DNA of 64,000 bases. Source: Escherichia phage vB_EcoM_KAW3E185. The notes under the pieces are model-generated. The model searched no databases, was not told the origin of the DNA, and saw nothing but the letters and a program-made list of their open reading frames with translations. Numbering within the stretch: position 1 is the stretch's first letter; each line of letters begins with the position of its first letter. A program made the position numbers and the translations under genes. Shown here piece by piece: positions 1 to 64,000 of the stretch. The DNA lies in the sequence record MK373782.1. One strand, written 5' to 3'.

Positions 1-2214
1 TTATTTGGCCGCTTCCACGGCCTTCATGAATTTAACGATTTGAGCGACCTGTTCTTTTGAAAGAGTACCACGTCGTCCCATGTATTCTGACACAATATGA
101 TAATTGGTTTCGAATTCAATAACCATTTTATCATCATTATCGTAAGCATTATCTTTAAGCTTATCGAAAATTTTAGCACACAATTCTAACTTCTTATTCA
201 GGTCTGTATTAGTAGCACCTGCGAATCGATTCCATCCCCAGCGATTATTTACTGTGGAGAGTTTTGCAAAATCTTTACTGATTTCTTTGTTCTTAGAGCT
301 AAAATACTTACTAAGGAAGTTAAGCTCTTCATTACGAGTAATATGGTTTAGATAGGGCTGTGCTCTACGACTTGGTGATACATACTCATCATAATCTACT
401 TTATCGATTAGCGTAATATAGTCATTAATTGATTTTTCGAACAAGCATTCTACTTCACCAAGTTTACGAACTTTCTTAGCAATCTGTGGACGGACTACAG
501 TGAACTCTTTAATATCTGACAAATCAGCAATACGGGTCAAGAAATTAGAGTCATAGTTCAACCAACCTTTATCTGCGTCAAGACATTCAGCATTAGAACG
601 ATTACGAACTATAGCATAACCTTGGATTTCACCAGCTTCACTCGCTGGAATAAAGAGATCTTCCGATACCCAAACATCGTTTTCATTCTTAAAGAACCGA
701 TGAGCACTTGGGGATTTAGGACGAGGCTGCGATGAACGTTCTTTAACTTCAATCCATGGTTTAACTAATGCAAGAATTTCAGAGGTCTTATAAAATTTAA
801 GGCTATCACCAGCGAAAATAACCTTTAATCGTTCCAGAAGTTTCATTGCAACTTCATCTTCCGGGTTAATGAATAATACGCTACTACCCCATCCGGAAGG
901 AACCTTATCAACGAGTGTTGATGCATCGGTGGAAGTCAAAGCATCGTTCAGAGCACGCATCATTGGTACGCGGCCTTTCACATCGTCAATAACGATATCA
1001 ATATGCTTACGACTAATACCTAGCAGGCTATTAATTGAAATAGTTGCAGACGAGCTTCCGCTTTCACGAATACGACGAAGTCGTGGGTCTGAAACGATAT
1101 CATATACAACGCCAAGGTTGCACCATTCGGGTCCCATTTTAAAACGTTTGTACAACTCGGAATAAGTTAGTTGTTCTTTAGAGTATTTCAGTGATTCAAT
1201 ATTAGACCCAGCCTTTTCCATGTATTTACGAGCGGTATAGCCAAGAGAATCAATTTCACGGAACACATGACGTGGGTATTTACAATCAATCCATTTCTTA
1301 GAATCTTCAGCGAACAATTTAGCATCGATTTCTGCAACGCGTTTATGGATATTTGCTACTGTACGTTTATCAAATGACAATGCTTCACGAGACGGGGCTA
1401 CATCTAGTTCACCCATAGGGAATTTAATATAAGCTGTAGTGCATCGCGTCATCATCCATGTTTGTTCTTTAATAACACTTCCGATTGGATATACAATACC
1501 ACCATAAACAGCCATGATATTACCACGTTCACCCCATGGAGCTTCCTTGGCCAAATATACATCGTCAAATTCTGGGAAGTATTTAATATCTTTAACACCA
1601 CGAACTTCTGCAATATCACCTAGAGGACGCATAACATATGCAATTTCGGATGCGAACTTTTCAAAATCTTCCGGGTTAACCGGTACAACTACTTCTACAC
1701 CCGTACGGTCATCAGGGCCCATCTTATCTACAAAGGTTGGCTTAATTTGTGGACCCGTATCATCTTGGTAGATTACGTAACCACGAACTTCACCGTTGTG
1801 ATAAGACGTAAGGTTAAACGTATCGGTATATGCTAGTGGAGCTTTAGAGCCGAGTCCGAATCCACCAATGAAATCATTACTCGATGTTTTAGTTGAAGCA
1901 AAATATGAGTTATAGATTCCTGGCTCTTCGTCATTACCTCGAATGGTGAAATCACTCATACCAGGACCAAAGTCTCGAACTACAAAACGTGGGTCTAAAC
2001 GACCTGGTGCCTGAACAATAAACTTATCAGTGCAACCATTAAGAATTTGCCCATCAATACAGTTTGTGATTAATTCACGTACACAAGCCAATTCTTTGTT
2101 TGTATAAAGGTCATTAGACAAAATCTTATAAACTTTGCTATTGCCTTGAATAGTGAATGCTGTGCTCTTACCGCCTGAACCAATAATCGTTTCTTTAGCC
2201 GTTTCAATAATCAT
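1..2214 (-). CDS. rIIA: rIIA protein (737 aa)
   Basis: Complete ORF whose stop codon is window bases 1-3; size and position directly before the gene 39 block as in T4-type genomes; GSGGKS motif near N-terminus. Confidence 0.8.
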   Translation of the reverse strand: MIIETAKETIIGSGGKSTAFTIQGNSKVYKILSNDLYTNKELACVRELITNCIDGQILNGCTDKFIVQAPGRLDPRFVVRDFGPGMSDFTIRGNDEEPGIYNSYFASTKTSSNDFIGGFGLGSKAPLAYTDTFNLTSYHNGEVRGYVIYQDDTGPQIKPTFVDKMGPDDRTGVEVVVPVNPEDFEKFASEIAYVMRPLGDIAEVRGVKDIKYFPEFDDVYLAKEAPWGERGNIMAVYGGIVYPIGSVIKEQTWMMTRCTTAYIKFPMGELDVAPSREALSFDKRTVANIHKRVAEIDAKLFAEDSKKWIDCKYPRHVFREIDSLGYTARKYMEKAGSNIESLKYSKEQLTYSELYKRFKMGPEWCNLGVVYDIVSDPRLRRIRESGSSSATISINSLLGISRKHIDIVIDDVKGRVPMMRALNDALTSTDASTLVDKVPSGWGSSVLFINPEDEVAMKLLERLKVIFAGDSLKFYKTSEILALVKPWIEVKERSSQPRPKSPSAHRFFKNENDVWVSEDLFIPASEAGEIQGYAIVRNRSNAECLDADKGWLNYDSNFLTRIADLSDIKEFTVVRPQIAKKVRKLGEVECLFEKSINDYITLIDKVDYDEYVSPSRRAQPYLNHITRNEELNFLSKYFSSKNKEISKDFAKLSTVNNRWGWNRFAGATNTDLNKKLELCAKIFDKLKDNAYDNDDKMVIEFETNYHIVSEYMGRRGTLSKEQVAQIVKFMKAVEAAK

Positions 2215-2226
2215 ATTTTTCTCTCA

Positions 2227-2427
2227 TCACAAGTTACGTTTAAAAATTTCTGCCACTTCGAGAAGTTCTTCTTTAGTAGCTGTATCGGTTTGTATTTTAT
2301 ATCGAATTTCTTTAAAGCGTTCTTTAAAGGACTCTGCTGACTCGATATCAAAAAATCTTTGGATAAGCCGGAATTCCCGGAGCACTGCTTTATCAAAAAG
2401 TTCCAAGTCCACGTTATATGTTCTCAT
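2227..2427 (-). CDS. small hypothetical protein (66 aa) at rIIA.1 position
   Basis: ORF 13 nt upstream of rIIA start, same strand; assignment positional only. Confidence 0.5.
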   Translation of the reverse strand: MRTYNVDLELFDKAVLREFRLIQRFFDIESAESFKERFKEIRYKIQTDTATKEELLEVAEIFKRNL

Positions 2428-2452
2428 AATATTCTCTTCAGTATATTCCTAG

Positions 2453-2503
2453 GGCACTATTACTAAAGACCATATAATCTATCATCTTATGTGTAATAGT
2501 GCC
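2453..2503. repeat. inverted repeat, about 11-bp arms (ggcactattac / gtaatagtgcc) with about 29-nt spacer
   Basis: Read directly in the intergenic region between the glycosyltransferase stop and rIIA.1 start; coordinates approximate. Confidence 0.45.
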
Positions 2504-2519
2504 TCAGGCTATTCAGGAT

Positions 2520-3620
2520 TTACGCTGTGAAGATTTTATCCCACATCGCAACAACTGCATCTCGGTTATACTTCTTCCATACTGCTTCAGCACGTTTAAC
2601 TCGAGCTTCGTATGTGTCAGTGAATTCTAATACAGCTTTTGTGTAAAGCGCAACTACTTCTTTCTTAGGAGTAGAGGAATCAATTTCTACACGCACAGTA
2701 TCTGGGTCGTATTCAAATGTCGCATGAGGATAATCCTTAAAAACTAACTGGATTACAGGGACACCTTTAGAGATGGCTTCAATAGAACTATTCTCTACCG
2801 TACCTGTGTCAGGACACGTATTAATAAGTGCTTTAGCTGTTTTAAGGCGTTCCATGATTTCACTGTGTGGAGCATCAATAATAACAGGATATTTAGCCGG
2901 TGGTGCCCATTTGCTTGGACAGTATCCTACACCATTTTCGCCTAGTGCTTTAATCGCTTCAAGAGCAACATCAGTACGACGCATTTTAGTGTCATAACGT
3001 TGTGCACTAATAATCAGATCAGTCGCCGGAAGAACTTCAGGTTTCTCATTCAAACAAATAACCGGATAATCTTCGGTTTCAAACAACGGATTTGCTCGCC
3101 AATAATCATAATCAATTTTGTCAGTCAGACCTGAAGTCATATAACAATATTTGCGTTCAAATTCACGGAAGGCTTTAGTAGGAGCATAACTCTTACCACC
3201 GTTCTTACGAATTTGAATAGTCTGGTCCCAAATTTGAACAATGCCACGAGATACTGGTTCAAATGGTGTTGCCATAAAATTCTTATGAACTTTAGAGAGA
3301 CCTGCGTCTTTAATTGCCTGAACGGTTAGTTTAGTCGGTTCCATAGTAACAACAAAATCGTATTCATGGATGCCGGCTAGTTCAACAATCTTACGAGCCA
3401 TAGTATAACTCATACCTAGACTGAATTTAGTCAGATGACCAACAGGATGATGATTAACCTTCCAATCACCAAATGTGTCATTATCAAAACCGATATAATC
3501 AATATCGGCACCGATGGACACAAGATATTTCAACACATTTAAATGTACTGCTTCAAGACCACCTTGTACACGTTCTGGGTTAAATGGGACTGCACGAGAT
3601 GGGATAAACATAACTTTCAT
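2520..3620 (-). CDS. putative GT-B fold (GT4-like) glycosyltransferase, 366 aa
   Basis: N-terminal MKVMFIPSRAVPF...GGLEAVHLNVLKYL and C-terminal ...TGTVENSSIEAISKGVPVI resemble GT4 donor-binding motifs; occupies the slot where T4 has gene 60/mobA. Confidence 0.5.
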   Translation of the reverse strand: MKVMFIPSRAVPFNPERVQGGLEAVHLNVLKYLVSIGADIDYIGFDNDTFGDWKVNHHPVGHLTKFSLGMSYTMARKIVELAGIHEYDFVVTMEPTKLTVQAIKDAGLSKVHKNFMATPFEPVSRGIVQIWDQTIQIRKNGGKSYAPTKAFREFERKYCYMTSGLTDKIDYDYWRANPLFETEDYPVICLNEKPEVLPATDLIISAQRYDTKMRRTDVALEAIKALGENGVGYCPSKWAPPAKYPVIIDAPHSEIMERLKTAKALINTCPDTGTVENSSIEAISKGVPVIQLVFKDYPHATFEYDPDTVRVEIDSSTPKKEVVALYTKAVLEFTDTYEARVKRAEAVWKKYNRDAVVAMWDKIFTA

Positions 3621-3640
3621 AATTAAGCCTTATTAAAATT

Positions 3641-3664
3641 AAAATGAAGCTCCCGAAGGAGCTT
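3641..3664 (-). terminator. hairpin aagctcc-UUCG-ggagctt followed by U-rich tract on minus transcript
   Basis: Perfect 7-bp stem with UUCG loop overlapping the gene 39 stop codon, followed by cattttaatttt; coordinates approximate. Confidence 0.5.
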
Positions 3665-5480
3665 AGGACATCCATTCTTTACGAAGTTCTGAATCATCAC
3701 CCATCAACATTTCAAAGAGTTCTTTCCAATTTTCAGGAAGTTTAACTACGTCGTACACAGGGTTCTGAATCATTTCACGATATTCTGACTTTTCAAGGGA
3801 GCCTAATCCCTTGATGTATCGAATACTATGCTTAGGCAGTGTATCTTTAACTTCTTCATACTCAGCTACAGTATAAAACCATTTTTGAGCTTTGCCAATT
3901 TGTGCAATAATTACAGGTGTTTTAACAAAGCGAATACGTCCTTGTTCAAACAATTCAGGCCAATTACTAAAGAAAGCAAGCAAAGCCGGATAGATACTTC
4001 CAAGACCGTCATGATCGGCATCAGTCATAATTGCAATATTACGATAGTTCGTATTCTCTGCCTTTTCACCAAGAATAAGACCCGTGATAGCACAGATATC
4101 AAAGAGCTCTTTGTTCTTCATCATATCAGCATATGACATACCCCAGCTATTCATCACCTTACCACGTAATGGGAATCCGCCGTGTAGTTCACGGTCACGA
4201 ACATCAATGAGATAACCAATTGCCGAATCACCTTCTGTTAAAAACAATGTCGTATCTGCATCTTTACCACATTGGTTAGCTTTAATATGCTTATGAACCT
4301 TAGCTTTAGTTGCCTTTTTAGCTGCTTTAGTTTCTGCAGCCTTTTCTGCTGCCAATTTACGAGCTAATGCTGCTTCAACAATAGGCATAATCAAGGCTTC
4401 GTTTTTAAGAAGTGCCTGAGCAATTTTCTTAGCATCTAATTGGATATGATTACGAATATCACCATACGTTGACGTTAAACGTTCTTTAGTCTGAGAATCA
4501 AAACGCATGTTGCTCATGTCTCTAATAAACATCAACATTGTGAGACATTCTTTAACACGAGCTTTAGTGACTTCAATACCCTTATATTTCTTTTTAATAC
4601 CAGGCAAAAGATGTTCACAGATATCATCCATTACACATTCAACATGATGACCACCATTTTTAGTATGGATGTTATTCACATAAGTTAAATGACGGAAGCC
4701 ATCTGGTGATGTTGTGAATGCTATAGAGACTTTATCATTTTCTTGAATGATGTTATCTTCGCCAAATTGTTTAGCAAATCGTTTAAAATTACCATCAACC
4801 TTTTTACCATTAAATGTGAACTTGATATCAGGATAAACGACTGCCAATGTTTGAAGTCTGTCTAAAGTAATATCTAAATAAATTTGAGATAAATTATGCT
4901 CTTCAAATGAAGAGAAATCAGGAGTGAAGATTACTTTAGTGCCTTTACATTTAGATTTCTTAGAAGACCATGATTTGTTTTCCATTCCGTTTGAACAGTT
5001 AACAGTGATTTCATTTTCGCCATCTGACGTGATGCCTGTAAACAACGTAGAGAAGATATTAGTTAAACTACTCCCGACGCCGTTCATACCACCAGTCTTG
5101 CGTTCAGAATCATCACCAAAGTTACCACCAGCCTTTGGAATAGTCCAGGCTGCTACAGGCCCAGGAATTTGTTCACCTGTTTGGTCGGTAACTAAACCTT
5201 GAGGAATACCACGTCCGTTATCTTCCACCGAAACTTGATTATTTTTAATTTGCACATCAATTTTATTTGCAAACTTAAATGATGTACGAATAGATTCATC
5301 AACCGAGTTGTCAATAATCTCATCGATTAATTTAACCAGACCAGGAACATATTCAACTTGTTGATATTTACCAAACAAAAAACGCTCATGTGCTTCTTTA
5401 GCAGAAGAACCAATATACATACCACTACGTTTCTTAATATGTTCTACATCTGACAATACCTTAATTTCATTTTTAATCAT
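3663..5480 (-). CDS. 39: DNA topoisomerase II large (ATPase) subunit, unsplit 605-aa form
   Basis: GHKL ATPase motifs (GLVKLIDEIIDNSVDE, GGMNGVGSS); length equals the fused gp39+gp60 form known from T2/T6-type phages. Confidence 0.9.
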   Translation of the reverse strand: MIKNEIKVLSDVEHIKKRSGMYIGSSAKEAHERFLFGKYQQVEYVPGLVKLIDEIIDNSVDESIRTSFKFANKIDVQIKNNQVSVEDNGRGIPQGLVTDQTGEQIPGPVAAWTIPKAGGNFGDDSERKTGGMNGVGSSLTNIFSTLFTGITSDGENEITVNCSNGMENKSWSSKKSKCKGTKVIFTPDFSSFEEHNLSQIYLDITLDRLQTLAVVYPDIKFTFNGKKVDGNFKRFAKQFGEDNIIQENDKVSIAFTTSPDGFRHLTYVNNIHTKNGGHHVECVMDDICEHLLPGIKKKYKGIEVTKARVKECLTMLMFIRDMSNMRFDSQTKERLTSTYGDIRNHIQLDAKKIAQALLKNEALIMPIVEAALARKLAAEKAAETKAAKKATKAKVHKHIKANQCGKDADTTLFLTEGDSAIGYLIDVRDRELHGGFPLRGKVMNSWGMSYADMMKNKELFDICAITGLILGEKAENTNYRNIAIMTDADHDGLGSIYPALLAFFSNWPELFEQGRIRFVKTPVIIAQIGKAQKWFYTVAEYEEVKDTLPKHSIRYIKGLGSLEKSEYREMIQNPVYDVVKLPENWKELFEMLMGDDSELRKEWMS

Positions 5481-5523
5481 GTTGTCTCCTCGTTATGAAG
5501 GTATTCTATCATCCGAAATCTAA

Positions 5524-5546
5524 AGCAAAAAGGGCCGAAGCCCTTA
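5524..5546 (-). terminator. hairpin gggc-UUCG-gccc followed by U5
   Basis: Stem-loop immediately after the stop of the 140-aa ORF, before gene 39 start; coordinates approximate. Confidence 0.5.
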
Positions 5547-5966
5547 TTTAAATTTAATTTTCTGAAGTGCATCAATTGCAGCCAAACGCCCTTGTTCACT
5601 TTTAACTGTAATGACCACATCACCTGATACGATCACCGAACCATCAACAAATTCTATAGAGCCTTTTTTGAAATCTACGGCTGTATCTGATTCAGGAACT
5701 TCTTCAAAGAATTTAAATTCTGCACCGTAAATTAGAATATCACCTTGCATACTAATGATTGTACGTCCAGGTCCATCGGTTTCAGCGGCAATCATTGAAA
5801 CACCATAACCAATCATCTCTTCTACAATAAAATCTCTTGATAATAAAACTGTATGCAGAGTAGTGTTAAGACGTTTACCAGTCGTATTAAGAATTCTCAA
5901 GAAATTATCTTCCTGTCCTTTAATAATACGATATTTCTTACCAACTTCAAAACCTTTAAAAGCCAT
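5544..5966 (-). CDS. hypothetical protein (140 aa)
   Basis: ORF on gene strand between gene 39 and the zinc-ribbon ORF; no recognisable motif. Confidence 0.5.
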   Translation of the reverse strand: MAFKGFEVGKKYRIIKGQEDNFLRILNTTGKRLNTTLHTVLLSRDFIVEEMIGYGVSMIAAETDGPGRTIISMQGDILIYGAEFKFFEEVPESDTAVDFKKGSIEFVDGSVIVSGDVVITVKSEQGRLAAIDALQKIKFK

Positions 5967-5968
5967 AA

Positions 5969-6148
5969 TTAACCCTTCTTAAGTAAGTCGTAAAAACCAC
6001 CGTTCACATGTTTAGGAGCAGAAACCCGACGAGTAGACAGACGATGACATTCAGGGCAAACATCGTTTTCTCGTTCAGAAATCCTTTTAATTTTTTCATA
6101 TTCATGGCCACAATCTTCAGATTGGCATTTATAGTCGTATAATGGCAT
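5969..6148 (-). CDS. FmdB-like zinc-ribbon protein (59 aa, CxxC...CxxC)
   Basis: Not in ORF track (under 60 aa); hand translation gives MPLYDYKCQSEDCGHEYEKIKRISERENDVCPECHRLSTRRVSAPKHVNGGFYDLLKKG; fills a 180-nt gap. Confidence 0.45.
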   Translation of the reverse strand: MPLYDYKCQSEDCGHEYEKIKRISERENDVCPECHRLSTRRVSAPKHVNGGFYDLLKKG

Positions 6149-6150
6149 TA

Positions 6151-6561
6151 TTATTCCTTAAAATGTGCTTTCAACATTTGATACAAAGACCATGCCTGGT
6201 CGTTATTTTTGATAGTAATCGTCATCACCGGAAATTCAGACAATTCGTCAAGTTCACCAGAATCTTGCTCTTCAGACTCTTGATATGGATTTCCAACTTC
6301 GTCAAAGAACTCTGCTTCATTCGTGGAGAGCCAGATAAAGTTTTCATCAAGGATATCACCGCCTGTTGCGTATCCAACCATGCCAGTAGATGTCACAATT
6401 TTAGTAGGACGCCCAAGATGGTCAACATCTAATACTTTAAATGGTTCCATGCCAAGACGTCGTGCGTAAATCCCATTATCAGTATGGTCTTTAATAAACT
6501 CTTCTTGGGCACGTTTATCTTTAAATTGGTACCATGAGTTAACGCGGAATTTATTAGCCAT
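6151..6561 (-). CDS. hypothetical protein (about 136 aa)
   Basis: Track ORF 6151-6579; start chosen at the ATG (MANKF...) that overlaps the upstream stop in a TAATG arrangement. Confidence 0.5.
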
Positions 6562-6788
6562 TAGTAAGTTTCCTTCCAATAAGTTGTACCGTTTTCAGTG
6601 ATTTCACGGAAGATACCATAGATAGGCATTTCATCACCGAGTTTTTCGTAAACGTAAACCACTTCAGTGTAGCATAAAAATTCAGTCCAGTTTTTCTGTA
6701 CAACAACTAAATCAGGATTAAACAGAACATCTTCAAACTCATCGATGTTTGAATCAGTAGTTACGTTTTTAATGATTTGACGTTTCAT
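6561..6788 (-). CDS. hypothetical protein (about 75 aa)
   Basis: Track ORF 6561-6833; start chosen at Met16 (MKRQ...), which has a GAGGAG Shine-Dalgarno. Confidence 0.45.
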
Positions 6789-6845
6789 AATATTCTCCTC
6801 TTGTTTTGATAGGTCTATAGTATCATAGACCATAGTTGTTGTACA

Positions 6846-7370
6846 TCATTTTAGCAAAATAAAATCAACTTGTTCTGCCAATGAACGTCTAAACATTAAT
6901 TGACAACTTCCGAGGATGAAATCAGGTGCTTCATAGACGGCGATGTAGTATCCTTTAGCTTTCAAGAGTTCAACATCCACCTGGTCATCAAACCATGCAT
7001 AAACCGCGTCAACACTTTCAAATCCAAAATAGAACCCTTGAGCCCAATCTTCACTCAATTCAAATGTGTGCTCAATTCTATAGTATCTTAAGATATTTTG
7101 TTCAAGGAGTTTGTCTTCATTTACTGTAGGACGATTAGGGACATTATAGTTGTCGCCATGATGGTAGAAGTTACCCGAGAGTATTCCATGCTTATCAAGG
7201 AACTCCCATGTTTCTTCAGAGTTGTCGGTGCCTGACCAACCGTATGGTGAGCGAGGTTCTTTATTCCAAGAGGTTTCCCAAATTCTGATGGCTTTACCGT
7301 CTTCGATAGCAATTCCTGGTAATGATTCACGTTGAGTACAAAAACTACGTTCTACGCGGTAAACTATCAT
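6846..7370 (-). CDS. hypothetical protein (174 aa)
   Basis: ORF with GGAG Shine-Dalgarno and upstream early promoter. Confidence 0.5.
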   Translation of the reverse strand: MIVYRVERSFCTQRESLPGIAIEDGKAIRIWETSWNKEPRSPYGWSGTDNSEETWEFLDKHGILSGNFYHHGDNYNVPNRPTVNEDKLLEQNILRYYRIEHTFELSEDWAQGFYFGFESVDAVYAWFDDQVDVELLKAKGYYIAVYEAPDFILGSCQLMFRRSLAEQVDFILLK

Positions 7371-7396
7371 ATTATTCTCCTCTGGTTGATATGGTT

Positions 7397-7425
7397 ATAA
7401 TATCAAAACCGGAGGAGAAGTAAAC
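7397..7425 (-). promoter_or_regulatory. sigma70-type early promoter (-35 GTTTAC, 17-nt spacer, -10 TATTAT)
   Basis: Consensus hexamers read on minus strand upstream of ORF 6846-7370; coordinates approximate. Confidence 0.45.
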
Positions 7426-7429
7426 AACT

Positions 7430-7849
7430 TTATGCAAAAGATGCTGGACAATATTTTTTGATTTGGAACTCAGGAACTACCATGAACTGACCAGCGAAAA
7501 CGATGTTATAAAGCTTAACACCATCTTCAACCCATTGGTCTGAAATAAAACCAGCGACTTGATTCGTTGTCCATGGAGACCCATCAGTTGCGGCAGCAAT
7601 AGTAAATTCATGGTCTTTTACAACTAAAACTGACCTGCACAGTTTCCATTTGAACGCTTTTTCTTCTGGTTCAATGAACTGGCTTGAGACGTAACCAATG
7701 TTACCATTAACATCTCGAACTTTAACTTCGTTACATCCAAAAACCGGATCACTCACAGAAAGAACTTCAACCAACTTCCCGGCAACTTTAGAGCGAGAAG
7801 CAACAGATACATATACGTAATCACCTGTAGAGAGATTTACAATATTCAT
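7430..7849 (-). CDS. hypothetical protein, paralog A of a three-member family (139 aa)
   Basis: Shares N-terminal (ASRSKxAGKLVEV) and C-terminal (GFISDQWVEDGxKLYNIVF) blocks with the next ORF. Confidence 0.55.
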   Translation of the reverse strand: MNIVNLSTGDYVYVSVASRSKVAGKLVEVLSVSDPVFGCNEVKVRDVNGNIGYVSSQFIEPEEKAFKWKLCRSVLVVKDHEFTIAAATDGSPWTTNQVAGFISDQWVEDGVKLYNIVFAGQFMVVPEFQIKKYCPASFA

Positions 7850-7858
7850 AATAATTCC

Positions 7859-8323
7859 TTAAGCTTTACGAGGAGACACATAGCGAGTGATTTCAGATTC
7901 TTTAACAACTCGGAAGTCACCTAAGAATACGATATTGTATAACTTTTCACCATCTTCAACCCATTGGTCGCTAATGAAGCCACACATAGTATCAGTTTTG
8001 CTTGGATAACCATATTCATCGATGAAGTCAAATTCTTTATCAGTCTGGAATTCAACACCTTTACACAAGGCCCATTTGAACTGTGTAGTAGGCTCAACGA
8101 TATCGCTTGAAGCAAAGTGGGCACTTACACGAGTTTCCAAGAATTTAGGACTTACATAGGCGAACTGAGTTTCAGTTTTTCCAGAACTAGGAATGATTCG
8201 AACTTTAACTTCTTTAATACGGCCCATGCCATTAGTACGAAGTCCTACTACTTCAACCAGCTTTCCTGCAGCTTTAGAACGAGACGCTGTCGATACACGC
8301 TTAATTTCACCAATAGTAATCAT
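7859..8323 (-). CDS. hypothetical protein, paralog B (154 aa)
   Basis: See paralog A; same conserved blocks. Confidence 0.55.
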   Translation of the reverse strand: MITIGEIKRVSTASRSKAAGKLVEVVGLRTNGMGRIKEVKVRIIPSSGKTETQFAYVSPKFLETRVSAHFASSDIVEPTTQFKWALCKGVEFQTDKEFDFIDEYGYPSKTDTMCGFISDQWVEDGEKLYNIVFLGDFRVVKESEITRYVSPRKA

Positions 8324-8351
8324 AATTTCTCTCTTTGTTTAAGTTGAATTC

Positions 8352-8381
8352 ATTATACTCCATCCATCCTTGGATGTACAA
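8352..8381 (-). promoter_or_regulatory. early promoter (-10 TATAAT; -35 TTGTAC-like) with ccaaggatgg-type spacer
   Basis: Near-copy of the promoter cassette at 8910, 52881 and 53901; coordinates approximate. Confidence 0.4.
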
Positions 8382-8383
8382 CA

Positions 8384-8878
8384 TTAATTAAGGATATTAA
8401 CCACAGCACTACGCGGAACTACACTAAAATCACCTGCATGAACTACGTTCAGAAGTTCAACACCGTCTTCAATCCACTGATCAGTTGCCCATCCATTTAC
8501 TGGACCAGCGAATGGGCGTCGAATTGAAACATATTTACACAACAAATCAGTAGGCTCAATAGGCTTAATCAGAGTACCGTACATACAAGCGATATCCATA
8601 TCAATACAGATGTCTTTAACGGGTTCTACTTCTTCAATCAACAATTCAAAGTCAGTGCTTGGAAGGGCGGTAGTAGAAATTGTACCGTGTGAATTTTTAA
8701 TTTCTAAGAATAACCAAGGGCCTTCAGCTTGTTTGATGAAGTTAACAATAGTGAAACTATTACCTTGAGTGGCACCTAAAATTTCACAAAACTTTTCATA
8801 AGCTCGCACTGAAGCACCGTACCAGTTGATTTGTTTTTCGTCTTTCAGGATGTAAGTAGCCGTAGTATTGATATTCAT
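8384..8878 (-). CDS. hypothetical protein, paralog C (164 aa; shares only the C-terminal module)
   Basis: C-terminus WATDQWIEDGVELLNVVHAGDFSVVP aligns with the paralog A/B C-termini. Confidence 0.5.
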   Translation of the reverse strand: MNINTTATYILKDEKQINWYGASVRAYEKFCEILGATQGNSFTIVNFIKQAEGPWLFLEIKNSHGTISTTALPSTDFELLIEEVEPVKDICIDMDIACMYGTLIKPIEPTDLLCKYVSIRRPFAGPVNGWATDQWIEDGVELLNVVHAGDFSVVPRSAVVNILN

Positions 8879-8909
8879 AATGTTTTTCCTGTTTGGTTAA
8901 GATAGAAAG

Positions 8910-8939
8910 ATTATACTCCAACCATCCTTGGTTGTAAAC
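8910..8939 (-). promoter_or_regulatory. early promoter (-35 GTTTAC, 18 nt, -10 TATAAT), cassette family A
   Basis: Minus strand reads GTTTACaaccaaggatggttggagTATAAT; coordinates approximate. Confidence 0.5.
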
Positions 8940-8944
8940 AGGTT

Positions 8945-9622
8945 TTATCGCTGTTTTACACTTAACGGGTCAGGATTCTCAGGGACATCTTCAAGGCCAA
9001 GCGCATAACGCTGAGCATATTTTAACATCAAAATATCTTTAGCACAATCATGAATACTATCATGGGCAACGAATCCTTTTAGCGTACCCATCGGTAATGG
9101 ACACATACTTAATCCTCGTGTCAACGAGTAAGCTTCGATTGCCGTACGAATATCGCGTTGAGCCCAGAATTTAACCGGTTCTAATTTATCAGTATCAATA
9201 TCTGGTTCAAGAACACCTTCATCACGATAGAGGTCACGAATCAAATCGACCAAGATCGGGAAGTCAAAGCTCATACCACGGCACCACATCTGTGATTTCC
9301 ATTGGTCAACTTTATTAGCTCGGCAATAGTCTAAAAAGATTTTAATGCCTTCAAGCGTAGTGACATCGTCTTCAGACGGAGCCAGGTTTTTACGCGCTTC
9401 TGCTGACTGTTCTTTCCACCATTTCATAGTGGATTTAGCGAAAACTCGCTTCCCTTTCTGAGAAGCTAAATTAAATTTAATTCGCTTACCTCGTTGAACA
9501 AGTTCTTCAAATGATTCAACAACTTCAGGGTCGGAATTATATGCAATAACCGCAAGGTCAATAACAGCCGCTTTTGATGTATTGCCGAATGTTTCAAAAT
9601 CTATAATAACATCAGTGCTCAT
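8945..9622 (-). CDS. dexA: exonuclease A (DnaQ-like 3'-5' exonuclease), 225 aa
   Basis: N-terminal IIDFETFG DEDD exonuclease motif; position next to dda as in T4. Confidence 0.75.
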   Translation of the reverse strand: MSTDVIIDFETFGNTSKAAVIDLAVIAYNSDPEVVESFEELVQRGKRIKFNLASQKGKRVFAKSTMKWWKEQSAEARKNLAPSEDDVTTLEGIKIFLDYCRANKVDQWKSQMWCRGMSFDFPILVDLIRDLYRDEGVLEPDIDTDKLEPVKFWAQRDIRTAIEAYSLTRGLSMCPLPMGTLKGFVAHDSIHDCAKDILMLKYAQRYALGLEDVPENPDPLSVKQR

Positions 9623-9631
9623 AATTTTCTC

Positions 9632-10945
9632 TCAAATAAAATGGACGTCAAAACGACCACGAGTTGTGCCGACATACAATAACTGTTTAGCTAATTCTGA
9701 ATCGGCATAATGGATACACGGTGTATAAACAAAGGCTGTGTCAACAGACATACCCTGGGCCTTATGGAAGGTTGATACAGGTAGTGCCTTCACCTTAGTG
9801 AACATACGTTTAGCATCCCAGAATTCGCTCCATGGAGCTTTACCGCCTTTATTCCAGAATTTGTATGTTTCTGCGGTCTTAGCCAAAAACAAATTGAATT
9901 TATAAAGCTCTTCTTCAGAAGAAATAACCTTTATATCTTCGCGGATGTATTCTTCATCATCCCCATATGTTTCTACTGTAAGATTCCAGTATCGTATCAT
10001 ATATTCGCCTGAAACACCACGTGCTTTAACGAATGTAGACGTTTCTACAGCATCTCGAATACGAACGAATTGCCCGTTATTGAAAAGCATTTCGGTCATA
10101 TTTTTGCCATCTAGTTTATATGTCTTAGTAAATGGCTCTTGTAGAACAATGACTTCGTCTTTAATAAATGGTTTTTCTGTTTCAAGAAGTTTTCGGCGAA
10201 TAATTGAATTCAACTTGTCCACCGACTTATTTGTGAATGCCATCATTCGATTTTCGAAAAGGTCTTCAGGAGTTTTAACGACATTAAAATAGTTCGTCAT
10301 ATACGATTTAAGGTCTGTATATCCGTGAACACCGTGTCCATCAACTACTTTATCGTAAATCCATTTGCCATTACGAATATCAGTCGCAACATCAATAATT
10401 GGTGCATTGCTACGTTTAACTTCTGTAAGGTTGCATTGCACGAAGTCTTTGTGAGTGAAGAAAGGACTTAGATACGCAGTTGATTCGCCTGGGTCTACCG
10501 GACGAATCTGGCATCGGTCGCCGATGCCAATTACTGTACACCATTTAGGGATACTAGCTAACATTATTTTAAACAGAGAACGGTCGCACATTGACGCTTC
10601 ATCAAATAACAGTACACGACACAAGGCTAAGTCGGGAACCTTTTTCTGTTCAAACAATACGTTTTCTTCGTATGTAGTTGGGTTGATTTTAAGAATGCTA
10701 TGAATAGTCGATGCTTCTTGGCCCGCAAGTTTGCTTAGAACCTTTTTAGCAGCATGTGTAGGGGCTGCTAAAATAATACCTGATTCTCCAGAAGAAATAA
10801 GGGCTTCAACGATGAATCTAGTAAGGGTTGTTTTACCTGTACCAGCGGGCCCGTTAATAGTTACGTGATGTTTCTTTTCTTTAATAGCGTTCATAACAAC
10901 GTTGAAGGCGTTTTTCTGGCCTTCAGTCAAATCATCAAATGTCAT
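9632..10945 (-). CDS. dda: Dda DNA helicase (SF1), 437 aa
   Basis: Walker A GPAGTGKTT; N-terminus MTFDDLTEGQKNAF matches T4 Dda as I recall it. Confidence 0.9.
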   Translation of the reverse strand: MTFDDLTEGQKNAFNVVMNAIKEKKHHVTINGPAGTGKTTLTRFIVEALISSGESGIILAAPTHAAKKVLSKLAGQEASTIHSILKINPTTYEENVLFEQKKVPDLALCRVLLFDEASMCDRSLFKIMLASIPKWCTVIGIGDRCQIRPVDPGESTAYLSPFFTHKDFVQCNLTEVKRSNAPIIDVATDIRNGKWIYDKVVDGHGVHGYTDLKSYMTNYFNVVKTPEDLFENRMMAFTNKSVDKLNSIIRRKLLETEKPFIKDEVIVLQEPFTKTYKLDGKNMTEMLFNNGQFVRIRDAVETSTFVKARGVSGEYMIRYWNLTVETYGDDEEYIREDIKVISSEEELYKFNLFLAKTAETYKFWNKGGKAPWSEFWDAKRMFTKVKALPVSTFHKAQGMSVDTAFVYTPCIHYADSELAKQLLYVGTTRGRFDVHFI

Positions 10946-10969
10946 CGTAAAGTCCCTGCAATTGGAATA

Positions 10970-11308
10970 CTAACAATACGGCCTGTGTCTAGGATTCGTT
11001 GATACAATCTTTGCGTCTCCGCATCTAGCAATACGGCCTGTGTCTAGGATTCGTTGATACAATCTTTGCGTCTCCGCATCTAGTTTAATGTGTTTCATTT
11101 CAAGCTTATTAAACCAGAACTTACGCGGAGTTTCGACCATTCTTAGAACTCCCATTTTTAAATCTGTTTTATACTGTGTTTTCAAAGTATCGAAAACTTT
11201 ATCTGCAATATCCTTTCTAAAAAATACTGCAGGACGATGCTCATCAAGTGGAACCGGGACAGTAAATCCTTCCATATCTCGATAAACTATTGCATATACA
11301 TAAACCAT
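10970..11308 (-). CDS. hypothetical protein (112 aa) with C-terminus altered by a 55-bp tandem duplication
   Basis: ORF upstream of dda; the last 20 codons are read from the second repeat copy in a shifted frame. Confidence 0.45.
   Translation of the reverse strand: MVYVYAIVYRDMEGFTVPVPLDEHRPAVFFRKDIADKVFDTLKTQYKTDLKMGVLRMVETPRKFWFNKLEMKHIKLDAETQRLYQRILDTGRIARCGDAKIVSTNPRHRPYC
10974..11083. repeat. perfect direct tandem repeat, 2 x 55 bp
   Basis: caatacggcctgtgtctaggattcgttgatacaatctttgcgtctccgcatctag occurs twice back to back. Confidence 0.9.
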
Positions 11309-11310
11309 AA

Positions 11311-12057
11311 TTAACCTTTAATCAGTTGGAATAATGATGCGCTAAGTGGTAAGCCACGTTTCAATTTTAATTTACCAATGAAACCAATCTTTTCAAAACG
11401 TTGCAGACCTTGGATAACTTTATCATATGTATCGAAAAGCGATTCAGCGTCAGTTAATTTAGTTTTAGTTTTCCAGTCAGAGCCTTTAAGAAGAACGTTG
11501 AGTTTAGTAAGTTCATGGCCTTCTGCTTGATGTGAGCCATTAATGCGTGCTTTCAAAGCAACAATTCTAAGTTTAGATTCGTTAGATAAAGGTTGATTTT
11601 TCATCATGTTCGCCATATGCTTAACACGATTTTCACGTTTTGCTCGGATTTTTAAAATAGTACCATAAACCTTTTTAATTTGGGCCCATTTCTTCTCGTC
11701 GAGATTAAGTTTCTCTACTTTACAGACAGAAGGATTAGCGATACGTCTTGCAATGGCATCACGTTTCTCAATAAGTTCTTCTAATGTTAAATCAGAACGA
11801 GCCGTGTTATATTTTTTCTTAACTGGGATAACATTACCTTTAATGTAGCCTATATCATTATTAAAACGTTCTAAGGATAATTTCTCACATTCAACAGAGT
11901 TATTAAAAGATTCACCTGAGTAAGCGCAGACCTTTTGATCAAGAATGTTTTTAAGGTAATTAAAGTCTAAGTTAAAATCCTTAGAGCGTCTCTTCGCAGA
12001 AGCTCTGGTGTGGTCAAGACGACGATTGATTTTGTTAATTTTATTATTTGATAACAT
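11311..12057 (-). CDS. hypothetical basic protein (248 aa) at the srd position
   Basis: ORF between the dda-upstream gene and modA; assignment positional only. Confidence 0.45.
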   Translation of the reverse strand: MLSNNKINKINRRLDHTRASAKRRSKDFNLDFNYLKNILDQKVCAYSGESFNNSVECEKLSLERFNNDIGYIKGNVIPVKKKYNTARSDLTLEELIEKRDAIARRIANPSVCKVEKLNLDEKKWAQIKKVYGTILKIRAKRENRVKHMANMMKNQPLSNESKLRIVALKARINGSHQAEGHELTKLNVLLKGSDWKTKTKLTDAESLFDTYDKVIQGLQRFEKIGFIGKLKLKRGLPLSASLFQLIKG

Positions 12058-12209
12058 AATATTTTCCTCTGTCTTACGGACGTTAGGTCATTTAGCTGAT
12101 AAGCTTATAATATCATGCCCTCAGGTAGTGTACACTCTTTTTTCGTAAAATGCTTTAATTTTTTATGTGTTATAATGGTTCTGAGTTCCATCCGGTTATT
12201 CCAATTCAG

Positions 12210-12818
12210 TCAGTAACTGACAATAGACAGATTCCAGATTGTATAACGTCCATCTTGAATAATAGAATCTACACGCAGTGTAGTCCCTATAGGGAGCATA
12301 AATTCACATTCGTCGGATATAAGTCTAGCATTAGACCGTCTTGTCGCTTCAGGGAAAGCTCCATTGAACTCACAAGATGGCGCAGCCAGAATCATGTTAA
12401 GCATATGTTCACGGAAGTTGAAAGCAAATGGTGCATCTTTGATGCAGAACATATTAAATGTTCCGTAAAAATTATACGAAGCAAAGTTACGTGCTACACC
12501 GAACACTGGGCTGAAGCTCATTACTCTGTCAAATTTAATAATACTACCAATGCCTTTATCATCAAGTGTGGCCATAGTTTTCTTAGAGATTCCACGATAC
12601 ATTGTCTCAGGAACAGAAGACGTCCAATTTCTACGAACGATTGAACTTAACTCCTGTTGAATACAGTCTGGCTTGTTTTCCATACACTGCCACAGGACAC
12701 TTTGTTCGTTATCGTTGAATTGACTATCAATTTCATACTGCAATTCATCTTGATATTCAGGGTTTTGAGCACGACGAACCATTTCTTCGATTTCACAGTC
12801 ATTATATGGCATGAACAT
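12210..12818 (-). CDS. modA: ADP-ribosyltransferase, ModA-like
   Basis: Paralog of the next ORF; Arg/Ser-Thr/ExE-type ART features; start chosen at Met6 with GAGGAG Shine-Dalgarno. Confidence 0.6.
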   Translation of the reverse strand: MFMPYNDCEIEEMVRRAQNPEYQDELQYEIDSQFNDNEQSVLWQCMENKPDCIQQELSSIVRRNWTSSVPETMYRGISKKTMATLDDKGIGSIIKFDRVMSFSPVFGVARNFASYNFYGTFNMFCIKDAPFAFNFREHMLNMILAAPSCEFNGAFPEATRRSNARLISDECEFMLPIGTTLRVDSIIQDGRYTIWNLSIVSY

Positions 12819-12847
12819 TTTATTTCTCCTCACGTTTCGATAAAGTA

Positions 12848-12877
12848 ATCATAACACCGTCCGTGGTGGTTGTAAAC
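12848..12877 (-). promoter_or_regulatory. early promoter (-35 GTTTAC, about 18 nt, -10 TATGAT)
   Basis: Hexamers upstream of modA, overlapping the modB stop; coordinates approximate. Confidence 0.4.
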
Positions 12878-13458
12878 TAAAAATTCAACATTTTCAAATG
12901 AATGATTTTGTATAATCGAGATAAAGGGTCATATTCTAAGTCTTCAATTTCCACAATCTCAAATCTAGAGATACCTGAAACCATGTACTCTTGTTCAGAT
13001 TCAATCATATCTAGGACGTCAACACGCTTTTCTTCCATAACATGCTTAGGGTTCTTTCCGGCGAGTACAATGTTAATCATGTTTTGGTAGTAATCAAAAA
13101 TGAATGGAGCATTCCTGAGACTAAGAATAGTGTACGTCTGATATTCCCATCTCCCAGAGAATTGACAAGCTGTACTGAAATCAGTTGTGAACGATGTTAC
13201 TCGTCCAGGAGACCAATGGCATCCAACAGAAAGAAGGGAAAGACGTTCTACTTCTTCTGGAGTTACACCACGGTAGAGTTCTACTGGTACTGTAGAAGTC
13301 ATATGCTTACGAACAAGATGGTCTAATTCATAGTGGAAATCCGGGTCTTCCTTAGAATCGGTGCAAGCCCAGAGAATGTTTTGTTCTTGGCGGGTGAATT
13401 TGCTATCAATCAGATTTGTTAGGTATTCACGTTCTTGAAGTTCAGATTGACATGTCAT
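12877..13458 (-). CDS. modB: ADP-ribosyltransferase, ModB-like
   Basis: LYRG...TSFT...EQEYMV (R-S-ExE ART motifs); start chosen at Met14 with GGAGG Shine-Dalgarno. Confidence 0.6.
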   Translation of the reverse strand: MTCQSELQEREYLTNLIDSKFTRQEQNILWACTDSKEDPDFHYELDHLVRKHMTSTVPVELYRGVTPEEVERLSLLSVGCHWSPGRVTSFTTDFSTACQFSGRWEYQTYTILSLRNAPFIFDYYQNMINIVLAGKNPKHVMEEKRVDVLDMIESEQEYMVSGISRFEIVEIEDLEYDPLSRLYKIIHLKMLNF

Positions 13459-13485
13459 GATAGACCTCCATTTAAAGATAAGCCT

Positions 13486-13514
13486 ATCATAACACAAGAG
13501 GAGGGAATGTAAAC
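13486..13514 (-). promoter_or_regulatory. early promoter (-35 GTTTAC, 17 nt, -10 TATGAT), cassette family B
   Basis: Minus strand reads GTTTACattccctcctcttgtgtTATGAT upstream of modB; coordinates approximate. Confidence 0.45.
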
Positions 13515-13678
13515 TACTTTTTAAGCTTTCCTACTAAAGGTCCATCAGGGCCAGGTTGTTCTAACATGAATAAGGATGCTTTAAAAAGCAATGTCAACCC
13601 TTTCACCATTCGATACCATGTCTCAAAGTCTTTTTCCTTGATTTCTAGTAAGAATTTCTCTTTCAATTTATCTTTCAT
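13514..13678 (-). CDS. small hypothetical protein (54 aa)
   Basis: Not in ORF track; hand translation MKDKLKEKFLLEIKEKDFETWYRMVKGLTLLFKASLFMLEQPGPDGPLVGKLKK; ATG overlaps upstream stop as ATGA. Confidence 0.35.
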   Translation of the reverse strand: MKDKLKEKFLLEIKEKDFETWYRMVKGLTLLFKASLFMLEQPGPDGPLVGKLKK

Positions 13679-13863
13679 TTCCAAGGACTCCATGGTGGAG
13701 GGTCGTCATAATAAGAGGCAAGGTCTTTCAGGGCTTCGACAGGTAAACTAAAGCCGTGTCGTTGTATAATACTATCTAGTTCATCAACAAGTTCACTACG
13801 ATGCACTTTAGGAGCCTCAACTTCAGGCTCGTCAAACATACTCATAAGGTCCATATTATTCAC
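13675..13863 (-). CDS. small acidic hypothetical protein (62 aa)
   Basis: ORF on gene strand, overlaps neighbours by a few nt. Confidence 0.45.
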   Translation of the reverse strand: MNNMDLMSMFDEPEVEAPKVHRSELVDELDSIIQRHGFSLPVEALKDLASYYDDPPPWSPWK

Positions 13864-14320
13864 CGAGATAAAAACTAACAGGTTCAGAGAATGTTTCTAG
13901 CGCTACACCTTTTGTCTTAAAAAATTTCCAAATAGCTCGTTGCAAATGGATTAAATCTGCTAATGATGTAATAAAGTATTTTTTGGCAAAATACTTATGG
14001 TCTCGCGTTTCAAACAAGTCTAAACGCTTTTCAGGATTCACATAAACGGCATTTTCCGTAGATTCATAACCTAAGTCCTTTATGCCTTCTTCAAGACTAA
14101 ACGGAGAATTTTTAGAATGAGTAATAGCTCCAACTCGCTCTACACGAATTTTGTAACCTTTAGGAATCTGCAATTTGCAGAATTCTTCTACGATATATTG
14201 CGGATTATTTAGACTTTTGTTAATGAGAATAGCTATTTCTAGTGGAGTCTTATCTTCCACTGGTATATGTTTAAATGACTTGGCTTCAAGCAAATACATT
14301 TTAAATAGCATAGCATCCAT
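13856..14320 (-). CDS. hypothetical protein (154 aa)
   Basis: ORF on gene strand; ATG at 14320 overlaps upstream TAA. Confidence 0.5.
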   Translation of the reverse strand: MDAMLFKMYLLEAKSFKHIPVEDKTPLEIAILINKSLNNPQYIVEEFCKLQIPKGYKIRVERVGAITHSKNSPFSLEEGIKDLGYESTENAVYVNPEKRLDLFETRDHKYFAKKYFITSLADLIHLQRAIWKFFKTKGVALETFSEPVSFYLGE

Positions 14321-14499
14321 TATAATTTCCTCGATGGTTCACCCATATAAAGTTTTACAATACGTTCGCCTTCATCTTCGACGAGCTTTTCTTCATGTTT
14401 CTGGAATTCTTTAGCCATATTCTCTTCAAGAACATCCAGCCAATCTTCTGGACCGACACCATCGTCCCAGCTTTTAAACCATTTAACTATCTTGTTCAT
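14320..14499 (-). CDS. small hypothetical protein (about 59 aa)
   Basis: Track ORF 14320-14526; start chosen at Met10, which overlaps the upstream stop as ATGA. Confidence 0.4.
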   Translation of the reverse strand: MNKIVKWFKSWDDGVGPEDWLDVLEENMAKEFQKHEEKLVEDEGERIVKLYMGEPSRKL

Positions 14500-14696
14500 T
14501 CGCAGCTCCCTGAGCTTGAACCACAATCAGAATAACTTGACCCAGAATCACCAGGCCAAGACGATACGTATGAATGATTATAACTTGAAGAGCTTGAAGC
14601 ATTAACCTGTTTTGTTTTTGGACGAATAACTTCTTCCATCATTCCGTCACCAATATATTCCCAACTTTTTTCATGTGTATCAGGAATAGGCATCAT
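14496..14696 (-). CDS. small protein with Ser-rich C-terminal tail (about 66 aa)
   Basis: Track ORF 14496-14819; start chosen at Met42 just below the upstream stop; C-terminus ...NASSSSSYNHSYVSSWPGDSGSSYSDCGSSSGSCE. Confidence 0.4.
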   Translation of the reverse strand: MMPIPDTHEKSWEYIGDGMMEEVIRPKTKQVNASSSSSYNHSYVSSWPGDSGSSYSDCGSSSGSCE

Positions 14697-14709
14697 ACCT
14701 TCGCCTGGT

Positions 14710-14937
14710 TTAACAGCAAAAAACTTCTTCAGCATCGTAAGCATTAATTGTTCCTCGAACAAAACGAACACCACCATCATCCCAACGGATTTCGGCATTA
14801 AATTTGACGTCTTCACCATCCATCATGAATGAGTGTACGACTACATCATCGTAATATCCAAGACCGTATTTCAACGAAACTTCTTGAGCAATCAAAGCAC
14901 CTAATGTGTTATTAGGTTTAATCCAACGATTTAACAT
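14710..14937 (-). CDS. hypothetical protein (about 75 aa)
   Basis: Track ORF 14710-15006; start chosen at Met24 with GGAG Shine-Dalgarno below the promoter. Confidence 0.45.
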   Translation of the reverse strand: MLNRWIKPNNTLGALIAQEVSLKYGLGYYDDVVVHSFMMDGEDVKFNAEIRWDDGGVRFVRGTINAYDAEEVFCC

Positions 14938-14965
14938 ATTGTTCTCCTCTTGAGTAAGTAAGAAT

Positions 14966-14995
14966 ATCTTAACACAGTTTTTAGTGGTTGTAAAC
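14966..14995 (-). promoter_or_regulatory. early promoter (-35 GTTTAC, -10 TAAGAT)
   Basis: Hexamers on minus strand upstream of ORF 14710-14937; coordinates approximate. Confidence 0.4.
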
Positions 14996-15001
14996 TGTAG
15001 A

Positions 15002-15030
15002 AACAAAAAAAGGAATCCCGAAGGATTCCT
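15002..15030 (-). terminator. rho-independent terminator after soc (aaggaatcc-UUCG-ggattcctt + U7)
   Basis: Perfect 9-bp stem, UUCG loop, U-run on minus transcript just after the soc stop. Confidence 0.65.
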
Positions 15031-15038
15031 TAAATTAT

Positions 15039-15275
15039 TTAACCACTTACTGGTGTAGGGGTAAACATTGCAGCGTTCTTAGTTTTCCAGTCAGCTGCAT
15101 CAGAAACTACAGTAGAATAAGCTGCCTTTTCTGATGGAAAGATTTGGTAATGAGAATCTGCAATCCGATGTTCGTTTGAATAAATCTCAAACGGCACAGA
15201 AACTTCCATACCTTTAACTTCTTTACCTTCACCAGCAGGATGCGTAAAGGTTTTGATGTTTACATAACCACCCAT
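15039..15275 (-). CDS. soc: small outer capsid protein Soc (78 aa)
   Basis: GYVNIKTF...HYQIFPSEKAAYSTV matches T4 Soc as I recall it; late promoter upstream. Confidence 0.8.
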   Translation of the reverse strand: MGGYVNIKTFTHPAGEGKEVKGMEVSVPFEIYSNEHRIADSHYQIFPSEKAAYSTVVSDAADWKTKNAAMFTPTPVSG

Positions 15276-15277
15276 AA

Positions 15278-15616
15278 TTAACTCCTTTGTTGTTTAATTA
15301 CAGGTGTATTTATAATGAATTTCTTCGGGGCAATAAAATATCCGAATTTAGCTAATATAACAACATCACCGTTAATTATTACCGGAGAATAATCATCTGG
15401 AGTATTAAATTTCCAGTGGAGTCTAGTATTATATCCATCAGAGCCGAATGCTTTATTAGCCGGTCTCCCGGCTTTTTGCCATGCATAAAAATCAAGTTTC
15501 ATTCGCAACCTAATCAACCATATGTAGATGGTCTGATAATTGACTAACATGCTGAAGCTGATTAGACAGGAGCTTACAAATAAGCTCACTGTTATCATTT
15601 TTAAATAGTTGGTCAA
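15278..15616 (-). CDS. hypothetical protein with hydrophobic N-terminus (112 aa)
   Basis: ORF between soc and gene 56; start uncertain. Confidence 0.4.
   Translation of the reverse strand: MTNYLKMITVSLFVSSCLISFSMLVNYQTIYIWLIRLRMKLDFYAWQKAGRPANKAFGSDGYNTRLHWKFNTPDDYSPVIINGDVVILAKFGYFIAPKKFIINTPVIKQQRS
15307..15314 (-). promoter_or_regulatory. T4-type late promoter TATAAATA for soc
   Basis: Exact TATAAATA on minus strand about 30 nt upstream of the soc ATG. Confidence 0.6.
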
Positions 15617-15664
15617 TACGTTTCTTATGAGCTTTCTTAAGCTGACGTTTATTTAAACGAGCCA

Positions 15665-16186
15665 TTAATAACCTCGGTCTTGACGAGCAAAGTTTTCAGC
15701 ATTCTTCAGATAATACAGTTTAAAGATTTCTTCAGCAGAAAGACCCAGACCTTGGAACATGTTCAGAACGAAGTGCAGAATATCAATCATTTCGAATTTA
15801 ATTTCGAGCTGGTCTTCAGGAGACAGTTCATCAATACGACGATTACGATATTCAGCATGTTGTGCTTTCCATGGCTTCCACACAGAGCTGGCAGCTTTTT
15901 CACCGTTGGACATACCACCAAGTGAAGTCAGCAGTTCACGGAATTCATCATCAATATAATCTTTCTGATTACGCAGCCAATCAACAACATCGCCAGCAGT
16001 AGCCAATTCATCAGGATGTTTGTTATGTTCAGGCTTGTCATTTGCCAGACGAACCTGTAAAGATTTCTGCATATCAAGCATTACCTGCAGTGGGTCTTTA
16101 TCTTCGTGAATCAGAGCATTAAAATAAGCTTCTTCTGCTTTATCAACACCAGAAATAAGTTGTGAACATTCGTTAAAGTGTGCCAT
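15665..16186 (-). CDS. 56: dCTP pyrophosphatase (MazG-like), gp56
   Basis: MAHFNEC...DPLQVMLDMQ...LYYLKNAENFARQDRGY matches T4 gp56 as I recall it; start chosen at Met6. Confidence 0.85.
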   Translation of the reverse strand: MAHFNECSQLISGVDKAEEAYFNALIHEDKDPLQVMLDMQKSLQVRLANDKPEHNKHPDELATAGDVVDWLRNQKDYIDDEFRELLTSLGGMSNGEKAASSVWKPWKAQHAEYRNRRIDELSPEDQLEIKFEMIDILHFVLNMFQGLGLSAEEIFKLYYLKNAENFARQDRGY

Positions 16187-16274
16187 TATTTTTCCTTTCA
16201 ATTCAGTATAAGAGAGTTAATTCTAACATTAATTTTATAAAGCGTAATAAATAATAGGTAACTAAGGAGATATT

Positions 16275-16472
16275 ATGTTTAAACTTCCATCGTTAATCAA
16301 CGCTATTAAAGGCAATAAAAAGAAAACTGCTATCGCCGCAATAGTTGTAGGTGGCATTATTTCATGGAACTTCGGGATTGCACCATTGTTAGTTGCCCAT
16401 GGTATTATAGTTCCTTCTGTTCCATTGGATACTGTAGTTGATTTGGCCTTTGCTATTATAGGACTTGTTTAA
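16275..16472 (+). CDS. small two-helix hydrophobic peptide (65 aa), only plus-strand gene candidate
   Basis: AAGGAGA Shine-Dalgarno 4-5 nt before ATG; sits in the 56-61 intergenic region; 3' end overlaps the primase stop. Confidence 0.4.
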   Translation: MFKLPSLINAIKGNKKKTAIAAIVVGGIISWNFGIAPLLVAHGIIVPSVPLDTVVDLAFAIIGLV

Positions 16473-17491
16473 ATCTTCGAATAACGAGATAATCTCATTT
16501 TAGCATGCAACCCACTTGAAATATTCTGTTTCATATATTCTAAAATTTCTTGTGGTGTTGCATTTTCTTTCATTACCATATCATTCACATCCTTTGAACT
16601 CCATGGAGCTCTATCCCAGAACATGACACGTTCGCCTGCATCAACTAATCGCTTCATGCGAGCTATAGTATCCGGATGCCTAGGTTCATTATCCATTACC
16701 CATACCCGACGTTCTTTAAATGGTACCACATCTAAATCTATCGAGCCGCCTGTAATAGCGATTGCATTGGGTATGAATAAACTATCAATAGGGCCTTCCA
16801 TTACCCAGACGTCTCCTTCCTTAACACGTTCAACGCCATAAATTTTTGTTGCAGACTCAAACGCTTTAATAGTGATATATTTCTGAGGAGCATCTTTACG
16901 AAGTGCACGTCCTTGGAATGACTCGGCCTTCCCATCTTTATTAAAAATAGGAATCACTAAACGTGGTTCGGGGATCTCTTTCTTATACGTACCAGGTTGA
17001 ATCTTGTTGACCAATTTGGGCCATTCTAATGTGAACCATAATCTGTTCCATGATTCTTTAGGAATGCATCTAGACTTAACATATTTAACAATAGGATGCT
17101 CTTCAGGCAACTTGTCCAGACGAGAACAAGACGGCAAAGAATTTATAGTCTTTTTCTCCGGTTCTGGTTTATGTTCAGGAACCTTTTCAATCTTTGGTTC
17201 CATTCTAGCTTTTTCTTTACGGACTTCCATTAGATATTCGCGATAAAGCTCTTCATCATACTCTTTTAAGTATCCGGAAATTGTATTGTGGTATTGACAG
17301 TTATAGCAATGTACATTACCAGGAGTACCGCCATAATACCAACCGCGAGCTTTCATTGCATCTGTCTGAGAGTCGCCACAAACTGGACAACGAAACGTTA
17401 ATTTAAATGTGCTTGAATTATTGATTTGTCTAAAACGAGGGAGGTGAGAAAACGCACGATAAGCAAATTCATTATCTATCCATTCAGCCAT
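16469..17491 (-). CDS. 61: DNA primase gp61 (340 aa)
   Basis: N-terminal zinc ribbon CPVCGD...CYNC; size and position as T4 gp61. Confidence 0.85.
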   Translation of the reverse strand: MAEWIDNEFAYRAFSHLPRFRQINNSSTFKLTFRCPVCGDSQTDAMKARGWYYGGTPGNVHCYNCQYHNTISGYLKEYDEELYREYLMEVRKEKARMEPKIEKVPEHKPEPEKKTINSLPSCSRLDKLPEEHPIVKYVKSRCIPKESWNRLWFTLEWPKLVNKIQPGTYKKEIPEPRLVIPIFNKDGKAESFQGRALRKDAPQKYITIKAFESATKIYGVERVKEGDVWVMEGPIDSLFIPNAIAITGGSIDLDVVPFKERRVWVMDNEPRHPDTIARMKRLVDAGERVMFWDRAPWSSKDVNDMVMKENATPQEILEYMKQNISSGLHAKMRLSRYSKI

Positions 17492-17530
17492 AGTATTCTC
17501 CAGAGGCCTTAAATTAATAAGGCCATCTTA

Positions 17531-17998
17531 TCACAACTTATTAATATTTACTTTAATTCGCTTTCTTTTCTTGGAAGGAATTTGTTCGGGACCTTTATTT
17601 ACGACTGCACCTGTAGTTGTTCCTGATGCAATAGCTTGAGGATTGCCGTCTGAATCACCAGCAACCATATCCTCAAATAAAGGGAGTTCTTTAAATATTT
17701 CTTTCTGTTGTTCTTCCGTAATGTTATAGCGTGAAGCTACAGCACTCCAGGCAGACATCATTGAGGCCATTCCATTAAGACCTGGAACAGTGTTCATCAT
17801 TCGCTTCATTGAACGAACTGAAGCATGAAAAGGTGTATAAGCCGCTTTCTCTTCAGGAGTGGAAGGACGTTTAAGAACACTTCCACGTTCATCGATGATT
17901 TTGGCTTCGTATGCTTTCCATTCGGTAAAAGGTTTTTGCATTAGTCGAATAAACTTATATGCGTAAACAGAATCTATTGCAGTGTTAATAATACCCAT
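17531..17998 (-). CDS. hypothetical protein (about 155 aa)
   Basis: Track ORF 17531-18025; start chosen at Met10 with AGGAGG Shine-Dalgarno. Confidence 0.5.
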   Translation of the reverse strand: MGIINTAIDSVYAYKFIRLMQKPFTEWKAYEAKIIDERGSVLKRPSTPEEKAAYTPFHASVRSMKRMMNTVPGLNGMASMMSAWSAVASRYNITEEQQKEIFKELPLFEDMVAGDSDGNPQAIASGTTTGAVVNKGPEQIPSKKRKRIKVNINKL

Positions 17999-18017
17999 AG
18001 GTACCTCCTGAGTATAT

Positions 18018-18215
18018 TTAATCAATTACAAAGATTGCTTTGTCACCATTTATATCTGTGACTTCATATGTAGTGCCTTCATACTGTGGAATATTCCAAA
18101 TTACACCATCATTAGCTTTTACGCTAATATGGCATTGGTGTTTTGAAACAACTTCATAATCTTCAAAACTTGTAAAAACACTAATTTTAGAACCAGTGCA
18201 AATTGCAGTAGTCAT
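18018..18215 (-). CDS. small hypothetical protein (65 aa)
   Basis: ORF on gene strand. Confidence 0.4.
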   Translation of the reverse strand: MTTAICTGSKISVFTSFEDYEVVSKHQCHISVKANDGVIWNIPQYEGTTYEVTDINGDKAIFVID

Positions 18216-18216
18216 T

Positions 18217-18876
18217 TTAACCTCGATTCATAAATGCATTAAATATTTGGTCATCAACAGAAATTTCTAATTCGACTTCAATTGTTTCAGCCTTTTCTTC
18301 AGGTGGTAATTCGTATCCACACACTACAATTTTTTCATCGATATCAAAATATACAGAAGCAATACGATTAATGTTACTTTCAGTTAAGTCTAAATCAACA
18401 TCAACATCTTTTTGGCCTACACTTAGAGGATAACTAATACGGGTTATTTTATTATCTTTAACAAAGAGTCCACCAACATACTCTGTACTACGTTTGAAGT
18501 TTACACGTTTCCGAATTGAAAGATATGATACATCTTTACCGTGAGCTCGGCTCATAGGACATAATGAATAGCTAGAATAAGAGATGTCAAATCCTACACC
18601 TTCAATATGAGCCAACGTGTCATGATTAAACCAATTATAATCATATGCCAAATCCATTATATTGTAATATGTGAAAGGCACAGGATTAACATCATATGTT
18701 GTACCTTTAAAATCTGCCCAGGCAACGATTTCGTTATCTTTAACAATTACAAAAATTACACCAATATGATATCCGTTGTTATTTTCGTTCGGCGTTATAT
18801 TATAACATTGTGCATTAGGAAATTTACCATATTTAAATGGTGCGTTTTTGTGCATATAATAAATCATATTATTCAC
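18217..18876 (-). CDS. hypothetical protein (219 aa)
   Basis: ORF on gene strand; no recognisable motif. Confidence 0.5.
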   Translation of the reverse strand: MNNMIYYMHKNAPFKYGKFPNAQCYNITPNENNNGYHIGVIFVIVKDNEIVAWADFKGTTYDVNPVPFTYYNIMDLAYDYNWFNHDTLAHIEGVGFDISYSSYSLCPMSRAHGKDVSYLSIRKRVNFKRSTEYVGGLFVKDNKITRISYPLSVGQKDVDVDLDLTESNINRIASVYFDIDEKIVVCGYELPPEEKAETIEVELEISVDDQIFNAFMNRG

Positions 18877-19162
18877 CTGTGATTTCGGTTACGATATCTT
18901 TGTTATCGAAATTAGGGTCACAATACAAAACATAGTTGTACTGCATGATACCGCCAGACTTAAGTTGTTCAACAACTTTATTAACCATATTAGGACGGTC
19001 TCGTTTAGTGATGTTCATGATATCAGAGAAGATTTGTTGTTCAACATCTTCTTGATTTGCAGTCATTGACCACTCACAGAGGTCTTTATCATAACCTGCC
19101 GTAACTGGAGCCGGTGCACATGATACTGCAAGTAAGATTGCTGCCAATGATAACTTTTTCAT
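18869..19162 (-). CDS. sp: spackle periplasmic protein (97 aa)
   Basis: Signal peptide; GYDKDLCEWSMTA...SGGIMQYNYVLYCD matches T4 Sp as I recall it. Confidence 0.7.
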   Translation of the reverse strand: MKKLSLAAILLAVSCAPAPVTAGYDKDLCEWSMTANQEDVEQQIFSDIMNITKRDRPNMVNKVVEQLKSGGIMQYNYVLYCDPNFDNKDIVTEITGE

Positions 19163-19225
19163 TTTAACTCCTTAGTTGATTTGATAGGACTACTATACTA
19201 TAGTCCATCTATAATGTAAACAAGT

Positions 19226-19474
19226 TTATTCTTTTTCGCGAATAATAATTACTTGTTGAGGCTGCTGAGCTGATTTCTTTTCGGCAACGATAGACCAAAT
19301 TAAAGTTCCAATCCAACCAACCATCGTCCAGTTAAAGAGTAAAGATACAAAGAAGATTGCTGTTGTGCTTTTTGTGCCACGAATAAGTGCGATTACCCAA
19401 GGCAACATGTAAATGATGATTGAACCAATACCTGCGATTAAAACTGCTACTGAACTAGCTACGAATAATTCCAT
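19226..19474 (-). CDS. small membrane protein (82 aa, two hydrophobic segments)
   Basis: Hydrophobic composition; ORF on gene strand. Confidence 0.45.
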   Translation of the reverse strand: MELFVASSVAVLIAGIGSIIIYMLPWVIALIRGTKSTTAIFFVSLLFNWTMVGWIGTLIWSIVAEKKSAQQPQQVIIIREKE

Positions 19475-19535
19475 GTTAATTTCCTCTTGATTTGTTATGT
19501 TTATAGTATCTTATTTTAACTTTGGTGTAAACCAA

Positions 19536-19904
19536 TTAATTAAATTTGTTTAAACGTTCAATACACTGGACGTAGTTATTCGCGATTTGTTTCTGGGTAG
19601 GCTCTTTACCAGTTGTTTCAACATAGCGAATGAATGCGATTTCAGTAGCCTGTAGACAATGTTCTTTAACGCGTTGTTCTTTTGACAATGCTACGGTATC
19701 AGAGTCACGATAACGTTGAGCATGGGCATCAGCTTGAATCATTCGATTACCTACAGTAACCGGGTCTTCCACTTCAACTTTAGGTTGGTCGTACTGTTTA
19801 ACATTCGGATTGTAAATCAATTGGCCGACGTTATTAGGGATAAAGCCATGGGCACCACATCCGGTTAATCCAAATACCATTGCTAAAGCGATTAATTTTT
19901 TCAT
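19536..19904 (-). CDS. putative lipoprotein (122 aa)
   Basis: Signal peptide with lipobox LTGC. Confidence 0.5.
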   Translation of the reverse strand: MKKLIALAMVFGLTGCGAHGFIPNNVGQLIYNPNVKQYDQPKVEVEDPVTVGNRMIQADAHAQRYRDSDTVALSKEQRVKEHCLQATEIAFIRYVETTGKEPTQKQIANNYVQCIERLNKFN

Positions 19905-19932
19905 TTCAATTTCCTCTGTAGTTGATAGAAAG

Positions 19933-19962
19933 ATAGTAACACAGTATGTGGTGCTTGTAAAC
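19933..19962 (-). promoter_or_regulatory. early promoter (-35 GTTTAC, -10 TACTAT)
   Basis: Hexamers upstream of the lipoprotein ORF; coordinates approximate. Confidence 0.35.
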
Positions 19963-19964
19963 AG

Positions 19965-20177
19965 CTATTTTAAACTTTTTCGAAATTTGCGTTTTTCTTG
20001 ACGAATCTGTCGTTTAGTCGGACGTACAGCAAATTTAACGAAGCCCACTTTGCCGTGTGGAAACTTTTCAGATGCTTCGCAGTCCATCATTAGTTCCCAT
20101 CCTTCCAGAATAAGAGCTTTCCATTGTGTAGTTGATGCAAATTCGTATGTTGACGGTTTAAACACAGTTGAATACAT
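19965..20177 (-). CDS. small protein with basic RPTKRQIR tail (about 70 aa)
   Basis: Track ORF 19965-20216; start chosen at Met14 with GAGGA Shine-Dalgarno; tail motif shared with ORF 50276-50473. Confidence 0.45.
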   Translation of the reverse strand: MYSTVFKPSTYEFASTTQWKALILEGWELMMDCEASEKFPHGKVGFVKFAVRPTKRQIRQEKRKFRKSLK

Positions 20178-20178
20178 A

Positions 20179-20370
20179 TTATCCTCTGAAATCAGCTTCA
20201 AAAACTTTCTCGTCATTAATAAATGCTTTAACTAATGCATTGTTCACTTCAGCAAGTTGTACCGTAACCCACTCGATTTCTTCGCGATCACCTGATAACA
20301 TGATATCTTTAGTGAACATCTCACCGCTTTTAAACCAACCGATAAAAGTAACTTTAGTTAATTTGCTCAT
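20179..20370 (-). CDS. dmd: Dmd-like antitoxin (inhibitor of RnlA/LsoA RNase toxins)
   Basis: KVTFIGWFKSGEMFTKDI...AEVNNALVKAFINDEKV resembles T4 Dmd as I recall it; start chosen at Met8. Confidence 0.65.
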   Translation of the reverse strand: MSKLTKVTFIGWFKSGEMFTKDIMLSGDREEIEWVTVQLAEVNNALVKAFINDEKVFEADFRG

Positions 20371-20684
20371 ATTTCCTCGCAAAATGCCCATTCAGCGTGA
20401 TAAACTGTAGCGCCTTTAGTATCATTCATTTGAACTACATCTACCGGAGAAATTACTCGATAGAGACGTGGTTCACCTCCATAAGAGCGTGCTGCTCGTC
20501 CTGCATAAATCTTTGCTAAACCGATATCTTCAGTAAAGAATACACGATCCAAGTTTTTCTTACGTCCAGTTTCAGACAGAACTCCTGTTTCTTCAGGAGG
20601 ACAAAGCATGTTTTCGATGTTAGCTGAACTACTTGAACCGTGATAAAAAATCTTAAATTCTGCTTTACAATCGATGGTTTTCAT
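20367..20684 (-). CDS. hypothetical protein (105 aa)
   Basis: ORF on gene strand with upstream early promoter. Confidence 0.45.
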   Translation of the reverse strand: MKTIDCKAEFKIFYHGSSSSANIENMLCPPEETGVLSETGRKKNLDRVFFTEDIGLAKIYAGRAARSYGGEPRLYRVISPVDVVQMNDTKGATVYHAEWAFCEEI

Positions 20685-20710
20685 TTTGTTCTCCAGTAGT
20701 TGATAGGTCT

Positions 20711-20739
20711 ATAATAACACAACTACTGGAGAAGTAAAC
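20711..20739 (-). promoter_or_regulatory. early promoter (-35 GTTTAC, 17 nt, -10 TATTAT), cassette family B
   Basis: Minus strand reads GTTTACttctccagtagttgtgtTATTAT; coordinates approximate. Confidence 0.5.
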
Positions 20740-21114
20740 TTAAAAATGTAATTTAGATATATCTGCGTTGATTTCGTTTTGGTTTGCGTCATATGCAATT
20801 AAACGAACCGCTTTAGATGGGTCATTCAATGCATAGAAATGATGGAACATTGCTCGAACGATATCACCATTTACGAGTTCTACCTGGATAGGAGAACCTT
20901 TTTCGAGTTGGAAATGTTCGTAAGCTTTGATGGTTCGTAGATAATCAAGTTTTTGATTTCCAGCTCCAACTATTTGTACGATACGTTTGCCTGTGTTTTC
21001 CATACGAGATACAATAGTTTTAGGAGCAAGAATAACGTAGGTTGCCAGCGGAGAAACTACTTCAACAGTTGTGTTTTCGGTGATTGCAGTAAAAATTGCT
21101 TGAGACATATTCAT
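20740..21114 (-). CDS. hypothetical protein (124 aa)
   Basis: ORF on gene strand. Confidence 0.5.
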   Translation of the reverse strand: MNMSQAIFTAITENTTVEVVSPLATYVILAPKTIVSRMENTGKRIVQIVGAGNQKLDYLRTIKAYEHFQLEKGSPIQVELVNGDIVRAMFHHFYALNDPSKAVRLIAYDANQNEINADISKLHF

Positions 21115-21143
21115 AATGTTTTCCTCTTTGTTGGTGTAAATAC

Positions 21144-21173
21144 ATCATATCATGCCTAGAGGAAGATGTAAAC
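21144..21173 (-). promoter_or_regulatory. early promoter (-35 GTTTAC, 18 nt, -10 TATGAT)
   Basis: Hexamers upstream of ORF 20740-21114; coordinates approximate. Confidence 0.4.
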
Positions 21174-21177
21174 CCCG

Positions 21178-21199
21178 AAAGGAGACCGAAGTCTCCTTT
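21178..21199 (-). terminator. hairpin aaaggagac-UUCG-gtctccttt after gene 41
   Basis: 9-bp stem with UUCG loop directly after the gene 41 stop; weak U-tract, so could be a stability element rather than a terminator. Confidence 0.45.
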
Positions 21200-21202
21200 T
21201 TA

Positions 21203-22645
21203 TTAAAATTTTAACTCGTTGGCTAAGCTATCTAGGTCAGCACGTGTTGCTTTGGCTTTACCTACGCGTTCCGTGCGATTCACCTCTGCCTGACGCATCT
21301 GAGCACCTGCGTTTTCATTTACTGTGTTAGGTGTGTTCATGCCTTCTTGCTCAATCTCAATCCATTTCTGGTTGCCTTTACGTACACCCATCAGGAATTT
21401 ATTCCACTTATTCTTATCACCATATCGTGATTTGATTTGTTTGATAAGTTGTTGTTCAGCTTGTGCAAGTTCTTCGGTTTCAATTACAGCCAACATGAAA
21501 TCTGCCGTTGCTGGTAAACCTGCTGATTCTGCGATATCACTCATGTTCATGTCTGAAGCATCCCATGCTGCACGCCCTACTTGAGCTGCAGTCCATAGAA
21601 CTGTTTCAGATTCTACTGCTAATGCACGAAGTTCTTCTGCGATAGCTTTAACTAATGTGTAGCTATTTTCAGTGTAAACTCTGATACGACACGACCCACA
21701 AATACCTAAGTAATCAACCATGATTACAGATGGCACAAAGTTCTTCTTAAGTTTTAACTCATTAAGCAATGCACGGAATGTATTAGCATTAGCTCCGCCA
21801 GTAGGATACTGTTTAACTACTAAACGTCCTAATGTTGTTTTTGAACGCCATTTTTCCATCTTGGCTTTATATTCAGCATAAGATACGTTACCATCATCGA
21901 TATCATCGAGTGATACGTCAAGCATGTTTGCATCTATACGCTTAGCACAAACTTCTTCAGCCATTTCCATGGAAATATAAAGAACATTATGACCTGTTTG
22001 AAGATAATCTGCAGCAAGTGAACAAAGACCTAAAGATTTACCAACGTTAACACCGGCCATTAAAACATTCAGTGTACCTGTTTCTGCACCGCCTTTGGTG
22101 ATTTTATTCAAAATGTTTAATTTGAACGGGACCTTACGTGCTTTATTTAGATAAGAAAGCCAGCGTGCTTCGTAGTCTTCCATCCAGTCATGTCCAACAT
22201 AACTATCGAACGAAATTGAAAGTGCTTGACGCATAATATCAGGAATAGCTCCTACGTCAGGCATTTTCTTGTTACGTTGTTCTGGAGGTAGTTCAGCATT
22301 AGACTGAATCTCAATGATTTTGGATGTAGCATTATACATCGCTTTTTGCTGGACATATTTCTCAGTTTCTTTAACCAACCATTCGTGGTCTTCAGGAGTA
22401 TCAGCCAATTTTTCAATTAGGTCTGAAGTTCCTTTATATTCGGCTTCAGTTAAAGAACTGTTATCTAAAGCCACCTTTAACGCATTGATAGATGGCATTG
22501 CATTATATTCGTTAACGTGGCTCTTTATAATTTTAAAGACATTTTTTGCCGGTCCACGCTCAAAATACTCAGAATCCATATAAGGCCAGACCTTAGAAAA
22601 ATAAGCCTGGTCATATACTAGATGAGACAAAATAATTTCTACCAC
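21203..22645 (-). CDS. 41: replicative DNA helicase gp41 (DnaB-like), 480 aa
   Basis: N-terminus MVEIILSHLVYDQAYFSKVWPYMDSEYFE and Walker A GVNVGKS match T4 gp41 as I recall it. Confidence 0.9.
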   Translation of the reverse strand: MVEIILSHLVYDQAYFSKVWPYMDSEYFERGPAKNVFKIIKSHVNEYNAMPSINALKVALDNSSLTEAEYKGTSDLIEKLADTPEDHEWLVKETEKYVQQKAMYNATSKIIEIQSNAELPPEQRNKKMPDVGAIPDIMRQALSISFDSYVGHDWMEDYEARWLSYLNKARKVPFKLNILNKITKGGAETGTLNVLMAGVNVGKSLGLCSLAADYLQTGHNVLYISMEMAEEVCAKRIDANMLDVSLDDIDDGNVSYAEYKAKMEKWRSKTTLGRLVVKQYPTGGANANTFRALLNELKLKKNFVPSVIMVDYLGICGSCRIRVYTENSYTLVKAIAEELRALAVESETVLWTAAQVGRAAWDASDMNMSDIAESAGLPATADFMLAVIETEELAQAEQQLIKQIKSRYGDKNKWNKFLMGVRKGNQKWIEIEQEGMNTPNTVNENAGAQMRQAEVNRTERVGKAKATRADLDSLANELKF

Positions 22646-22654
22646 GATAACTCC

Positions 22655-23017
22655 TTAAAAGAATTTAAATTTTTTCTTGGTTCGTTCATTAAAAGCTTGT
22701 TGTACTTGCATTGTAACACATTTTTCAACATGTGGTGCAAGTTCTGCTTTTCTGTCCTGGTCAAGAACTGCAAAGTCCATTACGATTTTACCATCAACCC
22801 AGTCTAGTTTTGTAATATAGACTATATGATGGGAACCGTCTTCAAGTGTAATCAGAATCTCTTGAATGACATTTTCCATTGCTGAACGGACAATTTTAAG
22901 AGATTCATTAAACACTCGTTCTTTGCGAATGTCCTCCCCTTCCGAAGAAGGGGATTCATCAACGATTTCTAGATTTAAATCATCGAGATTATTCATCGAA
23001 ATCTTCCATTTCGTCAA
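22655..23017 (-). CDS. 40: gp40-position protein (120 aa)
   Basis: Position between 41 and uvsX and size as T4 gp40; no motif evidence. Confidence 0.5.
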   Translation of the reverse strand: MTKWKISMNNLDDLNLEIVDESPSSEGEDIRKERVFNESLKIVRSAMENVIQEILITLEDGSHHIVYITKLDWVDGKIVMDFAVLDQDRKAELAPHVEKCVTMQVQQAFNERTKKKFKFF

Positions 23018-24161
23018 GGTCGTTTTCTATATCTGCTGCAGACGGAGCATCAGAAGTTTTAACCGGAACTTTAGTTGTTGCTTTGCAATTAATAAGGTCG
23101 TTAACAGCGTCATCAACTTCTTTAATAGAAGAGATAGCACCTAGTTTATATTTAGTTTCAATTGCATCTCGGAAAGGTTTGTGTTTAAACAACGGACCCC
23201 AGAATTCTACACAATCAGTAGCTTTAGCACGCCACGATTTCTCTTCACGAATCATTTCACCTGTTTCTTCGTCAAGGAATTCACGAGCATACCAACCAGC
23301 TTTAGGCTTAACAACAAATCCAATTTCAGTTGCCATTTCTAACAAGCCACTGAATGGGTCGATACCACCATCAAAATTAACTGTGATTGGGAAAGTAGAT
23401 TTCTCTTTAACTGTACGAGATTTTTCTGCTTTCAGTGTGAAATCGTACCCAGTCAATTCTGTACCTTCTTTAACCTGACGTTTAGAGATAAAAAATACAG
23501 TGTTAGCAGAATAAAGAATACCTGTACCACCACCCATAATCTCTTTAGGATACAATCCGCCAATTTCCATTGCGGTATGGTTGATTGCAACACACGGAAT
23601 ATCTTTAATAGTCAGATACGGTGTCACAATACGGAAAAGAGATTTAAGTGCTTTAGCACGAGACATATCACCTACAACTTTCTCGTTCAACGCATCTTCG
23701 GTTTCTTTCTTAGATGCAGTATTACCGATTGAATCGATAAAGATAATAACTTTATCACCGCGTTCAATAGCGTCAAGCTGATTAGTCATATCAACTTTAA
23801 GTTGTTCGACAGATTGAATCGGAGTATGAACTACACGGTCTAAATCAACACCCATCGAACGGAAGTAAGATTCTGAAGCACCGAATTCTGAGTCATAAAA
23901 CAAACAAATTGCATCTTTATATTTCTTCATATATGCTGCAACCATGGTCAGCCCAAACAATGTTTTAAAGTGTTTAGAAGGAGCAGCAAAAATAGTTAAG
24001 CCTGATTGCAACCCGGCATTCAGTGCACCACCTAGTGCAATATTCAACATCGGAATACGAGTAGGGACTTCATCACGATTATTAAACAGCTTAGACTTAG
24101 TCAAGTCTGCAGTCATTTTAGAAGTAGAAGCTTTAATCAGACGAGATTTTAAATCAGACAT
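22989..24161 (-). CDS. uvsX: UvsX recombinase (RecA-like), 390 aa
   Basis: N-terminus MSDLKSRLIKASTSK and RecA core motifs match T4 UvsX as I recall it. Confidence 0.9.
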   Translation of the reverse strand: MSDLKSRLIKASTSKMTADLTKSKLFNNRDEVPTRIPMLNIALGGALNAGLQSGLTIFAAPSKHFKTLFGLTMVAAYMKKYKDAICLFYDSEFGASESYFRSMGVDLDRVVHTPIQSVEQLKVDMTNQLDAIERGDKVIIFIDSIGNTASKKETEDALNEKVVGDMSRAKALKSLFRIVTPYLTIKDIPCVAINHTAMEIGGLYPKEIMGGGTGILYSANTVFFISKRQVKEGTELTGYDFTLKAEKSRTVKEKSTFPITVNFDGGIDPFSGLLEMATEIGFVVKPKAGWYAREFLDEETGEMIREEKSWRAKATDCVEFWGPLFKHKPFRDAIETKYKLGAISSIKEVDDAVNDLINCKATTKVPVKTSDAPSAADIENDLDEMEDFDE

Positions 24162-24259
24162 TGTATTTTTCCATAGGCATCATTATATTTTACTCATGTT
24201 TAAAAGATAAGATGATTATATACTAAGGGTTATACAGCATTTAAAACTTTAAATGGCTC

Positions 24260-24808
24260 TTAACGAGCCCATTTGATAATTTCTGTAATCAAATAATTAC
24301 GTTCGCTTGCATTAAATCCTATAACTTTGTTAGCACCATCATGATTAAGTAATTGATACGTTTGGATTTTGTTATGAATTGCAAACTCTTCAAAATGTGA
24401 AATGACTGTATTAAAACCGAATGAAGACAAAGTAATAAGGTCGTCTTCAAAACTTTCAGTCATTTCGTTACGTGTTAAAATAATTGTGAACACATCATGG
24501 TTTTGGCAAAGACGAATATAATCCTGTTCATAAACGTCAAGAACCGAGTCCGCATCTTGTCGAATACGTCCATAAACCCAGTTACTAATATATCCACGGT
24601 CTAACAGATAAATCTTAGTAGGGTCTAAATAATTCAACATCGTTTCGAAACAACCAACTTCATTTCGAGACTTAACATCGAAACGTCCATCAACTGTTCG
24701 TTTAGGGAAATCAATCTTTACATATCTTTCACTAATTTCCATTATGTCATTAATGAAAGTTGTTTTACCAGCATTATCCGGGCCATCTACTAAAATAATT
24801 TTAGCCAT
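24260..24808 (-). CDS. P-loop nucleoside/nucleotide kinase-like protein (182 aa)
   Basis: Walker A GPDNAGKTT and LLDRGY motif typical of dNK/TMPK-family kinases; sits in the T4 beta-gt slot. Confidence 0.5.
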   Translation of the reverse strand: MAKIILVDGPDNAGKTTFINDIMEISERYVKIDFPKRTVDGRFDVKSRNEVGCFETMLNYLDPTKIYLLDRGYISNWVYGRIRQDADSVLDVYEQDYIRLCQNHDVFTIILTRNEMTESFEDDLITLSSFGFNTVISHFEEFAIHNKIQTYQLLNHDGANKVIGFNASERNYLITEIIKWAR

Positions 24809-24809
24809 T

Positions 24810-25709
24810 TTATTCCTCGATTACGACATCTTCATATTTAGGTATATTATACGGTGAAGAAATTAAAGCATTAAAATAGATGAACTCACCAAGACCTGGA
24901 TGAAATACTTCTTCAGGATTTTCGAAATATTGAATCTTCGGACGTCCTTTAAGAATTTGATAGTACTCAGTTTTAGTTGGTTTAAAAATTCGAATTAGCG
25001 CTTCTTCAGGATACTTATTTCTGTCAAAGCTATTATTTGGATCGGTTATATAAAGCGGTTGACCTAATTGAATTGCGCATTCAACAACTTGTTCAAAACG
25101 ATAGCATGGGTCACTAATTCGAAATGGATGAAAAATACCATCTAGATGAATAGGAGCCAAATCACCTACAAGACGCTGCATGATGGAAGGACGTATAACT
25201 TTCTGCGTTACGATAATCTTATTACCATCTGCACCAGCGTTAACCAGCACTTCTTTTTGACGTTCATTCAACACAGTAGTTTGAAGTGAACGATTAACCG
25301 ACAACATATCGGTTTTTAAGAATTCGTCAATATAAAAACGTGGTTTATTAGGGTCTGCAGTGATATTGAAATTGAATTCCACATCAAAAGCGCCGTCATA
25401 TCCAGTGATATCTGTGATTAGAAAATCACAATCATAATAAGCAATTAATGAATCAACCACAAATTCATTTTCAGACCAGAAATATTTACGAGTGTTATAC
25501 GCGTTATCTTTATACCATAATGGAACAAACTTAAATTCTGGAAAAAGACGTTCGCATTCTTTAATATCAGATGCATTACGTGGATATGTAATCACATCAC
25601 CCGGATTAGCACGGTGCAAATGAAGTTGGAAGTTGCCATCCTTAAGGATAGCATACTGTCCAGTTTCATAAGACCTCATACTCAAGATAGGTACGCGGAA
25701 AATAGCCAT
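24810..25709 (-). CDS. hypothetical protein (299 aa), candidate DNA-modification enzyme
   Basis: Occupies the beta-gt position between uvsX and 42; stop overlaps the gene 42 start; no recognisable motif. Confidence 0.5.
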   Translation of the reverse strand: MAIFRVPILSMRSYETGQYAILKDGNFQLHLHRANPGDVITYPRNASDIKECERLFPEFKFVPLWYKDNAYNTRKYFWSENEFVVDSLIAYYDCDFLITDITGYDGAFDVEFNFNITADPNKPRFYIDEFLKTDMLSVNRSLQTTVLNERQKEVLVNAGADGNKIIVTQKVIRPSIMQRLVGDLAPIHLDGIFHPFRISDPCYRFEQVVECAIQLGQPLYITDPNNSFDRNKYPEEALIRIFKPTKTEYYQILKGRPKIQYFENPEEVFHPGLGEFIYFNALISSPYNIPKYEDVVIEE

Positions 25710-26425
25710 TAGTCAAGGAATCCTTTAACATAATCAAAATCACGTTCAAACACATGGGCACTTACCATGGTATGAGTATAATCACCAACTTCTACACCGC
25801 ATTCGTTAGCGATATAATGAAGTAATTTTCCTTGGAGATAAAAATCCAACTGCATAACAACAGCGCAGTTCTGAGAACGCATATGACAGTGGGTATAAAG
25901 CTTACCATCACGGATATAATAAGTCACTGAGTCAGTACATGGATATTCAAGCGTTTCGTCTGAATCAAGCAAAGCCTGATCAGAACTTTCTAGAATTTGG
26001 AACACAACTCTTCGAGAGTTAGGCTTCTCTTTAAGTTCTTTTAGAAGAGCTGGTAATTGGGCCGCAATGCGAGGACCATAGAAAGTGTTGAAGTTCGCCG
26101 GCAAAACATCTGATTTTGGTTTAGAAATAAATTTAGCGACACTAGGATATGCCTTAAACGCTTCTTCTGCGTTGGTACCACCAGAAATCATAAACTTCCA
26201 GAAGTCTTCGGCGTATTCATAAGAGATGCGGTTAATACGCGGGTCGGTCATTTTGAATGATGATGGAGTGTCAACAACTACTGTCATAGACCCAATTTCA
26301 TTACAACGTCCAATACGAGAATCAGTTACGAATTCCGGGTTTTCTAAAATTTCACGATTGACTGCTTTAAATGCGGTTTGAAAATCTGCGGCTTTGATAT
26401 ATTTCATTGTGTTATGTTTTCCCAT
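25709..26425 (-). CDS. 42: ThyA-family deoxypyrimidylate hydroxymethylase (gp42-like, divergent), 238 aa
   Basis: ThyA-fold motifs PNSRR..., YPCTDSVTYYIRDGKL...HMRSQNCAVV, HVFERDF; gene 42 position and size. Confidence 0.7.
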   Translation of the reverse strand: MGKHNTMKYIKAADFQTAFKAVNREILENPEFVTDSRIGRCNEIGSMTVVVDTPSSFKMTDPRINRISYEYAEDFWKFMISGGTNAEEAFKAYPSVAKFISKPKSDVLPANFNTFYGPRIAAQLPALLKELKEKPNSRRVVFQILESSDQALLDSDETLEYPCTDSVTYYIRDGKLYTHCHMRSQNCAVVMQLDFYLQGKLLHYIANECGVEVGDYTHTMVSAHVFERDFDYVKGFLD

Positions 26426-26467
26426 GTTTACCTCAATACAATTTATTATATACTCAATTCGTAAAGC

Positions 26468-26707
26468 TTATTTGAATTTCTTGACAATGTTGATATAACG
26501 TAAAGCTTCAGCACCGATACTTCCAAGAACACTATGAAGAAATGCATCAGCGTAGTATTCCAATTGAACAGGTTCTTTAATCACTTTAGCCGCTTTAGTT
26601 TCAAACAGGCCCATCAGGGCCCTTTTAAGAATTTGTTCGTTAGTGTTCAGTTTCATAGTCAAAATCTCTTCATTAAGTTGGTGGTTAAAAGTTTTTCTAG
26701 AAATCAT
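26468..26707 (-). CDS. small hypothetical protein (79 aa)
   Basis: ORF on gene strand, overlaps next gene by 4 nt. Confidence 0.45.
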   Translation of the reverse strand: MISRKTFNHQLNEEILTMKLNTNEQILKRALMGLFETKAAKVIKEPVQLEYYADAFLHSVLGSIGAEALRYINIVKKFK

Positions 26708-27876
26708 TCCGGGTACCTCAAAGCGTCATCAGAGTTAGTTATATCAATAATAGATATAGAGTTTTCTGCTAACCCGTTTTTAGATAATTGACGTTTATAA
26801 TATCTTTCACAATATGTACACGTCGTCCCGCAGATTTCATTAGCACAATCGAAATCTGGATGTCTGAACCACCTTTTTTCTAAAAAGCCATCTAACAAAG
26901 AGGTTTCAATATTTACTGTATGTGAAAACTCAGTTTCGTTTTCAAGAGTGAAAATAGTCTCTAAAGGCTTCCACAGTTCTAACAAATTACCTTCAAACTT
27001 TTCAGAAGCGTATGCTTCAAGAACTTTCAAAATGTAGTCTGTGCTACCTGTACGTCCTGAAACTTTGAATTGAGTGATACCAATATCATTATAAAGTTTC
27101 AAATCTTGAGGACGAACAAAACGAGTTCTCAACCAGTTAAATGGGTCTGTATCACGAGCTTTAATACAGTGCTGCATAGGATATCCGTTTAAGGATTTAG
27201 CATCATCAGCTGTAACATCAGTACTATGGAAAATATAGCAAGAGTCACGATAGCTACAATGTGTTGTATACCCTTTACCAGCATTAGAACAGAACTCATT
27301 TACAAGAACTTCAAATATTATATTGTTCTTATTGCAAAACTCTGCTGCACGCTTCAGGAAAGAAACTGAACGGTTCTTATGAATTCCGCAACAGACCTTT
27401 TTGATGTTATATTGGTCATGCAAGTATTTGATTTGAGTTACAGCATCGACATGTAGAATTGTTGAAACTTCAATCTCAATATCTTTATTGACTTCACGAA
27501 CAATTTCCATAACAACAGGGTTAGCGATAGTAATACGCCATACGCCTATTGACCAAAGATACTGAACATAATCCTGAATAGCTTTCTTCTTCCACTCAAC
27601 TAGTTCTCTTTTTGAACCAGGATTTATCGTGTTGAGTGTATAGTTAAAGCAAATACCTAATTCGTTACAACGTTTAACGTAGTCTTCTAACATTTTTTTG
27701 TCAACGTCAGGAAGCCTAAAATCAGGTCTGGCTGCTACAAAAGCCATTTCTCTTGTAGAGCCGTATACTTCATTTATCAAGCTATTAGGATAAGTTTTAT
27801 TGAGCTCTACGATTTTATCAAGAAGAGCTAAATCAAAATTCGTTCCGATTTTAAAAGTATTCATTTTTTTTTGCAT
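26704..27876 (-). CDS. Cys-rich enzyme-like protein of unknown function (390 aa)
   Basis: Clustered Cys (CSYRDSC, CANEICGTTCTYC); part of the cassette between genes 42 and 43. Confidence 0.5.
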   Translation of the reverse strand: MQKKMNTFKIGTNFDLALLDKIVELNKTYPNSLINEVYGSTREMAFVAARPDFRLPDVDKKMLEDYVKRCNELGICFNYTLNTINPGSKRELVEWKKKAIQDYVQYLWSIGVWRITIANPVVMEIVREVNKDIEIEVSTILHVDAVTQIKYLHDQYNIKKVCCGIHKNRSVSFLKRAAEFCNKNNIIFEVLVNEFCSNAGKGYTTHCSYRDSCYIFHSTDVTADDAKSLNGYPMQHCIKARDTDPFNWLRTRFVRPQDLKLYNDIGITQFKVSGRTGSTDYILKVLEAYASEKFEGNLLELWKPLETIFTLENETEFSHTVNIETSLLDGFLEKRWFRHPDFDCANEICGTTCTYCERYYKRQLSKNGLAENSISIIDITNSDDALRYPE

Positions 27877-27922
27877 CTCACGTTAATTGATGCGATGGTT
27901 TTTGCAGGTCTTACTTAAATTA

Positions 27923-28324
27923 TTATAGATTCGGTTTATATGATTTAAATGTTTCGAATTCGCCTTTATTCATAAGAGCTTTGAATTCGTCAGGACGCAT
28001 AGCTTTGTCGTCGATAATCCAATCATATACTGGTTTATGTGTTAGCAAATTATGGTACTTCAAGCCAATGTTTGCCAAGTTCTGAATCAGACTTGGGAGA
28101 ATGTCAATTGCTATACGACCAGGACCTACTGACTTCATACCACGAGCAGTGTAAAGCGTTATGGTATGCCCTGCATCATACAGGGCATTAATGGCAGACA
28201 CCATTTCGACGTCTGGTTTGAAGTTCACGTAATCACGATTGTTATTCCATTCCGTGATGCAATCATCGACATCAAAACAAAGATTAAGCATGTTTTCTAC
28301 ACGGTGCATTAGATTCGTTCCCAT
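27923..28324 (-). CDS. small DxD-motif protein, possibly HAD-like phosphatase (133 aa)
   Basis: N-terminal LCFDVDDCIT resembles HAD motif I; assignment tentative because the protein is short for a HAD core. Confidence 0.35.
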   Translation of the reverse strand: MGTNLMHRVENMLNLCFDVDDCITEWNNNRDYVNFKPDVEMVSAINALYDAGHTITLYTARGMKSVGPGRIAIDILPSLIQNLANIGLKYHNLLTHKPVYDWIIDDKAMRPDEFKALMNKGEFETFKSYKPNL

Positions 28325-29994
28325 TGATGAGTGATATCGCCACCGATTGGACGATAAGAAACACCAGTTTCTTTATCAGTTAGTACCCATTTACCAGGAT
28401 TTTTTGTAATCAGAGTAGCCGTTACAGGTTCTGCTACGTCATAACTAATAGAGCCGTCCTGAAGTACACGGCCCATGTTACGTAATTGCTTAGTCAGAAG
28501 TTCCATACCTTTATAATATGCGGCTACCGCTTTAAGTGGATTATTCTTGAAATAACCACCTAATGCAATCCAGATAATTGCCACTGCCAAATGATGATAC
28601 TCGTTAAACGAACTCATCTTTCCATATTTGTAAACTAATGGATTGATGTTAATAGTCACATTACAAGTTGTTTCATCAATAGTAAACTGTCCCCAGGTCG
28701 GATTAGCATTGAATTCATCATAACCTGAAACAGCGTAAAGCACTTTAGCTTCATCATACAATTTTGGCCCGTAAATCTTGGTTTCGCCAAAATATCCACG
28801 AGGGTCGATAAACTTGACTTCGCCGTTATCAGTAATCATAGTATTACTGAAGTTCGGGTCGCCATGAATAACAGAGTACTGTCCCTGAGAACGGTTATGA
28901 TAACGAATAAGGTGTTCTAAAGCTTGTTTCAGCATTGGCTTCAGACGTCCAATCTTAGTGTAGTTCACATGTGTGATTTTACCAAATGAATCAATCAATG
29001 GTTGAATGCTTTCACAACGATCAATAACTTTCGTATAGAATTCTTTAGTGAAATCACGACGAACAGTTTCAGGACTTACAAAATAAGTGTCTGTGCTGAA
29101 TTTCAGTGCATCTAAAATTGCATCAACAATTTGTGGACGAGCAAGACTTGATTTGGATTTAATATATTCAAATGCCGGCTTACCTTTAATGCGTTCCATT
29201 TCAAAGTTATTTTCATTAACAGAAACTAACTGAGGAACTGAATCCGATTTCACTTTAAGATACCATGAAATCTCATCTTTCTGAAGAGCTCGACCCTGTT
29301 CGGTTAATGCGAATTTAGTTACAGTTTCTTCACCAATTTCAACTGCATTAAAACTACGATTAAGTTCACGAACTTCATGAGCCTTTTCAAGTTTAGGCAT
29401 ATCACCTAAATCAATTAGATTCATAAGCTCTGATTTATTGAATGCGCTGCCGTAAAGGAATTCTACGAAATCACGTCCTTTGCAGTATTCATGAATTTCC
29501 TCATCAGTAGAACCCATGTAGAATTCCCAGTCTTTGAACTGGTAAATTCCCACAACATTACCGCCTGTTTCACCTACATTAGTGATATTTTCACCATCGA
29601 AATTATACCGACATTCATCACCCTTAACATAGATTGCGTTAACATTCCAAGACCATGAACCAAAATCGGGAATAATATCACACCAGTTAACAATTACGTT
29701 ATGGCCGTCTAAATCTTTGTGTAATTTAGCAAGAGCATAAGCAGAACCGTATGCTTCATCAACTGTACGAATAGTCACATTGAACCCTTCTTGCTCACAA
29801 TAAGCTCGAACAGTTTCAGCAAATTTTGAATGAACTACTACGATAATTTCATCTGCGCCAAGGTCAGAATAAATTGTATACAAATTGCTCAGAATAGTGT
29901 CTTGTTTATAGTTAACAAGCACCTTAGGAATATGATGCGTTATTGGATATAAACGAGTTGCCAGTCCAGCACCAAGAATAACAGCTTTTTTCAT
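28309..29994 (-). CDS. bifunctional sugar-1-phosphate nucleotidylyltransferase / APH-fold sugar kinase (561 aa)
   Basis: N-terminal KKAVILGAGLATRLYPIT...PKVL nucleotidyltransferase signature; C-terminal HGDPNFSN...FIDPRG kinase motifs. Confidence 0.6.
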   Translation of the reverse strand: MKKAVILGAGLATRLYPITHHIPKVLVNYKQDTILSNLYTIYSDLGADEIIVVVHSKFAETVRAYCEQEGFNVTIRTVDEAYGSAYALAKLHKDLDGHNVIVNWCDIIPDFGSWSWNVNAIYVKGDECRYNFDGENITNVGETGGNVVGIYQFKDWEFYMGSTDEEIHEYCKGRDFVEFLYGSAFNKSELMNLIDLGDMPKLEKAHEVRELNRSFNAVEIGEETVTKFALTEQGRALQKDEISWYLKVKSDSVPQLVSVNENNFEMERIKGKPAFEYIKSKSSLARPQIVDAILDALKFSTDTYFVSPETVRRDFTKEFYTKVIDRCESIQPLIDSFGKITHVNYTKIGRLKPMLKQALEHLIRYHNRSQGQYSVIHGDPNFSNTMITDNGEVKFIDPRGYFGETKIYGPKLYDEAKVLYAVSGYDEFNANPTWGQFTIDETTCNVTININPLVYKYGKMSSFNEYHHLAVAIIWIALGGYFKNNPLKAVAAYYKGMELLTKQLRNMGRVLQDGSISYDVAEPVTATLITKNPGKWVLTDKETGVSYRPIGGDITHQWERI

Positions 29995-30035
29995 GTTGAA
30001 GTCCTCATTGGTAAGTAGGAGTATTGTACACTATT

Positions 30036-30179
30036 CTAGTTAAAGCATTCATACTTTGCTTGTAGTCCAATCATAATCCATCCAATTACAAGTGTTGGAA
30101 TCATTACCGGAGCCGTTAAGCTCCAGTAGATAGTCATGACAAGCATCAATAGTAAAAGTCCTATTGTTATTGCTTTCAT
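30036..30179 (-). CDS. small hydrophobic protein (47 aa)
   Basis: Not in ORF track; hand translation MKAITIGLLLLMLVMTIYWSLTAPVMIPTLVIGWIMIGLQAKYECFN; ATG overlaps the SIS gene stop as ATGA. Confidence 0.35.
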   Translation of the reverse strand: MKAITIGLLLLMLVMTIYWSLTAPVMIPTLVIGWIMIGLQAKYECFN

Positions 30180-30811
30180 TGTTCGCCTCGTAACATGGCA
30201 CCTAGTGCACCGCCTGGATGGAACTTAAGGAAGTCATTAGAGGTAAATCCACGTTCAGACGAAAGGTTGATAGCAAACGTATCGATAAGCGCTAACAACA
30301 ATGTAGTGGACATAGTCGGAGCCAGAGAATTCTCATCAACCTCTACCGCGATGCCGGTGCAGAACGTATAATCAAAAAGAGCTTCGTATTCTTGTGGAAT
30401 GTCAGGGTTACAATGTAACAGAATCTGTTTAACCTGAGGACGAATCATACGAAGATGTTTAGCAACACCTATCATTTCTTCAGTCTTACCAGAACGACTG
30501 ATGTGGACTAATACATCATTAGGTGCAATAAATCCTGCGTCACCATGAGAATAATGCCCGGTATTCAAATACATGCTAGGAATACCTAGTGAAGCAAAAG
30601 TCTCGGAAGCTTTAGTTGCGATATTAGCATTCTTACCAACACCTGTAATAATTACCCGGCTTTCATAATTACTAAGTCCAGGGCGTCGAAGAGTTTCTAG
30701 AATAGCATTATAACGAGCAGGGTTTTGACTAATTACTTTAGCCATAGTGGCAAGAGATGAAGCTTGTTTTACGATTGCGTCAATAGCGATAGTGATTGGT
30801 GTAGTTTTCAT
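30176..30811 (-). CDS. SIS-domain sugar-phosphate isomerase, KdsD-like (arabinose-5-phosphate isomerase-like), 211 aa
   Basis: ITGVGKNANIATK...HGDAGF...HISRSGKTEE...FHPGGALG parallel KdsD/GutQ SIS motifs; no CBS domains. Confidence 0.65.
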   Translation of the reverse strand: MKTTPITIAIDAIVKQASSLATMAKVISQNPARYNAILETLRRPGLSNYESRVIITGVGKNANIATKASETFASLGIPSMYLNTGHYSHGDAGFIAPNDVLVHISRSGKTEEMIGVAKHLRMIRPQVKQILLHCNPDIPQEYEALFDYTFCTGIAVEVDENSLAPTMSTTLLLALIDTFAINLSSERGFTSNDFLKFHPGGALGAMLRGEQ

Positions 30812-30851
30812 ATTTCTCTCATTTAATTAGTTGGCCGTCCTTGGCATTATA

Positions 30852-33563
30852 TCAAAAATCAAACATATCGAACAGAGATGCTTTCTTCTCGTAATCGAGT
30901 TTAGCTGCTGATGTGAATCCTTCAAGTGGTTTAATAAATGTCTTCTCAAGGAGAACAGTGTAGTCCATCCAATGAAGTACATCGTCTTTAATTAAATCTG
31001 TGATTTCAGTACCAGAAGGCCATGCGATACATTTATCACCGAATGGGTTTCCTTCACGTAAAGGCAGAACATATACTTTTTCACCTTCTACAACTTGTGG
31101 TGCATCAATATTACCTTTGATAGCTCGGTTATATGTCAGAATTCCACGAATATGGAACGGACATTTAGGACCAGGGAATCCACCTACGTCATATTTAGCA
31201 ATGTTATTCGCAGAAGATACCGACGCGATGCTAATATAATTCAATTGACGGAATTCTTTTTCAAACTCTTTAAAATATTCTTGTAATGATTCTTCACCTT
31301 CTTGAAGCATACGACGAATACATTCTTTAAGAGCTTTCTGTACTGCTTTAGGAGTCGAAGATTTCTGAGTCTCTAGACCCATGATTTTGAGTTTAGGCTC
31401 AGCGTAACGAGTACCTTCCATATCCCACACGTTTAATGCATAACGTTTCTTACCAGTCCAAAATCCGCCAATACCTTTAGAACCAAGCGGAGGCCCAGCG
31501 ATAGCTTCTCGGTCCATGAACATTAAGTGTTGTTTATTGTTCATGTATTCACACATTTCACGGAAACCTCTATCAATAGCAGGTTCCATACGTTCACGAG
31601 CGAACTTATCTAAGAAGTCTACCCAATGGTTGGTATCACGGAATTTAGATTCACCAACCTTATCGATAATTTTATCAGCAGATACGTAAATAGAGTCTGT
31701 ATCACCATAAAGAACGAAAGCTTCACCTTCTGTACCACAAACTTCATTCAGGTATTCATTAACTTTACGTTCAATCCACTGTAAAGCCATTTGCCCGAAT
31801 GTTGTGATTGCAGTAGCATTACGCAAATCATAATAACGGAACCAAACGTTTCCAAGTGCACCATAAAGTGAGTTGATAAGCAATTTACGGTTAATTTGGG
31901 CAGTCATACCTGCAACTTCAGTACGTTGAGCTCTAAACAACATTTCATTAAGAGATTTAGCAGACAACTTTTTAATCTTTTCTTTAATCTCGTCAGTGAA
32001 GTCAAAACGATAATCAACATCTAATGGTTCGTCAACAGAAAGATTAGGATTATGCAATGCCTCTTTAATTATTTCACCATTACGTTGAGCTGCAAGCATA
32101 TAACCTTTATGTTCTTTACGTTGATTAAAGACCTTAGTGATTTCAGTTGGAACTACACCATCACGGTCTTTATAATACATCATGCCGTTAGGAGAACAAC
32201 TGTACACATCTGAAGGACGTTCAGCGATTGCGTTAATATAATCATGCAATGGAGCTACTTTAAACGTTCCTGCTATTGTTTCCGGGCTAATATTCACTTG
32301 GCGAATAATACTTGGATACAGAGATGTAAGGTCGAAACTCATTACATATTTGTATCGATTTGGAATAGGTTCCTTAACAAAAGCGCCAGGATAAGGTTGA
32401 ACCGGGTGAGAACGACCTTGTGGAATCACCTTGTTTTGTTCTTTAAGGCTATTAAAAATAATAGCATCCCAAGTTTTAATTGGACTGAACACAGATTGAA
32501 TCTGAATTTTAGCATAATAACCCATGTCCAAACTCAAGTTGATGAACTGACGCTTAGCATCAATTTGCAATACACGATACACGTCGATAATGTTATAAGA
32601 AATATATCGTTGGTGATTGCTTTCACGAAGCTTAGAAATAGGGCCGTCATATTTCAGTTTACCAACGTTCAATTCAAATTCTGAAATGTAATCCAGAGAA
32701 TACGACGGTTGGTTCGTGAAAGAGAACTTTTTGTAAAGGTCAATGTAATCAAGAACAGAGATACCGAACAATGTAATGATTTCACGAGAACCATACATGT
32801 TTTCGATAACTTTAACACGAGTTTTACGATGTGGTGATAAACGTTTCGCAGTAGATTCGCCAAAAATATTCTTGATTCGGTTATACACATATGGAATATC
32901 AAATGACTCAACGTTCCATCCAGTCAAAATGACAGGAGTTTTCTGTTGCCAGAAGTTGAGATATTCCATCAACAATTCTTTTTCGTTATCGAACGGCATA
33001 TAAATGATTTTATCGATAATTTCGGATGGAACTTCATCACCACCTTGTTCTTGAAGCTTAGCCGCAATTTCGATAGACCATTCTTCTACATTACCATATG
33101 GAGAATTCAATAGATCAAATACGTAGAACCTGTCGTCAATTGAGTCATAATGGGTGATAGCATCAATCGGATGTTTTGCTTGTGACGGCTCAGGGAACCC
33201 ATCCGGAGATGTTACTTCGATGTCGAAGTTAGCCACACGAATTTTTGTATGGTCGTATTTGATTTCATAGTTATAAGTGTCAGACAAATACGCCAATTTG
33301 AAATCGTCCATGCCAAGTGCTTCAAGTCCGATATCTTCCATGCGTTTAATCCATTGGGAGGCATCACGCATATTAGCGAACAACTTACGAGTACACGGCT
33401 TACCGTAGATATCGAAATATTTCGTAGCCTGACTTTCTGGACAATGAGCAAACAGTGATGGTTTATATTCTACTTCACGAGTACGTTCACGGCCATTAGA
33501 ATCGATGTAACGTTCAAAAATTGAATCACCAATCTGTTCAACCGTTAAGTAAAATTCTTTCAT
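30852..33563 (-). CDS. 43: DNA polymerase gp43 (family B), 903 aa
   Basis: N-terminus MKEFYLTVEQIGDSIFERYIDSNGRERTREVEYKPSLFAHCPESQ matches RB69 gp43 as I recall it; exo and pol motifs present. Confidence 0.95.
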   Translation of the reverse strand: MKEFYLTVEQIGDSIFERYIDSNGRERTREVEYKPSLFAHCPESQATKYFDIYGKPCTRKLFANMRDASQWIKRMEDIGLEALGMDDFKLAYLSDTYNYEIKYDHTKIRVANFDIEVTSPDGFPEPSQAKHPIDAITHYDSIDDRFYVFDLLNSPYGNVEEWSIEIAAKLQEQGGDEVPSEIIDKIIYMPFDNEKELLMEYLNFWQQKTPVILTGWNVESFDIPYVYNRIKNIFGESTAKRLSPHRKTRVKVIENMYGSREIITLFGISVLDYIDLYKKFSFTNQPSYSLDYISEFELNVGKLKYDGPISKLRESNHQRYISYNIIDVYRVLQIDAKRQFINLSLDMGYYAKIQIQSVFSPIKTWDAIIFNSLKEQNKVIPQGRSHPVQPYPGAFVKEPIPNRYKYVMSFDLTSLYPSIIRQVNISPETIAGTFKVAPLHDYINAIAERPSDVYSCSPNGMMYYKDRDGVVPTEITKVFNQRKEHKGYMLAAQRNGEIIKEALHNPNLSVDEPLDVDYRFDFTDEIKEKIKKLSAKSLNEMLFRAQRTEVAGMTAQINRKLLINSLYGALGNVWFRYYDLRNATAITTFGQMALQWIERKVNEYLNEVCGTEGEAFVLYGDTDSIYVSADKIIDKVGESKFRDTNHWVDFLDKFARERMEPAIDRGFREMCEYMNNKQHLMFMDREAIAGPPLGSKGIGGFWTGKKRYALNVWDMEGTRYAEPKLKIMGLETQKSSTPKAVQKALKECIRRMLQEGEESLQEYFKEFEKEFRQLNYISIASVSSANNIAKYDVGGFPGPKCPFHIRGILTYNRAIKGNIDAPQVVEGEKVYVLPLREGNPFGDKCIAWPSGTEITDLIKDDVLHWMDYTVLLEKTFIKPLEGFTSAAKLDYEKKASLFDMFDF

Positions 33564-33591
33564 TTAATTTCCTTTAGACGAGTTATTGTCT
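33564..33591 (-). promoter_or_regulatory. gene 43 translational operator: hairpin AGAC-AAUAACUC-GUCU next to Shine-Dalgarno AAGGAAA
   Basis: Hairpin with AAUAACUC loop directly 5' of the gene 43 RBS, as described for T4/RB69 gp43 autoregulation. Confidence 0.55.
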
Positions 33592-33622
33592 TTTGTTTGT
33601 TGATGAACTTATTATACTCCAA

Positions 33623-33640
33623 ATGGGACCGAAGTCCCAT
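33623..33640 (-). other. RNA hairpin atgggac-UUCG-gtcccat after regA
   Basis: Perfect 7-bp stem with UUCG loop a few nt after the regA stop; coordinates approximate. Confidence 0.45.
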
Positions 33641-33644
33641 TGCT

Positions 33645-34013
33645 TTAATTACCAATTGTATATTTTGCTTTCAAAGTCCAGTCATCTTTCTGTTTAAAAG
33701 AGATAACACGGAAGTTATTAGTCAGGCCAAACAGATCTTCACGAGCAGAGTCTTCAATAACAATCAATCCCCAGTCTTCAAGCAACTGGGCAATCGAATC
33801 ACGTCGCTGATAGTCTTCACCGTTAATATCAACCTGACGTCCATCCATACGCAACATTTCTTTAAAGTGGACGATGTAGTATTTACCTTGCTTTTGGAGG
33901 ATATGACAGGACTGATAAAGAACTTTATCCTTGTTATTAGCGATGCCCATACGGGTCAAAGTCTCTTTGACTTTCAGAAAATCTTCGGGGTTCTTCAATT
34001 TAATTTCAATCAT
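33645..34013 (-). CDS. regA: translational repressor RegA
   Basis: MIEIKLKNPEDFLKVKETLTRMGIANNKDKVLYQSCHIL matches T4 RegA as I recall it; start chosen at Met4. Confidence 0.85.
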   Translation of the reverse strand: MIEIKLKNPEDFLKVKETLTRMGIANNKDKVLYQSCHILQKQGKYYIVHFKEMLRMDGRQVDINGEDYQRRDSIAQLLEDWGLIVIEDSAREDLFGLTNNFRVISFKQKDDWTLKAKYTIGN

Positions 34014-34015
34014 TT

Positions 34016-34579
34016 TTACCATTCCAATGCTAATTTTTTAAATTGTTTTTGTTCTTTTACATTTTTTGTAACTTCTTTGAGAAACTCATCAGTGACCATG
34101 GCCTTCAGTTCTTTAAGGACTATTGGCAACTTGTTATTTTTTTCAAGGAGCCGCTTATACTCGGTAGCATCATTCATGTTGATTGTGTAACGTTTCATCA
34201 ACAGTTTGATAACTAGTAACTCTGAAGTGTCTTCGACTAGTTTAGCCCATTTAGAGAATCGACGACCACGTGGAATTGCCGCCATCATATAGTTGAAGTG
34301 CGCTTCATCACTTAATTCAGAACCGACTAAGTTCATCATGTAAACAGCTGGCATACATTCCGGGAACTGGGATAATGAGTTCTCAACCATAAATTTTGAG
34401 TAGTCGACCTGAGCAATTGACATAGATTTCTTTTCATTAATAGCATTAATGATTTTAAAGAATTCATTCTCAGGTTTTTCTTTAAACATGTCAGCACATT
34501 TTTGAATCGCATCAGCGTCATTAGACTTCCATGCAATTTGGTGCTCGTTAAGTTGGACGTCATCATCAAATAAGTTCAT
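34016..34579 (-). CDS. 62: clamp loader small subunit gp62 (187 aa)
   Basis: Position between regA and 44; size as T4 gp62. Confidence 0.75.
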
Positions 34580-34580
34580 A

Positions 34581-35543
34581 TTATTTCCAAGACAGTTCGC
34601 AGGTCAGTTGAAGAAGCATATACATAACATGTAATTCAATATTACTTGCTAATCCATGAAACTTATTATTTTCGCCTGCAATTTCATAAAGCGAAATAAT
34701 ACTTTTACCTGGCGCAACTTTGTCATAACACTCAGAAACTAATTTATCGATGAACCATGAATAATCTGCGGCATATTTTGGAGCTAATGCACGAAGCTGT
34801 TTGATATCTTTGTTCTTCATTGCTTCGATAACATCATCTACCGTGCCACGATCATTGGTTACAATCGACAAAATACCTGCATCAAGAACACCTTTAGACG
34901 AGTACTGGTCTAATTGACCAATTGTACGTCGAAAGTCTGGGAAGTTCTTTTTAACCAGAGCTGCAACAACTTTCATATCAGCGATTTCGATATTTTCGTT
35001 CTTACAGATTTCAACCATGCGATGAATCATTTTCTTCATCATTGAGATTTTATCTTCTTCGGTTGGACGTCCGAATTCGATAACTCGACAACGACTACGT
35101 AACGGTTCGATAATTCCATCGATGTTGTTGGCAGTAATAATAATAGAACAGTTACTAGAGAATTCTTCCATGAATGTACGAAGGTGACGTTGTGATTCAG
35201 CGAGGCCACTACGGTCAAATTCATCAATAACAATAACTTTAGGCTTGCCTTCCATTGAGACTGAACGAGCGAATGCAGTTAATGGACCACGCACAAAATC
35301 AATCTTACAATCAGAACCGTTGACGAACATCATTTCGGCATTGATATCATTACATAATGCTTTTGCTACGGTTGTTTTACCGGTACCAGGAGATGGAGAG
35401 TGTAAAATAATATGAGGAAGTTTTCCTTTAGATACTAAAGACTTGAATGTTTCATGGTCATACGCAGGCAGAATACATTCGTCAATGGAAGAAGGACGAT
35501 ATTTCTGTTCTAGAATGTGTTCTTTGGAATTGATAGTAATCAT
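34581..35543 (-). CDS. 44: clamp loader ATPase subunit gp44 (320 aa)
   Basis: AAA+ motifs [10 protein letters not shown] and VIVIDEFDR; position. Confidence 0.85.
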
Positions 35544-35568
35544 GTAATTTTCCTCATTATCATTAAAC

Positions 35569-35586
35569 TGGAGGATTTCTCCTCCA
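35569..35586 (-). other. RNA hairpin tggagga-GAAA-tcctcca between genes 45 and 44
   Basis: 7-bp stem with GNRA loop on minus transcript in the 45-44 intergenic region; coordinates approximate. Confidence 0.4.
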
Positions 35587-35618
35587 TAATCGTATCACAA
35601 TAAACGTAAAGCTTTGAC

Positions 35619-36305
35619 TTAGAAGTCGTGAGTAGAATCGGCTTCCATCGCAATAACATAACTTACTTGAGAGCTTTCAAACTTGGCTGCAACTTTATCA
35701 CCAGCTCCCCACAACATTACTTTATAGTTACCTGGCTGGATTTTCATATTAGCCATATTGATTACGAAGTTAAAGTTGTTAGAACCATCATAATCGGTAA
35801 GAGTCAAAGAATACTTAGGACGAGTTAGTCCGGAATCTTCAACTTTATTATAGCCATTGATAACAATTTTACCATCTTTATTTGTAATAGCAATTGTATC
35901 AATCTGAAGACCACGTGAAACTCGAAGCAATTGTTGAAGGTCTTCAGCTTTAATTTCAGTAATCACAGAAGCCACTGGGAATTGAATTGGCTTATTAGGA
36001 AAAACAATGGTGCTCTTGTCGGCAGCAGGCCAATAAACTGTGGAACGTGTATCTGCAATTTTAATATTGCCATCAGTATGCATTGAAATTTCGGCATCAT
36101 CAGACACTAGACTCAAAATGCTTAAGAAGCTATTCAAATCATAAAGTGCTACGTCAAAATCAATTTCATCAGAGATATTTGCTTCCGCATAAGTGGTGCC
36201 ATTAACTGCACGAGTCATAATAAATTTACCTTGACTCAGCAGAATGCCAGAGTTAATAGAGGCAAAGTTTTTCAGAATAGCGATAGTATCTTTAGACAGT
36301 TTCAT
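35619..36305 (-). CDS. 45: sliding clamp gp45 (228 aa)
   Basis: MKLSKDTIAILKNFASINSGI...EADSTHDF matches T4 gp45 as I recall it; start chosen at Met6. Confidence 0.85.
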   Translation of the reverse strand: MKLSKDTIAILKNFASINSGILLSQGKFIMTRAVNGTTYAEANISDEIDFDVALYDLNSFLSILSLVSDDAEISMHTDGNIKIADTRSTVYWPAADKSTIVFPNKPIQFPVASVITEIKAEDLQQLLRVSRGLQIDTIAITNKDGKIVINGYNKVEDSGLTRPKYSLTLTDYDGSNNFNFVINMANMKIQPGNYKVMLWGAGDKVAAKFESSQVSYVIAMEADSTHDF

Positions 36306-36347
36306 TTTATTTCCTTTCAAGACAATTCAAAGTTTATAACAAATTTA

Positions 36348-36764
36348 TTATGCAGCAACCATCTGCTTTTTAATAGCTTCAGGCAGTGATTCAATATATT
36401 CTGGAATTTTAGAAGCAACAATTTCGCCAGCTGCAATTAGTTGTTCGTCGGCATCAACACAGTAAAAATCTTCAAGGCGTTCAGAACCGTCTTTATCAAG
36501 AACGATTTTAGCACCTGCTTCGATAGAATCTTTATAGTGCTTACGCATCAAATGAATCCACATATCAGACACATCGTTATCAATAAAACCATAAATCATA
36601 AAACGAGTTTCTTGTGGCAAAGATTGGAGTTTTTTAGCACTTGCGTCATCACAATGCAGGACCCATGCTTTACGAACACGATTATGGTTATGCGGGTTAG
36701 CGTCAGTACGGATAGAAGTAACTTTCAGATCAGCAGCGGTAAAACCTTTAGCAGTAGTAAACAT
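36348..36764 (-). CDS. hypothetical protein (138 aa) at the rpbA position
   Basis: Positional only. Confidence 0.45.
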   Translation of the reverse strand: MFTTAKGFTAADLKVTSIRTDANPHNHNRVRKAWVLHCDDASAKKLQSLPQETRFMIYGFIDNDVSDMWIHLMRKHYKDSIEAGAKIVLDKDGSERLEDFYCVDADEQLIAAGEIVASKIPEYIESLPEAIKKQMVAA

Positions 36765-36776
36765 ATTATTTCTCTC

Positions 36777-36977
36777 TTATTCGTAGAAGTCGGTAACTGT
36801 CCATGCGGAATTGCGATTAGACATTATTTTATTATACTCATCTTTAAAAGCAGATTTGAGCATTTGTTCAGTGACAATATGTTCTTCACCTGAAAACGTA
36901 TTGGTCAAAACATATTTTTTAATTTCAGGGACAACGAGAAGATGTTGTCCAGTTGAATACTCCATGTTGTTCTCCAT
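36777..36977 (-). CDS. small hypothetical protein (66 aa)
   Basis: ORF on gene strand between the clamp gene and gene 46. Confidence 0.4.
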   Translation of the reverse strand: MENNMEYSTGQHLLVVPEIKKYVLTNTFSGEEHIVTEQMLKSAFKDEYNKIMSNRNSAWTVTDFYE

Positions 36978-37019
36978 TTAATTTGATGTGGTCATTATAA
37001 CCACATCGTGTTAAAGCGT

Positions 37020-38708
37020 TTATGAAACAGTCATTACCGTAAATCGTCCAACTTTGCTCATTTGAAGATGTTGTCCATAAGCTTGTGGGTCATGGTCTCT
37101 GTGACTAATTATAAACACGTTTGCATCGGTTAGAGAGTTAAGAATTGTTGAAATGGCTTTAATACCTTCGGAATCAGTCGCGGAATCCATGACTTCGTCC
37201 ATAATTAATGTATTGATTCTAACACCAGAGACCTTTTCAGCAATATCTCGCCATGTAAACAACAATGCGATATCGATACGTGCCTTTTCACCTTGACTAA
37301 ATGAAGCATAACTGAACTCTTCACGACCGCGTGATTTTATAGATTCATTGAATTCTTCGTCAATAGAAAACACGTAATCAGCTTCCATGATTTTAAGATA
37401 ATGGTTAATCTGCTTGTTGAACAGAGGCACATATTTTTTAATGATAGCACCTTTAATACCAGAATCTTTTAACATATCTGTGATAATACCACGATGGTAT
37501 TTTTCAAGAACGATATCTGATTTTGTTTTAATGATTTTATCAAGTTCTTTTTGAAGCAAAGCTATCTCATCGGCATGGTCGATAAATTCTGCTGAGGCTT
37601 GCTCTATTGCAGCTTTAACTTTCTTAGCTTTATCAATAGTGGCAATCATTGCTTGTTTCTTGGTACGAATATCAGATGCAAGGTCCTGTTTAGTCTTAAC
37701 ATTAGCTCTATATTCATCAACTAGGACACTCAGATTATCTCTGTGACAGGTAAGTTGCTCGAATGAGTGATTACATTCATGAAGCTTATCGGTAATCTTA
37801 GAGACAATAGGGTCACCCTGGTGCAATTGTGATGCACAAGTAGGACATGTGCCACCGTCATGATACATCTTAATAACTTTGTTATATGAGTCGATTTTAG
37901 ATTTAATCAAGAATGCTTCTTGTCCTATCTTGTTGAATGCCTCAGTAGGGTCTTCATCAAGAACGATATTAAGTAGTCGCTCATTAGCTTCTTCGATTTC
38001 TGCTTTTAATGAACGAGCTTCTTTGGCTAGGTCGTCATACATATTCTGTAGACGCGCTACATTATCACCAGATAATTTCTTTTGACGTTCGATATTCTCA
38101 TTATAAATCTTAATTTGTTGGATAACACCATCTTTCTTGGCATCGAGAACTTGTCCCTGGGAATTAAGTTCTCGAACTTGAGACTTATTGATTTTATCCA
38201 TTTCAGCGAGTGTGCCGACTTCTAAAAGGTCTTCGACAAGTTTTCTACGAGCAGGGGTGCTAAGAGCCATGAAAGGGGTATACCCTGCCGTCCCAAGCAC
38301 AACGATCTGTTTAAAAGACGCGTATGACATTCCGATGCTACGTTCAAATTCTTCTTGGAAGTCACGACTGCTGGCAGATTCATCGAGACGAACACCGTCA
38401 ACGGAGATTTCGAAAATATTGGGCTTTTGGCCGCGTCTAATGAAGTATTTTTTATCATCGAATTCCATCCAAAGCTCAACTAAGAGCTCTTTCTTGTTCG
38501 TGCTATTAATGATTTGTCCTTTCTTAACATCACGAAATGGTTTACCGAAAAGTCCGAAAGTAATGGCTTCTAACATCGTAGATTTACCACCGCCATTTTT
38601 ACCAGTGATTAATGTCTTTTGGACTTTATCTAATTGGATATCAATAGGATTCCCACCTACCGACATGATGTTTTGATAACGAACACGATTTAATTTAAAT
38701 GATTTCAT
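37020..38708 (-). CDS. 46: recombination nuclease subunit gp46 (Rad50/SbcC-like ATPase), 562 aa
   Basis: Walker A GKNGGGKST, long coiled-coil middle, zinc hook CPTC, C-terminal ABC signature region. Confidence 0.85.
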   Translation of the reverse strand: MKSFKLNRVRYQNIMSVGGNPIDIQLDKVQKTLITGKNGGGKSTMLEAITFGLFGKPFRDVKKGQIINSTNKKELLVELWMEFDDKKYFIRRGQKPNIFEISVDGVRLDESASSRDFQEEFERSIGMSYASFKQIVVLGTAGYTPFMALSTPARRKLVEDLLEVGTLAEMDKINKSQVRELNSQGQVLDAKKDGVIQQIKIYNENIERQKKLSGDNVARLQNMYDDLAKEARSLKAEIEEANERLLNIVLDEDPTEAFNKIGQEAFLIKSKIDSYNKVIKMYHDGGTCPTCASQLHQGDPIVSKITDKLHECNHSFEQLTCHRDNLSVLVDEYRANVKTKQDLASDIRTKKQAMIATIDKAKKVKAAIEQASAEFIDHADEIALLQKELDKIIKTKSDIVLEKYHRGIITDMLKDSGIKGAIIKKYVPLFNKQINHYLKIMEADYVFSIDEEFNESIKSRGREEFSYASFSQGEKARIDIALLFTWRDIAEKVSGVRINTLIMDEVMDSATDSEGIKAISTILNSLTDANVFIISHRDHDPQAYGQHLQMSKVGRFTVMTVS

Positions 38709-38953
38709 ATGTATTCTCTTCGAATGAAGTCCTCTACATATTTTAACATGTCATCTCTATCAGCAAAATATTCATCTAGTTCCGCATACATAACAACACC
38801 TGGTGCATACTCGCAAGTAACATACATTGTTCCAAAGAAACGAGGAGTTGATTCCTCGTAATTCTCAGTCCATTCAACGATGCCAATATAACCGTCACCA
38901 ATACTAAATTCATGACGATGGATTTCATAATCAGTCTTCGTCATTATACGCAT
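38705..38953 (-). CDS. small hypothetical protein (about 82 aa)
   Basis: Track ORF 38705-38959; first listed Met is probably a non-ATG codon, start chosen at Met3. Confidence 0.4.
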   Translation of the reverse strand: MRIMTKTDYEIHRHEFSIGDGYIGIVEWTENYEESTPRFFGTMYVTCEYAPGVVMYAELDEYFADRDDMLKYVEDFIRREYI

Positions 38954-39188
38954 CCTCAATACACGCTTCAGCCATTTTAAGAATAGAGCCGGGAGTATCG
39001 TTGTCCATTATATTAAAGCTAAATTCAATAGCCCAGTCGGTGCAGACATGAACTGCTTTAACTTCATTGCCTTCAACGCGTAATGGCTCAATCCAATACT
39101 TGATAGTGTTCTCGAATCCATCATCGTCTTTAACGTCCATTTCAACTTCAAGTCCAAGCCCAGCATTATTAAATTCATCTAAAGTCAT
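38931..39188 (-). CDS. small acidic hypothetical protein (85 aa)
   Basis: ORF on gene strand. Confidence 0.4.
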   Translation of the reverse strand: MTLDEFNNAGLGLEVEMDVKDDDGFENTIKYWIEPLRVEGNEVKAVHVCTDWAIEFSFNIMDNDTPGSILKMAEACIEDAYNDED

Positions 39189-40204
39189 TGTGTTGCCTCA
39201 ATATAAAGTTCGTTGGAATATTTGACCAGCGCTTCTCTGTCTTCGTCTGAGATATCTGGAATCGCGTCAATATATTCTTTAATGATATCTTGAAGTGATT
39301 TAATCTCGATTTCCTGGTCATCATCAGATTCAACACTGTTATCAACTTTAGAAACCATACGAAGAGAGTGAACTACTTTTTCAAGTTCAGATTCAAACTT
39401 AGTCAACTCTGAATCAATTTCTGATACTATAACACGTACGGCTAGATTAGTATAATCAGAATAATTGATTTTGCCTTTAAACGGATAAGTGATTCGTCGA
39501 TGCCATGTTGTTTCATTAGGAATAAATTCCATACGTTCAACATCAGTGTCAAATACCCAGAATCCGCGCGGGTCGTTCTCATCGCCTGCAGTAAGGGTCC
39601 ATGGTGTCCCAATATATTTGACGTTAGCAGCTTCAGAGATTGTGTGGAAGTGGCCGGACCAGACTTGTTTATAGGTCTTTAAGAAATCAGGTTCAAGCCC
39701 ATGAGACTTCATTCCTTTATAGAAATAAAAGCCATTCAGTTCCCAGTGCCCAACACAATACGCTGCGGAAGAAGTCTTGATGTGCTCTAAGATTTCACCT
39801 GTATTTTCTTCACACATCCATGGAACGATATCAATCAGACATCCGTCAAAATCTACAGTAGTTGGATGTTCGTAAATAGTAAAGTTTTCAAATTGAGTTA
39901 ACAATTCAGAAACAGTGTTAGGTGTTATTGTATTCTTAAACGCCATGTCATGGTTTCCTATCGTGACATGAACGTGAATGCCTGCTTTAGAAATCATATC
40001 AACGATTTCACGATTGAATTCCATTGTACGATGTGTTATTGCTTTACGGACGTCAAACCAATCACCATACTGAATCCAAGTTTTAATCCCGTGTTTCTTA
40101 GAGTATTCAATTGCTTGACGAATACCATCACGTTGAATATCTTGAACCCATGGGTCGTCTTGTTTGACTCCGATATGGAAGTCGCCTAAGTGCAAAATTT
40201 TCAT
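39185..40204 (-). CDS. 47: recombination nuclease subunit gp47 (Mre11/SbcD-like phosphoesterase), 339 aa
   Basis: Calcineurin-like phosphoesterase motifs (LHLGDFH, GDWFD, GNHD, GHxH). Confidence 0.85.
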   Translation of the reverse strand: MKILHLGDFHIGVKQDDPWVQDIQRDGIRQAIEYSKKHGIKTWIQYGDWFDVRKAITHRTMEFNREIVDMISKAGIHVHVTIGNHDMAFKNTITPNTVSELLTQFENFTIYEHPTTVDFDGCLIDIVPWMCEENTGEILEHIKTSSAAYCVGHWELNGFYFYKGMKSHGLEPDFLKTYKQVWSGHFHTISEAANVKYIGTPWTLTAGDENDPRGFWVFDTDVERMEFIPNETTWHRRITYPFKGKINYSDYTNLAVRVIVSEIDSELTKFESELEKVVHSLRMVSKVDNSVESDDDQEIEIKSLQDIIKEYIDAIPDISDEDREALVKYSNELYIEATQ

Positions 40205-40250
40205 ATTATTTCCTCATTAGTTAATTCATTTTATCATCCGTTTATAAAGC

Positions 40251-40275
40251 AAAAAAGGAACTCCGAAGAGTTCCT
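40251..40275 (-). terminator. terminator hairpin aggaactc-UUCG-gagttcct + U5
   Basis: 8-bp stem, UUCG loop, U-run on minus transcript; coordinates approximate. Confidence 0.55.
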
Positions 40276-40447
40276 ATCCACATAGTACACCGTACAGAGG
40301 CTCATTTGAACTTTTAAATCGAATGGGCTTGTATGTAATAGTTCCTTCGGCTTTAGCTTTATCATAAGACTCTTTAAAACGTCTCATTCTTTCTGCTTTG
40401 CCTTTACGGATTTTATCGAAATTTTCAGAAGTCGGGATGTTCGTCAT
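40274..40447 (-). CDS. small basic hypothetical protein (57 aa)
   Basis: Not in ORF track; hand translation MTNIPTSENFDKIRKGKAERMRRFKESYDKAKAEGTITYKPIRFKSSNEPLYGVLCG. Confidence 0.3.
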   Translation of the reverse strand: MTNIPTSENFDKIRKGKAERMRRFKESYDKAKAEGTITYKPIRFKSSNEPLYGVLCG

Positions 40448-40486
40448 GCATAAGCACCTCTCAGAAAATGCCTAAATCAATTTCTC

Positions 40487-40693
40487 TCATCGTTTCCACC
40501 ATTTCTTAACTTGAAATGAATCGACCCACACGAGTTGTTTTGGGTCTGCCTTTACAATAGGCGGACAAATTTCTGTAATAGAACCGTCGTGATATTCCTT
40601 TTCAGAAATTTTAACACAAAGAGGACCTCCCAATTTAAGGGTGAACCCTGCGTTCAGCTTCAGACGTTTAAACTTTGTTTGAACTAGCGCCAT
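40487..40693 (-). CDS. small hypothetical protein (about 68 aa)
   Basis: Track ORF 40487-40708; start chosen at Met6. Confidence 0.4.
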   Translation of the reverse strand: MALVQTKFKRLKLNAGFTLKLGGPLCVKISEKEYHDGSITEICPPIVKADPKQLVWVDSFQVKKWWKR

Positions 40694-40991
40694 TAATGAT
40701 GTCCTCAATAGCCTGACGAGTAGTAACCCACTGGATTTTAATTAACTTGTCATTATATGGTTGTCGTAGAATATCCCGAGATTTCTTAATAGCATATTCG
40801 TAAGCTTCGAAGTTGTTTTGAATTGCTGCTTCTTGAGCATGAGCATAAAGGCGGTTTAGTTCAAAACGATTCTTTTTAAGAATCTTTTCGGATTTTTTAC
40901 GTGCTTCAGCTTCATTTTTCTTTTGGATTTCTTGTAGCATTTTAGCTACTGCATCTTCTGTTTCTTTATTTTCAATAATCTCGGTAGTCAT
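40668..40991 (-). CDS. hypothetical protein (107 aa)
   Basis: ORF on gene strand. Confidence 0.45.
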   Translation of the reverse strand: MTTEIIENKETEDAVAKMLQEIQKKNEAEARKKSEKILKKNRFELNRLYAHAQEAAIQNNFEAYEYAIKKSRDILRQPYNDKLIKIQWVTTRQAIEDIINGASSNKV

Positions 40992-40992
40992 A

Positions 40993-41202
40993 TTATCTCA
41001 TTAAATTAAAATAAAAACGTCCATCCTCTTCAATACAGAACTCATACTCAACCGGAGTCCCATTTATCGAAAATGACACGTCATGTGGGTTCAAAGGGTC
41101 GATGTCAAAATTAATTTTAAATTCACGACCCAACAGTTTTACTAAATAAGGGATTGCTTCGTCAAAAGGTTCTTCTAAGTAGTTAGAGATGTCAATTGTC
41201 AT
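40993..41202 (-). CDS. small hypothetical protein (about 69 aa)
   Basis: Track ORF 40993-41286 overlaps gene 55; start chosen at an internal Met, uncertain. Confidence 0.3.
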
Positions 41203-41749
41203 CCTCATATAAAAAATCCAAACTAGGCGAATCGCTAACAACTTCCTTCTTTTCAGCCCCAGGAGCTTTATAAGCGGATTCTTCATAATGCGTCATTTTA
41301 TCGTAGATGTCTTGAATAAACGTTTCATCTACCAACGCTACCATATCATCGTCATGACTGTCGTAGACATTATGAACGAAGTAACTATATTTCTTTGCAA
41401 CTTCCTTACGTTCTTTTTTGATACGTTGGACAAAAGCATTAAAACAAGCTCGAGTTATGTATGCATGTGGGTTATTGTACTTAGTTTCGTCGAAATTATG
41501 AAGTCCCTTAATAGAGGCTTCAATCCCATCTGCAATCATCTCCTGCTTCCAAGACTGGGTATATCCTGAAAAGTTGAAACGTTTAGACAGGCCTTCGGCA
41601 ATAAGCATAATTGCTAAACCGATGGTATCATTCTGACGAATAATTTTGTTTGGGTCTTTATTATTTAAGAGCTCCTTTTTCCACTCGATTATAGCGGCGA
41701 GAAGCTCTTTATTATTCACATAGTTATTTTTAGGTTTTTGTTCAGTCAT
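41192..41749 (-). CDS. 55: late-transcription sigma factor gp55
   Basis: [21 protein letters not shown]...[36 protein letters not shown] matches T4 gp55 as I recall it; start chosen at Met7. Confidence 0.85.
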
Positions 41750-41770
41750 AAGTACCTCTTGGCTCAATTC

Positions 41771-41804
41771 ATAGGTCTATTATATCATAATATTTAGAGA
41801 CCTA
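41771..41804. repeat. inverted repeat ataggtct ... agacctat (8-bp arms, about 18-nt AT-rich spacer)
   Basis: Read directly just upstream of the gene 55 start; coordinates approximate. Confidence 0.4.
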
Positions 41805-41821
41805 TCTTAAAGCACGAGATA

Positions 41822-42091
41822 CTATCGGAGCAAACAATAAGCCTGAAACACCTTTTTCATTAAACGTTTGAACTCATAGATATCGATATAAAGCTCAGTA
41901 AGACCGGCGTTATAAAGAAAATCTAAAAAGTTCTCATGCGTTTCGTTATAGTCGCCTTCATTTAATTGAGATACATGAGTTTCCCAAAAACCAACACCTT
42001 TAACGAATGGAAAATACGTGACTTTCATGTATTCGTCAACATAAAATTCGCCCAGATTTTCTTCAGTTATACTGATTCGAGTTAATTTCAT
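41822..42091 (-). CDS. hypothetical protein (89 aa)
   Basis: ORF on gene strand, translationally coupled chain. Confidence 0.45.
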   Translation of the reverse strand: MKLTRISITEENLGEFYVDEYMKVTYFPFVKGVGFWETHVSQLNEGDYNETHENFLDFLYNAGLTELYIDIYEFKRLMKKVFQAYCLLR

Positions 42092-42315
42092 TCTAGTTCC
42101 TTTGCTGCTTCAAGAGCAGCATCCAGTGAATCAAATTGGTCAACGAAATCAATATTCAACGCATCGTCAGCCGTAGCATATAACCACCATTGTTTGAATT
42201 CGTATTCTAGGATAAATCCGGGCCCTTCAATCTGAGGAAGACCTAGGCTATTTGTACCAACTTCGTAACCAGCTAGACGCAGATCATTAATCAAAGTTTC
42301 TGTTAATACGCTCAT
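42088..42315 (-). CDS. hypothetical acidic protein (75 aa)
   Basis: ORF on gene strand. Confidence 0.45.
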   Translation of the reverse strand: MSVLTETLINDLRLAGYEVGTNSLGLPQIEGPGFILEYEFKQWWLYATADDALNIDFVDQFDSLDAALEAAKELE

Positions 42316-42644
42316 TTTACCGCCTTAACAATTTTTAAGTCAACGAATTTTTTCTTACGTTGATTTTTCATACGACGGATAGTCTTTTCAGAGATTTCAT
42401 GTTTCTGATAAGCTTTAGATTCAACACCAAATGCAGCAACGTCAAATTCAGAAAGAATATATTGTACTAGAATTTCACGAATAGAATTACGTCCAATTTT
42501 CTGGTCGTGTTTTTGCATGATTTCATAAAGACGGAATTCCAACGCATCAAGAACTTGAGGAGTAACAATATTGCCAGATTCCAGAAGAGCAACAACTTTA
42601 TCGAAAGCGAAAGAATTAACTACGTTTTTGATTTTAGTAGACAT
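42312..42644 (-). CDS. hypothetical protein (about 110 aa)
   Basis: Track ORF 42312-42674; start chosen at Met11 with GAGGAAA Shine-Dalgarno. Confidence 0.45.
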   Translation of the reverse strand: MSTKIKNVVNSFAFDKVVALLESGNIVTPQVLDALEFRLYEIMQKHDQKIGRNSIREILVQYILSEFDVAAFGVESKAYQKHEISEKTIRRMKNQRKKKFVDLKIVKAVK

Positions 42645-42710
42645 ATTATTTTCCTCGGTTATTTTATTATCCAACGAGAGAATTATACTCTGCTCTCAAG
42701 AGTTTGTATA

Positions 42711-42950
42711 CTATTTTTTAAGCATGAAAAGCAAGTAATTTGTATCGCGTGGAGTAATATCAACACCCATATCAAAGATGCCTTTATAGATTGGGTATTT
42801 GTTTTCGGTTGTATCGAAGCTGAAACTATTTCCATCACAACTAACAGTAATAGCATCTGTTAAAATGTCATACTCAATCCTAACAATTGAATCCCCAATT
42901 TTAACGTCGAGGTGTTTTTTGAATTTGATAAAATCTAATTCTTGGGCCAT
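42711..42950 (-). CDS. hypothetical protein (79 aa)
   Basis: ORF on gene strand. Confidence 0.45.
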   Translation of the reverse strand: MAQELDFIKFKKHLDVKIGDSIVRIEYDILTDAITVSCDGNSFSFDTTENKYPIYKGIFDMGVDITPRDTNYLLFMLKK

Positions 42951-43013
42951 GATATTTTCCTCATTTTAAGACGATAGGAAGATAATAACATGTCTTCCTA
43001 TCGTTGTACATTA

Positions 43014-43214
43014 TTAACCGAACTTTTTAGCGCCTTTCCAGCCTTCGTACATAACTGCACAAGTCAGTAGTACAGCGTGCTGGCATTCTTTGTATTTGTA
43101 AATCCAGAACCAGCGTAAGAAGTCTTCATCCTCAACGCCGTTGAGTTTCATATTGGCAAAGAATTCGGCACGTTCTTCACGAAGCTTTTGCGATAACATA
43201 GATTCAGGATTCAT
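43014..43214 (-). CDS. small hypothetical protein (66 aa)
   Basis: ORF on gene strand. Confidence 0.4.
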   Translation of the reverse strand: MNPESMLSQKLREERAEFFANMKLNGVEDEDFLRWFWIYKYKECQHAVLLTCAVMYEGWKGAKKFG

Positions 43215-43345
43215 TTTGTGTTCCAGGCCCCATTTTCATCGATGAACTTAATCCAGTCATTTACAGACCATTTAGTTGTATCACCCTTTGGATTAACATT
43301 TAAAGTATATAATCCCTGCTTAAAAAGCATTCGTTTGATATTCAT
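43211..43345 (-). CDS. small hypothetical protein (about 44 aa)
   Basis: Track ORF 43211-43438 overlaps its neighbour; start chosen at Met32 with GAGGA Shine-Dalgarno; uncertain. Confidence 0.3.
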   Translation of the reverse strand: MNIKRMLFKQGLYTLNVNPKGDTTKWSVNDWIKFIDENGAWNTK

Positions 43346-43352
43346 AATTTCC

Positions 43353-43646
43353 TCAACTGTAACGATAACATTCGTTAGCTTTACGTTTGGCTTCAGTATG
43401 AGAAGTATTATAATCATACTCTTCTTTACTGTAAACATCTTTTTTCAACTTACGAACTTCTTTGCGGAGTTGTCGATTCATTTCATTCTTGACTTCAGAA
43501 TCAACGCCTTTCATACGTTTCCATTTATCTGAGCGGAAGATGTTTTCAACCATGTCTTTGTGGCTAACACCGTCAGGAGCTTTACGCTTACCAAAATAGT
43601 CGTAATCGCGAACTTTCAAATCTTTACGACGATACGTTTTACCCAT
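43353..43646 (-). CDS. basic hypothetical protein (about 97 aa)
   Basis: Track ORF 43353-43673; start chosen at Met10 with GAGGT Shine-Dalgarno. Confidence 0.4.
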   Translation of the reverse strand: MGKTYRRKDLKVRDYDYFGKRKAPDGVSHKDMVENIFRSDKWKRMKGVDSEVKNEMNRQLRKEVRKLKKDVYSKEEYDYNTSHTEAKRKANECYRYS

Positions 43647-43653
43647 AAGTACC

Positions 43654-43902
43654 TCAGAGGTTGATTGATACAACGCGTTTGATAAAATTCACTTCACTTA
43701 CTGAAAGGTCTTTAAGACCGATTGATTCTAAACGCTGAGTAAGCGTCAACATCGGGATATAATCCCAATGAGTTTTAGTTGCTTGATAAGTACGAACTCC
43801 ATTAGCAATTTCAACGTTCAAATCGGAAATGGTAATGAATATCGGACGCTCGTCATTAACTTTAAGGGTTAGAACAACTTTCTTTGAATCTAAACTAATC
43901 AT
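43654..43902 (-). CDS. hypothetical protein (82 aa)
   Basis: ORF on gene strand. Confidence 0.45.
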   Translation of the reverse strand: MISLDSKKVVLTLKVNDERPIFITISDLNVEIANGVRTYQATKTHWDYIPMLTLTQRLESIGLKDLSVSEVNFIKRVVSINL

Positions 43903-44081
43903 GACTTAATTTCCTTCGCAATTGAACAGAAGATACCACGGTCACAAAGCATTTCACCAATTTCTGGATATTTGATTGAATGGTACCAAACATCCAGGCT
44001 TGAAACTCTGGTTATCTGTACTGCATTACCGTTGACAGAATAGTACTGGTCAACCTTAATTTCTTTATCTTCAATTGTCAT
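43899..44081 (-). CDS. small hypothetical protein (about 60 aa)
   Basis: Track ORF 43899-44243; start chosen at Met55 with GAGGAAA Shine-Dalgarno below the promoter. Confidence 0.4.
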   Translation of the reverse strand: MTIEDKEIKVDQYYSVNGNAVQITRVSSLDVWYHSIKYPEIGEMLCDRGIFCSIAKEIKS

Positions 44082-44109
44082 TTTATTTTCCTCTATAGTA
44101 GATGGTTTA

Positions 44110-44138
44110 ATCTTAACACATTTATTGAGGATGTAAAC
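44110..44138 (-). promoter_or_regulatory. early promoter (-35 GTTTAC, 17 nt, -10 TAAGAT)
   Basis: Hexamers on minus strand; coordinates approximate. Confidence 0.4.
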
Positions 44139-44247
44139 TGTTTTATGAAAATATTTTTTGATTTGAGAGGGGCACAAGGAGATAGTGAAGTGAAGATTCC
44201 AATGGATTATATTAGAAATGAGATAAAGAAGACCAGGCGGCACCTGG

Positions 44248-44700
44248 TCAATCTTCTATGATATCAGAGTCATATCCTAATGAAATCAAGGACTTTTTAA
44301 ACTCTGCAATATTCTTTTGTTTCTTATCATTTAAAAATATGACAGGATAACGAATATTAAGTGAAGTGAATCCTGCACGTTTAGCAAGAGATACGATTAA
44401 AGGACGGTCATATTCAATCTTACCATTATTAGTGAGGACTTTATAAAATGTATAAGGAGCATTGAGCTCCTTTAAAAGTTTTGTAACAGTATAACATCCT
44501 GGACAACGTCCAACTTCTTCAGGGATGCCATAAATTTCAATCTTGTTCTTTAAGTTCGAGTTTTGTTCCACGAGAAATAATTCCTTGGTAAGCCCAATAA
44601 GGAGGATTAACAGAATCCTCACCAGAGTTTTCTTCAGGAAAATAAACCTGGATAACGAAGCCGGATTCATCAAAGGTAAAATAAACCGTAGGCAATTCAC
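44248..44700 (-). CDS. glutaredoxin/NrdH-like redoxin (CPGC active site); true start probably internal
   Basis: EIYGIPEEVGRCPGCYTV thioredoxin-fold motif; 5' third of the track ORF overlaps the upstream gene and has no in-frame ATG near the expected start. Confidence 0.45.
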   Translation of the reverse strand: MNCLRFILPLMNPASLSRFIFLKKTLVRILLILLIGLTKELFLVEQNSNLKNKIEIYGIPEEVGRCPGCYTVTKLLKELNAPYTFYKVLTNNGKIEYDRPLIVSLAKRAGFTSLNIRYPVIFLNDKKQKNIAEFKKSLISLGYDSDIIED

Positions 44701-44854
44701 CTAACAATTCGGCACGAGCATTAATTTCTTCTAGATCTCGTTCACGTCCAGCCCAAAAACTAGGATTTAGATTACATTCGTAAAAATAATAGTCATTACC
44801 GAACATATCAAAACCCTTCCAACTCTCTACCACATACCGCTCAAAACTAATCAT
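44537..44854 (-). CDS. hypothetical protein (105 aa)
   Basis: ORF on gene strand. Confidence 0.45.
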   Translation of the reverse strand: MISFERYVVESWKGFDMFGNDYYFYECNLNPSFWAGRERDLEEINARAELLGELPTVYFTFDESGFVIQVYFPEENSGEDSVNPPYWAYQGIISRGTKLELKEQD

Positions 44855-44856
44855 AA

Positions 44857-45072
44857 TTAAGCCTTTTTATCAAGAACAGAATTCAGTTTATTAGTAATTT
44901 TGTCCAAACGTTCATTGAATTCGCTGGAGGATAAACCCTTTTCTGGAGAAATTAAACTAATCACGAAAAATACACCAGTAAAAGGAATAAGAAAAATAGC
45001 TCCAACTGCCATAAACAGAAAGAATGTTACAGTTGTAAGAAAATCAGCTAAACCTTTACGAAATTTATACAT
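44857..45072 (-). CDS. small membrane protein (71 aa)
   Basis: Hydrophobic segments FFLFMAVGAIFLIPFTGVFFVISLI. Confidence 0.45.
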   Translation of the reverse strand: MYKFRKGLADFLTTVTFFLFMAVGAIFLIPFTGVFFVISLISPEKGLSSSEFNERLDKITNKLNSVLDKKA

Positions 45073-45084
45073 TTACATTTACCT

Positions 45085-45198
45085 TTAATTGATTAACCAA
45101 GCATTGATAATCATTAAACTATATTGCGAATAAAATTCTGGACCAAAACGAAAAATCATATCATTTATAGTATCCATAATGTAATTCAATTTAATCAT
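45085..45198 (-). CDS. small hypothetical protein (about 37 aa)
   Basis: Track ORF 45085-45309 overlaps nrdG; start chosen at the Met overlapping the nrdG stop; uncertain. Confidence 0.25.
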   Translation of the reverse strand: MIKLNYIMDTINDMIFRFGPEFYSQYSLMIINAWLIN

Positions 45199-45661
45199 GT
45201 TTCCACACCCCATCGGTATTTGACCAAAGTCGCTGATTATCTGATCCTCGCCACAGCTTTTTAGTCGGAAGATTTTTCTCATACTTCCCATCAATAATAA
45301 CATCAACATATTTAAGCATTTCTAGTTGTTTAATATCTTCAAACTTATATCCTGTCCACAACCAAATGCTTTTATTGGGATAAAGATTTTTTACTGTTTG
45401 AGCAATGCGATGAATAACATCTCGGTTATCAGGATAGAGAGGGTCTCCTCCGGTTATAGTTAATCCTTCTATATAATCATTATTCAAACATTCAATCAAT
45501 TGTTCTAGTGTCTCTCCAGTGAATGGAATACCATTTCTAGCATTCCATGTTGATTTATTATAACACCCTTCACATTTATGCAAACAACCTGTAACGAAAA
45601 GAACGACCCTGCATCCAGGGCCATTCACAAAGCAGCACGGGTATATTCTGTCATAATTCAT
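45191..45661 (-). CDS. nrdG: anaerobic ribonucleotide reductase activating protein NrdG (radical SAM)
   Basis: CxxxCxxC cluster motif CLHKCEGC; start chosen at Met8 because the first listed codon is not ATG. Confidence 0.8.
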   Translation of the reverse strand: MNYDRIYPCCFVNGPGCRVVLFVTGCLHKCEGCYNKSTWNARNGIPFTGETLEQLIECLNNDYIEGLTITGGDPLYPDNRDVIHRIAQTVKNLYPNKSIWLWTGYKFEDIKQLEMLKYVDVIIDGKYEKNLPTKKLWRGSDNQRLWSNTDGVWKHD

Positions 45662-46488
45662 AATAATATCCAATTTTTCCAAGCTTCATCAGTAGAATTA
45701 CAGCGTTTTAGTATAAGATGTCTAGAAACTTTTATGGCATTTGAGCACTTTTTAATTGAATCATACTTAATACCGTCAACTGAAACGGTTTTGCTAGTTG
45801 GAGAAATTTTTCCATACATTGGATTTTTTGAACCAACTTGAAGTCCTTTTAAAGCTTTTGAAAGCTTTTGTCTAGATTCCAATGACATGGGAGAATTCTT
45901 TTTACCTTCAATAATTCGCTTGCGATGAAGTTCGCGTTCTTCTTCACTCAAAGAATTGTAATATTTTTTAACACCGTTTGATATAGATAATTTATCTTTC
46001 TCAGACCGCTCTCCAGCTAATTTACTTCTAACATCTTTTCGCTTCATAGCTATGCTTACGGCTTTATTTAAATTTGCTTGATGCTCTGGCGTACGTTTAT
46101 ATTTCTTTAAAGCACGTGAAATAGCTATTTTAGTTTCTTCTGTTCTCTTTTTACCTTTATTTGCTAAACTATTTTTGCGGCGATGTTCAAGTGTCTGTTC
46201 ATAGGCAGTTCCACCTTTTCCACCAGGTTTAATATTATATGTATTTTCTTTTAGACAATACTCTTCGGTTACGAGTTCAGCTTCTTTATCATACATTTGC
46301 TTTTCATTATCAAAAACATATAAAATTTCTTTATAAAAATTTTTTCTACCATATTTTAATAAAGCAGCACGAATCAATGTTCCTGATCCCATATAACCGT
46401 CATTTATGTTATCGGTGCTATGCGCACCGATATATTCCTTTGAATTAATTATATTTGTTATTTTATAAATTATATAATACCTATGCAT
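45658..46488 (-). CDS. free-standing GIY-YIG homing endonuclease (Seg/Mob-like), 276 aa
   Basis: N-terminal YIIYKITN...KEYIGAHS GIY-YIG motif; repeated basic helix (NUMOD-like) modules; stop overlaps the nrdG start. Confidence 0.7.
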   Translation of the reverse strand: MHRYYIIYKITNIINSKEYIGAHSTDNINDGYMGSGTLIRAALLKYGRKNFYKEILYVFDNEKQMYDKEAELVTEEYCLKENTYNIKPGGKGGTAYEQTLEHRRKNSLANKGKKRTEETKIAISRALKKYKRTPEHQANLNKAVSIAMKRKDVRSKLAGERSEKDKLSISNGVKKYYNSLSEEERELHRKRIIEGKKNSPMSLESRQKLSKALKGLQVGSKNPMYGKISPTSKTVSVDGIKYDSIKKCSNAIKVSRHLILKRCNSTDEAWKNWILL

Positions 46489-47760
46489 GTTTTACTCGTT
46501 TTACCATTTCTTTCATTTTACCTAAATTCCATGGGACAACGCTAGGAGTTCCAAGATATCCGCATGTTCTTCTTATGGTATTCATCTTTTTAGGATCAGT
46601 TTCTCCACAAATAGAACAAACAAATCCGTTTTCAGTAGGAGTCATTTCATGGGTACTTCCACATGTAAAACATTTATCCACTGGCATATTAACACCAAAA
46701 TAATCTAAATGTTGTGCAGCATAATCCCAGACGGCCTCAAGCCCCTTTAAATTGTTTTTCATATCTGGAAGTTCAACATAAGAAATGTGACCGCCTGTCG
46801 CAATGAAATGATATGGGGCTTCGCGAGAAATCTTTTCAAACGGAGTGATATTTTCTTCTACTGAAACATGGAAACTGTTAGTGTACCATCCTTTATCGGT
46901 AACATCTTTTACACTTCCATATTTTTCAGTATCAAGTTTACAGAAGCGATAGCAAAGGTTTTCAGCAGGAGTAGAATACAAGCTAAAAGCAAAACCGGTT
47001 CTTTCGGTCCACTGCTTAAGACGAGCATTCATTTTAGTTAAAATTTCTTGTCCAATATCACGACCGACAAGAATATTCAATTCGTGAATACCGATGTATC
47101 CTAGGGACACTGAACTTCTACCGTTTTTAAATAACTCAATTATATCATCATCAGGTTTAAGACGGACCCCAAATGCACCTTCTTGGTAAAGAATAGGAGC
47201 AACAGTAGCTTTAACTCCTTTTAAGGAACTAATTCTACACATCAAGGCTTCAAAGCACAGATCCATTCGTTCATTAAATAACTCAACAAATTTCTGTTCA
47301 TTGAACTGTGTTCCAATATAAGAATCTAACGCGATGCGAGGAAGATTCAGTGTTACAACGCCAAGATTATTACGTCCATCAAGAATTTCATTACCAGTCG
47401 AATCTTTCCATACACTCAAGAAACTACGGCAGCCCATTGGAGAAACAGGAACTGAAGAACCGGTAATAGCTTTATTATTCTTAACCGAAATAATGTCAGG
47501 ATACATTCTTTTGCTTGCACATTCTAACGCAAGTTGTTTAATATCATAGTTCGGATCATCTTTATAAAGATTAACACCTTCTTCAACAAACATAACAAGT
47601 TTAGGAAAAATAGGAGTTATTCCATCACGACCAAGACCTTTAATGCGGTTTTTAAGAATTGCCTTCTGAATCATTCGTTCAGTCCAGTCAGTTCCCGTAC
47701 CAAATGTAATTGTTACAAAAGGCGTTTGTCCGTTTGAACTAAAGAGAGTATTTACTTCAT
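46481..47760 (-). CDS. nrdD: anaerobic ribonucleoside-triphosphate reductase NrdD, exon 2
   Basis: C-terminal glycyl-radical motif RRTCGYLG and Cys cluster CFTCGS...CSICG; exon boundary placed so that the spliced product is 605 aa. Confidence 0.8.
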
Positions 47761-48805
47761 CATTATATTCAGCATGAGTCGCAAATTCATGCTCGTTTAT
47801 ATGAAACAACAAAATTTGGATAGTCCATAGATATGCAACGTTCTTTTATAGTGCTAGGATGAAAATTTAGCGCTTTAGCTGCTTCTATATAAGACGTATA
47901 CTTAATACCGTCAACAACCACATATTCAGGAACTTTATGAATAGTAGTCTTAATACTCAAAACAAGAGGATGAGTTTCGACTTCACTTTCAGTGCAATTT
48001 AAATATTCCGCTGCTTTTTTAAAACTTCTAAAAGTTTTATTTTTAAGCTTTATCGATACTTGTTTTTTACTTTTTCGACTATTGATATTATTTTGCACAT
48101 GTTCCTTAGATCTTCCGTTTTTAGCATAATATTCAGCTACAGAAGATTTTATATTGTTTTTATGAGATTCGGATAACACTTTACCCTTATGAGCATCTCT
48201 TAATTTTTGAATATGTTCTTCAGTATCCGGATGCTTATAAAACTTTTTACCGCCTATGGATTTATTTAAACATTTTTTGCTATAAAAATATTTACGTATG
48301 ACCTCTTCTTCATGTTTTAATGCATCTTTATAACTATCAAATGTTTTTAAAATTATCCATTTAGTAGGTGTATCAGTTTTTAAGCGTTCATTTATATACT
48401 TAGATGACGTTGTGTAAGTTTTCCAGTTTGTGGGCTTATTTTTAATTGTTCTAAATTTTTTATAACCGATATAAATGTCGCCATTAGAAAACTTAACTAA
48501 GTATGTAAATGCGTCTTTATCTTTTATTTTAGTACAACGTCTTTTTATCCATTTCATTGTTTCACCTCGTATTCATAAGATAATCTTATTTATACAAGAT
48601 GACTGCTGCATGTCGCCATGCAGATTAGACTATATCTTCATCTTTCGATGCCGGCCGTTTCGAATAGCATTAGCTTCTATTCTACACCGCTACATTCATC
48701 ACGGTTAGTCGTTAGGCATTTAGTTCAAAAGAACATTTAGCACGGGATTGTCTACTAGAGAGGTTCCCCGTTTAGACCGGTTTTACATGAGCCTGAATTA
48801 AATTA
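47761..48805 (-). mobile_element. group I intron in nrdD (about 1045 nt) carrying a homing-endonuclease ORF
   Basis: nrdD reading frame is interrupted; exon 1 ends in U and the intron ends in G; GC-rich conserved core CUAAACGGGGAACCUCUCUAGUAGACAAUCCCGUGCUAAAU; splicing restores ...AFQAYE-YEVNTLF... Confidence 0.65.
47787..48557 (-). CDS. intron-encoded GIY-YIG homing endonuclease (I-TevII-like), 256 aa
   Basis: FTYLVKFSNGDIYIGYKKF GIY-YIG motif; located entirely within the nrdD intron. Confidence 0.7.
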   Translation of the reverse strand: MKWIKRRCTKIKDKDAFTYLVKFSNGDIYIGYKKFRTIKNKPTNWKTYTTSSKYINERLKTDTPTKWIILKTFDSYKDALKHEEEVIRKYFYSKKCLNKSIGGKKFYKHPDTEEHIQKLRDAHKGKVLSESHKNNIKSSVAEYYAKNGRSKEHVQNNINSRKSKKQVSIKLKNKTFRSFKKAAEYLNCTESEVETHPLVLSIKTTIHKVPEYVVVDGIKYTSYIEAAKALNFHPSTIKERCISMDYPNFVVSYKRA

Positions 48806-49343
48806 ACTCATACGCCTGGAATGCGTCATAGACATCTTTTTCTGTTTTAGATTGAGCATAATTCAACGCATCAGCGATTTGCCATTTTTCTGCATCCTCA
48901 ATATGTTTTGCATAGGTGCGTTTAACATAAGGAGAAAGTACTTTATCTACATTAGCAAAAGTCGTTCCGCCGTATTGATGGGAAGCAACTTGTGCAGTAA
49001 TTTGTGCCATAATTGCAGTAGCAACACCAATAGATTTAGGCGTTTCAATTTGAGCATTGCCTAATTTAAATCCATTCTCAAGCATCCCCTTTAAATCGAC
49101 TAAACAGCAATTGGTAAACGGAAGAGCAGGAGAATAATCAATATCATGCATGTGAATGATTCCGCGTTCATGCGCATTCATAATAAAAGACGGGACCATA
49201 TTTTTGGCAATGTGTTTAGACACAATACCAGCCATAAGGTCCCGTTGAGTTGGAAAAACACGAGAATCTTTATTAGCATTCTCGTTCAAAAGATCTTTAT
49301 TAGTTTTATAAATTAATCCTTCAATTTCTTTTTCAATTTTCAT
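48806..49343 (-). CDS. nrdD: anaerobic ribonucleoside-triphosphate reductase NrdD, exon 1
   Basis: N-terminal NrdD sequence MKIEKEIEGLIYKTNKDLL...; the track ORF runs 3 codons into the intron before a stop. Confidence 0.8.
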
Positions 49344-49813
49344 TTTAAACTCTTTCTAAGCTGCTTTTTGAATGAAGCTATTAATTGTGTTTTAGTATCG
49401 GATTCATTATATTCAAATCCTCTTTGAAGCATCTCGGACATCATTTCCTCTTTACCTAGTCTTGAGAACTCTTTAGTTTTGTCTGGAACAAAATTAGGAT
49501 GGATATTATTATCAGAATAATCTTGTTTCAAATAAGCAAGAAGAGATTCAAGCCATTCGAGGTAATCAACGTTTTGACCTTTAAGACCAGAACGGTTGAA
49601 CTTATGCTTCATTTGACCTTCTGCTGTGTTGCACAGATTACAGAGTAACCCACGAACTCTACCGGCTTTTGGCCCGTTTAATTCGTGGTCGTGGTCAAGA
49701 TGGTTACCTTGAACATCAGGGTCTAATTCACGGTGGCAAATAGGACACTTACCGTTCTGTGCATCATAAAATTTTTGTTTTTCTTCTTTATATTTTGCGC
49801 CTGATAATAACAT
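49340..49813 (-). CDS. 49: endonuclease VII (Holliday junction resolvase) gp49, 157 aa
   Basis: Zinc-binding CPICHRE...HLDHDHELNG...CNLCN matches T4 endo VII as I recall it. Confidence 0.9.
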   Translation of the reverse strand: MLLSGAKYKEEKQKFYDAQNGKCPICHRELDPDVQGNHLDHDHELNGPKAGRVRGLLCNLCNTAEGQMKHKFNRSGLKGQNVDYLEWLESLLAYLKQDYSDNNIHPNFVPDKTKEFSRLGKEEMMSEMLQRGFEYNESDTKTQLIASFKKQLRKSLK

Positions 49814-49848
49814 GATAAACCCTTACCTTAAATAGATAAGGGTATTTA

Positions 49849-50274
49849 TTAACTTAAACGTCTTTCTAAATATTCAATGTATTCTGCGGCTGCTTGCATC
49901 AGGTTACCTTCATAGCCGTCGTTATTTTCTTGTCCGGCTAATTTAGCTAATGCATAAGAAATTCGTTCACCTTCGAATTCGCCAAGTTTACTACCTAGCA
50001 CATCCGCAATATCAGCCGAATCAATTTCTTCGAGTTCATCTATTGAATGTGATTCCCAGAAGCACCAAAGAGAAGTATCACGGTCATAGATGCAAAGTTT
50101 CTCACCAGTGTTCAACATCACTTCAATAATGCCATGGTCGCCATAACCATCTTCGGTCGTAGTACCAATTACCTTGATGATTGTTCCTTTCTTTAATTCA
50201 GGAAACTTGACTTGTAGTTCTTCATCTTCTTTAACAATCTTGAACCATTTACCACGTGTGTCAGAAATATTCAT
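49849..50274 (-). CDS. hypothetical acidic protein (141 aa) at the pin position
   Basis: Positional only. Confidence 0.4.
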   Translation of the reverse strand: MNISDTRGKWFKIVKEDEELQVKFPELKKGTIIKVIGTTTEDGYGDHGIIEVMLNTGEKLCIYDRDTSLWCFWESHSIDELEEIDSADIADVLGSKLGEFEGERISYALAKLAGQENNDGYEGNLMQAAAEYIEYLERRLS

Positions 50275-50275
50275 A

Positions 50276-50473
50276 TCAATATCCTCTATAAAAGTTGCGA
50301 TGCGTGCGTTTCGCTTTGCGAAGCTGACGTTTAGTTGGTCGAACCGTAAATGGTCGTCCGGAGAAAAAATTTGGTTCAGTTTTAATCAACACATACCAAT
50401 CGTGTTCGCCACTTTTTAATAAACGGTATAACAATTTAACTTGCATAATAATCTCTTCCCATTTCCAAATCAA
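50276..50473 (-). CDS. small protein with basic RPTKRQLR tail (65 aa)
   Basis: Tail motif FTVRPTKRQLRKAKR shared with ORF 19965-20177. Confidence 0.45.
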   Translation of the reverse strand: MIWKWEEIIMQVKLLYRLLKSGEHDWYVLIKTEPNFFSGRPFTVRPTKRQLRKAKRTHRNFYRGY

Positions 50474-50574
50474 TCATATCGTTTACTGTAGGTTCATCAT
50501 AACACGTTTCTTCGTCGTTGTAAACTGTTTCGACGTCTGGCTCGACAGTTTCCCATCGAGCCGAATACCATGGC

Positions 50575-50931
50575 TTAACCCCGGAGTTTATTGAGCTCTT
50601 CATAATCAATCCAGGATTCTAGCCCTGACGGCAGGTCACATTCAATGTTCCACAGAAGCTCTTCAATGGCTTGCAGGCGATTATATTCTTCAACGGTAAT
50701 GGTAACCATTGGTGCAACCGGTTCTGCCTTTTTAACCATCATGTCGTTCATCAGGACGTAAAGGTCATCACGAACGACAGTGTCGTTCCAACCCCATGAT
50801 TTGGCTTCGTAAGCTAATGATGAAGGGAGCACATTTAAAACTTCAATAATAGTTGGAGCATCAGGACCAAGTTCATTGGCACAAACTTCGTATACATCTT
50901 GGAAATCTTTAAGATTTAATGAATATGTCAT
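50575..50931 (-). CDS. hypothetical protein (118 aa)
   Basis: ORF on gene strand; stop overlaps the nrdC start region. Confidence 0.45.
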   Translation of the reverse strand: MTYSLNLKDFQDVYEVCANELGPDAPTIIEVLNVLPSSLAYEAKSWGWNDTVVRDDLYVLMNDMMVKKAEPVAPMVTITVEEYNRLQAIEELLWNIECDLPSGLESWIDYEELNKLRG

Positions 50932-51191
50932 TTAAAATATTCTCGCAGTTGGTCAAATCCACCAATATGACTTCCATCAGGAGCAAATACCTGAGGCATA
51001 GTCAATCCAACTTGTGATTCACGTCCTAGTTTATTCAGAAGCTCGTCAATTTTTTCTTCATCAAATACACCTTTCTCTGGCATCACGTTAATGAATTCGA
51101 ACGGCTGTTTCTTAACAGTCAGCAATCGTTTCGCATTATCACAATAAATGCATTTATGAATAGTAGAGTCATACCCGTACACTTTAAACAT
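50928..51191 (-). CDS. nrdC: thioredoxin NrdC
   Basis: MFKVYGYDSTIHKCIYCDNAKRLL (CxYC active site) matches T4 NrdC as I recall it; start chosen at Met7. Confidence 0.85.
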   Translation of the reverse strand: MFKVYGYDSTIHKCIYCDNAKRLLTVKKQPFEFINVMPEKGVFDEEKIDELLNKLGRESQVGLTMPQVFAPDGSHIGGFDQLREYFK

Positions 51192-51597
51192 TATTTTTCC
51201 TTTCATCAATTAAATATGCAATGCCAAATACAATACATGTAATAAAACCTGTGATACAGATAGAAACCAACAACACTGTACCAAAGAACCAAATCAAGTT
51301 ATCTTTAGTAGTTTGTTTGATATCCATCTCACGAATTTCTATAGCTATCGTATCACCTTTATTCAGAAGCGTATAAAACGATGGCGATACACGCCTGTCA
51401 AAAACTCGTCCTTGCTCATCTTTATAGACTGCAATAAATTCTAATTTAGAATATTTTCCTGTAGATTGACCTGAGATTAGCTCTACTACCTCCACAGGAA
51501 TTACTTTAGTTTCCATGTAAGTATTTTGGCTGTTCCAAATGAATGGAATAATAGCAAAAACTAAAGCTGCGATAAAACAACGAAGGCTATATCTCAT
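51184..51597 (-). CDS. membrane protein (137 aa, N- and C-terminal hydrophobic helices)
   Basis: Hydrophobic segments at both ends. Confidence 0.45.
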   Translation of the reverse strand: MRYSLRCFIAALVFAIIPFIWNSQNTYMETKVIPVEVVELISGQSTGKYSKLEFIAVYKDEQGRVFDRRVSPSFYTLLNKGDTIAIEIREMDIKQTTKDNLIWFFGTVLLVSICITGFITCIVFGIAYLIDERKNNV

Positions 51598-51902
51598 TAT
51601 AATGTTCTCTCAAATTTGTGGAAGCATTTACGGCATTTCAATTTCAAGTTATCAGTGGTCCAGTTAACCAGTTGGACTTGGATAGTTCCACATTCCGGGC
51701 ATGGATGTTTTGCTGCCGATTTGGCAGCATTTTCACGTCGTTCAACCATTTTCATTATTTCGTTCCATGCCGGAGGAACGAACTCTTCTTCACCGTGGAT
51801 TTTATCTCGCTGAACAAATTCAATCTTTGAACTATCGTCAATAAACTTAACCAAGCGGTGATTAGTGCTCATATCAATATCCTCTAAAAGGCGTAGTTTC
51901 AT
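51597..51902 (-). CDS. zinc-ribbon protein (101 aa)
   Basis: CPECG...CRKC motif pair. Confidence 0.45.
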   Translation of the reverse strand: MKLRLLEDIDMSTNHRLVKFIDDSSKIEFVQRDKIHGEEEFVPPAWNEIMKMVERRENAAKSAAKHPCPECGTIQVQLVNWTTDNLKLKCRKCFHKFERTL

Positions 51903-52852
51903 TATAACACCTCAATGGCATTTCGTAAACCATCCGCTTTCGCATTCAGAGCTTTTAACGATTTAGTTTGTTCTGCAATCTGGGCTTCGACTTCTTTCAG
52001 ACGAGATTTGAGATATTCGCGTTCTTCTCTTAAGTTATCAACTTTTTCTGCTTTAGGCTCTTTAATAGACTTAGGCTTATACTCGTTAGGGTTCTTCAAC
52101 TTAATTTGAATGCGAGAACTGTATAACATTGAACCATTATCTTCGGTTTCATCATACATTTCTACCACGTCCATGATTCTTAACATCATGCGAAGTTTAT
52201 AAGACAGCGAACGAATGGTTTTATTGTGCTTCTTAATTTCTTCAACTTTCATGGTGCCGAGATTACGTGAGTAATAATAAGGAACCTGAATATCAATTGA
52301 TAATGATGCGGTACCATTACCGGTTGGTTTGAACACTGCAGTAACCCAATCTTTAGCATGAACTGTATTTGTACGATCATCGCCGCCTGTGAATAATTTA
52401 CGAGAATGTTTAAAAAGCATATTCACTTGGTTATTGAATTCACAAGCAAATTTATCAGCAAATTTAGTTTCAGGAATGGTAGTTAACCAATCAGCCAAAT
52501 GAGTCTTTTTAACATCATTAACAATAGTGAATTCAACCAAATCGGTTTTAGATGTCACAGATTTAATAAAGCTCGGCTTCATAAAGTTTTTAATGTTATC
52601 GCGAGCTACAGTAGAAGATAATAAACGAGAACGTTTGAACCATTGAAGCAGTGTCCCTAATGAATGAGAATATGCATTTTGAGTATCTTTACAGATATGA
52701 TTTTCTTGGCCTATGTATGTACCAAAATCTCGAAGAATACCACTTACTACATCTCGGTGTGGAACATCAAATCCTAGTACACCAGAAGCACGTTGGGCAT
52801 GAACGTTAGCGATAAGACCTGCAAAGTATTCAATGTAATGTGAACGTGTCAT
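51902..52852 (-). CDS. hypothetical protein with C-terminal coiled coil (316 aa)
   Basis: Heptad-like C-terminus; own early promoter. Confidence 0.5.
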   Translation of the reverse strand: MTRSHYIEYFAGLIANVHAQRASGVLGFDVPHRDVVSGILRDFGTYIGQENHICKDTQNAYSHSLGTLLQWFKRSRLLSSTVARDNIKNFMKPSFIKSVTSKTDLVEFTIVNDVKKTHLADWLTTIPETKFADKFACEFNNQVNMLFKHSRKLFTGGDDRTNTVHAKDWVTAVFKPTGNGTASLSIDIQVPYYYSRNLGTMKVEEIKKHNKTIRSLSYKLRMMLRIMDVVEMYDETEDNGSMLYSSRIQIKLKNPNEYKPKSIKEPKAEKVDNLREEREYLKSRLKEVEAQIAEQTKSLKALNAKADGLRNAIEVL

Positions 52853-52880
52853 AATATTTTCCTCTCGTTAAGATAAATTC

Positions 52881-52910
52881 ATTATACTCCAACCATCCTT
52901 GGTTGTAAAC
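52881..52910 (-). promoter_or_regulatory. early promoter (-35 GTTTAC, 18 nt, -10 TATAAT), cassette family A
   Basis: Same 30-bp cassette as at 8910-8939; coordinates approximate. Confidence 0.5.
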
Positions 52911-52914
52911 TGAT

Positions 52915-53874
52915 TTATGATTTTAACGCATTCATTGCGTTAAAAAGTTTAGAATACTGCAACTGGAGATTCGTTACAACACTTTGAGCATCACGAAGCT
53001 TAGCTTGTGCTTTGTCAAGTTCAACAGACAGTTGGTCCATAGTGGCCTTGATTTGATTGTAATGGTAATCTTCGGCCGGAAGAAGGTCATTAGAAACATT
53101 TAGTTTTACTGCAGACAGTTTGCACACATTTGGCAAACCTTTAAACATTGATTTACCCGAAGTAGAATAAGCACTTAGGACTTCGGCCTGTTCAATTGGG
53201 GTCCCAGTAAGCGATGCTTCAAACAATGCATTTTCCTTTTTAAGATTTTGATAGTATTCAGAGTCTTTGTGCCACCATGGCGCAGGAACCTTTTTACCAA
53301 TAGATACACGAGCCTGGATAGCGATATTGCCCTTATTCTTGATAGGGTCGATAATATTAAGCTCACGAGAATAAATTGCTTTAATCTGGTGAATATTATC
53401 ACCTAACACTTCCAACGCTTGGTGGAATACACGAGCAACGTTATCATTCTTAGGTTTATACGTAAGAGTGAACTCGTTCTCACTGATAACCATGATTTCC
53501 AACTTATCGTAAGTATATTTCAAATGTTTCATGTTAATTGCTTGAGGACGAATACGAGAAGCAATGGCCATCAGATTGTTAAGGTTATTCCGGAACTGCT
53601 TAGCGAAATATTGTCCTTCACCGCCAATACAAAAATTACGAAGTTTCTGTTTGGCCAATAAACGGCTGAACTCGCCATTTTTAATGAACTCTTTAACGGG
53701 TGTGTTAGTAACGCATTCAAATTGAGTAAACTTACGAGAATTAATCCCATAATACGAACAGATTTCCTCAATCTCTTCAGGAGTCTTTACAGGCATACGG
53801 ATAGGATTAGGTCCTGGAGTATATGCGTTCGAGGTAAATTCTTTGATAAGTTCTCTACGTGTAATAAAAGCCAT
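52915..53874 (-). CDS. hypothetical protein with C-terminal coiled coil (319 aa)
   Basis: Heptad-like C-terminus; own early promoter. Confidence 0.5.
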   Translation of the reverse strand: MAFITRRELIKEFTSNAYTPGPNPIRMPVKTPEEIEEICSYYGINSRKFTQFECVTNTPVKEFIKNGEFSRLLAKQKLRNFCIGGEGQYFAKQFRNNLNNLMAIASRIRPQAINMKHLKYTYDKLEIMVISENEFTLTYKPKNDNVARVFHQALEVLGDNIHQIKAIYSRELNIIDPIKNKGNIAIQARVSIGKKVPAPWWHKDSEYYQNLKKENALFEASLTGTPIEQAEVLSAYSTSGKSMFKGLPNVCKLSAVKLNVSNDLLPAEDYHYNQIKATMDQLSVELDKAQAKLRDAQSVVTNLQLQYSKLFNAMNALKS

Positions 53875-53900
53875 TTTATATTCCTCATGTTGAAAAATTT

Positions 53901-53930
53901 ATTATACTCCAACCATCCTTGGTTGTACAT
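53901..53930 (-). promoter_or_regulatory. early promoter (-10 TATAAT; -35 GTACA-like), cassette family A
   Basis: Near-copy of the 8910/52881 cassette; coordinates approximate. Confidence 0.45.
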
Positions 53931-54925
53931 CATTCCTTAAGAAGTTTTACTACTTGAATAAGATTAGCTCGTTCTGTTTTATTTTTACCGTTTAAGCCTG
54001 CTAATCGTGAGATTTCATCGTCAGTCTGTTGAATAGTTACATTAAGTTCGTTAATCAAAGCTTCAAAGTATTTGATTTGCTCAGCATGTTTTGATTCAAA
54101 TTTCTGAACCGGAATAACGTCTTGGTTCAGTTCATCAATAAGGTCTTTAAGAGCATCTTCTTGGTTGATATCATATTCAACTTCTTTTATTTCTTCAACG
54201 AGCTCGTCTTTATATCTAACGTCTTTTAGTCCTGGAGCTGGTCCTGAAATCTCTTCTTTAAGAGTACAAACATACCCAATACGGTATCCAACGCCGTCTC
54301 GCTTGATATCAACTTCGTCGATAAATCCACAATGTTTAAGTCCAGAGCCGATTATGTCAAAATATCCTTGACGTCGTCCTTCAAACGTTACACGAACTAC
54401 TAAGACGGTTTTGCCACCGACCTTTTGAAGCTCACATTTATAAAAGTTTGTTGAACCTGAATAACATGGATGAGTTTTAAAGTTCATCTGACGATCTAGG
54501 CCCATTTGTAAACGTGCTGTTACGGCCATAAAACGTGTTTGGTTCTCGTTAAGATGAGCAACAATCCATTTCAAAGGCATTTTACCCTGTTCACGGCCGA
54601 ACAAATCAGTACGTCCTAGATTACGCAGGATGTTGTTAGAGTTAATCATCGACAGAACGTTAAGTTTATTCAGCGCGCTGAAGATTCCATCAGCCATTGA
54701 TTTTCCATAACCTTTACACGCTTTAATAAGTGCTCGCGGCAGATTAGTATAGATTTCAGACGGCATATGAAAATCAAATTTACTAACCAGTAATTGATGA
54801 ACTTGGATAGCAATTTGTTCATAATTAAGTGCTCTGCGATCGTTATGGTCTTTAAACCACACTTTAATCTGTGAAGCACATAAACCGTTAATTTCATGTT
54901 TTACCGCATCAGATGTAATGCTCAT
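53930..54925 (-). CDS. hypothetical protein with C-terminal coiled coil (331 aa)
   Basis: Heptad-like C-terminus. Confidence 0.5.
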   Translation of the reverse strand: MSITSDAVKHEINGLCASQIKVWFKDHNDRRALNYEQIAIQVHQLLVSKFDFHMPSEIYTNLPRALIKACKGYGKSMADGIFSALNKLNVLSMINSNNILRNLGRTDLFGREQGKMPLKWIVAHLNENQTRFMAVTARLQMGLDRQMNFKTHPCYSGSTNFYKCELQKVGGKTVLVVRVTFEGRRQGYFDIIGSGLKHCGFIDEVDIKRDGVGYRIGYVCTLKEEISGPAPGLKDVRYKDELVEEIKEVEYDINQEDALKDLIDELNQDVIPVQKFESKHAEQIKYFEALINELNVTIQQTDDEISRLAGLNGKNKTERANLIQVVKLLKE

Positions 54926-54987
54926 AACTATTTCCTCAGATTGAATTGGAACTCAAAACCATTATAACCCGTCCTTGGGTAAAGCGT

Positions 54988-55515
54988 TTATGCGTGAACC
55001 GTCTTTAAACGTTCTTCAAATTTCCGAAGAGTACTAATACGTTCTGCTTTCTGTTTTGTATAGTTTGCAATACGTTCTGAAGTGAGAGCGTATCGTTCGT
55101 TTACTGATTCTTTCATGAAGTCAGGGATTTCACGAGAAGCTTTAATTTCATCAAACTTATCGAGTACTGCCTGGTCTTCAGCGATTAAATTTTCGTACAT
55201 CTCGATATCTTTCTTGATAAACTCGATATCTTCCTGGGTTACTTTGGATAAACGAGATGCTTTATCCTTTTTGTACTGCTCGTTAGTTTCACGAGACCAG
55301 AATAATGTACGTTTTTTGTTAGTGTTTTTGTAGACTTCCACAATTCCAACTGAATCGATGATAACAATCCAATTCCAGCGAGATTTGAAAATCTGACCTC
55401 CGTCCACGGTAATCTCGTTACCATAAGCAACGTCATTAAAGAACTTGCTTTGTGCTTCAGATTTAAATTTACCGTCGTTATAATTTACCAGGTTGAAAAT
55501 ATCTTTAGCGTTCAT
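54988..55515 (-). CDS. hypothetical protein with C-terminal coiled coil (175 aa)
   Basis: ORF with upstream early promoter. Confidence 0.5.
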   Translation of the reverse strand: MNAKDIFNLVNYNDGKFKSEAQSKFFNDVAYGNEITVDGGQIFKSRWNWIVIIDSVGIVEVYKNTNKKRTLFWSRETNEQYKKDKASRLSKVTQEDIEFIKKDIEMYENLIAEDQAVLDKFDEIKASREIPDFMKESVNERYALTSERIANYTKQKAERISTLRKFEERLKTVHA

Positions 55516-55542
55516 GTTTTACCTCCAGTAGTTGATAGGTCT

Positions 55543-55571
55543 ATAATAACATAACCATAGACCTTGTAAAC
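55543..55571 (-). promoter_or_regulatory. early promoter (-35 GTTTAC, 17 nt, -10 TATTAT), cassette family B
   Basis: Hexamers followed by AGACCTATCAACTACTGGAGG leader; coordinates approximate. Confidence 0.5.
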
Positions 55572-55573
55572 AA

Positions 55574-55861
55574 CTAAAAGAAACTTTTTTCGGTATTTTT
55601 TCCACTGAACCAAACAGACTTCGGGATTTTTTGTAATTTTTCAGATTTAAGTTTCTCTTCCTGTTCTTTCTTATATACACCCTTGTCGTACTGGAGCACC
55701 TCTATGGCATTCTTTTGCAAACGATCTAAGGTAATTAAGGCTTTAGTTTTTCCTTTCAAGGAAGAGTCCTGGCGAACCTCCTCGCTATATTGCATTGTAG
55801 AACTAACCATACGATGAGCATACAGTTCTACTGCGGCTTTAATTTTTTGCATAAAATCCAT
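55574..55861 (-). CDS. hypothetical protein (95 aa)
   Basis: ORF on gene strand with AGAGGA Shine-Dalgarno. Confidence 0.45.
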   Translation of the reverse strand: MDFMQKIKAAVELYAHRMVSSTMQYSEEVRQDSSLKGKTKALITLDRLQKNAIEVLQYDKGVYKKEQEEKLKSEKLQKIPKSVWFSGKNTEKSFF

Positions 55862-55962
55862 AACATATCCTCTTTGATTTGTACATCATTATTTTTAAAT
55901 ATTTCTATGCCCTCAGTAGGTTCCTGGTGTCCTTCTTTGAGGTAAGCCATATGATTATTCAT
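55828..55962 (-). CDS. small hypothetical protein (about 44 aa), doubtful
   Basis: Track ORF 55828-56037 overlaps both neighbours; start chosen at an internal Met. Confidence 0.25.
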   Translation of the reverse strand: MNNHMAYLKEGHQEPTEGIEIFKNNDVQIKEDMLWILCKKLKPQ

Positions 55963-56000
55963 CTTTATAGCTTTTGTTACCTCAGAACTTCCTATAAAGC

Positions 56001-56468
56001 TTATTTCAGTAAAGTAACTTCCGAGATTTCTTCCCAACCATCTTTATCAGTTGAAATAAAATCTGCTACATAAAGAGCCGTACGTAATGATACATTGCGA
56101 AGACGAGATACGTTAGCCTTCATCCAGGACAATGCTTTATACGTTTCTGCATCAGTCAGACCACGTTTCTGCATCATGTCAGTAGATAATATTACATCTT
56201 CAACTCGAACCATAATCTCTTCATTAGAGTGTACTCCAAGGTCGAGATACACTGAACGAGATACTAAAGCTTGAAGGTGTGGAGCAAGTTTAGAACCGCG
56301 TTCTAACTCTTTATCGATATCAACGTTTGTAATGAAAACGATAGTACCTTCAAACTCAAATTCTTTATCAATACCCTTATCCTCGAGATAAGATGACGCA
56401 GTGCTCCAACAAACTTTGCGTTTATCGCCGGTATCTAATGCTGCTTTAAGAAGGTTCAAGATGTCCAT
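56001..56468 (-). CDS. AAA+-like ATPase C-terminal fragment (155 aa); gene possibly frameshifted
   Basis: Sensor-1-like TIVFITNVD and Arg-finger-like LVSRSVYL; in-frame upstream codons continue ...LLIDDVDVFSD (Walker B-like) with no start codon. Confidence 0.4.
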   Translation of the reverse strand: MDILNLLKAALDTGDKRKVCWSTASSYLEDKGIDKEFEFEGTIVFITNVDIDKELERGSKLAPHLQALVSRSVYLDLGVHSNEEIMVRVEDVILSTDMMQKRGLTDAETYKALSWMKANVSRLRNVSLRTALYVADFISTDKDGWEEISEVTLLK

Positions 56469-56694
56469 ATCTGAGAATACGTCAACGTCGTCGATTAAGA
56501 GAACGCTGTCTGCATCACGGTTGAGCCAAAGTTGTTCGTAAAGGCCAATACCGGAGATTTTACCATACTCGCTTCAATAAGATTCACTATGCCGTTTACC
56601 ATGTTATAGGTAAACATCGGATAATTGTATTGTACTACAACATAAGCGATAAGCAAAAGTTTCATTTTGTTCTCCGTTCGTTTTGATAGGACTA

Positions 56695-56723
56695 CTATAA
56701 TATAGTCCTACCAAGATGTAAAC
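56695..56723 (-). promoter_or_regulatory. early promoter (-35 GTTTAC) with GGACTA...TAGTCC near-palindrome
   Basis: Upstream of the 56-codon ORF starting about 56663; coordinates approximate. Confidence 0.35.
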
Positions 56724-56956
56724 TACCGATTGTGTTTTAAATGTTGATAAAGTTCTTCAACTTGTTTAGGGTCCAAAACAATTAAGTCATTTTCTTGACG
56801 AAGATAAATCCATCCCTTATCCCCAGGGCCATTTTTACAAAACATCACCACCATATCATCATCTTCAGCGCTTTCAGGTAAAAGTTCAAGTACACCGTCT
56901 TCAGATTTTCCAGTATAATCGTAAAGCATAATGTCCTCACATAATCTCGTTAACAT
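56723..56956 (-). CDS. hypothetical acidic protein (77 aa)
   Basis: ORF on gene strand. Confidence 0.45.
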   Translation of the reverse strand: MLTRLCEDIMLYDYTGKSEDGVLELLPESAEDDDMVVMFCKNGPGDKGWIYLRQENDLIVLDPKQVEELYQHLKHNR

Positions 56957-57116
56957 ACATTTGCAATTCGGTGTGGGCTTCGGCCATCTTTTTCATAGCT
57001 CTGTTAATGTCGATGTCTCCATCTTCGCAACCATGAGCATTTTCCCAATCGGATACCGCATTAGCGTACTCTTCAATCAAAAACATCAACTTAGAAATCT
57101 TTTCTTTACGTGACAT
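56937..57116 (-). CDS. small hypothetical protein (about 59 aa)
   Basis: Track ORF 56937-57185; start chosen at Met24 with GAGGAG Shine-Dalgarno below the promoter. Confidence 0.4.
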   Translation of the reverse strand: MSRKEKISKLMFLIEEYANAVSDWENAHGCEDGDIDINRAMKKMAEAHTELQMYVNEIM

Positions 57117-57143
57117 AACGTTCTCCTCTAGTAAGTAAGGTTT

Positions 57144-57172
57144 ACTATAACACAACCTGAGGAGAAGTAAAC
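57144..57172 (-). promoter_or_regulatory. early promoter (-35 GTTTAC, 17 nt, -10 TATAGT), cassette family B
   Basis: Minus strand reads GTTTACttctcctcaggttgtgtTATAGT; coordinates approximate. Confidence 0.45.
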
Positions 57173-57187
57173 TGATAGATGCCAAAA

Positions 57188-57211
57188 AGCCCCAACCTTT
57201 CGGAAGGGGCT
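57188..57211 (-). terminator. terminator hairpin (agcccc..ggggct stem, GAAA loop) + U5
   Basis: Stem-loop followed by UUUUU on minus transcript after ORF 57218-57520; coordinates approximate. Confidence 0.5.
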
Positions 57212-57217
57212 AGTAAA

Positions 57218-57520
57218 TTAGATAGATGTAGGCTCTAATTTTATTTTCATGAACTCGGCAAATTGTCTGGCAGTTTTTATGCCTTGTTCATGACATTCAA
57301 ATGCATCATCACAGGGACTATTTTTGTAATGCTTTGCCATATACTTATAGAATTTTTCAGAATTCTCGACATTTTGAATTTCAAACAAAGTATATACGTT
57401 TTTAATCCCTGATTCCATAAAGTTATCAAAATATGGGTCGATATGTGCAGTACCAACGATAGGAGTTGTTGCTGCAAAAAACCCCAGCATCGCTATGACA
57501 GCTATCGCTCTTAAGGCCAT
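57218..57520 (-). CDS. secreted/periplasmic protein with signal peptide (100 aa)
   Basis: N-terminal MALRAIAVIAMLGFFAATTPIVGTA signal-like sequence. Confidence 0.5.
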   Translation of the reverse strand: MALRAIAVIAMLGFFAATTPIVGTAHIDPYFDNFMESGIKNVYTLFEIQNVENSEKFYKYMAKHYKNSPCDDAFECHEQGIKTARQFAEFMKIKLEPTSI

Positions 57521-57532
57521 ATAGGCCTCCTG

Positions 57533-57745
57533 TTAATTTTGGCCAGTATTTATTTTTCGCCTTTGGACGGCCTTAACATCTGCGAGGTATTTTTCCAGCT
57601 TGCGCTTGCGTGTATAATCAGCTTTAGAACCAGTTTGACGGATATCCTCGTTTAAATGAGAAATAGAATGTCCTAATTCTCTTCGGATTTCATCCAATTG
57701 GGTTACAGTAAGATTACGAAGTTGTCTTTCGTTTAATTGCTGCAT
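57533..57745 (-). CDS. small basic protein (70 aa)
   Basis: ORF with late promoter upstream. Confidence 0.45.
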
Positions 57746-57769
57746 ATATACCTCTTGGTTAGATATTAG

Positions 57770-57777
57770 TATTTATA
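57770..57777 (-). promoter_or_regulatory. T4-type late promoter TATAAATA
   Basis: Exact TATAAATA on minus strand overlapping the tk stop, about 25 nt upstream of ORF 57533-57745. Confidence 0.5.
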
Positions 57778-58354
57778 ACAACCCTGTCAAATCATTCCAA
57801 TGCTTCCGGCATAATGACACGTATCTATCGGTATCACCAATTTCAATTTGACTGCCATCTGTAATTGGAAGTCCGTCTTCCGTGACTCTAGCTACCATTG
57901 TGGCCTTTTTACCACAATGACAGACACCTTTAAGTTCAACAAGCTTATCGGCAATAGCCATTAATGCTTGAGAACCTTCAAATAGATTACCTTTAAAATC
58001 TGTTCGTAGTCCATATGCCATTACCGGCACATTGTACACGTCAACAATACGACTAAGTTGATACACCTTTTCAGTAGTTAAGAACTGAGCTTCGTCAACA
58101 AATACGCAGTGAATATCCTTTTGTGCTGCAGCCCATTTATAAAATTCAAAGATATCCATGTCTTTTGTAATTATATTGGCGTCCTGACGAATACCAATAC
58201 GAGAGACTATTTCACCTTTTGAATCGCGAGTATCAATAGCCGGTTTAAGAACTAATACACCCATGCCACGTTCTTTATAGTTATGTGCGGCAGTAAGTAA
58301 TGAAGCAGACTTACCAGCGTTCATAGCGGCATAGGTAAAAATTAAACTAGCCAT
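57773..58354 (-). CDS. tk: thymidine kinase (193 aa)
   Basis: Walker A YAAMNAGKS, zinc ribbon CHCG...CRKH; matches T4 Tk as I recall it. Confidence 0.9.
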   Translation of the reverse strand: MASLIFTYAAMNAGKSASLLTAAHNYKERGMGVLVLKPAIDTRDSKGEIVSRIGIRQDANIITKDMDIFEFYKWAAAQKDIHCVFVDEAQFLTTEKVYQLSRIVDVYNVPVMAYGLRTDFKGNLFEGSQALMAIADKLVELKGVCHCGKKATMVARVTEDGLPITDGSQIEIGDTDRYVSLCRKHWNDLTGLL

Positions 58355-58363
58355 AAGAGTCCC

Positions 58364-58546
58364 TTATAGTGAATTCACGTAGTCAATGAGTTCTTGTTCT
58401 TTCCTGTCAAATGATTCCAACAATGCTTGATATTCTTCGTCCGTCAAAGGAGCATATTCATCATACGCATTGGTGGCTGCTTGCTCATCCAATAGGTCAT
58501 GGATAAGTTCGAACAGTTTAGCTTTCTCTTCTTTAGTTAATTTCAT
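58364..58546 (-). CDS. small acidic hypothetical protein (60 aa)
   Basis: ORF on gene strand. Confidence 0.4.
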   Translation of the reverse strand: MKLTKEEKAKLFELIHDLLDEQAATNAYDEYAPLTDEEYQALLESFDRKEQELIDYVNSL

Positions 58547-58770
58547 TTAGGTTCACCTTCTTTAACGAAATCTGGGTAAGGGTAAAATCCTGAGTAAAAC
58601 CCTTCACCTTTATGATTGCTACAACCTTTGTTCGAACAGTAACACCAATAATCAAAATCACAAGCCATTTCGTCATTGCATAAAGCAAAAACTACAGGCC
58701 ATTCGCATTTTTCGCATTTAGCACCTGTAAGAATTTTTGTTTGACTCATAGCCATGTCACCTTTAAGCAA
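58543..58770 (-). CDS. small Cys-rich protein (75 aa)
   Basis: CEKCEW...CSNKGCSNHKGEG. Confidence 0.45.
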   Translation of the reverse strand: MLKGDMAMSQTKILTGAKCEKCEWPVVFALCNDEMACDFDYWCYCSNKGCSNHKGEGFYSGFYPYPDFVKEGEPK

Positions 58771-58973
58771 TATTCTTCTACATGTTGTTTACGGCCTTTC
58801 TTATCAATAAAGGTATATTCAACGAATGTTCCGATGTAGTCTTTATCTACATCATGTGGACTATTAATTGGACATTTGGTACGGCAAATGCGTTCCCATT
58901 GACGAATAATTACTGCCTTATTCTTTGGGTCATATGGATGTGGATAATGTATATTCATAATAACGGTTCCCAA
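58746..58973 (-). CDS. hypothetical protein (75 aa)
   Basis: ORF on gene strand. Confidence 0.4.
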   Translation of the reverse strand: MGTVIMNIHYPHPYDPKNKAVIIRQWERICRTKCPINSPHDVDKDYIGTFVEYTFIDKKGRKQHVEEYCLKVTWL

Positions 58974-59452
58974 TCAACAATCACAATTTCTAGTTTAGTA
59001 GAATACGTATCTAAAATCTCTTCGATGACATCCCAGTTTCCACCACCAATACCTGCACCAATTCTTGGCATATAAATTACAGGCTTTATTATCTTATTCT
59101 TTCCGAATTCATTTAATTCTATTATACAATTCATTAAAGCAGAGTACTCAAAATTAGGTCCCGGCTCAAACTGTGTATAAAGATTAAAGCAATAAGCTTT
59201 ATGGGTCTTAAAATATTTTTCATAAACCGAATAAGTCCCGAGTTTAGACTCGTCTCCGAATTCGGTTTGAAGTTTATCGGCTTCCAGAATTTTTGGATAA
59301 GCCTTTGCTAATTGGCCTGCTACACCGGCGCCCATTGTATGAAAACAATTACACCCATGAGCAATATTATTACCTTTAGAAAACAGGGCGACAATATCGC
59401 CCTTGATATAGTTTTTAATCACTTGCTGCAAGTCCTCTATTATAAGAGTCAA
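58955..59452 (-). CDS. macro-domain protein (ADP-ribose binding/processing), 165 aa
   Basis: NIAHGCNCFHTMGAGVAGQL and IGAGIGGGNW glycine-rich motifs typical of macro domains. Confidence 0.55.
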   Translation of the reverse strand: MTLIIEDLQQVIKNYIKGDIVALFSKGNNIAHGCNCFHTMGAGVAGQLAKAYPKILEADKLQTEFGDESKLGTYSVYEKYFKTHKAYCFNLYTQFEPGPNFEYSALMNCIIELNEFGKNKIIKPVIYMPRIGAGIGGGNWDVIEEILDTYSTKLEIVIVDWEPLL

Positions 59453-59762
59453 CTAGACGGTCCACCATAGAATTGCATGCTGCCTTATCTTTAGGTTCCG
59501 CCACCGAGCATTCTAATATTTGCCATTTTTTATAGTATCTTTTAATTAAGGTAGACGCCTTGAACCTACTAGACGCCCCGTCTTTTTCTCCGTCTTTATA
59601 CGCATATAACAATTTTTGTGAAAAATCTACTTTACACTCTTGACTTTTACCACAGTAATCAGACGCCGTTCTGTTTGTATACTCCGTTACATCAGTATAT
59701 GTAGTATTAGCAAGAGCGTTAAATGAAACCAAGCCAACTATTAAAGCCAACATTTTGGTCAT
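59415..59762 (-). CDS. secreted Cys-containing protein with signal peptide (115 aa)
   Basis: N-terminal MTKMLALIVGLVSFNALA signal-like sequence. Confidence 0.45.
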   Translation of the reverse strand: MTKMLALIVGLVSFNALANTTYTDVTEYTNRTASDYCGKSQECKVDFSQKLLYAYKDGEKDGASSRFKASTLIKRYYKKWQILECSVAEPKDKAACNSMVDRLVDSYNRGLAASD

Positions 59763-60301
59763 TCTTTTATTTCCAGTAGTTTATTTGATTTAAGGTAATT
59801 AGCCTTTTCTAGGACTTCAGAAGCATATTTACTTCCGGCACTTGTCTTCCATCCCGCATTATATGAGGATATAGCTTTTCTTATATCCCCGTTATGTATA
59901 TTTAACCAATAAGAAAATTCGATATAAGCCCATCTGGCTGAATTAGACCGCTTAGATAGCATTTTCTTAATTTGGGCATCAGTCATATTATAACCAAGCT
60001 GGTTAATTCTTGCCCTCATTGTCGGTAGATAATTTTGGAACATTCCATACGCATGGTGACCTTTCTTATCTTTAAGATTAATACCGGCAGATGATTCCTG
60101 CCATAGTATTGCGGCCATTATGTATCCAAGTCCTTTCTTATGCATATTTTCATGCGTTTTAAATTTTCCATCCTTAGAAAACTGTTCCCCAAACTGATAA
60201 GCATAATTCAAGTTATCGAGTTGGACATTACTAAAAGTATGCTCGGAGCTATGTGCTGATAACGAAAGAGCAAATAGACCAGCGAGTAGTGCTTTTCTCA
60301 T
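59759..60301 (-). CDS. secreted lytic transglycosylase-like protein (SLT domain), 180 aa
   Basis: Signal peptide; WQESS, AYGMFQ and SYNAGW motifs typical of SLT/goose-lysozyme fold. Confidence 0.55.
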   Translation of the reverse strand: MRKALLAGLFALSLSAHSSEHTFSNVQLDNLNYAYQFGEQFSKDGKFKTHENMHKKGLGYIMAAILWQESSAGINLKDKKGHHAYGMFQNYLPTMRARINQLGYNMTDAQIKKMLSKRSNSARWAYIEFSYWLNIHNGDIRKAISSYNAGWKTSAGSKYASEVLEKANYLKSNKLLEIKE

Positions 60302-60309
60302 GTTTACCT

Positions 60310-60768
60310 CTAGATTTTAATCACTGCTTTAGAAGCTTTTCCTGGTAGTCGTTTACTGTTAATAATAGCCATTCTGCATTGAAGAGTCTTCATTTTGAAT
60401 GCTGGATTTTCGCGACAAACTGTAAGTCCTAACCAAAGATTTCCGTCAGTTATTTCTAAACGGCCTGGGCGATATTCGACACCTTCGACAAAATCTTCAT
60501 CAACATCTGGACGGGCCGGCATTGATAAAAATTCTGCAACTTCTTTAACATGATTTTTTACTTTATGAAATAATTCAAAAACGTAATTCTCATCTATTTC
60601 TCTCTGGATGGCACGATCTAAGAGATGTTGAGAATACTTGATATGAAAGCCTGGTAGTCCAAGAGACTTTGCAGCATCTTTTATACCGGCATTTATTTTG
60701 CGGAACTCCGTTTCAAAGATTCGACGGAGTTTATTACGGCGGATAAAAACGTCTGAATTGATAGTCAT
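60310..60768 (-). CDS. regB: RegB endoribonuclease (152 aa)
   Basis: MTINSDVFIRRNKLRR...YSQHLLDRAIQREIDE...GRLEITDGNLWLG matches T4 RegB as I recall it. Confidence 0.85.
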   Translation of the reverse strand: MTINSDVFIRRNKLRRIFETEFRKINAGIKDAAKSLGLPGFHIKYSQHLLDRAIQREIDENYVFELFHKVKNHVKEVAEFLSMPARPDVDEDFVEGVEYRPGRLEITDGNLWLGLTVCRENPAFKMKTLQCRMAIINSKRLPGKASKAVIKI

Positions 60769-60796
60769 TTTGATTTCTCCTCTAGTTGACAGGTCT

Positions 60797-60825
60797 ATAG
60801 TAACACAACTAGAGGAGAAGTAAAC
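60797..60825 (-). promoter_or_regulatory. early promoter (-35 GTTTAC, 17 nt, -10 TACTAT), cassette family B
   Basis: Minus strand reads GTTTACttctcctctagttgtgtTACTAT upstream of regB; coordinates approximate. Confidence 0.5.
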
Positions 60826-60829
60826 TACT

Positions 60830-61045
60830 TTATTGATAAAATGGAGTTAAAGCCCAAGATTCTTTAGATACCATATTGGCGAAATGCCTCATCTCTTCGA
60901 TTTGGCGTCGACGCTGGTCAGCATAGTCTTCTTCGCCTTCTTCCTTACAATCTTCAAGGTCTTCTTCAAGATACTTTAAGTATTCACTACAAATTTTGTT
61001 GACCTTTTCTTGAAAGTCCAATAACCCAGTAATAGTAGAAGCCAT
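60830..61045 (-). CDS. small acidic hypothetical protein (71 aa)
   Basis: ORF on gene strand. Confidence 0.4.
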   Translation of the reverse strand: MASTITGLLDFQEKVNKICSEYLKYLEEDLEDCKEEGEEDYADQRRRQIEEMRHFANMVSKESWALTPFYQ

Positions 61046-61311
61046 TAGTATTTTTCCTCAGGTCGAAATACTGCACGACACGCCCACATGCTGGCTTCTT
61101 TTAGATGTTGCTTAGCATACTTAAGAGCCTGCACTGCATCCATATCTTCTTTGGTTTGTTGCTCTGTTTCATTTTCTTTCAAGATATATGCTTCTTCAAT
61201 CAGAGCATCAAACAACAATCCAAGACGGACTTCTGCATCTTTAATAGCGTTCACTTTACCGATTTTATCATCGGTATGCGGCTTGTAGCCTTTGATGTCT
61301 TCAATCGACAT
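61045..61311 (-). CDS. hypothetical protein (about 88 aa)
   Basis: Track ORF 61045-61479; start chosen at Met57 with GAGGAAA Shine-Dalgarno. Confidence 0.4.
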   Translation of the reverse strand: MSIEDIKGYKPHTDDKIGKVNAIKDAEVRLGLLFDALIEEAYILKENETEQQTKEDMDAVQALKYAKQHLKEASMWACRAVFRPEEKY

Positions 61312-61525
61312 AAGGAATTTCCTCATCAGTGGCAAGGTCATATTCGACCAATTGGATAGGCTCATTAATACCATATCCACGTACAGTGATATCAGTTGTC
61401 GGATAGTTTCCGGTAATATCACCCATTCTAAATGCTTCAGTGAATGATTGCTCGCCTGAGCAACTAAACCAGGCGGCAAAACATTTTAAAACATCTTCAG
61501 ACCCTTCTATAATCAATTTAGCCAT
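61301..61525 (-). CDS. hypothetical protein (74 aa)
   Basis: ORF on gene strand; ATG overlaps the upstream stop. Confidence 0.45.
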   Translation of the reverse strand: MAKLIIEGSEDVLKCFAAWFSCSGEQSFTEAFRMGDITGNYPTTDITVRGYGINEPIQLVEYDLATDEEIPYVD

Positions 61526-61887
61526 TATAGACTCTCAGTAAAGGTGCGAGCGATAACGTCGCGCTGCTGTTCCGGAGTCAGGGAGTTAAAGCGAACTGCA
61601 TAACCAGATACACGGATGGTCAGCTGCGGATATTTTTCTGGATGCTTAACTGCATCTTCTAGAGTTTCACGACGCAGAACGTTAACGTTCAGATGTTGAC
61701 CACCTTCAATTTTAACTTTAGGGTAATGTTCAATTTCAATTTCACGGGCATGCAAACCGTAGAAAATTTCCGGGTCTACAATAGCGTCTTCTTTAAAAGT
61801 CTTAGAGACAATAATCCGGGCTTGAGTACCGTCTTCAAAATAAATAGTGCCTTTGTGTGTGCCTTCAAGAATTTGATATGCTTTCAT
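61525..61887 (-). CDS. GrcA/YfiD-like autonomous glycyl-radical cofactor protein (120 aa)
   Basis: C-terminal ...[59 protein letters not shown], i.e. the PFL-type glycyl radical motif RVSGYAV. Confidence 0.8.
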
Positions 61888-61893
61888 ATAACC

Positions 61894-62202
61894 TCAATTA
61901 GAAAATAAATTTATCCAAGTTTTTTCTTTAATCAAAAATGGGTCGGAATTAAACGCCATTAAACTTTGAGTGATTAATCCCTTAAATGGCCCGTCAATAA
62001 ATTCCATTTTGAAATGTGGAATACTAGTCATCAACCGTGCATTAGGAGCAGTACAAAGAACCTGCTGCCCTGCGAACGGGCCTTTAGTCAAACGGTATCG
62101 TTTAGGTTTAAAATGGTAAATCTCGTAATTTTCTACAAGGGCCCTTTTATTGCATACTGGGCTGTTATAACAATATTCAAAAACTTCAATAGTGGTCATC
62201 AT
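61894..62202 (-). CDS. hypothetical protein (102 aa)
   Basis: ORF on gene strand. Confidence 0.45.
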   Translation of the reverse strand: MMTTIEVFEYCYNSPVCNKRALVENYEIYHFKPKRYRLTKGPFAGQQVLCTAPNARLMTSIPHFKMEFIDGPFKGLITQSLMAFNSDPFLIKEKTWINLFSN

Positions 62203-62738
62203 TGCATTCCAATCACAAAAAATTGAGGACGAGCATTACCGCCGATGCAATATTTGCTTTTGCAACAGTGTTGGACTGTTTTAATATGTACATTGTAAAT
62301 CTTATCCATATCAGGAGCTTTAATAGGCTCGTCAATTATATACAGAATACGAGAAAGCGTTAATCCACGGAATTTAGAACCTTCATTGCCAATAAAACTA
62401 CGAACAGAATCAGTAAATAAACGGAATCGAATATCGTCGCTAGAATAACGAGAAAATTCTTTTTCAATGTTGCCAGCAGAAATTTTAGCATAAGCTGAAG
62501 TATTAGAAAGAACAATAACCGTTCCACCATCATACAGCCAATTAGCAGCAAAGTTAGTCACAGCAATTGATTTACCTGATTGTCGGCCGCCGTCTAAACG
62601 AAGTGTACAGTACTGCTTGAGTACGTCTTCAAATGGTGGGACATAACCGTTCTTACAAATTTCTTCTACTCTAGCATCAGAATGGTGTGTAAAAGCATTC
62701 ATCAGGGATAGATAAGGTCCAGTTAAAAATGTTCTCAT
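62199..62738 (-). CDS. P-loop NTPase-like protein (about 179 aa)
   Basis: Walker A GGRQSGKS and Walker B-like ILYIIDEP; start chosen at Met13. Confidence 0.45.
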   Translation of the reverse strand: MRTFLTGPYLSLMNAFTHHSDARVEEICKNGYVPPFEDVLKQYCTLRLDGGRQSGKSIAVTNFAANWLYDGGTVIVLSNTSAYAKISAGNIEKEFSRYSSDDIRFRLFTDSVRSFIGNEGSKFRGLTLSRILYIIDEPIKAPDMDKIYNVHIKTVQHCCKSKYCIGGNARPQFFVIGMQ

Positions 62739-62914
62739 ATTATTTCTCTTAAGGTTTGGGCCATTCCGTGGCACATGTTAGGTCCTTCGACTCGCTATGT
62801 AAACCCATTACCGCATTGCGCTCGACCTTATTACAGGTTGGAAAAGGTACATCACTCAGAGGACTCGACGTTCATAAGGAGAGGTTGCGTTTCCCTTTAT
62901 TAGACAGGAATTAT

Positions 62915-63175
62915 TTAAGCTTTACCACCAGAAACAATTCCAAAGTTATCAAAATCGTATTCAATATCATCAACATCCACTTTAGGTCCCGCTACGATGT
63001 ATGCGATTTCGCGGCGCTTTGCATAGGTATTGATTTCTTTACCGTCACCACCTAAGAAAGAATATCCATTACGTTTTAATGAGCCAAAGTCTTCAGCATC
63101 ACCTGCGAATGCTTTAACTTTAAATTTAGGGCCTTTAACGACTGCTTCTGTGATAAATTCTTGATACGTTTTCAT
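62915..63175 (-). CDS. internal (capsid-injected) protein with N-terminal capsid targeting sequence
   Basis: MKTYQEFITEA is the T4 internal-protein targeting/protease-site motif; start chosen at Met5. Confidence 0.6.
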   Translation of the reverse strand: MKTYQEFITEAVVKGPKFKVKAFAGDAEDFGSLKRNGYSFLGGDGKEINTYAKRREIAYIVAGPKVDVDDIEYDFDNFGIVSGGKA

Positions 63176-63190
63176 TTTTATGTCCATTAG

Positions 63191-63604
63191 TTAGTAAATT
63201 GATTTGCCATAATATTTGTACCAAGACGGCCGTTGAGCAATTTTTTCATCTAAGCGTGCTTGACTTATCGCAATGGACGCTTCGGACGGGTCATAATTAT
63301 TACGAAATTCGGCAGGGATGTCGGAAATATCCTGGACTGTCGTGTCCTTGATTTTGAAACCACGTTTCAAGCATTCAGCGATTAGCTCGATTTGACGTAA
63401 ACGTAAAAATTCGAGTTTGTCGTAAAAGAATGTTACGTGACCTGTGCCTAAGATAAATGTTGGAGAGATTTTAAAATCCTTTACACGTTTACCGTTTTGA
63501 ACATGTTTACGGACTGCACCAAATACGCGTGGTAATTCACGATACTCAGCCATAAGATGTTGGTCGGCCAGTTCAGAAACAAGTGTTAAATTGATACGAG
63601 TCAT
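63191..63604 (-). CDS. denV: endonuclease V (pyrimidine dimer DNA glycosylase) DenV
   Basis: [35 protein letters not shown] matches T4 DenV as I recall it; start chosen at Met5 with GGAGGA Shine-Dalgarno. Confidence 0.9.
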
Positions 63605-63631
63605 AATTTCCTCCAAGTAGTTGATGAATGT

Positions 63632-63661
63632 ATAGTATCAAAGTCCTTGGAGGAAGTAAAC
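63632..63661 (-). promoter_or_regulatory. early promoter (-35 GTTTAC, 18 nt, -10 TACTAT) upstream of denV
   Basis: Hexamers on minus strand; coordinates approximate. Confidence 0.4.
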
Positions 63662-63662
63662 A

Positions 63663-63944
63663 CTATTTTTCTGAAGCGCCTGAAATATATTTTTCAAGAC
63701 GTTGTTTCATTAGCGAGCCGTTCTTAGCGATTTCTTCCGGTTTATCGCACATACGTAACAAGGCTTCAAGCTTAGCGATATCGCTGGTACGTTCAAATTT
63801 GCGAGTATCTATCTTACTAGCAAGTTCAGAAATACGTGCTAATAGACTTTCGGCTTCAACCAAAGCTGCACCTAGCTTAGTTGCAAATGTGTCAGTAGCT
63901 TCGTTAAGAATAGATTCTGATAAAAATTCACTATATGTTTTCAT
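63663..63944 (-). CDS. internal-protein-like protein with capsid targeting sequence (about 93 aa)
   Basis: MKTYSEFLSE targeting-sequence-like N-terminus; start chosen at Met6. Confidence 0.5.
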   Translation of the reverse strand: MKTYSEFLSESILNEATDTFATKLGAALVEAESLLARISELASKIDTRKFERTSDIAKLEALLRMCDKPEEIAKNGSLMKQRLEKYISGASEK

Positions 63945-64000
63945 ATATACGCTTTCCAAGTTCCTGTTTTAAATGTTGAGATTACGCGTTTCGCGCGATT

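What the first reader, a model, noticed from the sequence alone, without database searches (positions are those of the whole stretch)
25709..26425. Gene 42-position hydroxymethylase is strongly divergent from the T4 enzyme
The 238-aa protein has the ThyA-fold catalytic blocks (PNSRR, PCTDSVTYYIRDGKL, HMRSQNCAVV, HVFERDF) but, compared with T4 gp42 as I recall it, only these blocks are conserved. Neighbouring replication proteins are much better conserved, so the divergence is local. It may reflect co-evolution with a different downstream sugar transferase, or a different pyrimidine substrate.
Basis: partly seen in the sequence, partly recalled or inferred. Interest (0 to 1): 0.45.

Follow-up and report, generated by a model that had tools for sequence, protein, structure and literature searches.

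The report
Flavin-dependent dCMP 5-hydroxylase, already described
The gene in the "gene 42" slot of this RB69-like phage is not a drifted T4 hydroxymethylase; it is the recently described thymidylate-synthase-fold enzyme that uses a flavin and O2 to make 5-hydroxy-dCMP, the base the phage then coats with arabinose.

Summary
Window 25709-26425 (minus strand) encodes a 238-aa ThyA-fold protein that is only 25% identical to T4 gp42. The flanking replication proteins are 62-85% identical to their T4 counterparts.

The window is a Mosigvirus (RB69-like) genome. The protein is 98.7% identical to RB69 gp48 and 97% identical to phage HY126 AfhB, whose crystal structures (PDB 9IQC and 9IQU, released July 2025) contain dCMP, one with FAD. 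Papers from 2025-2026 show that this enzyme is a flavin- and O2-dependent dCMP 5-hydroxylase ("5hodCMP synthase"), not a folate-dependent hydroxymethylase. The substrate is still dCMP.

The window protein carries every diagnostic residue: Cys163, Asp194 (N177D), Glu160 (L143E) and Asn186 (D169N). It lacks the folate-site residues that T4 gp42 keeps. The surrounding genes are the known arabinosyl-5-hydroxycytosine cluster. The finding is therefore real but already known.

A side lead may be new. Two genes upstream lies an iron-sulfur U32-family protein. In seven related phage lineages it is followed by a chorismate mutase, and in one metagenomic phage contig by a DAHP synthase. It was found only in the lineages examined whose hosts are facultative anaerobes. 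I propose it is an O2-independent, prephenate-dependent back-up pyrimidine hydroxylase. This is untested.

The parts
25709..26425 (-). dCMP 5-hydroxylase / 5hodCMP synthase. This is the ortholog of RB69 gp48 and HY126 AfhB, a ThyA-fold flavin-dependent monooxygenase, and is the finding itself.
   Evidence: It is 98.7% identical to RB69ORF048c and 97% identical to PDB 9IQC and 9IQU. The diagnostic residues C163, E160, N186 and D194 are present. The AF2 model has pLDDT 88.8 and TM 0.94 to 9IQC.
24810..25709 (-). Putative DNA arabinosyltransferase 1 (RB69 gp46:47). It is one intact 299-aa ORF here.
   Evidence: It occupies the same position as RB69p046 and RB69p047. PMC13326640 says the RB69 split is a sequencing error and models the product as a glycosyltransferase. 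It has no Pfam or NCBIfam hit.
24260..24808 (-). Thymidylate-kinase-like nucleotide kinase (RB69 gp45). Its role in the pathway is not established.
   Evidence: It is syntenic with RB69p045. There is a weak dTMP kinase P-loop hit. Structure-based assignment comes from PMC13326640 Table 1.
26468..26707 (-). 79-aa ORF (RB69ORF049c) of unknown function. In seven related phage lineages this slot holds a type II chorismate mutase.
   Evidence: It has no Pfam or NCBIfam hit. It is 15-22% identical to the chorismate mutase ORFs of the other phages. Those ORFs score 32.8-46.8 bits to PF01817 against a cut-off of 27.
26704..27876 (-). U32-family iron-sulfur protein (RB69 gp50). Function not yet shown. 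Proposed here to be an O2-independent, prephenate-dependent hydroxylase.
   Evidence: It matches PF01136 at 42.2 bits against a cut-off of 22.4. Ten Cys are invariant across 52 homologs. C207, C213 and C237 align with the U32 cluster cysteines of UbiU, TrhP and RlhA. All 221 phage records with a homolog are at 80% identity or more. AF2 pLDDT is 92.3 and the best PDB match is the U32 protein 5D88.
27923..28324 (-). HAD-type sugar phosphatase (RB69 gp51; analogous to HY126 AfhF).
   Evidence: It matches TIGR01689 capsule biosynthesis phosphatase at 49.3 bits. It is syntenic with RB69p051. The role comes from PMC13326640.
28309..29994 (-). Bifunctional sugar kinase and UDP-arabinose pyrophosphorylase (RB69 gp52:53; analogous to HY126 AfhE). 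It is one intact 561-aa ORF here.
   Evidence: There is an N-terminal NTP_transferase domain (PF00483, 39 bits) and weak C-terminal kinase-like hits (NCBIfam). The role and the RB69 sequencing-error split come from PMC13326640.
30176..30811 (-). D-arabinose-5-phosphate isomerase (RB69 gp55).
   Evidence: It matches TIGR00393 KpsF/GutQ at 110.7 bits and KdsD at 105 bits. It is syntenic with RB69p055.
2520..3620 (-). Putative DNA arabinosyltransferase 2 (RB69 gp3).
   Evidence: It is 99% identical to RB69p003. The role is assigned from structure models in PMC13326640 Table 1.
15665..16201 (-). gp56 dCTPase, which supplies dCMP. The true start is probably the ATG five codons into the listed ORF.
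   Evidence: It is 99% identical to RB69p028 over 173 aa.

Best explanation
The ORF encodes the Mosigvirus dCMP 5-hydroxylase (5hodCMP synthase; RB69 gp48, HY126 AfhB).

Shown in the literature for near-identical proteins: the enzyme binds a flavin (FMN or FAD). It converts dCMP to 5-hydroxy-dCMP. The oxygen atom comes from O2.

Inferred mechanism: as in all ThyA-family enzymes, Cys163 adds to C6 of the pyrimidine. Asp194 pairs with the cytosine N3/N4 edge. The activated C5 then attacks a flavin-C4a-hydroperoxide, taking the place of the methylene-tetrahydrofolate iminium ion. Elimination of the cysteine releases 5-hydroxy-dCMP.

Pathway: gp56 dCTPase supplies dCMP. The gp1-type dNMP kinase (outside this window) and host NDP kinase make 5-hydroxy-dCTP. 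The phage polymerase incorporates it in place of dCTP. After replication, two arabinosyltransferases add one or two arabinose units to the 5-OH. The UDP-arabinose they use is made by the isomerase, kinase/pyrophosphorylase and phosphatase genes next door. The modified DNA resists restriction enzymes.
For: Identity: the protein is 98.7% identical to RB69ORF048c. phmmer against PDB 9IQC and 9IQU gives E 4e-160 and 9e-157. Foldseek of the AF2 model puts 9IQC first ('Monooxygenase dependent on riboflavin with dCMP and FAD') and 9IQU second ('phage HY126 dCMP hydroxylase-AfhB with substrate dCMP'), at TM 0.94 and 0.88.

Biochemistry of RB69 gp48 (PMC13326640): expression with the dNMP kinase puts 5-hydroxy-dC into E. 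coli plasmid DNA. 18O2 labels the product. The purified protein is yellow and releases an FMN-like flavin. D169N is diagnostic, and nine further D169N homologs all made 5hodC.

Residues: the window protein has C163 (=C146), R138/R139, R183/S184, E160 (L143E), D194 (N177D) and N186 (D169N). At positions where T4 gp42 keeps folate-site residues (E60, W82, D171, G175) it has F75, A97, N186 and V190. N186, D194, E160 and C163 are invariant in 64 homologs down to 52% identity.

Context: the complete arabinosyl-5hoC gene set is present in RB69 order. The window has no second ThyA-family gene and no beta-glucosyltransferase.
Against: No assay was done on this exact allele, which differs from the crystallised HY126 protein and from RB69 gp48 at a few positions. 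The Cys-addition and flavin-hydroperoxide steps are my inference from ThyA-family and flavin monooxygenase chemistry; I could not read He et al. 2026 to check its proposed mechanism. The flavin species is described inconsistently: FMN-like in PMC13326640, but FAD and 'riboflavin' in the PDB title. The source of reducing equivalents for the flavin is unknown. The N-terminal part of my alignment to ThyA (E58 and W80 equivalents) rests on about 20% identity and could be shifted.
Confidence: 0.93

Rival explanations
1. It is a true ortholog of T4 gp42 (a folate-dependent dCMP hydroxymethylase) that has simply evolved fast, perhaps co-evolving with a new sugar transferase.
For: It occupies the same genomic slot between uvsX and gene 43. 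It shares the ThyA fold, the catalytic Cys and the cytosine-specifying Asp with T4 gp42. Many GenBank records label it 'dCMP hydroxymethylase'.
Against: It is 25% identical to T4 gp42 and scores no better than against E. coli ThyA. T4 gp42 structures are absent from the top 50 Foldseek hits and the top 60 phmmer PDB hits, while MilA and thymidylate synthases are present. The folate-site residues are replaced. The near-identical RB69 and HY126 enzymes make 5-hydroxy-dCMP with flavin and O2, and Mosigvirus DNA carries sugar on a 5-O ether, not on a hydroxymethyl group.
Confidence: 0.03
2. It acts on a different pyrimidine, for example as a dUMP hydroxymethylase or hydroxylase, or as a thymidylate synthase. 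This is the first reader's second alternative and matches the common 'thymidylate synthase' annotation.
For: Pfam and NCBIfam match only thymidylate synthase models. Many records name it thymidylate synthase.
Against: The position equivalent to E. coli N177, which selects uracil, is Asp (D194), as in dCMP-specific T4 gp42 and MilA, and it is invariant in 64 homologs. The HY126 structures contain dCMP. The NCBIfam thymidylate synthase scores are far below the curated cut-offs, for example 50 bits against 108.
Confidence: 0.02
3. The ThyA-like hydroxylase is not the only route to 5-hydroxy-pyrimidine in this phage. The U32 iron-sulfur protein at 26704-27876 provides an O2-independent, prephenate-dependent route. 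This reading adds to the best explanation and does not replace it; see the section on the most novel reading.
For: See, and PMC10990095.
Against: No biochemical data exist. The window itself has no recognisable chorismate mutase. The host correlation is confounded by phage phylogeny. PMC13326640 suggests 'sugar or heterocycle reductase' instead.
Confidence: 0.4

Closest known systems
Phage HY126 AfhB (PDB 9IQC, 9IQU, 9IR2; He et al., Nat Chem Biol 2026) and RB69 gp48 '5hodCMP synthase' (Lee et al., NAR 2026, PMC13326640)
   Same: Same length (238 aa), 97-98.7% identity, same genomic position, and the same diagnostic residues (C146, L143E, D169N and N177D equivalents). The window protein is an allele of the same gene.
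   Different: A handful of substitutions only, for example T17S, E31Q, N85D, E87K, S95N and V107A relative to the crystallised sequence. None is at a diagnostic position.
Acinetobacter phage DLP3 gp80 / DLP1 ADLP1_078 and other D169N ThyA homologs (Rhizobium RL38J1 and P9VFCI, Tenacibaculum PTm5, Shewanella Thanatos)
   Same: Same enzyme family and signature. The DLP1, PTm5 and P9VFCI proteins are 70%, 39% and 34% identical. The gene sits next to glycosyltransferase and NDP-sugar genes.
   Different: The downstream sugars differ: tri-arabinose in DLP3 and galactose-glucose in RL38J1. The clusters from aerobic hosts that I examined lack the U32 gene.
T4 gp42 dCMP hydroxymethylase
   Same: ThyA fold, catalytic Cys (C148), cytosine-specifying Asp (D179), an acidic residue at the L143 position, dCMP substrate, and the genomic slot.
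   Different: 25% identity. T4 gp42 keeps the folate-site residues E60, W82, D171 and G175, uses methylene-THF and water, and makes a CH2OH group. The window protein has F75, A97, N186 and V190, plus an invariant inserted block K102-R119. Its near-identical relatives use flavin and O2 to make an OH group.
MilA CMP 5-hydroxymethylase (PDB 5JNH, 5B6D) and bacterial ThyA
   Same: These are the best non-self structural matches: MilA at TM about 0.85 and 24% identity, and thymidylate synthases at TM 0.70-0.77.
   Different: They are folate-dependent one-carbon transferases. ThyA has N177 and L143 and acts on dUMP.
U32 O2-independent hydroxylases RlhA, TrhP and UbiU/UbiV (closest known relatives of the neighbouring gene, not of the finding itself)
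   Same: Pfam U32 domain. The cysteines aligned with UbiU C169, C176 and C193 are conserved. There is a genomic link to the prephenate supply. RlhA makes 5-hydroxycytidine in rRNA (PMC5727448).
   Different: About 19-22% identity. The fourth canonical Cys is not aligned. There is an extra C-terminal CX4CX3CX2C motif. It is phage-encoded and sits in deoxynucleotide and DNA-modification contexts. No substrate is known.

Membership tests
[quoted passage not shown] | Thymidylate-synthase fold | tested here: met
   PF00303 at 56.9 bits. The AF2 model has pLDDT 88.8 and TM 0.94 to 9IQC.
[quoted passage not shown] | Asn at the position of E. coli ThyA Asp169 (D169N), proposed as the diagnostic signature in PMC13326640 | tested here: met
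   N186 aligns with D169. It is invariant in 64 homologs. T4 gp42 and ThyA have Asp at this position.
[quoted passage not shown] | Catalytic Cys (C146), a cytosine-specifying Asp (N177D) and an acidic residue at L143 | tested here: met
   C163, D194 and E160 are present and all are invariant in alignment A3.
[quoted passage not shown] | Close sequence relationship to biochemically and structurally characterised members | tested here: met
   98.7% to RB69 gp48 and 97% to HY126 AfhB structures 9IQC and 9IQU.
[quoted passage not shown] | Genomic association with dCTPase, NDP-sugar synthesis and DNA glycosyltransferase genes | tested here: met
   All are present in the window in RB69 order. The gp1-type dNMP kinase lies outside the window.
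[quoted passage not shown] | Binds flavin and converts dCMP to 5-hydroxy-dCMP using O2 | not testable with these tools
   Shown for RB69 gp48 and reported for HY126 AfhB. Assumed for this allele.
T4-type dCMP hydroxymethylase (gp42) | Orthology-level similarity to T4 gp42 | tested here: not met
   25% identity, 53 bits, no better than E. coli ThyA at 57 bits. T4 gp42 structures are not among the top PDB hits.
T4-type dCMP hydroxymethylase (gp42) | Conserved folate-site residues (T4 E60, W82, D171, G175 = E. coli E58, W80, D169, G173) | tested here: not met
   The window has F75, A97, N186 and V190 at these positions. Placement of the first two rests on a low-identity part of the alignment.
T4-type dCMP hydroxymethylase (gp42) | Catalytic Cys148 and Asp179 | tested here: met
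   C163 and D194. These features are shared by both families and so do not discriminate.
T4-type dCMP hydroxymethylase (gp42) | Product is 5-hydroxymethyl-dCMP, and the phage DNA carries hmC-linked sugar | not testable with these tools
   The literature on RB69 and Mosigvirus NP reports 5-O-linked arabinose and corrects the earlier ara-hmC assignment.
Thymidylate synthase ThyA (dUMP methylase) | Asn177 (uracil specificity), Leu143, and a folate-closing C-terminus | tested here: not met
   The window has D194 and E160, and the protein ends about 40 residues before the ThyA C-terminus. NCBIfam thymidylate synthase scores are far below cut-off.
U32 prephenate-dependent O2-independent hydroxylases (RlhA, TrhP, UbiU/V). 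This applies to the neighbouring ORF 26704-27876. | U32 domain with the Fe-S cluster cysteine motif | tested here: inconclusive
   PF01136 at 42.2 bits. Three of the four canonical Cys align (C207, C213, C237) and the fourth does not. Ten Cys are invariant in the phage subfamily. UbiU C176, needed for cluster binding, aligns with C213.
U32 prephenate-dependent O2-independent hydroxylases (RlhA, TrhP, UbiU/V). This applies to the neighbouring ORF 26704-27876. | Functional link to prephenate | tested here: inconclusive
   A chorismate mutase is adjacent in 7 related lineages, and a DAHP synthase is adjacent in one metagenomic phage contig. There is no recognisable chorismate mutase in this window.
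U32 prephenate-dependent O2-independent hydroxylases (RlhA, TrhP, UbiU/V). This applies to the neighbouring ORF 26704-27876. | Catalyses or is required for an O2-independent hydroxylation | not testable with these tools
   No data were found in the searchable literature.

The most novel reading that the evidence does not exclude
The O2-requiring ThyA-like dCMP hydroxylase may be backed up by a second, O2-independent pyrimidine C5-hydroxylase: the U32 iron-sulfur protein two genes upstream (window 26704-27876, RB69 gp50). Like RlhA, TrhP and UbiU/V, it would take its oxygen atom from prephenate. This would let these gut phages replace all cytosine even under anoxia.

Support:
- The gene is more conserved than the ThyA-like hydroxylase across genera (80% or more, against 68-82%).
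- It is followed by a chorismate mutase in seven lineages, and the U32-mutase pair sits at a different place in the cluster in Shewanella phage Thanatos-2.
- A distant homolog sits next to a DAHP synthase. Others sit next to dCMP deaminase, deoxynucleoside kinase, dUTPase, DNA glycosyltransferase and UDP-galactopyranose mutase genes, with no ThyA homolog within 6-7 kb.
- No homolog was detected in the aerobic-host lineages examined (Acinetobacter phage DLP1, Pseudomonas phage PspYZU05) or in the Tenacibaculum and Rhizobium phages that carry the ThyA-like hydroxylase.

The readable literature lists the protein only as a 'sugar or heterocycle reductase'.
Probability: 0.4. Interest if true: 0.75.

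Novelty: already known. Interest (0 to 1): 0.3.

Why it matters
For the finding itself, it shows that sequence reading alone can flag a gene whose oddity reflects a real change of chemistry. A folate-dependent one-carbon transferase fold has been converted into a flavin monooxygenase that makes 5-hydroxycytosine, the anchor for arabinosylated phage DNA. That DNA evades restriction enzymes and changes sensitivity to other defence systems. This has been published since 2025, so the value here is correct annotation: most GenBank records still call the gene 'thymidylate synthase' or 'dCMP hydroxymethylase'.

The side lead would matter more. If the adjacent U32 protein is a prephenate-dependent nucleotide or DNA hydroxylase, it would be the first U32 hydroxylase acting in DNA precursor metabolism. 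It would explain how an O2-dependent base-replacement pathway can work in the anoxic gut. It would also give a compact, highly expressed phage enzyme for the long-sought in vitro reconstitution of U32 hydroxylation.

Tried and rejected
1. Fast-diverged T4 gp42 ortholog: rejected.
2. A second T4-type gp42, a thymidylate synthase or a beta-glucosyltransferase elsewhere in the window: none found by tblastn at E <= 1. RB69 as a whole has only one place matching this protein.
3. The 79-aa ORF 26468-26707 as a diverged chorismate mutase: no Pfam or NCBIfam hit even at E <= 10. It is only 15-22% identical to the phage chorismate mutases. No frame of that region and no other part of the window matches them. 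The one weak hit, at 58986-59153 on the + strand, is antisense to a 165-aa ORF and was judged spurious. The ORF's function is left unknown.
4. The U32 protein as part of UDP-arabinose synthesis, as some GenBank records say: disfavoured. The Acinetobacter DLP-type clusters carry the sugar-pathway genes but no U32, a related phage (DLP3) makes tri-arabinosyl DNA from such a cluster, and HY126 AfhE/AfhF are reported to make UDP-arabinose from arabinose-5-phosphate.
5. He et al. 2026 and Mahler et al. 2025 could not be read because they are not held. I therefore cannot exclude that they already discuss the U32 gene.
The PDB sequence search with the U32 protein found nothing.
It was redone with alignment A3.
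8. One literature search was wasted on the ambiguous term 'Aat'.
9. A group I intron in the split nrdD: none at Rfam gathering score.
Full report
**1. What is at the coordinates**

Window 25709-26425 on the minus strand is an ATG-initiated ORF of 238 aa. Its only Pfam hit is thymidylate synthase: PF00303, 56.9 bits, residues 122-235. All NCBIfam thymidylate synthase models score far below their curated cut-offs.

**2.

- BLASTP against T4 gp42, taken from NC_000866, gives 54/218 identities (25%).
- The surrounding replication proteins are 62-85% identical to T4: UvsX 68%, gp41 85%, gp43 62%, gp44 78%.
- Searched against the whole 64-kb window, T4 gp42 and E. coli ThyA each hit only this ORF, at 53.1 and 57.4 bits. 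The protein is no closer to T4 gp42 than to a bacterial thymidylate synthase.
- No beta-glucosyltransferase homolog is present.

**3. What the window is**

The region is 98-99% identical in DNA to about 150 Mosigvirus (RB69-like) genomes. The best match is Shigella phage JK36 at 99.2%. Gene coordinates up to about 5 kb match the RB69 reference exactly.

Between uvsX and gene 43, T4 has segA, beta-gt, 42, imm and imm.1. The window, like RB69, instead has:
- a kinase-like gene;
- a 299-aa putative glycosyltransferase;
- the ThyA homolog;
- a 79-aa ORF;
- a U32-family gene;
- a HAD phosphatase;
- a 561-aa nucleotidyltransferase-kinase fusion;
- an arabinose-5-phosphate isomerase.

The difference from T4 is therefore a cassette replacement, not point divergence of one gene.

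**4. Identity of the protein**

The protein is 98.7% identical to RB69ORF048c. A sequence search of the PDB finds 9IQC/9IR2 and 9IQU at E 4e-160 and 9e-157. The next hits are ordinary thymidylate synthases and MilA at about 1e-11 to 1e-12.

I built an AlphaFold2 model from 64 homologs (pLDDT 88.8). Foldseek gives these top matches:

| Rank | Entry | Title | Score |
|---|---|---|---|
| 1 | 9IQC | "Monooxygenase dependent on riboflavin with dCMP and FAD" (released 2025-07-16) | 97% identity, TM 0.94 |
| 2 | 9IQU | "phage HY126 dCMP hydroxylase-AfhB with substrate dCMP" | TM 0.88 |
| next | MilA | CMP hydroxymethylase | 24% identity |

T4 gp42 structures are not in the top 50.

**5. What the literature shows for this enzyme**

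Lee et al., NAR 2026 (PMC13326640) report the following:
- RB69 and Acinetobacter phage DLP3 DNA has all cytosine replaced by mono- or poly-arabinosylated 5-hydroxycytosine, with the sugar on an ether oxygen at C5.
- RB69 gp48 plus the phage dNMP kinase puts 5-hydroxy-dC into E. coli DNA.
- 18O2 labels the product.
- The purified protein is yellow and releases an FMN-like flavin.
- D169N (E. coli ThyA numbering) is a diagnostic signature. Nine further D169N homologs all made 5hodC.

They cite He et al., Nat Chem Biol 2026, for the HY126 crystal structure and in vitro reconstitution, and Mahler et al., Cell Host Microbe 2025, for ara-5hoC in Serratia, E. coli and Acinetobacter phages. I could not read either paper. 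An independent study of Mosigvirus NP confirms 5-ara-dC and notes that the earlier "arabinosyl-hmC" assignment for RB69 was wrong.

**6. Residue-level test on the window protein**

I aligned it with RB69 gp48, DLP1, PTm5, P9VFCI, T4 gp42 and E. coli ThyA.
- C163 = C146 (nucleophile).
- R138/R139 and R183/S184 = the phosphate-binding residues.
- D194 = N177D (cytosine specificity, as in T4 D179).
- E160 = L143E.
- N186 = D169N.

At four positions T4 gp42 keeps the ThyA folate or catalytic-site residues (E60, W82, D171, G175). The window protein has F75, A97, N186 and V190 there. The first two of these placements are in a low-identity part of the alignment.

In 64 homologs down to 52% identity, N186, D194, E160 and C163 are invariant. 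So is an inserted block, K102-P103...L108-P109-x-N-F-N-T-F-Y-G-P-R119, that ThyA and gp42 lack. In the model this block has lower confidence (pLDDT 59-70). I infer, but did not show, that it forms a mobile lid over the flavin site.

**7. Mechanism**

Shown in the literature: dCMP is converted to 5-hydroxy-dCMP, a flavin is bound, and the oxygen comes from O2.

Inferred by me: Cys163 adds to C6, and the C5 carbanion equivalent attacks a flavin-C4a-hydroperoxide in place of a folate iminium ion. Beta-elimination then releases the product.

Upstream, gp56 dCTPase (99% identical to RB69p028) supplies dCMP. Downstream, the product is phosphorylated and incorporated by the polymerase. It is then arabinosylated by the products of 24810-25709 and 2520-3620, using UDP-arabinose from the isomerase, AfhE-like and AfhF-like genes.

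**8.

The link to a different sugar transferase is real. But the enzyme is a hydroxylase on a separate superfamily branch, the substrate is still dCMP, and the cofactor has changed. Novelty: already known (structures released July 2025; papers 2025-2026).

**9. Side lead: the U32 gene (26704-27876)**

The protein matches Pfam U32 at 42 bits. PMC13326640 lists it only as "sugar or heterocycle reductase" and does not mention U32, prephenate or chorismate; "anaerobic" appears only in the methods for the 18O2 experiment. HY126's GenBank record calls it hypothetical.

*Distribution.*
- tblastn finds homologs in 221 phage records, all at 80% identity or more. The ten commonest organism names, covering 209 of the 221 records, are all Enterobacterales. 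Shewanella phage Thanatos-2 is also among the hits.
- Acinetobacter phages are not among those ten names, although Acinetobacter phages such as DLP1, AbTZA1 and AM101 carry the ThyA-like hydroxylase at 68-70% identity.
- The cluster of Acinetobacter phage DLP1 has no U32 gene.
- The cluster of Pseudomonas phage PspYZU05 has none either.
- No U32 gene is annotated within 4 kb of the hydroxylase gene in Tenacibaculum phage PTm5 or Rhizobium phage P9VFCI.
- That the hosts with U32-bearing phages are facultative anaerobes and Acinetobacter is a strict aerobe is from my own knowledge, not a tool result.

*Link to prephenate.*
- The ORF immediately after the U32 gene is a type II chorismate mutase, above the Pfam cut-off, in Winklervirus LC53, Kagamiyamavirus EcS1, Kanagawavirus CIP9 and PEi26, Tegunavirus TG1, Bragavirus Pm5461 and Shewanella Thanatos-2.
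- In Thanatos-2 the U32-mutase pair sits at a different place in the cluster, which suggests the two genes travel together.
- In one metagenomic phage contig, the gene after a 54%-identical U32 homolog is a DAHP synthase (237 bits, against 63 for KDO8P synthase).

*Other contexts.* Other homologs lie next to dCMP deaminase, NT5C, deoxynucleoside kinase, dUTPase, a TAGT-like glycosyltransferase and UDP-galactopyranose mutase. None of these loci has a ThyA homolog within 6-7 kb.

*Iron-sulfur features.* Ten cysteines are invariant in 52 homologs, including a C-terminal CX4CX3CX2C. C207, C213 and C237 align with the cluster cysteines of UbiU, TrhP and RlhA. UbiU C176, which is needed for Fe-S binding, corresponds to C213.

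*Background.* U32 proteins RlhA (5-hydroxycytidine in 23S rRNA), TrhP and UbiU/V mediate O2-independent hydroxylations. Prephenate, the product of chorismate mutase, is the oxygen donor for UbiU/V and is predicted to be so for the others (PMC10990095, PMC6599085, PMC5727448). [quoted passage not shown]

*Hypothesis and caveats.* I propose that the U32 protein is an O2-independent, prephenate-dependent route to 5-hydroxy-pyrimidine nucleotides. The caveats are:
- There is no biochemistry.
- The host correlation is confounded by phage phylogeny.
- In this window the chorismate-mutase slot holds a 79-aa ORF with no detectable mutase signature, and Marfavirus has no ORF there at all. The host's own PheA and TyrA would have to supply prephenate.
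- The two key papers I could not read may already address this gene.

**10. Scores**

The given finding is real, correctly located and biologically striking, but fully explained by recent literature: interest 0.3, novelty "already known". For the U32 reading I estimate probability 0.4 and interest 0.75 if true.

Noticed in passing
window 26704-27876 (-); related loci L007, L008, L019-L023, L009-L014: The U32-family iron-sulfur protein in the DNA-modification cluster has homologs in 221 phage records, all at 80% identity or more. The ten commonest organism names are all Enterobacterales, and Shewanella phage Thanatos-2 is also a hit. No homolog was seen in the aerobic-host phages examined that carry the same ThyA-like hydroxylase. 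In seven lineages it is followed by a chorismate mutase, and in one metagenomic phage contig by a DAHP synthase. It may be an O2-independent, prephenate-dependent hydroxylase.
   Followed up: partly
window 26468-26707 (-): This 79-aa ORF (RB69ORF049c) overlaps the U32 stop codon by 4 nt. It has the same length and the same junction as the 79-aa chorismate mutases of phages CIP9 and PEi26, but shows no detectable similarity to them or to any Pfam or NCBIfam family. It is either a replaced or an unrecognisably diverged gene.
   Followed up: partly
window 24810-25709 (-) and 28309-29994 (-): Both genes are single intact ORFs here (299 aa and 561 aa). The RB69 reference record splits each into two (ORF046/047 and ORF052/053). 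This fits the published statement that the RB69 splits are sequencing errors.
   Followed up: yes
window 46481-49343 (-): [quoted passage not shown] A GIY-YIG/NUMOD1 homing-endonuclease ORF (47787-48557) lies between them, and a NUMOD3 endonuclease ORF (45658-46488) lies just downstream. No Rfam group I intron was found at gathering score, so it is unclear whether this is an undetected intron or a gene split by a free-standing endonuclease.
   Followed up: partly
L014 (metagenomic phage contig, Logan SRR33454321), 4777-13179: A U32 homolog (50% identical) is flanked by a Gly_transf_sug glycosyltransferase, a TAGT-like glycosyltransferase, a dUTPase/dCTP-deaminase-family gene and a UDP-galactopyranose mutase. 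No thymidylate-synthase homolog lies within 7 kb. This looks like a base-glycosylation cluster in which the U32 protein could be the only hydroxylase.
   Followed up: no
L009, L012 and L013 (metagenomic contigs, one of 466 kb): The U32 homolog lies directly after a dCMP-deaminase-family gene (with a 4-nt overlap in L009). Both sit beside a DNA polymerase III alpha gene; in L012/L013 a polymerase fragment is fused to a UDG domain, and in L009 a separate UDG gene precedes it. SSB also lies nearby. This is a recurring replication and nucleotide-metabolism context for the U32 subfamily.
   Followed up: no
window 25709-26425 and public records: Most GenBank and RefSeq records annotate this gene as 'thymidylate synthase', 'dCMP hydroxymethylase' or 'hypothetical protein'. 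None of the listed records uses the experimentally supported name, dCMP 5-hydroxylase / 5hodCMP synthase.
   Followed up: yes

What the first reader, a model, noticed from the sequence alone, without database searches (positions are those of the whole stretch)
26468..30811. Pentose nucleotide-sugar (probably NDP-arabinose) cassette inserted between gene 42 and gene 43
Between the hydroxymethylase gene and DNA polymerase gene 43, where T4 has only imm/imm.1, this genome carries about 4.4 kb of tightly coupled genes. They encode a SIS-domain isomerase with KdsD-type motifs (30176-30811), a 561-aa fusion of a sugar-1-phosphate nucleotidylyltransferase to an APH/choline-kinase-fold kinase (28309-29994), a small DxD-motif protein that may be a HAD-like phosphatase (27923-28324), a 390-aa Cys-rich protein (26704-27876), and 79-aa and 47-aa ORFs. 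My inference is a phage-encoded route from ribulose-5-P to an activated pentose: isomerase to arabinose-5-P, dephosphorylation, anomeric kinase, then nucleotidylyl transfer. That NDP-sugar would feed a DNA glycosyltransferase acting on hydroxymethylcytosine. From memory, arabinosyl-hmC has been reported for RB69-type phages, but I do not know this cassette's enzymology to be established.
Basis: partly seen in the sequence, partly recalled or inferred. Interest (0 to 1): 0.9.

Follow-up and report, generated by a model that had tools for sequence, protein, structure and literature searches.

The report
Phage UDP-arabinose DNA-modification gene cassette
This RB69-type phage gene block makes activated arabinose to decorate the phage's cytosines, a pathway published in 2018-2026, but its iron-sulfur U32 gene is unexplained in the papers I could read and may let the phage hydroxylate cytosine without oxygen.

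Summary
All six ORFs sit at the stated coordinates on the minus strand, tightly coupled, between DNA polymerase gp43 and the thymidylate-synthase homologue.

The window is a Mosigvirus, and its cassette proteins are 92-100% identical to those of RB69 and HY126. SIS is the arabinose-5-P isomerase. The 561-aa fusion is AfhE (C1 kinase plus UDP-arabinose pyrophosphorylase). The 133-aa protein is the AfhF phosphatase.

Three corrections:
- The kinase acts before the phosphatase: A5P, then Araf-1,5-P2, then Araf-1-P, then UDP-Araf.
- The acceptor base is 5-hydroxycytosine, not hmC.
- "Gene 42" is an O2- and flavin-dependent 5-hydroxy-dCMP synthase.

The 390-aa Cys-rich protein is a U32-family Fe-S protein, and no paper I could read explains it. 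I found four things about it:
- It is the most conserved cassette protein.
- It is absent from Acinetobacter phages.
- It is flanked by a chorismate mutase in 51 phage genomes, though not in this one.
- It lies next to DAHP synthase or a DAHP synthase-chorismate mutase fusion in unrelated phages.

Characterised U32 proteins are linked to prephenate-dependent, O2-independent hydroxylations, including 5-hydroxycytidine formation. This suggests an anaerobic route to 5-hydroxycytosine. That is inference, not shown.

The parts
30176..30811 (-). SIS-domain D-arabinose-5-phosphate isomerase (RB69 gp55 orthologue). It has only the SIS domain and lacks the CBS pair of KdsD.
   Evidence: Pfam SIS 8.2e-10. 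NCBIfam KpsF/GutQ 8.8e-32 and KdsD 3.8e-30, matching KdsD positions 47-202 of 328. PHROG 5670 'arabinose 5-phosphate isomerase' 2.4e-116. 96.7% identical to RB69 gp55. Role assigned in PMC13326640.
30036..30179 (-). 47-aa single-pass membrane protein of unknown function. It is always found next to the SIS and AfhE genes.
   Evidence: PHROG 3610 6.8e-27. Homologues lie at the same position in 14 or more T4-like loci of several genera, including an unannotated copy in WG01. LC53 annotates it 'transmembrane segment(s)'.
28309..29994 (-). Bifunctional AfhE orthologue. The N-terminal domain is a sugar-1-P nucleotidylyltransferase (UDP-arabinofuranose pyrophosphorylase). The C-terminal APH/choline-kinase-fold domain is an arabinose-5-P C1 kinase.
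   Evidence: NTP_transferase at residues 3-99, 8.5e-10; weak Fructosamin_kin/EcKL/APH hits at residues 308-409. The motifs GAGLATRL...PK and HGDPNFSN...DPRG are visible in the translation. 97.0% identical to the HY126 protein and 99% to RB69 gp52:53. Activities as reported for HY126 AfhE in PMC13326640.
27923..28309 (-). HAD-like Mg2+ phosphatase (AfhF orthologue). It converts Araf-1,5-bisphosphate to Araf-1-P.
   Evidence: TIGR01689 EcbF-BcbF capsule-biosynthesis phosphatase 4.3e-13. PHROG 1238. FDVDD motif visible. 100% identical to the HY126 protein and 99.2% to RB69 gp51. Function from PMC13326640.
26704..27876 (-). U32-family putative Fe-S protein (RB69 gp50 orthologue). Its function is not established. 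Proposed here: a prephenate-dependent, O2-independent pyrimidine C5 hydroxylase.
   Evidence: Pfam Peptidase_U32 7.5e-11, above the gathering score. AF2 pLDDT 89. Best PDB fold match is 5d88, U32 protein Mk0906. C207/C213/C237 align with the Fe-S ligands of UbiU, RlhA and TrhP. Context evidence.
26468..26707 (-). 79-aa helical protein of unknown function. Its start overlaps the U32 stop by 4 nt. It is not a chorismate mutase.
   Evidence: PHROG 8601 9.9e-51. No Pfam or NCBIfam hit. 45% identical to the Yersinia TG1 65-aa ORF that sits between U32 and the chorismate mutase. Frameshifted in the HY126 record.
25709..26425 (-). Thymidylate-synthase homologue that acts as a 5-hydroxy-dCMP synthase (flavin- and O2-dependent).
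   Evidence: Pfam Thymidylat_synt 2.4e-15. 98.7% identical to RB69 gp48, which was shown to give 5hodC in vivo with 18O2 labelling. The motif MRSQNCAVVMQLDFY puts N at ThyA position 169 and D at position 177 in the ungapped register.
24810..25709 (-). DNA arabinosyltransferase 1 (RB69 gp46:47 orthologue). It is intact here but split by a sequencing error in the RB69 record.
   Evidence: 98.9-100% identical to RB69p047 and p046. PHROG 3891. Assigned as arabinosyltransferase 1 in PMC13326640, Table 1.
24260..24808 (-). Thymidylate-kinase-like nucleotide kinase (RB69 gp45 orthologue).
   Evidence: PHROG 761 'thymidylate kinase' 2.9e-45. 98.4% identical to RB69p045. Listed in Table 1 of PMC13326640.
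2520..3620 (-). Second DNA arabinosyltransferase (RB69 ORF003c/gp3 orthologue).
   Evidence: 98.6% identical over 366 aa to RB69p003. Proposed transferase in PMC6024577. Called beta-arabinosyltransferase 2 in PMC13326640.
15665..16186 (-). gp56 dCTPase. It removes dCTP so that the modified cytosine fully replaces C.
   Evidence: 99.4% identical to RB69p028. Listed as part of the pathway in PMC13326640, Table 1.

Best explanation
The interval is the sugar-activation half of the Mosigvirus (RB69-type) cytosine hypermodification locus.

The SIS protein diverts host ribulose-5-P to D-arabinose-5-P. The kinase domain of the 561-aa AfhE orthologue phosphorylates C1 to give arabinofuranose-1,5-bisphosphate. 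The small HAD phosphatase (AfhF orthologue) removes the 5-phosphate. The nucleotidylyltransferase domain of AfhE then makes UDP-arabinofuranose.

The adjacent genes supply the acceptor. The ThyA homologue hydroxylates dCMP at C5 using flavin and O2. Kinases raise 5-hydroxy-dCMP to the triphosphate, gp43 incorporates it, and gp56 removes dCTP. Two arabinosyltransferases (24810-25709 and 2520-3620) then add one or two arabinoses to 5-hydroxycytosine in DNA. The resulting DNA resists many restriction enzymes.

Shown experimentally for near-identical orthologues: the 5-hydroxy-dCMP synthase, the AfhE and AfhF activities, and the DNA chemistry. Inferred by homology: the isomerase step, the first transferase and the thymidylate-kinase-like protein. 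Not explained: the U32 protein, the 79-aa ORF and the 47-aa ORF.
For: ORFs and domains. The window is a Mosigvirus with this block 98.8% identical to Shigella phage JK45. Its proteins are 96.7-100% identical (79-aa ORF 92%) to RB69 and HY126 orthologues. Lee et al. NAR 2026 (PMC13326640) report arabinosyl-5-hydroxycytosine in RB69 DNA, gp48 as a flavin- and O2-dependent 5hodCMP synthase, the gp45-gp55 gene cluster, and the HY126 AfhE/AfhF enzymology (He et al. 2026, their reference 49). The Durham collection paper (PMC13390438) independently finds 5-ara-dC and 5-ara-ara-dC in a Mosigvirus and calls the hmC assignment erroneous. Thomas et al. 2018 (PMC6024577) had already proposed this polymerase-to-uvsX module for UDP-arabinose. 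The same gene set is syntenic in Serratia, Klebsiella, Yersinia, Proteus, Edwardsiella, Shewanella and Acinetobacter phages.
Against: I could not read the two primary enzymology papers (He et al. Nat Chem Biol 2026; Mahler et al. Cell Host Microbe 2025). The isomerase activity of the CBS-less SIS protein has not been assayed. The identity of this particular window's phage DNA modification is inferred from 97-100% orthology, not measured.
Confidence: 0.9

Rival explanations
1. The U32 protein, with a neighbouring chorismate mutase in other genera, is a second, O2-independent way to make the 5-hydroxyl group. In this reading a prephenate-dependent Fe-S hydroxylase acts on cytosine, probably on dCMP. 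It would back up or replace the O2-dependent ThyA-like enzyme when the host grows anaerobically. This does not compete with the main explanation. It competes with 'sugar-pathway enzyme' as the role of 26704-27876.
For: The protein is a U32 family member, and its fold matches 5d88. C207/C213/C237 align with UbiU C169/C176/C193, RlhA C169/C176/C192 and TrhP C170/C177/C193. C344 and C353 align with RlhA C580 and C611. RlhA C169, C176, C580 and C611 are experimentally essential.

The characterised U32 proteins are linked to prephenate-dependent, O2-independent hydroxylations. RlhA is required for 5-hydroxycytidine formation (PMC5727448). TrhP is required for ho5U and runs in parallel with an O2-dependent enzyme (PMC6599085). 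UbiU/V run in parallel with flavin mono-oxygenases and use prephenate as the oxygen donor (PMC10990095).

A Pfam CM_2 chorismate mutase, above the gathering score, lies directly after U32 in six genera and in 51 phage records. The U32-CM pair stays together when relocated in Thanatos-2. In unrelated PolIII-alpha phages U32 lies next to DAHP synthase or a DAHPS-CM fusion (6 loci) or a separate CM (1 locus). There it travels with AfhE-, SIS- and GT-like genes, but no divergent (RB69-type) ThyA homologue lies within 10 kb; one locus (L036) has a canonical-looking thymidylate synthase.

U32 is absent from 57 Acinetobacter (strict aerobe) phage records that carry AfhE. It is the most conserved protein of the cassette: 77-87% identity between genera, against 41-72% for AfhE. 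The ThyA-like enzyme needs O2.
Against: There is no biochemistry. Direct hydroxylase activity has not been reconstituted for any U32 protein. Known substrates are RNA polymers and a quinone, not nucleotides or DNA. Mosigviruses, including this window, have no chorismate mutase. E. coli Dhakaviruses such as WG01 run the pathway without U32. The alignment of the C-terminal cysteines is across long gaps, and profile similarity to the E. coli paralogues is weak. Only +/-10 kb of the metagenomic loci was examined. In those loci the adjacency to AfhE and GT genes fits a sugar role equally well. He 2026 and Mahler 2025 could not be read and may address this protein.
Confidence: 0.45
2. The U32 protein belongs to the sugar branch, for example as a reductase, epimerase or other tailoring enzyme of the arabinose donor. 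This is what the database labels suggest: 'putative enzyme involved in UDP-arabinose biosynthesis' and 'sugar or heterocycle reductase'.
For: The Bas46 record labels it an UDP-arabinose enzyme (H43). Table 1 of Lee et al. labels it 'sugar or heterocycle reductase'. It has a TIM-barrel fold with secondary matches to MTHFR and aldolases. In non-T4 phages it lies directly beside AfhE-like or GT-like genes, and in three loci beside an SDR-epimerase-like protein.
Against: As reported by Lee et al. for He et al. 2026, UDP-arabinose is prepared from A5P by AfhE and AfhF, with no role given to U32. Acinetobacter and Dhakavirus phages have the sugar genes and transferases without U32. This reading gives no reason for a chorismate mutase or DAHP synthase to travel with the gene. 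No U32 protein is known to act on sugars.
Confidence: 0.2
3. The U32 protein is a true peptidase, or a mimic of host RlhA/TrhP that modifies host rRNA or tRNA. In this reading it is unrelated to DNA modification and sits in a plastic region by chance.
For: The family was named for collagenase activity. GenBank records call it 'peptidase' or 'collagenase'. The polymerase-to-uvsX region is known to be plastic in T4-like phages (PMC6024577).
Against: Linkage to the ThyA homologue and to the AfhE/GT cassette is constant across T4-like genera and also holds in unrelated PolIII-alpha phages. The protein lacks the RlhA-specific DUF3656 region (390 aa against 653 aa). The collagenase mechanism of the family has never been established.
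Confidence: 0.07

Closest known systems
RB69 gp45-gp55 / HY126 Afh cluster (arabinofuranosyl-5-hydroxycytosine pathway; Lee et al. NAR 2026, He et al. Nat Chem Biol 2026, Mahler et al. Cell Host Microbe 2025)
   Same: Same genes in the same order, with 96.7-100% protein identity (79-aa ORF 92%). The window is another Mosigvirus isolate.
   Different: The fusion gene and the first transferase gene are intact here, whereas the RB69 record splits both. The 79-aa ORF is intact here but frameshifted in the HY126 record.
T4 glucosyl-hydroxymethylcytosine system (gp42, alpha-gt and beta-gt, host UDP-glucose)
   Same: The logic is the same: a ThyA-family enzyme makes a C5-functionalised dCMP, gp56 removes dCTP, gp43 incorporates the modified base, and transferases glycosylate after replication. 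The genomic position (between genes 43 and uvsX) is also the same.
   Different: The base carries a hydroxyl rather than a hydroxymethyl group. The ThyA-family enzyme uses flavin and O2 rather than folate. The sugar donor is not a host metabolite, so the phage carries its own three-enzyme donor pathway.
E. coli KdsD/GutQ arabinose-5-phosphate isomerases
   Same: The SIS catalytic domain is shared (KdsD positions 47-202 matched at 3.8e-30), and so is the predicted reaction, Ru5P to A5P.
   Different: The tandem CBS domains are missing (211 aa against 328 aa). The product feeds DNA modification rather than Kdo synthesis.
U32 Fe-S hydroxylation proteins RlhA, TrhP and UbiU/UbiV
   Same: Pfam U32 domain, conserved cysteines at the Fe-S ligand positions, and a genomic link to prephenate supply. 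The arrangement, an O2-independent U32 protein beside an O2-dependent flavin or rhodanese enzyme serving the same hydroxylation, mirrors TrhP/TrhO and UbiUV/UbiIHF.
   Different: This is a very divergent subfamily (bit scores of 12 or less against the E. coli paralogues). It is a single 390-aa protein with an insertion in the signature motif and its own C-terminal CX4CX3CX2C cluster. The presumed substrate would be a deoxynucleotide or DNA, which is unprecedented. No activity has been shown.

Membership tests
AfhE-type bifunctional arabinose-5-P 1-kinase / UDP-arabinose pyrophosphorylase | N-terminal sugar-1-P nucleotidylyltransferase domain with a G-x-G-x-R...K loop | tested here: met
   Pfam NTP_transferase at residues 3-99, 8.5e-10, above the gathering score. 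GAGLATRL...PK is visible in the translation.
AfhE-type bifunctional arabinose-5-P 1-kinase / UDP-arabinose pyrophosphorylase | C-terminal APH/choline-kinase-fold kinase domain | tested here: inconclusive
   Only sub-threshold Pfam hits (Fructosamin_kin 0.0034, EcKL 0.007, APH 0.034). The catalytic-loop motif HGDPNFSN and DPRG are present in the sequence. Lee et al. report structural hits to 3ham and 6hwl for the RB69 orthologue.
AfhE-type bifunctional arabinose-5-P 1-kinase / UDP-arabinose pyrophosphorylase | Orthology to the characterised HY126 enzyme, and the two catalytic activities | tested here: met
   Orthology: 97.0% identity over 561 aa at the syntenic position. The activities themselves cannot be tested with these tools and are cited from PMC13326640.
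AfhF HAD-type arabinofuranose-1,5-bisphosphate 5-phosphatase | HAD motif I (DxD) and the small capsule-phosphatase-like fold | tested here: met
   TIGR01689 4.3e-13, below the equivalog cut-off but covering positions 1-111 of 126. FDVDD motif present. 100% identical to the HY126 protein.
KdsD/GutQ arabinose-5-phosphate isomerase | SIS domain of the KpsF/GutQ subfamily | tested here: met
   Pfam SIS above the gathering score. KpsF/GutQ 8.8e-32 and KdsD 3.8e-30.
KdsD/GutQ arabinose-5-phosphate isomerase | C-terminal tandem CBS domains; full-length equivalog score | tested here: not met
   The protein is 211 aa. The match covers only KdsD positions 47-202 of 328, and the scores (105-111 bits) are far below the cut-offs of 204-505. 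It is a SIS-only relative and works like KdsD by inference.
   The motif MRSQN puts Asn at position 169 in the ungapped register (MAFFT shifts this by 2 residues). This is the D169N signature of 5hodCMP synthases. The protein is 98.7% identical to RB69 gp48, shown to make 5hodC with O2 and flavin.
Peptidase U32 / Fe-S hydroxylation family (RlhA, TrhP, UbiU/V) | Pfam PF01136 domain and U32 TIM-barrel fold | tested here: met
   42.2 bits against a gathering score of 22.4. AF2 pLDDT 89, and the top PDB match is 5d88, a U32 protein, at E 8e-8.
Peptidase U32 / Fe-S hydroxylation family (RlhA, TrhP, UbiU/V) | Four cysteines that ligate a [4Fe-4S] cluster | tested here: inconclusive
   Three align (C207, C213, C237). 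The canonical fourth position is Leu, but the subfamily has further invariant cysteines (C162, C181, C196 and the cluster at 344-356). The position of the fourth ligand also varies in UbiU and UbiV.
Peptidase U32 / Fe-S hydroxylation family (RlhA, TrhP, UbiU/V) | Dependence on prephenate and independence from O2 | not testable with these tools
   Only indirect evidence: chorismate mutase or DAHPS-CM genes lie adjacent to U32 in at least three independent gene architectures.

The most novel reading that the evidence does not exclude
The U32 gene inside this cassette (26704-27876), with the chorismate mutase that flanks it in other genera, encodes a prephenate-dependent, O2-independent cytosine C5 hydroxylase. 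It would let enteric phages keep making 5-hydroxycytosine DNA under anoxia, where their flavin- and O2-dependent ThyA-like synthase cannot work. In PolIII-alpha-type phages, most of which show no ThyA homologue near the gene, it may be the only hydroxylase. That would be the first U32 enzyme acting on DNA precursors and a third case of paired aerobic and anaerobic hydroxylation routes.
Probability: 0.4. Interest if true: 0.8.

Novelty: already known. Interest (0 to 1): 0.4.

Why it matters
The cassette itself is settled science. It explains how RB69-type phages make a sugar donor their host lacks and so shield their DNA from restriction and CRISPR. Re-finding it adds little.

What remains open is the one large, very conserved gene that none of the papers I could read accounts for. 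Suppose the U32 protein is an anaerobic cytosine hydroxylase. That would explain how these gut phages replicate without oxygen while depending on an O2-requiring base-modification enzyme. It would extend prephenate-dependent hydroxylation from RNA and quinones to DNA precursors. It would also offer a small, soluble, highly expressed U32 enzyme for the in vitro reconstitution that the U32 field still lacks. Finally, it would flag a large set of uncultured phages as likely carriers of hydroxylated and glycosylated bases.

Tried and rejected
1. The 79-aa ORF as a chorismate mutase. Rejected. It has no Pfam or NCBIfam hit even at E<=10. BLASTP against the LC53 chorismate mutase gives E=0.18. My CM HMM finds nothing in the window. 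It is instead homologous to a Yersinia TG1 ORF that co-exists with a chorismate mutase.

2. The viral DAHP_synth_1 genes as Kdo-8-P synthases that consume the cassette's arabinose-5-P. Rejected. All six carry KPRT rather than KANR (which motif marks which enzyme is from my own knowledge). Four are fused to CM_2. Their nearest named cellular homologues are Bacteroidota bifunctional DAHPS/chorismate mutases.

3. Inferring an anaerobic habitat for the non-T4 phages from that host signal. Inconclusive, because the Bacteroidota hits include aerobes such as Flavobacterium and Marivirga.

4. Sequence search of the PDB with the U32 protein. No hit at E<=1.

5. Profile search of the U32 subfamily against E. 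coli UbiU, UbiV, RlhA and TrhP. Only weak local matches, so no sub-family assignment is possible.

6. Promoter and terminator scan of 24000-31000. Fewer promoter-like sites than in shuffled sequence and a chance-level number of terminators. It gives no information on operon structure.

7. Reading He et al. 2026 and Mahler et al. 2025. Neither is held in the library.

8. Literature searches linking U32, prephenate or chorismate with arabinosylated phages. Nothing relevant was found. The terms are also absent from the five phage papers I read.

Full report
OBSERVATION

They lie between DNA polymerase gp43 (30852-33563) and a thymidylate-synthase homologue (25709-26425). Junctions are 1-4 nt overlaps or gaps of about 40-46 nt. 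GC content does not differ from the flanks.

- The 211-aa protein has a SIS domain of the KpsF/GutQ/KdsD type, but only that domain; it lacks the CBS pair.
- The 561-aa protein has an N-terminal NTP_transferase domain and a C-terminal region with weak APH/fructosamine-kinase-type matches. An HGDxxxxN catalytic loop is visible.
- The 133-aa protein matches the small HAD 'capsule biosynthesis phosphatase' family.
- The Cys-rich 390-aa protein is a Peptidase_U32 family member.
- The 47-aa and 79-aa ORFs match full-length PHROG families of unknown function.

IDENTITY OF THE WINDOW

The block is 98.8% identical to Shigella phage JK45 and 95-99% identical to 154 phage records. The window begins at the same base as the RB69 genome, at rIIA. 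Its cassette proteins are 96.7-100% identical to those of RB69 and of phage HY126, apart from the 79-aa ORF at 92%. The window is therefore a Mosigvirus.

WHAT IT IS

The cassette is published.
- Thomas et al. 2018 (PMC6024577) found arabinose on RB69 DNA. [quoted passage not shown]
- Lee et al. 2026 (PMC13326640) showed that the sugar is attached directly to 5-hydroxycytosine through an ether bond. They showed that the ThyA homologue gp48 makes 5-hydroxy-dCMP using a flavin and O2.
- Lee et al. assign gp55 as the isomerase, gp52:53 as the kinase plus pyrophosphorylase, and gp51 as the HAD phosphatase, together making UDP-arabinofuranose.
- For the enzymology they cite He et al. 2026 on HY126. 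AfhE phosphorylates arabinose-5-P to the 1,5-bisphosphate, AfhF removes the 5-phosphate, and AfhE then forms UDP-arabinose.
- A second group independently found 5-ara-dC and 5-ara-ara-dC in a Mosigvirus and calls the earlier hmC assignment erroneous (PMC13390438).

It is wrong on the order of the kinase and phosphatase steps, on the acceptor base, and on the identity of 'gene 42'. It is also out of date in saying the enzymology is not established.

It includes the hydroxylase (25709-26425), transferase 1 (24810-25709), a thymidylate-kinase-like protein (24260-24808), transferase 2 (2520-3620) and the dCTPase gp56 (about 15665-16186).

THE PART THAT IS NOT EXPLAINED

None of the papers I could read discusses the U32 protein. 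Lee et al. list it once in a table as 'sugar or heterocycle reductase'. The words U32, peptidase and chorismate are absent from the texts searched. Two literature searches linking U32 to these phages found nothing relevant. I therefore examined it further.

1. Family. The Pfam score is above the gathering threshold. An AlphaFold model built on 23 homologues has pLDDT 89, and its best PDB match is the U32 protein Mk0906.

I aligned it with E. coli UbiU, UbiV, RlhA and TrhP, taken from the MG1655 genome. C207, C213 and C237 fall on the Fe-S ligand positions UbiU C169/C176/C193 and RlhA C169/C176/C192. C344 and C353 fall on RlhA C580 and C611. Mutation of RlhA C169, C176, C580 or C611 abolishes activity (PMC5727448).

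Two caveats apply. The C-terminal match spans long gaps, and profile similarity to the E. coli paralogues is weak. The subfamily has 72 invariant residues over 23 sequences, including ten cysteines.

2. Distribution. tblastn finds the U32 gene in 221 phage records. The hosts named in the listing are all Enterobacterales or Shewanella, and all hits are at 80% identity or higher. The AfhE fusion is found in 373 records, including 57 Acinetobacter phages. The Acinetobacter DLP1 locus has the isomerase, AfhE, HAD, ThyA homologue and transferases but no U32.

U32 is thus dispensable for the chemistry in a strict aerobe. However, E. coli Dhakavirus WG01 also lacks it.

3. Conservation. Between genera U32 is 77-87% identical. 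The corresponding figures are 41-72% for AfhE, 34-90% for the HAD phosphatase and 66-82% for the ThyA homologue.

4. Neighbours in T4-like phages. In Serratia LC53, Klebsiella kv_tblp2, Shewanella Thanatos-2, Yersinia TG1, Proteus Pm5461 and Edwardsiella PEi26, the gene after U32 is a Pfam CM_2 chorismate mutase. In TG1 and Pm5461 one small ORF intervenes. All six score above the gathering threshold, at 33-47 bits.

tblastn with one of these chorismate mutases finds 51 phage records. Where annotated, the feature lists place the match beside the ThyA-homologue gene, and in several records beside the U32 gene as well. In Thanatos-2 the U32-CM pair has moved together to a different place in the locus.

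Mosigviruses have no chorismate mutase. Their 79-aa ORF is a different protein. It is homologous to a TG1 ORF that sits between U32 and the chorismate mutase.

5. Distant relatives. The large database holds 340 homologues, the T4-like orthologues at 76-87% identity and most of the listed metagenomic ones at 48-58%. A scan of IMG/VR returned 44 loci.

Of these loci, plus five metagenome contigs recovered by exact-protein look-up, 29 are not T4-like; 11 of them carry a DNA polymerase III alpha gene. Counts of neighbouring genes in those 29 loci:
- GT299-like transferases: 17 loci
- AfhE-like fusions: 11 loci
- SIS isomerases: 9 loci
- dCMP deaminase: 7 loci
- thymidylate-kinase-like proteins: 7 loci
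- DAHP synthase or a DAHPS-chorismate-mutase fusion close to U32 (directly adjacent in L012 and L034): 6 loci
- a separate chorismate mutase directly after U32: 1 locus

The DAHPS genes carry the KPRT motif. Their nearest named cellular relatives are Bacteroidota bifunctional DAHPS/chorismate mutases. Only one of the 29 loci has a ThyA gene within 10 kb, and it looks canonical.

INTERPRETATION OF THE U32 GENE

Chorismate mutase makes prephenate, and DAHP synthase opens the pathway that leads to it. All three characterised U32 systems are prephenate-dependent and O2-independent.
- RlhA is required for 5-hydroxycytidine formation in 23S rRNA.
- TrhP is required for 5-hydroxyuridine in tRNA and works in parallel with the O2-dependent TrhO.
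- UbiU/V hydroxylate ubiquinone precursors in parallel with flavin mono-oxygenases, using prephenate as the oxygen donor.

The phage's known cytosine hydroxylase is a flavin enzyme that takes its oxygen from O2. Its hosts are facultative anaerobes. The most economical reading is that U32, with the chorismate mutase where present, is an anaerobic route to the same 5-hydroxyl group.

This is inference from homology and gene context. I rate it about 0.4-0.45.

The main rival is a role in tailoring the sugar donor. Database labels and the adjacency to AfhE and GT genes in non-T4 phages favour it. It does not explain the prephenate-supply genes or the fact that U32 is dispensable for the sugar pathway.

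VERDICT

The residual interest lies in the U32 gene and its link to prephenate supply. That link gives a specific hypothesis that can be tested cheaply.

Noticed in passing
L045:8411-9433, L047:3-971, L048:7302-8357, L050:8332-9387; also L012:8145-8891 and L034:9384-10130: Uncultured PolIII-alpha-type phages encode DAHP synthase, fused to a C-terminal chorismate mutase in four cases, close to a U32 gene. An AfhE-like gene lies nearby in four of the six loci and a SIS-like gene in four. A phage carrying both the first and the last enzyme on the way to prephenate is unusual.
   Followed up: partly
L009, L013, L014 (U32 at 8001-9086, 7001-8083 and 7001-8083): In these large phage contigs (one is 466 kb) U32 follows a DNA polymerase III alpha gene, with a dCMP deaminase in between in L009 and L013. 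It is followed by a conserved protein of about 250 aa. That protein has no Pfam match but looks like the C-terminal half of an SDR epimerase.
   Followed up: partly
L010:8001-14360 (86-kb ENA contig): Two U32 paralogues lie in one neighbourhood with an NT5C deoxynucleotidase, an NMN transporter, a deoxynucleoside kinase, a radical-SAM/SPASM protein and a nucleoside deoxyribosyltransferase. This may be a different nucleoside-modification system.
   Followed up: no
L043:6692-7318 and homologues in 9 non-T4 loci: A protein family of about 208 aa with no Pfam hit occupies the slot between AfhE and U32, where T4-like phages have the HAD phosphatase. It may be a non-homologous replacement phosphatase.
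   Followed up: no
window 30036-30179: The 47-aa membrane protein between the SIS and AfhE genes is conserved in 14 or more T4-like loci across genera. This includes Dhakavirus WG01, where it is unannotated and there is no SIS gene. RB69 annotates only 36 aa of it.
   Followed up: partly
window 26468-26707; L016:6161-6444: The 79-aa ORF is intact here and in RB69 but frameshifted in the HY126 record, where 40 aa are annotated and the rest reads in another frame. Either this is a sequencing error or the gene is dispensable.
   Followed up: partly
window 19229-19474: imm, with imm.1 beside it, is not missing from RB69-type genomes. It has been relocated next to sp and gene 61, away from the gene 42-43 interval it occupies in T4.
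   Followed up: yes
L042:15187-16284 and two other non-T4 loci: A UDP-galactopyranose mutase (GLF, 6.7e-78) lies within about 5 kb of U32 and a GT299-like gene. This suggests furanose sugars other than arabinose on the DNA of some of these phages, as in Rhizobium phage RL38J1.
   Followed up: no
L021 (Klebsiella phage Marfa, U32 at 10004-11164): Marfa has U32 directly followed by the ThyA homologue with no chorismate mutase, unlike other Klebsiella phages. This would be a second independent loss of the chorismate mutase, besides the one in Mosigvirus.
   Followed up: no

What the first reader, a model, noticed from the sequence alone, without database searches (positions are those of the whole stretch)
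45658..46488. Free-standing GIY-YIG endonuclease wedged between nrdG and nrdD
A 276-aa GIY-YIG enzyme with repeated basic helix modules lies between the two anaerobic RNR genes, and its stop overlaps the nrdG start. With the intron endonuclease about 1.3 kb away, the anaerobic RNR locus carries two independent homing endonucleases, which marks it as a hot spot for mobile-element traffic and marker exclusion.
Basis: partly seen in the sequence, partly recalled or inferred. Interest (0 to 1): 0.45.

Follow-up and report, generated by a model that had tools for sequence, protein, structure and literature searches.

The report
Known phage homing endonuclease gene segH

Summary
The 276-codon ORF at 45658-46488 (- strand) is real. 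Its ATG overlaps the nrdD stop by 8 nt, and its TGA shares an ATGA with the nrdG start. It differs at 2 of 276 residues from SegH of phage RB3 (GenBank AY262138). SegH is the free-standing GIY-YIG homing endonuclease named by Sandegren, Nord and Sjöberg (NAR 2005) that replaces T4 mobC between nrdD and nrdG.

Both motif Tyr, the Glu and the Asn are present. The I-TevI helix that carries Arg27 is missing, as it is in T4 SegA, D, E and F.

72 of 50,697 public phage records carry segH, and 15 also carry the same nrdD intron and its ORF.

segH travels with a recoded 74-nt nrdD tail that starts right after the glycyl-radical motif. A Moonvirus phage has this cassette at 92-95% identity inside flanking genes that are only 72% identical, which indicates lateral transfer.

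The intron ORF 1.3 kb away is a second, separately spreading endonuclease. Verdict: already known, low interest.

The parts
45658..46488 (-). segH ORF, 276 aa plus TGA
   Evidence: ORF list. 99.3% nt identity to RB3 and 99.2% to LZ2 records annotated segH. 2 aa differences from RB3 SegH and 8 from T6 SegH.
46210..46488 (-). GIY-YIG catalytic domain (aa 1-93): Y8 and Y19-I20-G21 motifs, E69/E71, N85
45793..46209 (-). Basic helical linker (aa 94-232) with about six NUMOD3-like modules
   Evidence: Six predicted helices, H100-110 to H203-213. NUMOD3 33.8 bits, 3 stretches at a lenient threshold. 36 K+R in 139 residues.
45661..45792 (-). C-terminal DNA-binding domain of the I-TevI type (aa 233-276)
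46481..46488 (-). 8-nt overlap of the segH ATG with the end of nrdD (ATGCATAG)
   Evidence: Sequence. No late-promoter consensus near segH and no significant RNA structure around the start.
46489..46562 (-). Recoded nrdD tail that travels with segH. It begins right after the glycyl-radical motif RRTCGYLG and encodes TPSVVPWNLGKMKEMVKRVKHA instead of NPNERGFNLGKNKEIMHRVKHQ
   Evidence: 62-65% identical to empty-site and T4 alleles but 96-99% identical among segH+ phages, while upstream nrdD is about 94% identical to all of them. Found in 80 phage records against 72 with segH.
45658..45661 (-). ATGA overlap of the segH stop and the nrdG start
   Evidence: Sequence. Empty sites have the same ATGA between nrdD and nrdG.
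45621..45660 (-). First 40 nt of nrdG, carrying segH-linked substitutions (8 of 40 differ from empty alleles)
   Evidence: 80% identity to empty alleles against 97.5% to segH+ alleles. In KM16 the high-identity tract runs on to about 45565.
45191..45661 (-). nrdG (anaerobic RNR activase), downstream neighbour
   Evidence: Fer4_12 E 2e-48. Start read from the sequence.
46481..47760 (-). nrdD exon 2, upstream neighbour
   Evidence: NRDD and Gly_radical Pfam hits. Boundary from alignment with the intron-less RB3 nrdD.
47761..48805 (-). Group I intron in nrdD (1,045 nt), at the same site as the T4 nrdD intron
   Evidence: RF00028 71.6 bits, E 6e-18, at 48837-48606. Boundaries from alignment with RB3 and T4.
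47787..48557 (-). Intron ORF, 256 aa, an I-TevII-like GIY-YIG endonuclease with a late promoter TATAAATA at 48594-48587
   Evidence: 56% aa identity to T4 I-TevII, E 1e-101. SegE_GIY-YIG and NUMOD1 Pfam hits. Promoter match.

Best explanation
This is segH, a free-standing GIY-YIG homing endonuclease gene of T-even-type phages. It occupies the nrdD/nrdG junction, the site where T4 carries the unrelated HNH gene mobC.

The protein has three parts: an N-terminal GIY-YIG nuclease domain, a basic linker of about six NUMOD3-like helices, and a C-terminal I-TevI-type DNA-binding domain.

Inferred mechanism. segH has no promoter consensus of its own and overlaps nrdD by 8 nt, so it is probably made at a low level from the nrdD-nrdG message by reinitiation. 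In a mixed infection the enzyme binds and cuts the anaerobic-RNR locus of a co-infecting phage near the nrdD 3' end / nrdG 5' end. Recombinational repair from the segH+ genome then copies in segH, the recoded last 25 codons of nrdD and the first codons of nrdG. This excludes the rival's local markers.

Shown here: identity with SegH, the fold, conservation under purifying selection, patchy distribution, the cassette boundaries, and transfer into a different genus.

Inferred only: actual cleavage, the position of the cut, and the mode of expression.
For: Identity: 99.3% nt and 274/276 aa identity to RB3 SegH, at the same locus. T4 has mobC at that place. [quoted passage not shown]

Conserved core: Y8, Y19, G21, E69, N85 and others are invariant in 40 homologs. 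35 of the 40 match PF19835 and 26 match PF01541.

Selection: dN/dS is 0.17 against KM16, and 0.12-0.21 in each of the three domains.

Mobility: segH is in 72 records, against 894 whose best match to the 3.2-kb segH-to-intron stretch is at least 90% identical. The cassette is 99% identical between phages whose nrdD is about 94% identical. In the Moonvirus phage KM16, nrdD and nrdG are 72% identical to the window, but the nrdD tail is 94.6%, segH 91.8% and the first 40 nt of nrdG 92.5% identical; the high-identity tract runs about 95 nt into nrdG, and the whole tract is about 46595..45565.

Target: homologs at 47-48% identity in distant T4-like phages also sit directly downstream of nrdD. This points to a lineage-wide target at the nrdD 3' end.
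Against: Nothing here shows cleavage, and the primary SegH paper could not be read.

Alone, the sequence does not reach the curated cut-offs for GIY-YIG models: PF19835 15.3 bits against 25, and TIGR01453 50.8 against 56.05.

The I-TevI helix carrying the catalytic Arg27 falls in a gap. R40 on the next helix is not conserved in the family.

The register of the catalytic Glu is ambiguous: E69 or E71 against I-TevI E75.

The cut site is inferred only from where the linked substitutions cluster.
Confidence: 0.9

Rival explanations
1. The gene is a decaying, catalytically dead remnant of a homing endonuclease that merely persists between nrdD and nrdG.
For: No canonical Arg27-type helix. The single sequence scores below the curated GIY-YIG cut-offs. 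Two substitutions relative to RB3 SegH lie in the catalytic domain, Y52N and Y57H.
Against: The ORF is full length. All family-invariant residues are kept. dN/dS is 0.12-0.21 in each of the three domains. The missing helix is shared with T4 SegA, D, E and F; the Edgell review (PMC2988022) lists SegA and SegE as active, SegD as not determined, and the text retrieved breaks off before SegF's entry. Positions 52 and 57 vary across the family.
Confidence: 0.05
2. The protein has been domesticated. It acts mainly as a DNA-binding regulator of the nrd operon, as I-TevI represses its own promoter, or the ORF serves chiefly to couple nrdG translation to upstream ribosomes. Mobility would then be secondary.
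For: The ATGA overlap with nrdG and the 8-nt overlap with nrdD embed segH in the operon. It has an I-TevI-like DNA-binding domain. It has no promoter of its own.
Against: Empty sites already couple nrdD to nrdG through the same ATGA, so nrdG does not need segH. About 90% of related phages lack segH. The cassette shows lateral transfer across genera. The nuclease core is conserved.
Confidence: 0.04
3. segH and the nrdD intron move as one unit. A SegH break drags the intron 1.2 kb away into recipients by long co-conversion, as mobE does for the nrdB intron in T4.
For: The window-type intron is enriched among segH+ records: 15 of 72 against 28 of 822, odds ratio 7.5, Fisher p 2e-7. Trans homing by mobE is documented (PMC2790892).
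Against: Against phage F2, the two elements are separate islands of 99.6% and 99.1% identity with a 94.3% identical exon between them. RB3, T6 and KM16 have segH without the intron. The tract transferred into KM16 is only about 1 kb. The enrichment is not corrected for phylogeny or for duplicate records.
Confidence: 0.1

Closest known systems
SegH of phages RB3, LZ2 and T6 (Sandegren, Nord and Sjöberg, Nucleic Acids Res 2005; GenBank AY262138, AY262139, AY262137)
   Same: Same gene. 274/276 aa identical to RB3 SegH and 268/276 to T6 SegH. Same position between nrdD and nrdG, the same overlaps, and the same recoded nrdD tail.
   Different: Two substitutions, Y52N and Y57H. RB3 has no nrdD intron, whereas this phage has one 1.3 kb upstream. 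That combination is itself present in 15 public records, for example phage F2.
T4 SegD, SegE and SegA (free-standing GIY-YIG paralogs)
   Same: Same domain order and the same short loop H-S/A-T...NDGY-x-GSG in place of the I-TevI Arg27 helix. In the multiple alignment, identity is 38% to SegD, 32% to SegE and 31% to SegA. BLASTP against SegD gives 32% identity, E 5e-36.
   Different: Different insertion sites and targets. SegH has a longer NUMOD3 linker, 276 aa against 205-223 aa.
I-TevI (td intron endonuclease; PDB 1MK0, 1LN0, 1I3J)
   Same: Best structural match for both the catalytic and the DNA-binding domain. Modular nuclease-linker-binding layout.
   Different: I-TevI is intron-encoded. 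It has an extra helix carrying R27, which falls in a gap against SegH. From my own knowledge rather than any test here, its linker holds a zinc finger; SegH's linker is NUMOD3 helices. Sequence identity is about 24%.
T4 MobC
   Same: Occupies the same nrdD/nrdG junction. Found in 32 phage records.
   Different: HNH family with no sequence similarity to SegH. It is linked to the standard nrdD tail in T4 and to an nrdG allele only about 70% identical to the one here.
I-TevII (T4 nrdD intron endonuclease)
   Same: The neighbouring intron ORF is its homolog, at the same nrdD insertion site.
   Different: Only 56% aa identity. It is a different gene from segH; in the multiple alignment the window intron ORF is 26% and T4 I-TevII 23% identical to SegH.

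Membership tests
SegH (Sandegren et al. 2005) | Sequence identity with the deposited SegH proteins | tested here: met
   274/276 aa identical to RB3 ABI48949 and 268/276 to T6 ABI48947. 99.3% nt identity.
SegH (Sandegren et al. 2005) | Located between nrdD and nrdG in place of T4 mobC | tested here: met
SegH (Sandegren et al. 2005) | Site-specific cleavage near its own locus, and homing in mixed infections | not testable with these tools
   This needs an experiment. The primary paper is not in the library.
GIY-YIG nuclease superfamily | GIY and YIG motifs on the first two strands | tested here: met
   Y8 (in IIY) and Y19-I20-G21 align with I-TevI Y6 and Y17-V18-G19. They are invariant in 40 homologs.
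GIY-YIG nuclease superfamily | Catalytic Arg on the helix after strand 2 (I-TevI R27) | tested here: inconclusive
   I-TevI residues 22-30 fall in a gap. R40 lies on the next helix but is R, K or another residue in homologs. T4 SegA, D, E and F share the deletion. A residue-level superposition was not possible because model coordinates are not exposed.
GIY-YIG nuclease superfamily | Metal-binding Glu (I-TevI E75) and Asn (N90) | tested here: met
   E69 is invariant and E71 is at least 90% conserved. They flank the column of E75, so the register is off by one either way. N85 aligns with N90 and is invariant.
GIY-YIG nuclease superfamily | Three-stranded sheet with flanking helices (the fold) | tested here: met
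GIY-YIG nuclease superfamily | Curated HMM cut-offs (PF19835, PF01541, TIGR01453) | tested here: not met
   PF19835 scores 15.3 bits against a cut-off of 25 and PF01541 gives no hit. TIGR01453 scores 50.8 against 56.05. However, 35 of 40 homologs match PF19835 and 26 of 40 match PF01541 at E<0.001.
I-TevI-like modular homing endonucleases | NUMOD-type linker plus a C-terminal helix-turn-helix DNA-binding domain | tested here: met
   NUMOD3 scores 33.8 bits, above its 20.4 cut-off. PF20987 scores 21.1 bits, below its 27 cut-off, but Foldseek gives probability 1.0 to 1I3J.
Free-standing homing endonuclease gene (intronless homing) | Not inside an intron or intein | tested here: met
   The ends overlap the nrdD stop and the nrdG start. 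The only intron RNA match in the region is in nrdD at 48837-48606.
Free-standing homing endonuclease gene (intronless homing) | Patchy presence among close relatives, and higher conservation than the flanking genes | tested here: met
   72 records against 894 whose best match to the 3.2-kb segH-to-intron stretch is at least 90% identical. The cassette is 99% identical where nrdD is 94%. In KM16 it is 92-95% identical where the flanks are 72%.

The most novel reading that the evidence does not exclude
The mobile unit is not the ORF alone. It is a cassette of about 1 kb (about 46595-45565) that brings its own recoded end of nrdD, starting exactly after the glycyl-radical codons RRTCGYLG, and its own start of nrdG.

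If SegH recognises the invariant glycyl-radical-coding DNA, the recoded tail could be a linked resistance or compatibility allele. That would explain three things seen here: the tail also occurs with mobC in SHFML-11, the cassette crossed into a Moonvirus, and 47%-identical relatives in distant phages keep the same address downstream of nrdD.

Part of this may already be in the 2005 paper, which I could not read.
Probability: 0.3. Interest if true: 0.35.

Novelty: already known. Interest (0 to 1): 0.12.

Why it matters
For discovery it matters little. The gene, its family, its locus, and even its co-occurrence with the nrdD intron are all in the literature or in annotated public genomes.

It has some practical value.
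- It corrects annotation drift: the RB3 to RB10 genomes call the gene 'segD', and phage F2 annotates a 5'-truncated SegH.
- It delimits the transferred cassette and its recoded nrdD tail.
- It gives a clean natural example of two endonuclease elements spreading separately within 3 kb of an essential-pathway operon.

Tried and rejected
- The primary SegH paper (doi 10.1093/nar/gki932, PMC1275590) is not held. Six of the citing papers I checked list it only in their references; the seventh, the Edgell 2010 review, gives only the general statements quoted in the report. So the mapped cleavage site could not be compared with the recoded block.
- A single-sequence search of PDB sequences gave only noise. 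Single-sequence Pfam did not report a GIY-YIG domain. A profile of homologs, hhalign and fold searches were needed.
- The first Rfam scan at gathering threshold over 44000-50500 found nothing. A scan of the shorter stretch found the group I intron at 71.6 bits, above its gathering score. The first negative was therefore a filter effect.
- I looked for segH's own expression signals. There is no TATAAATA near it: the only nearby match is upstream of the intron ORF. Sigma-70-like sites are fewer than in shuffles. RNA folding around the start is not significant, z -1.6, and the AUG is unpaired.
- I considered the 10-mer CATGCATAGG as an insertion footprint. It is shared between the empty-site nrdD tail and the nrdD/segH overlap here. 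The two NrdD tails align codon for codon at equal length with R-V-K-H conserved, so the 10-mers sit at non-homologous positions. This is left unexplained.
- I tested whether segH and the intron arrived as one tract. This is rejected for the F2 comparison.

Full report
**The observation**

The window is a T-even-type phage genome. On the - strand the order is gene 55, several small ORFs, nrdH, nrdG, the ORF in question, nrdD exon 2, an intron with an ORF, nrdD exon 1, and gene 49. The ORF runs 46488 to 45658 and encodes 276 aa. Its ATG lies 8 nt inside nrdD (ATGCATAG). Its TGA shares ATGA with the nrdG start codon. The intron ORF ends 1,299 nt upstream of the segH start. G+C is slightly lower across the ORF (0.30-0.33) than in nrdD (0.36-0.37).

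**What it is**

A megablast of the ORF against 50,697 phage records finds 72 records. Among them are GenBank AY262138 (RB3, 99.3% nt identity) and AY262139 (LZ2, 99.2%), both annotated 'segH: SegH homing endonuclease' and flanked by nrdD and nrdG. T6 has a third such record. The protein differs from RB3 SegH at two residues (Y52N, Y57H) and from T6 SegH at eight.

[quoted passage not shown] That paper is not in the library. What I say about its content beyond the title is recollection. [quoted passage not shown] The T4 record shows mobC (HNH, 210 aa) at this exact site.

**Family and fold**

Alone, the sequence matches:
- NUMOD3 at 33.8 bits, above its cut-off;
- the I-TevI DNA-binding domain at 21.1 bits, below its cut-off;
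- SegE_GIY-YIG at only 15.3 bits, below its cut-off;
- TIGR01453 'group I intron endonuclease' over residues 7-274 at 50.8 bits, just under its 56.05 cut-off;
- PHROG 314 'homing endonuclease' at E 1.5e-60.

A database search gives 512 homologs. In a 40-sequence alignment the invariant residues are Y8, N12, Y19, G21, D30, Y32, G34, S35, G36, G47, F51, E69, V73, Y84, N85, G89 and G90. Of the 40 members, 35 match PF19835 and 26 match PF01541.

The profile's only PDB hits are the I-TevI catalytic domain entries 1MK0 and 1LN0. hhalign against I-TevI gives 93.8% probability, E 1.8e-7.

The closest T4 paralogs in the multiple alignment are SegD (38% identity), SegE (32%) and SegA (31%). BLASTP against SegD gives 32% identity, E 5e-36. 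There is no similarity to MobC.

**Catalytic residues**

Y8 and Y19-I20-G21 align with I-TevI Y6 and Y17-V18-G19, and N85 aligns with N90. For the Glu, I-TevI E75 falls between the invariant E69 and the nearly invariant E71, and every alignment is off by one either way.

The Arg is the exception. I-TevI residues 22-30, which include R27, fall in a gap. In their place SegH has the conserved loop H23-S-T-D-N-I-N-D30-G-Y32-M-G-S-G36. R40 on the following helix varies in the family.

T4 SegA, SegD, SegE and SegF have the same short loop. The review's table lists SegA and SegE as active and SegD as not determined; the text retrieved breaks off before SegF's entry. I therefore read this as a subfamily trait, not as decay. 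dN/dS against the KM16 copy is 0.17 overall and 0.12-0.21 in each domain, which indicates purifying selection on the whole protein.

**Comparative anatomy of the site**

Phages F27, JK45 and F1 have an empty junction in which the nrdD stop and the nrdG start share ATGA.

In segH+ genomes the last 74 nt of nrdD before the segH ATG (46562-46489) are only 62-65% identical to the empty and T4 alleles, but 96-99% identical among segH+ phages. Upstream nrdD is about 94% identical to all of them. The recoded part starts immediately after the glycyl-radical motif RRTCGYLG. It keeps the same length, reading TPSVVPWNLGKMKEMVKRVKHA instead of NPNERGFNLGKNKEIMHRVKHQ. The first 40 nt of nrdG also carry 8 linked differences. 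The recoded tail is found in 80 records, against 72 with segH.

One exception is SHFML-11, which has mobC (99% identical to T4 mobC) next to the segH-type tail.

The clearest evidence of mobility is Salmonella phage KM16, a Moonvirus. Its nrdD and nrdG are about 72% identical to the window. Its nrdD tail is 94.6%, its segH 91.8% and the first 40 nt of its nrdG 92.5% identical, and the near-identical stretch runs about 95 nt into nrdG. This defines a transferred tract of about 1 kb, roughly 46595 to 45565.

More distant homologs (P0004 and P0003, 47-48% identity) in T4-like contigs with a 705-aa NrdD also lie directly downstream of nrdD. The lineage has therefore kept this address. This suggests that the recognition site lies at the conserved nrdD 3' end. 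That is an inference, not a result.

**The second endonuclease**

The nrdD interruption is a true group I intron: RF00028 at 71.6 bits, E 6e-18. It spans 47761-48805 and sits at the same site as the T4 nrdD intron. The boundaries restore the reading A-Y-E-Y-E-V-N, as in the intron-less RB3 gene. Its 256-aa ORF is only 56% identical to T4 I-TevII. It has a late-promoter consensus TATAAATA 30 nt upstream.

The window-type intron occurs in 43 records, and 15 records have it together with segH, as here. Against phage F2 the intron is 99.6% identical and the segH cassette 99.1%. nrdD exon 1 is 95.1% and exon 2 is 94.3% identical. The two elements are thus separate islands of recent spread, and 'two independent homing endonucleases' is apt.

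The intron is enriched among segH+ records (odds ratio 7.5, p 2e-7). That figure is not corrected for relatedness or for duplicate records.

**Expression**

segH has no late-promoter consensus nearby. Sigma-70-like sites are not enriched. RNA folding around its start is not significant. Given the 8-nt overlap with nrdD, low-level reinitiation from the nrdD-nrdG message is the likeliest route. The Edgell review discusses this for other overlapping free-standing endonuclease genes. This step is inferred.

**Verdict**

The object is a named gene described in 2005 and already present in 72 public records, 15 of them with the same two-endonuclease arrangement. Novelty: already known. Interest: low. 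The cassette boundaries, the recoded nrdD tail after the glycyl-radical motif, the cross-genus transfer, and the subfamily-wide absence of the I-TevI Arg27 helix are the only points that go beyond routine confirmation. Some of them may already be in the paper I could not read.

Noticed in passing
window 47787-48557 (-), intron 47761-48805: The nrdD intron ORF is only 56% aa identical to T4 I-TevII, although the intron sits at the same nrdD site. This intron variant is in 43 phage records, and megablast does not link it to the T4 nrdD intron at all.
   Followed up: partly
L009 (Shigella phage SHFML-11) 948-1674: A mosaic allele: mobC (99% identical to T4 mobC) sits next to the segH-type recoded nrdD tail (97.3% identical). 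nrdG is annotated as truncated.
   Followed up: partly
L002 (T4) 3447-4539 against window 45191-45660: T4 and SHFML-11 nrdG are only about 70% nt identical to the window's nrdG, while nrdD is about 94% identical, so mobC is linked to a diverged nrdG allele. The mobC ORF begins with a duplicate of the first seven nrdG codons, MNYDRIY.
   Followed up: no
window 46410-46432: A perfect 9-bp hairpin (TATCGGTGC GCATA GCACCGATA) lies inside segH codons 19-26, which encode the YIG motif. It is the most stable local element in the RNA fold, but the overall fold is not significant.
   Followed up: no
window 46479-46488, and L006/L007/L008 nrdD tails: The 10-mer CATGCATAGG occurs at the nrdD/segH overlap here, where it encodes SegH M-H-R. 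It also occurs 12 nt upstream of the nrdD stop in empty-site phages, where it encodes NrdD M-H-R, in a different frame relative to nrdD. The window tail also contains GTAAAAC twice. It may be a footprint of the original insertion or a coincidence.
   Followed up: partly
L012 3948-4010; L015 363-425: Distant SegH homologs (47-48% identity) lie 52-53 nt downstream of nrdD. They are preceded by a hairpin GCGCC(T)TCAAT...ATTGAGGGCGC whose 3' arm covers the ribosome-binding site. L012 also has a 359-aa SegE_GIY-YIG ORF upstream of nrdD.
   Followed up: no
GenBank records KM606994-KM606999 and NC_025419 (RB3, RB5, RB6, RB7, RB9, RB10); MN864145 (F2): Annotation drift. The same gene is labelled 'segD' in the RB-series genomes. 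In F2 it is annotated as a 5'-truncated 244-aa SegH, although the full 276-aa frame is intact.
   Followed up: yes
window 44000-50500: The Rfam scan at gathering threshold over 6.5 kb missed the group I intron. A scan of 1.2 kb then found it at 71.6 bits, above the family's gathering score of 50.
   Followed up: yes
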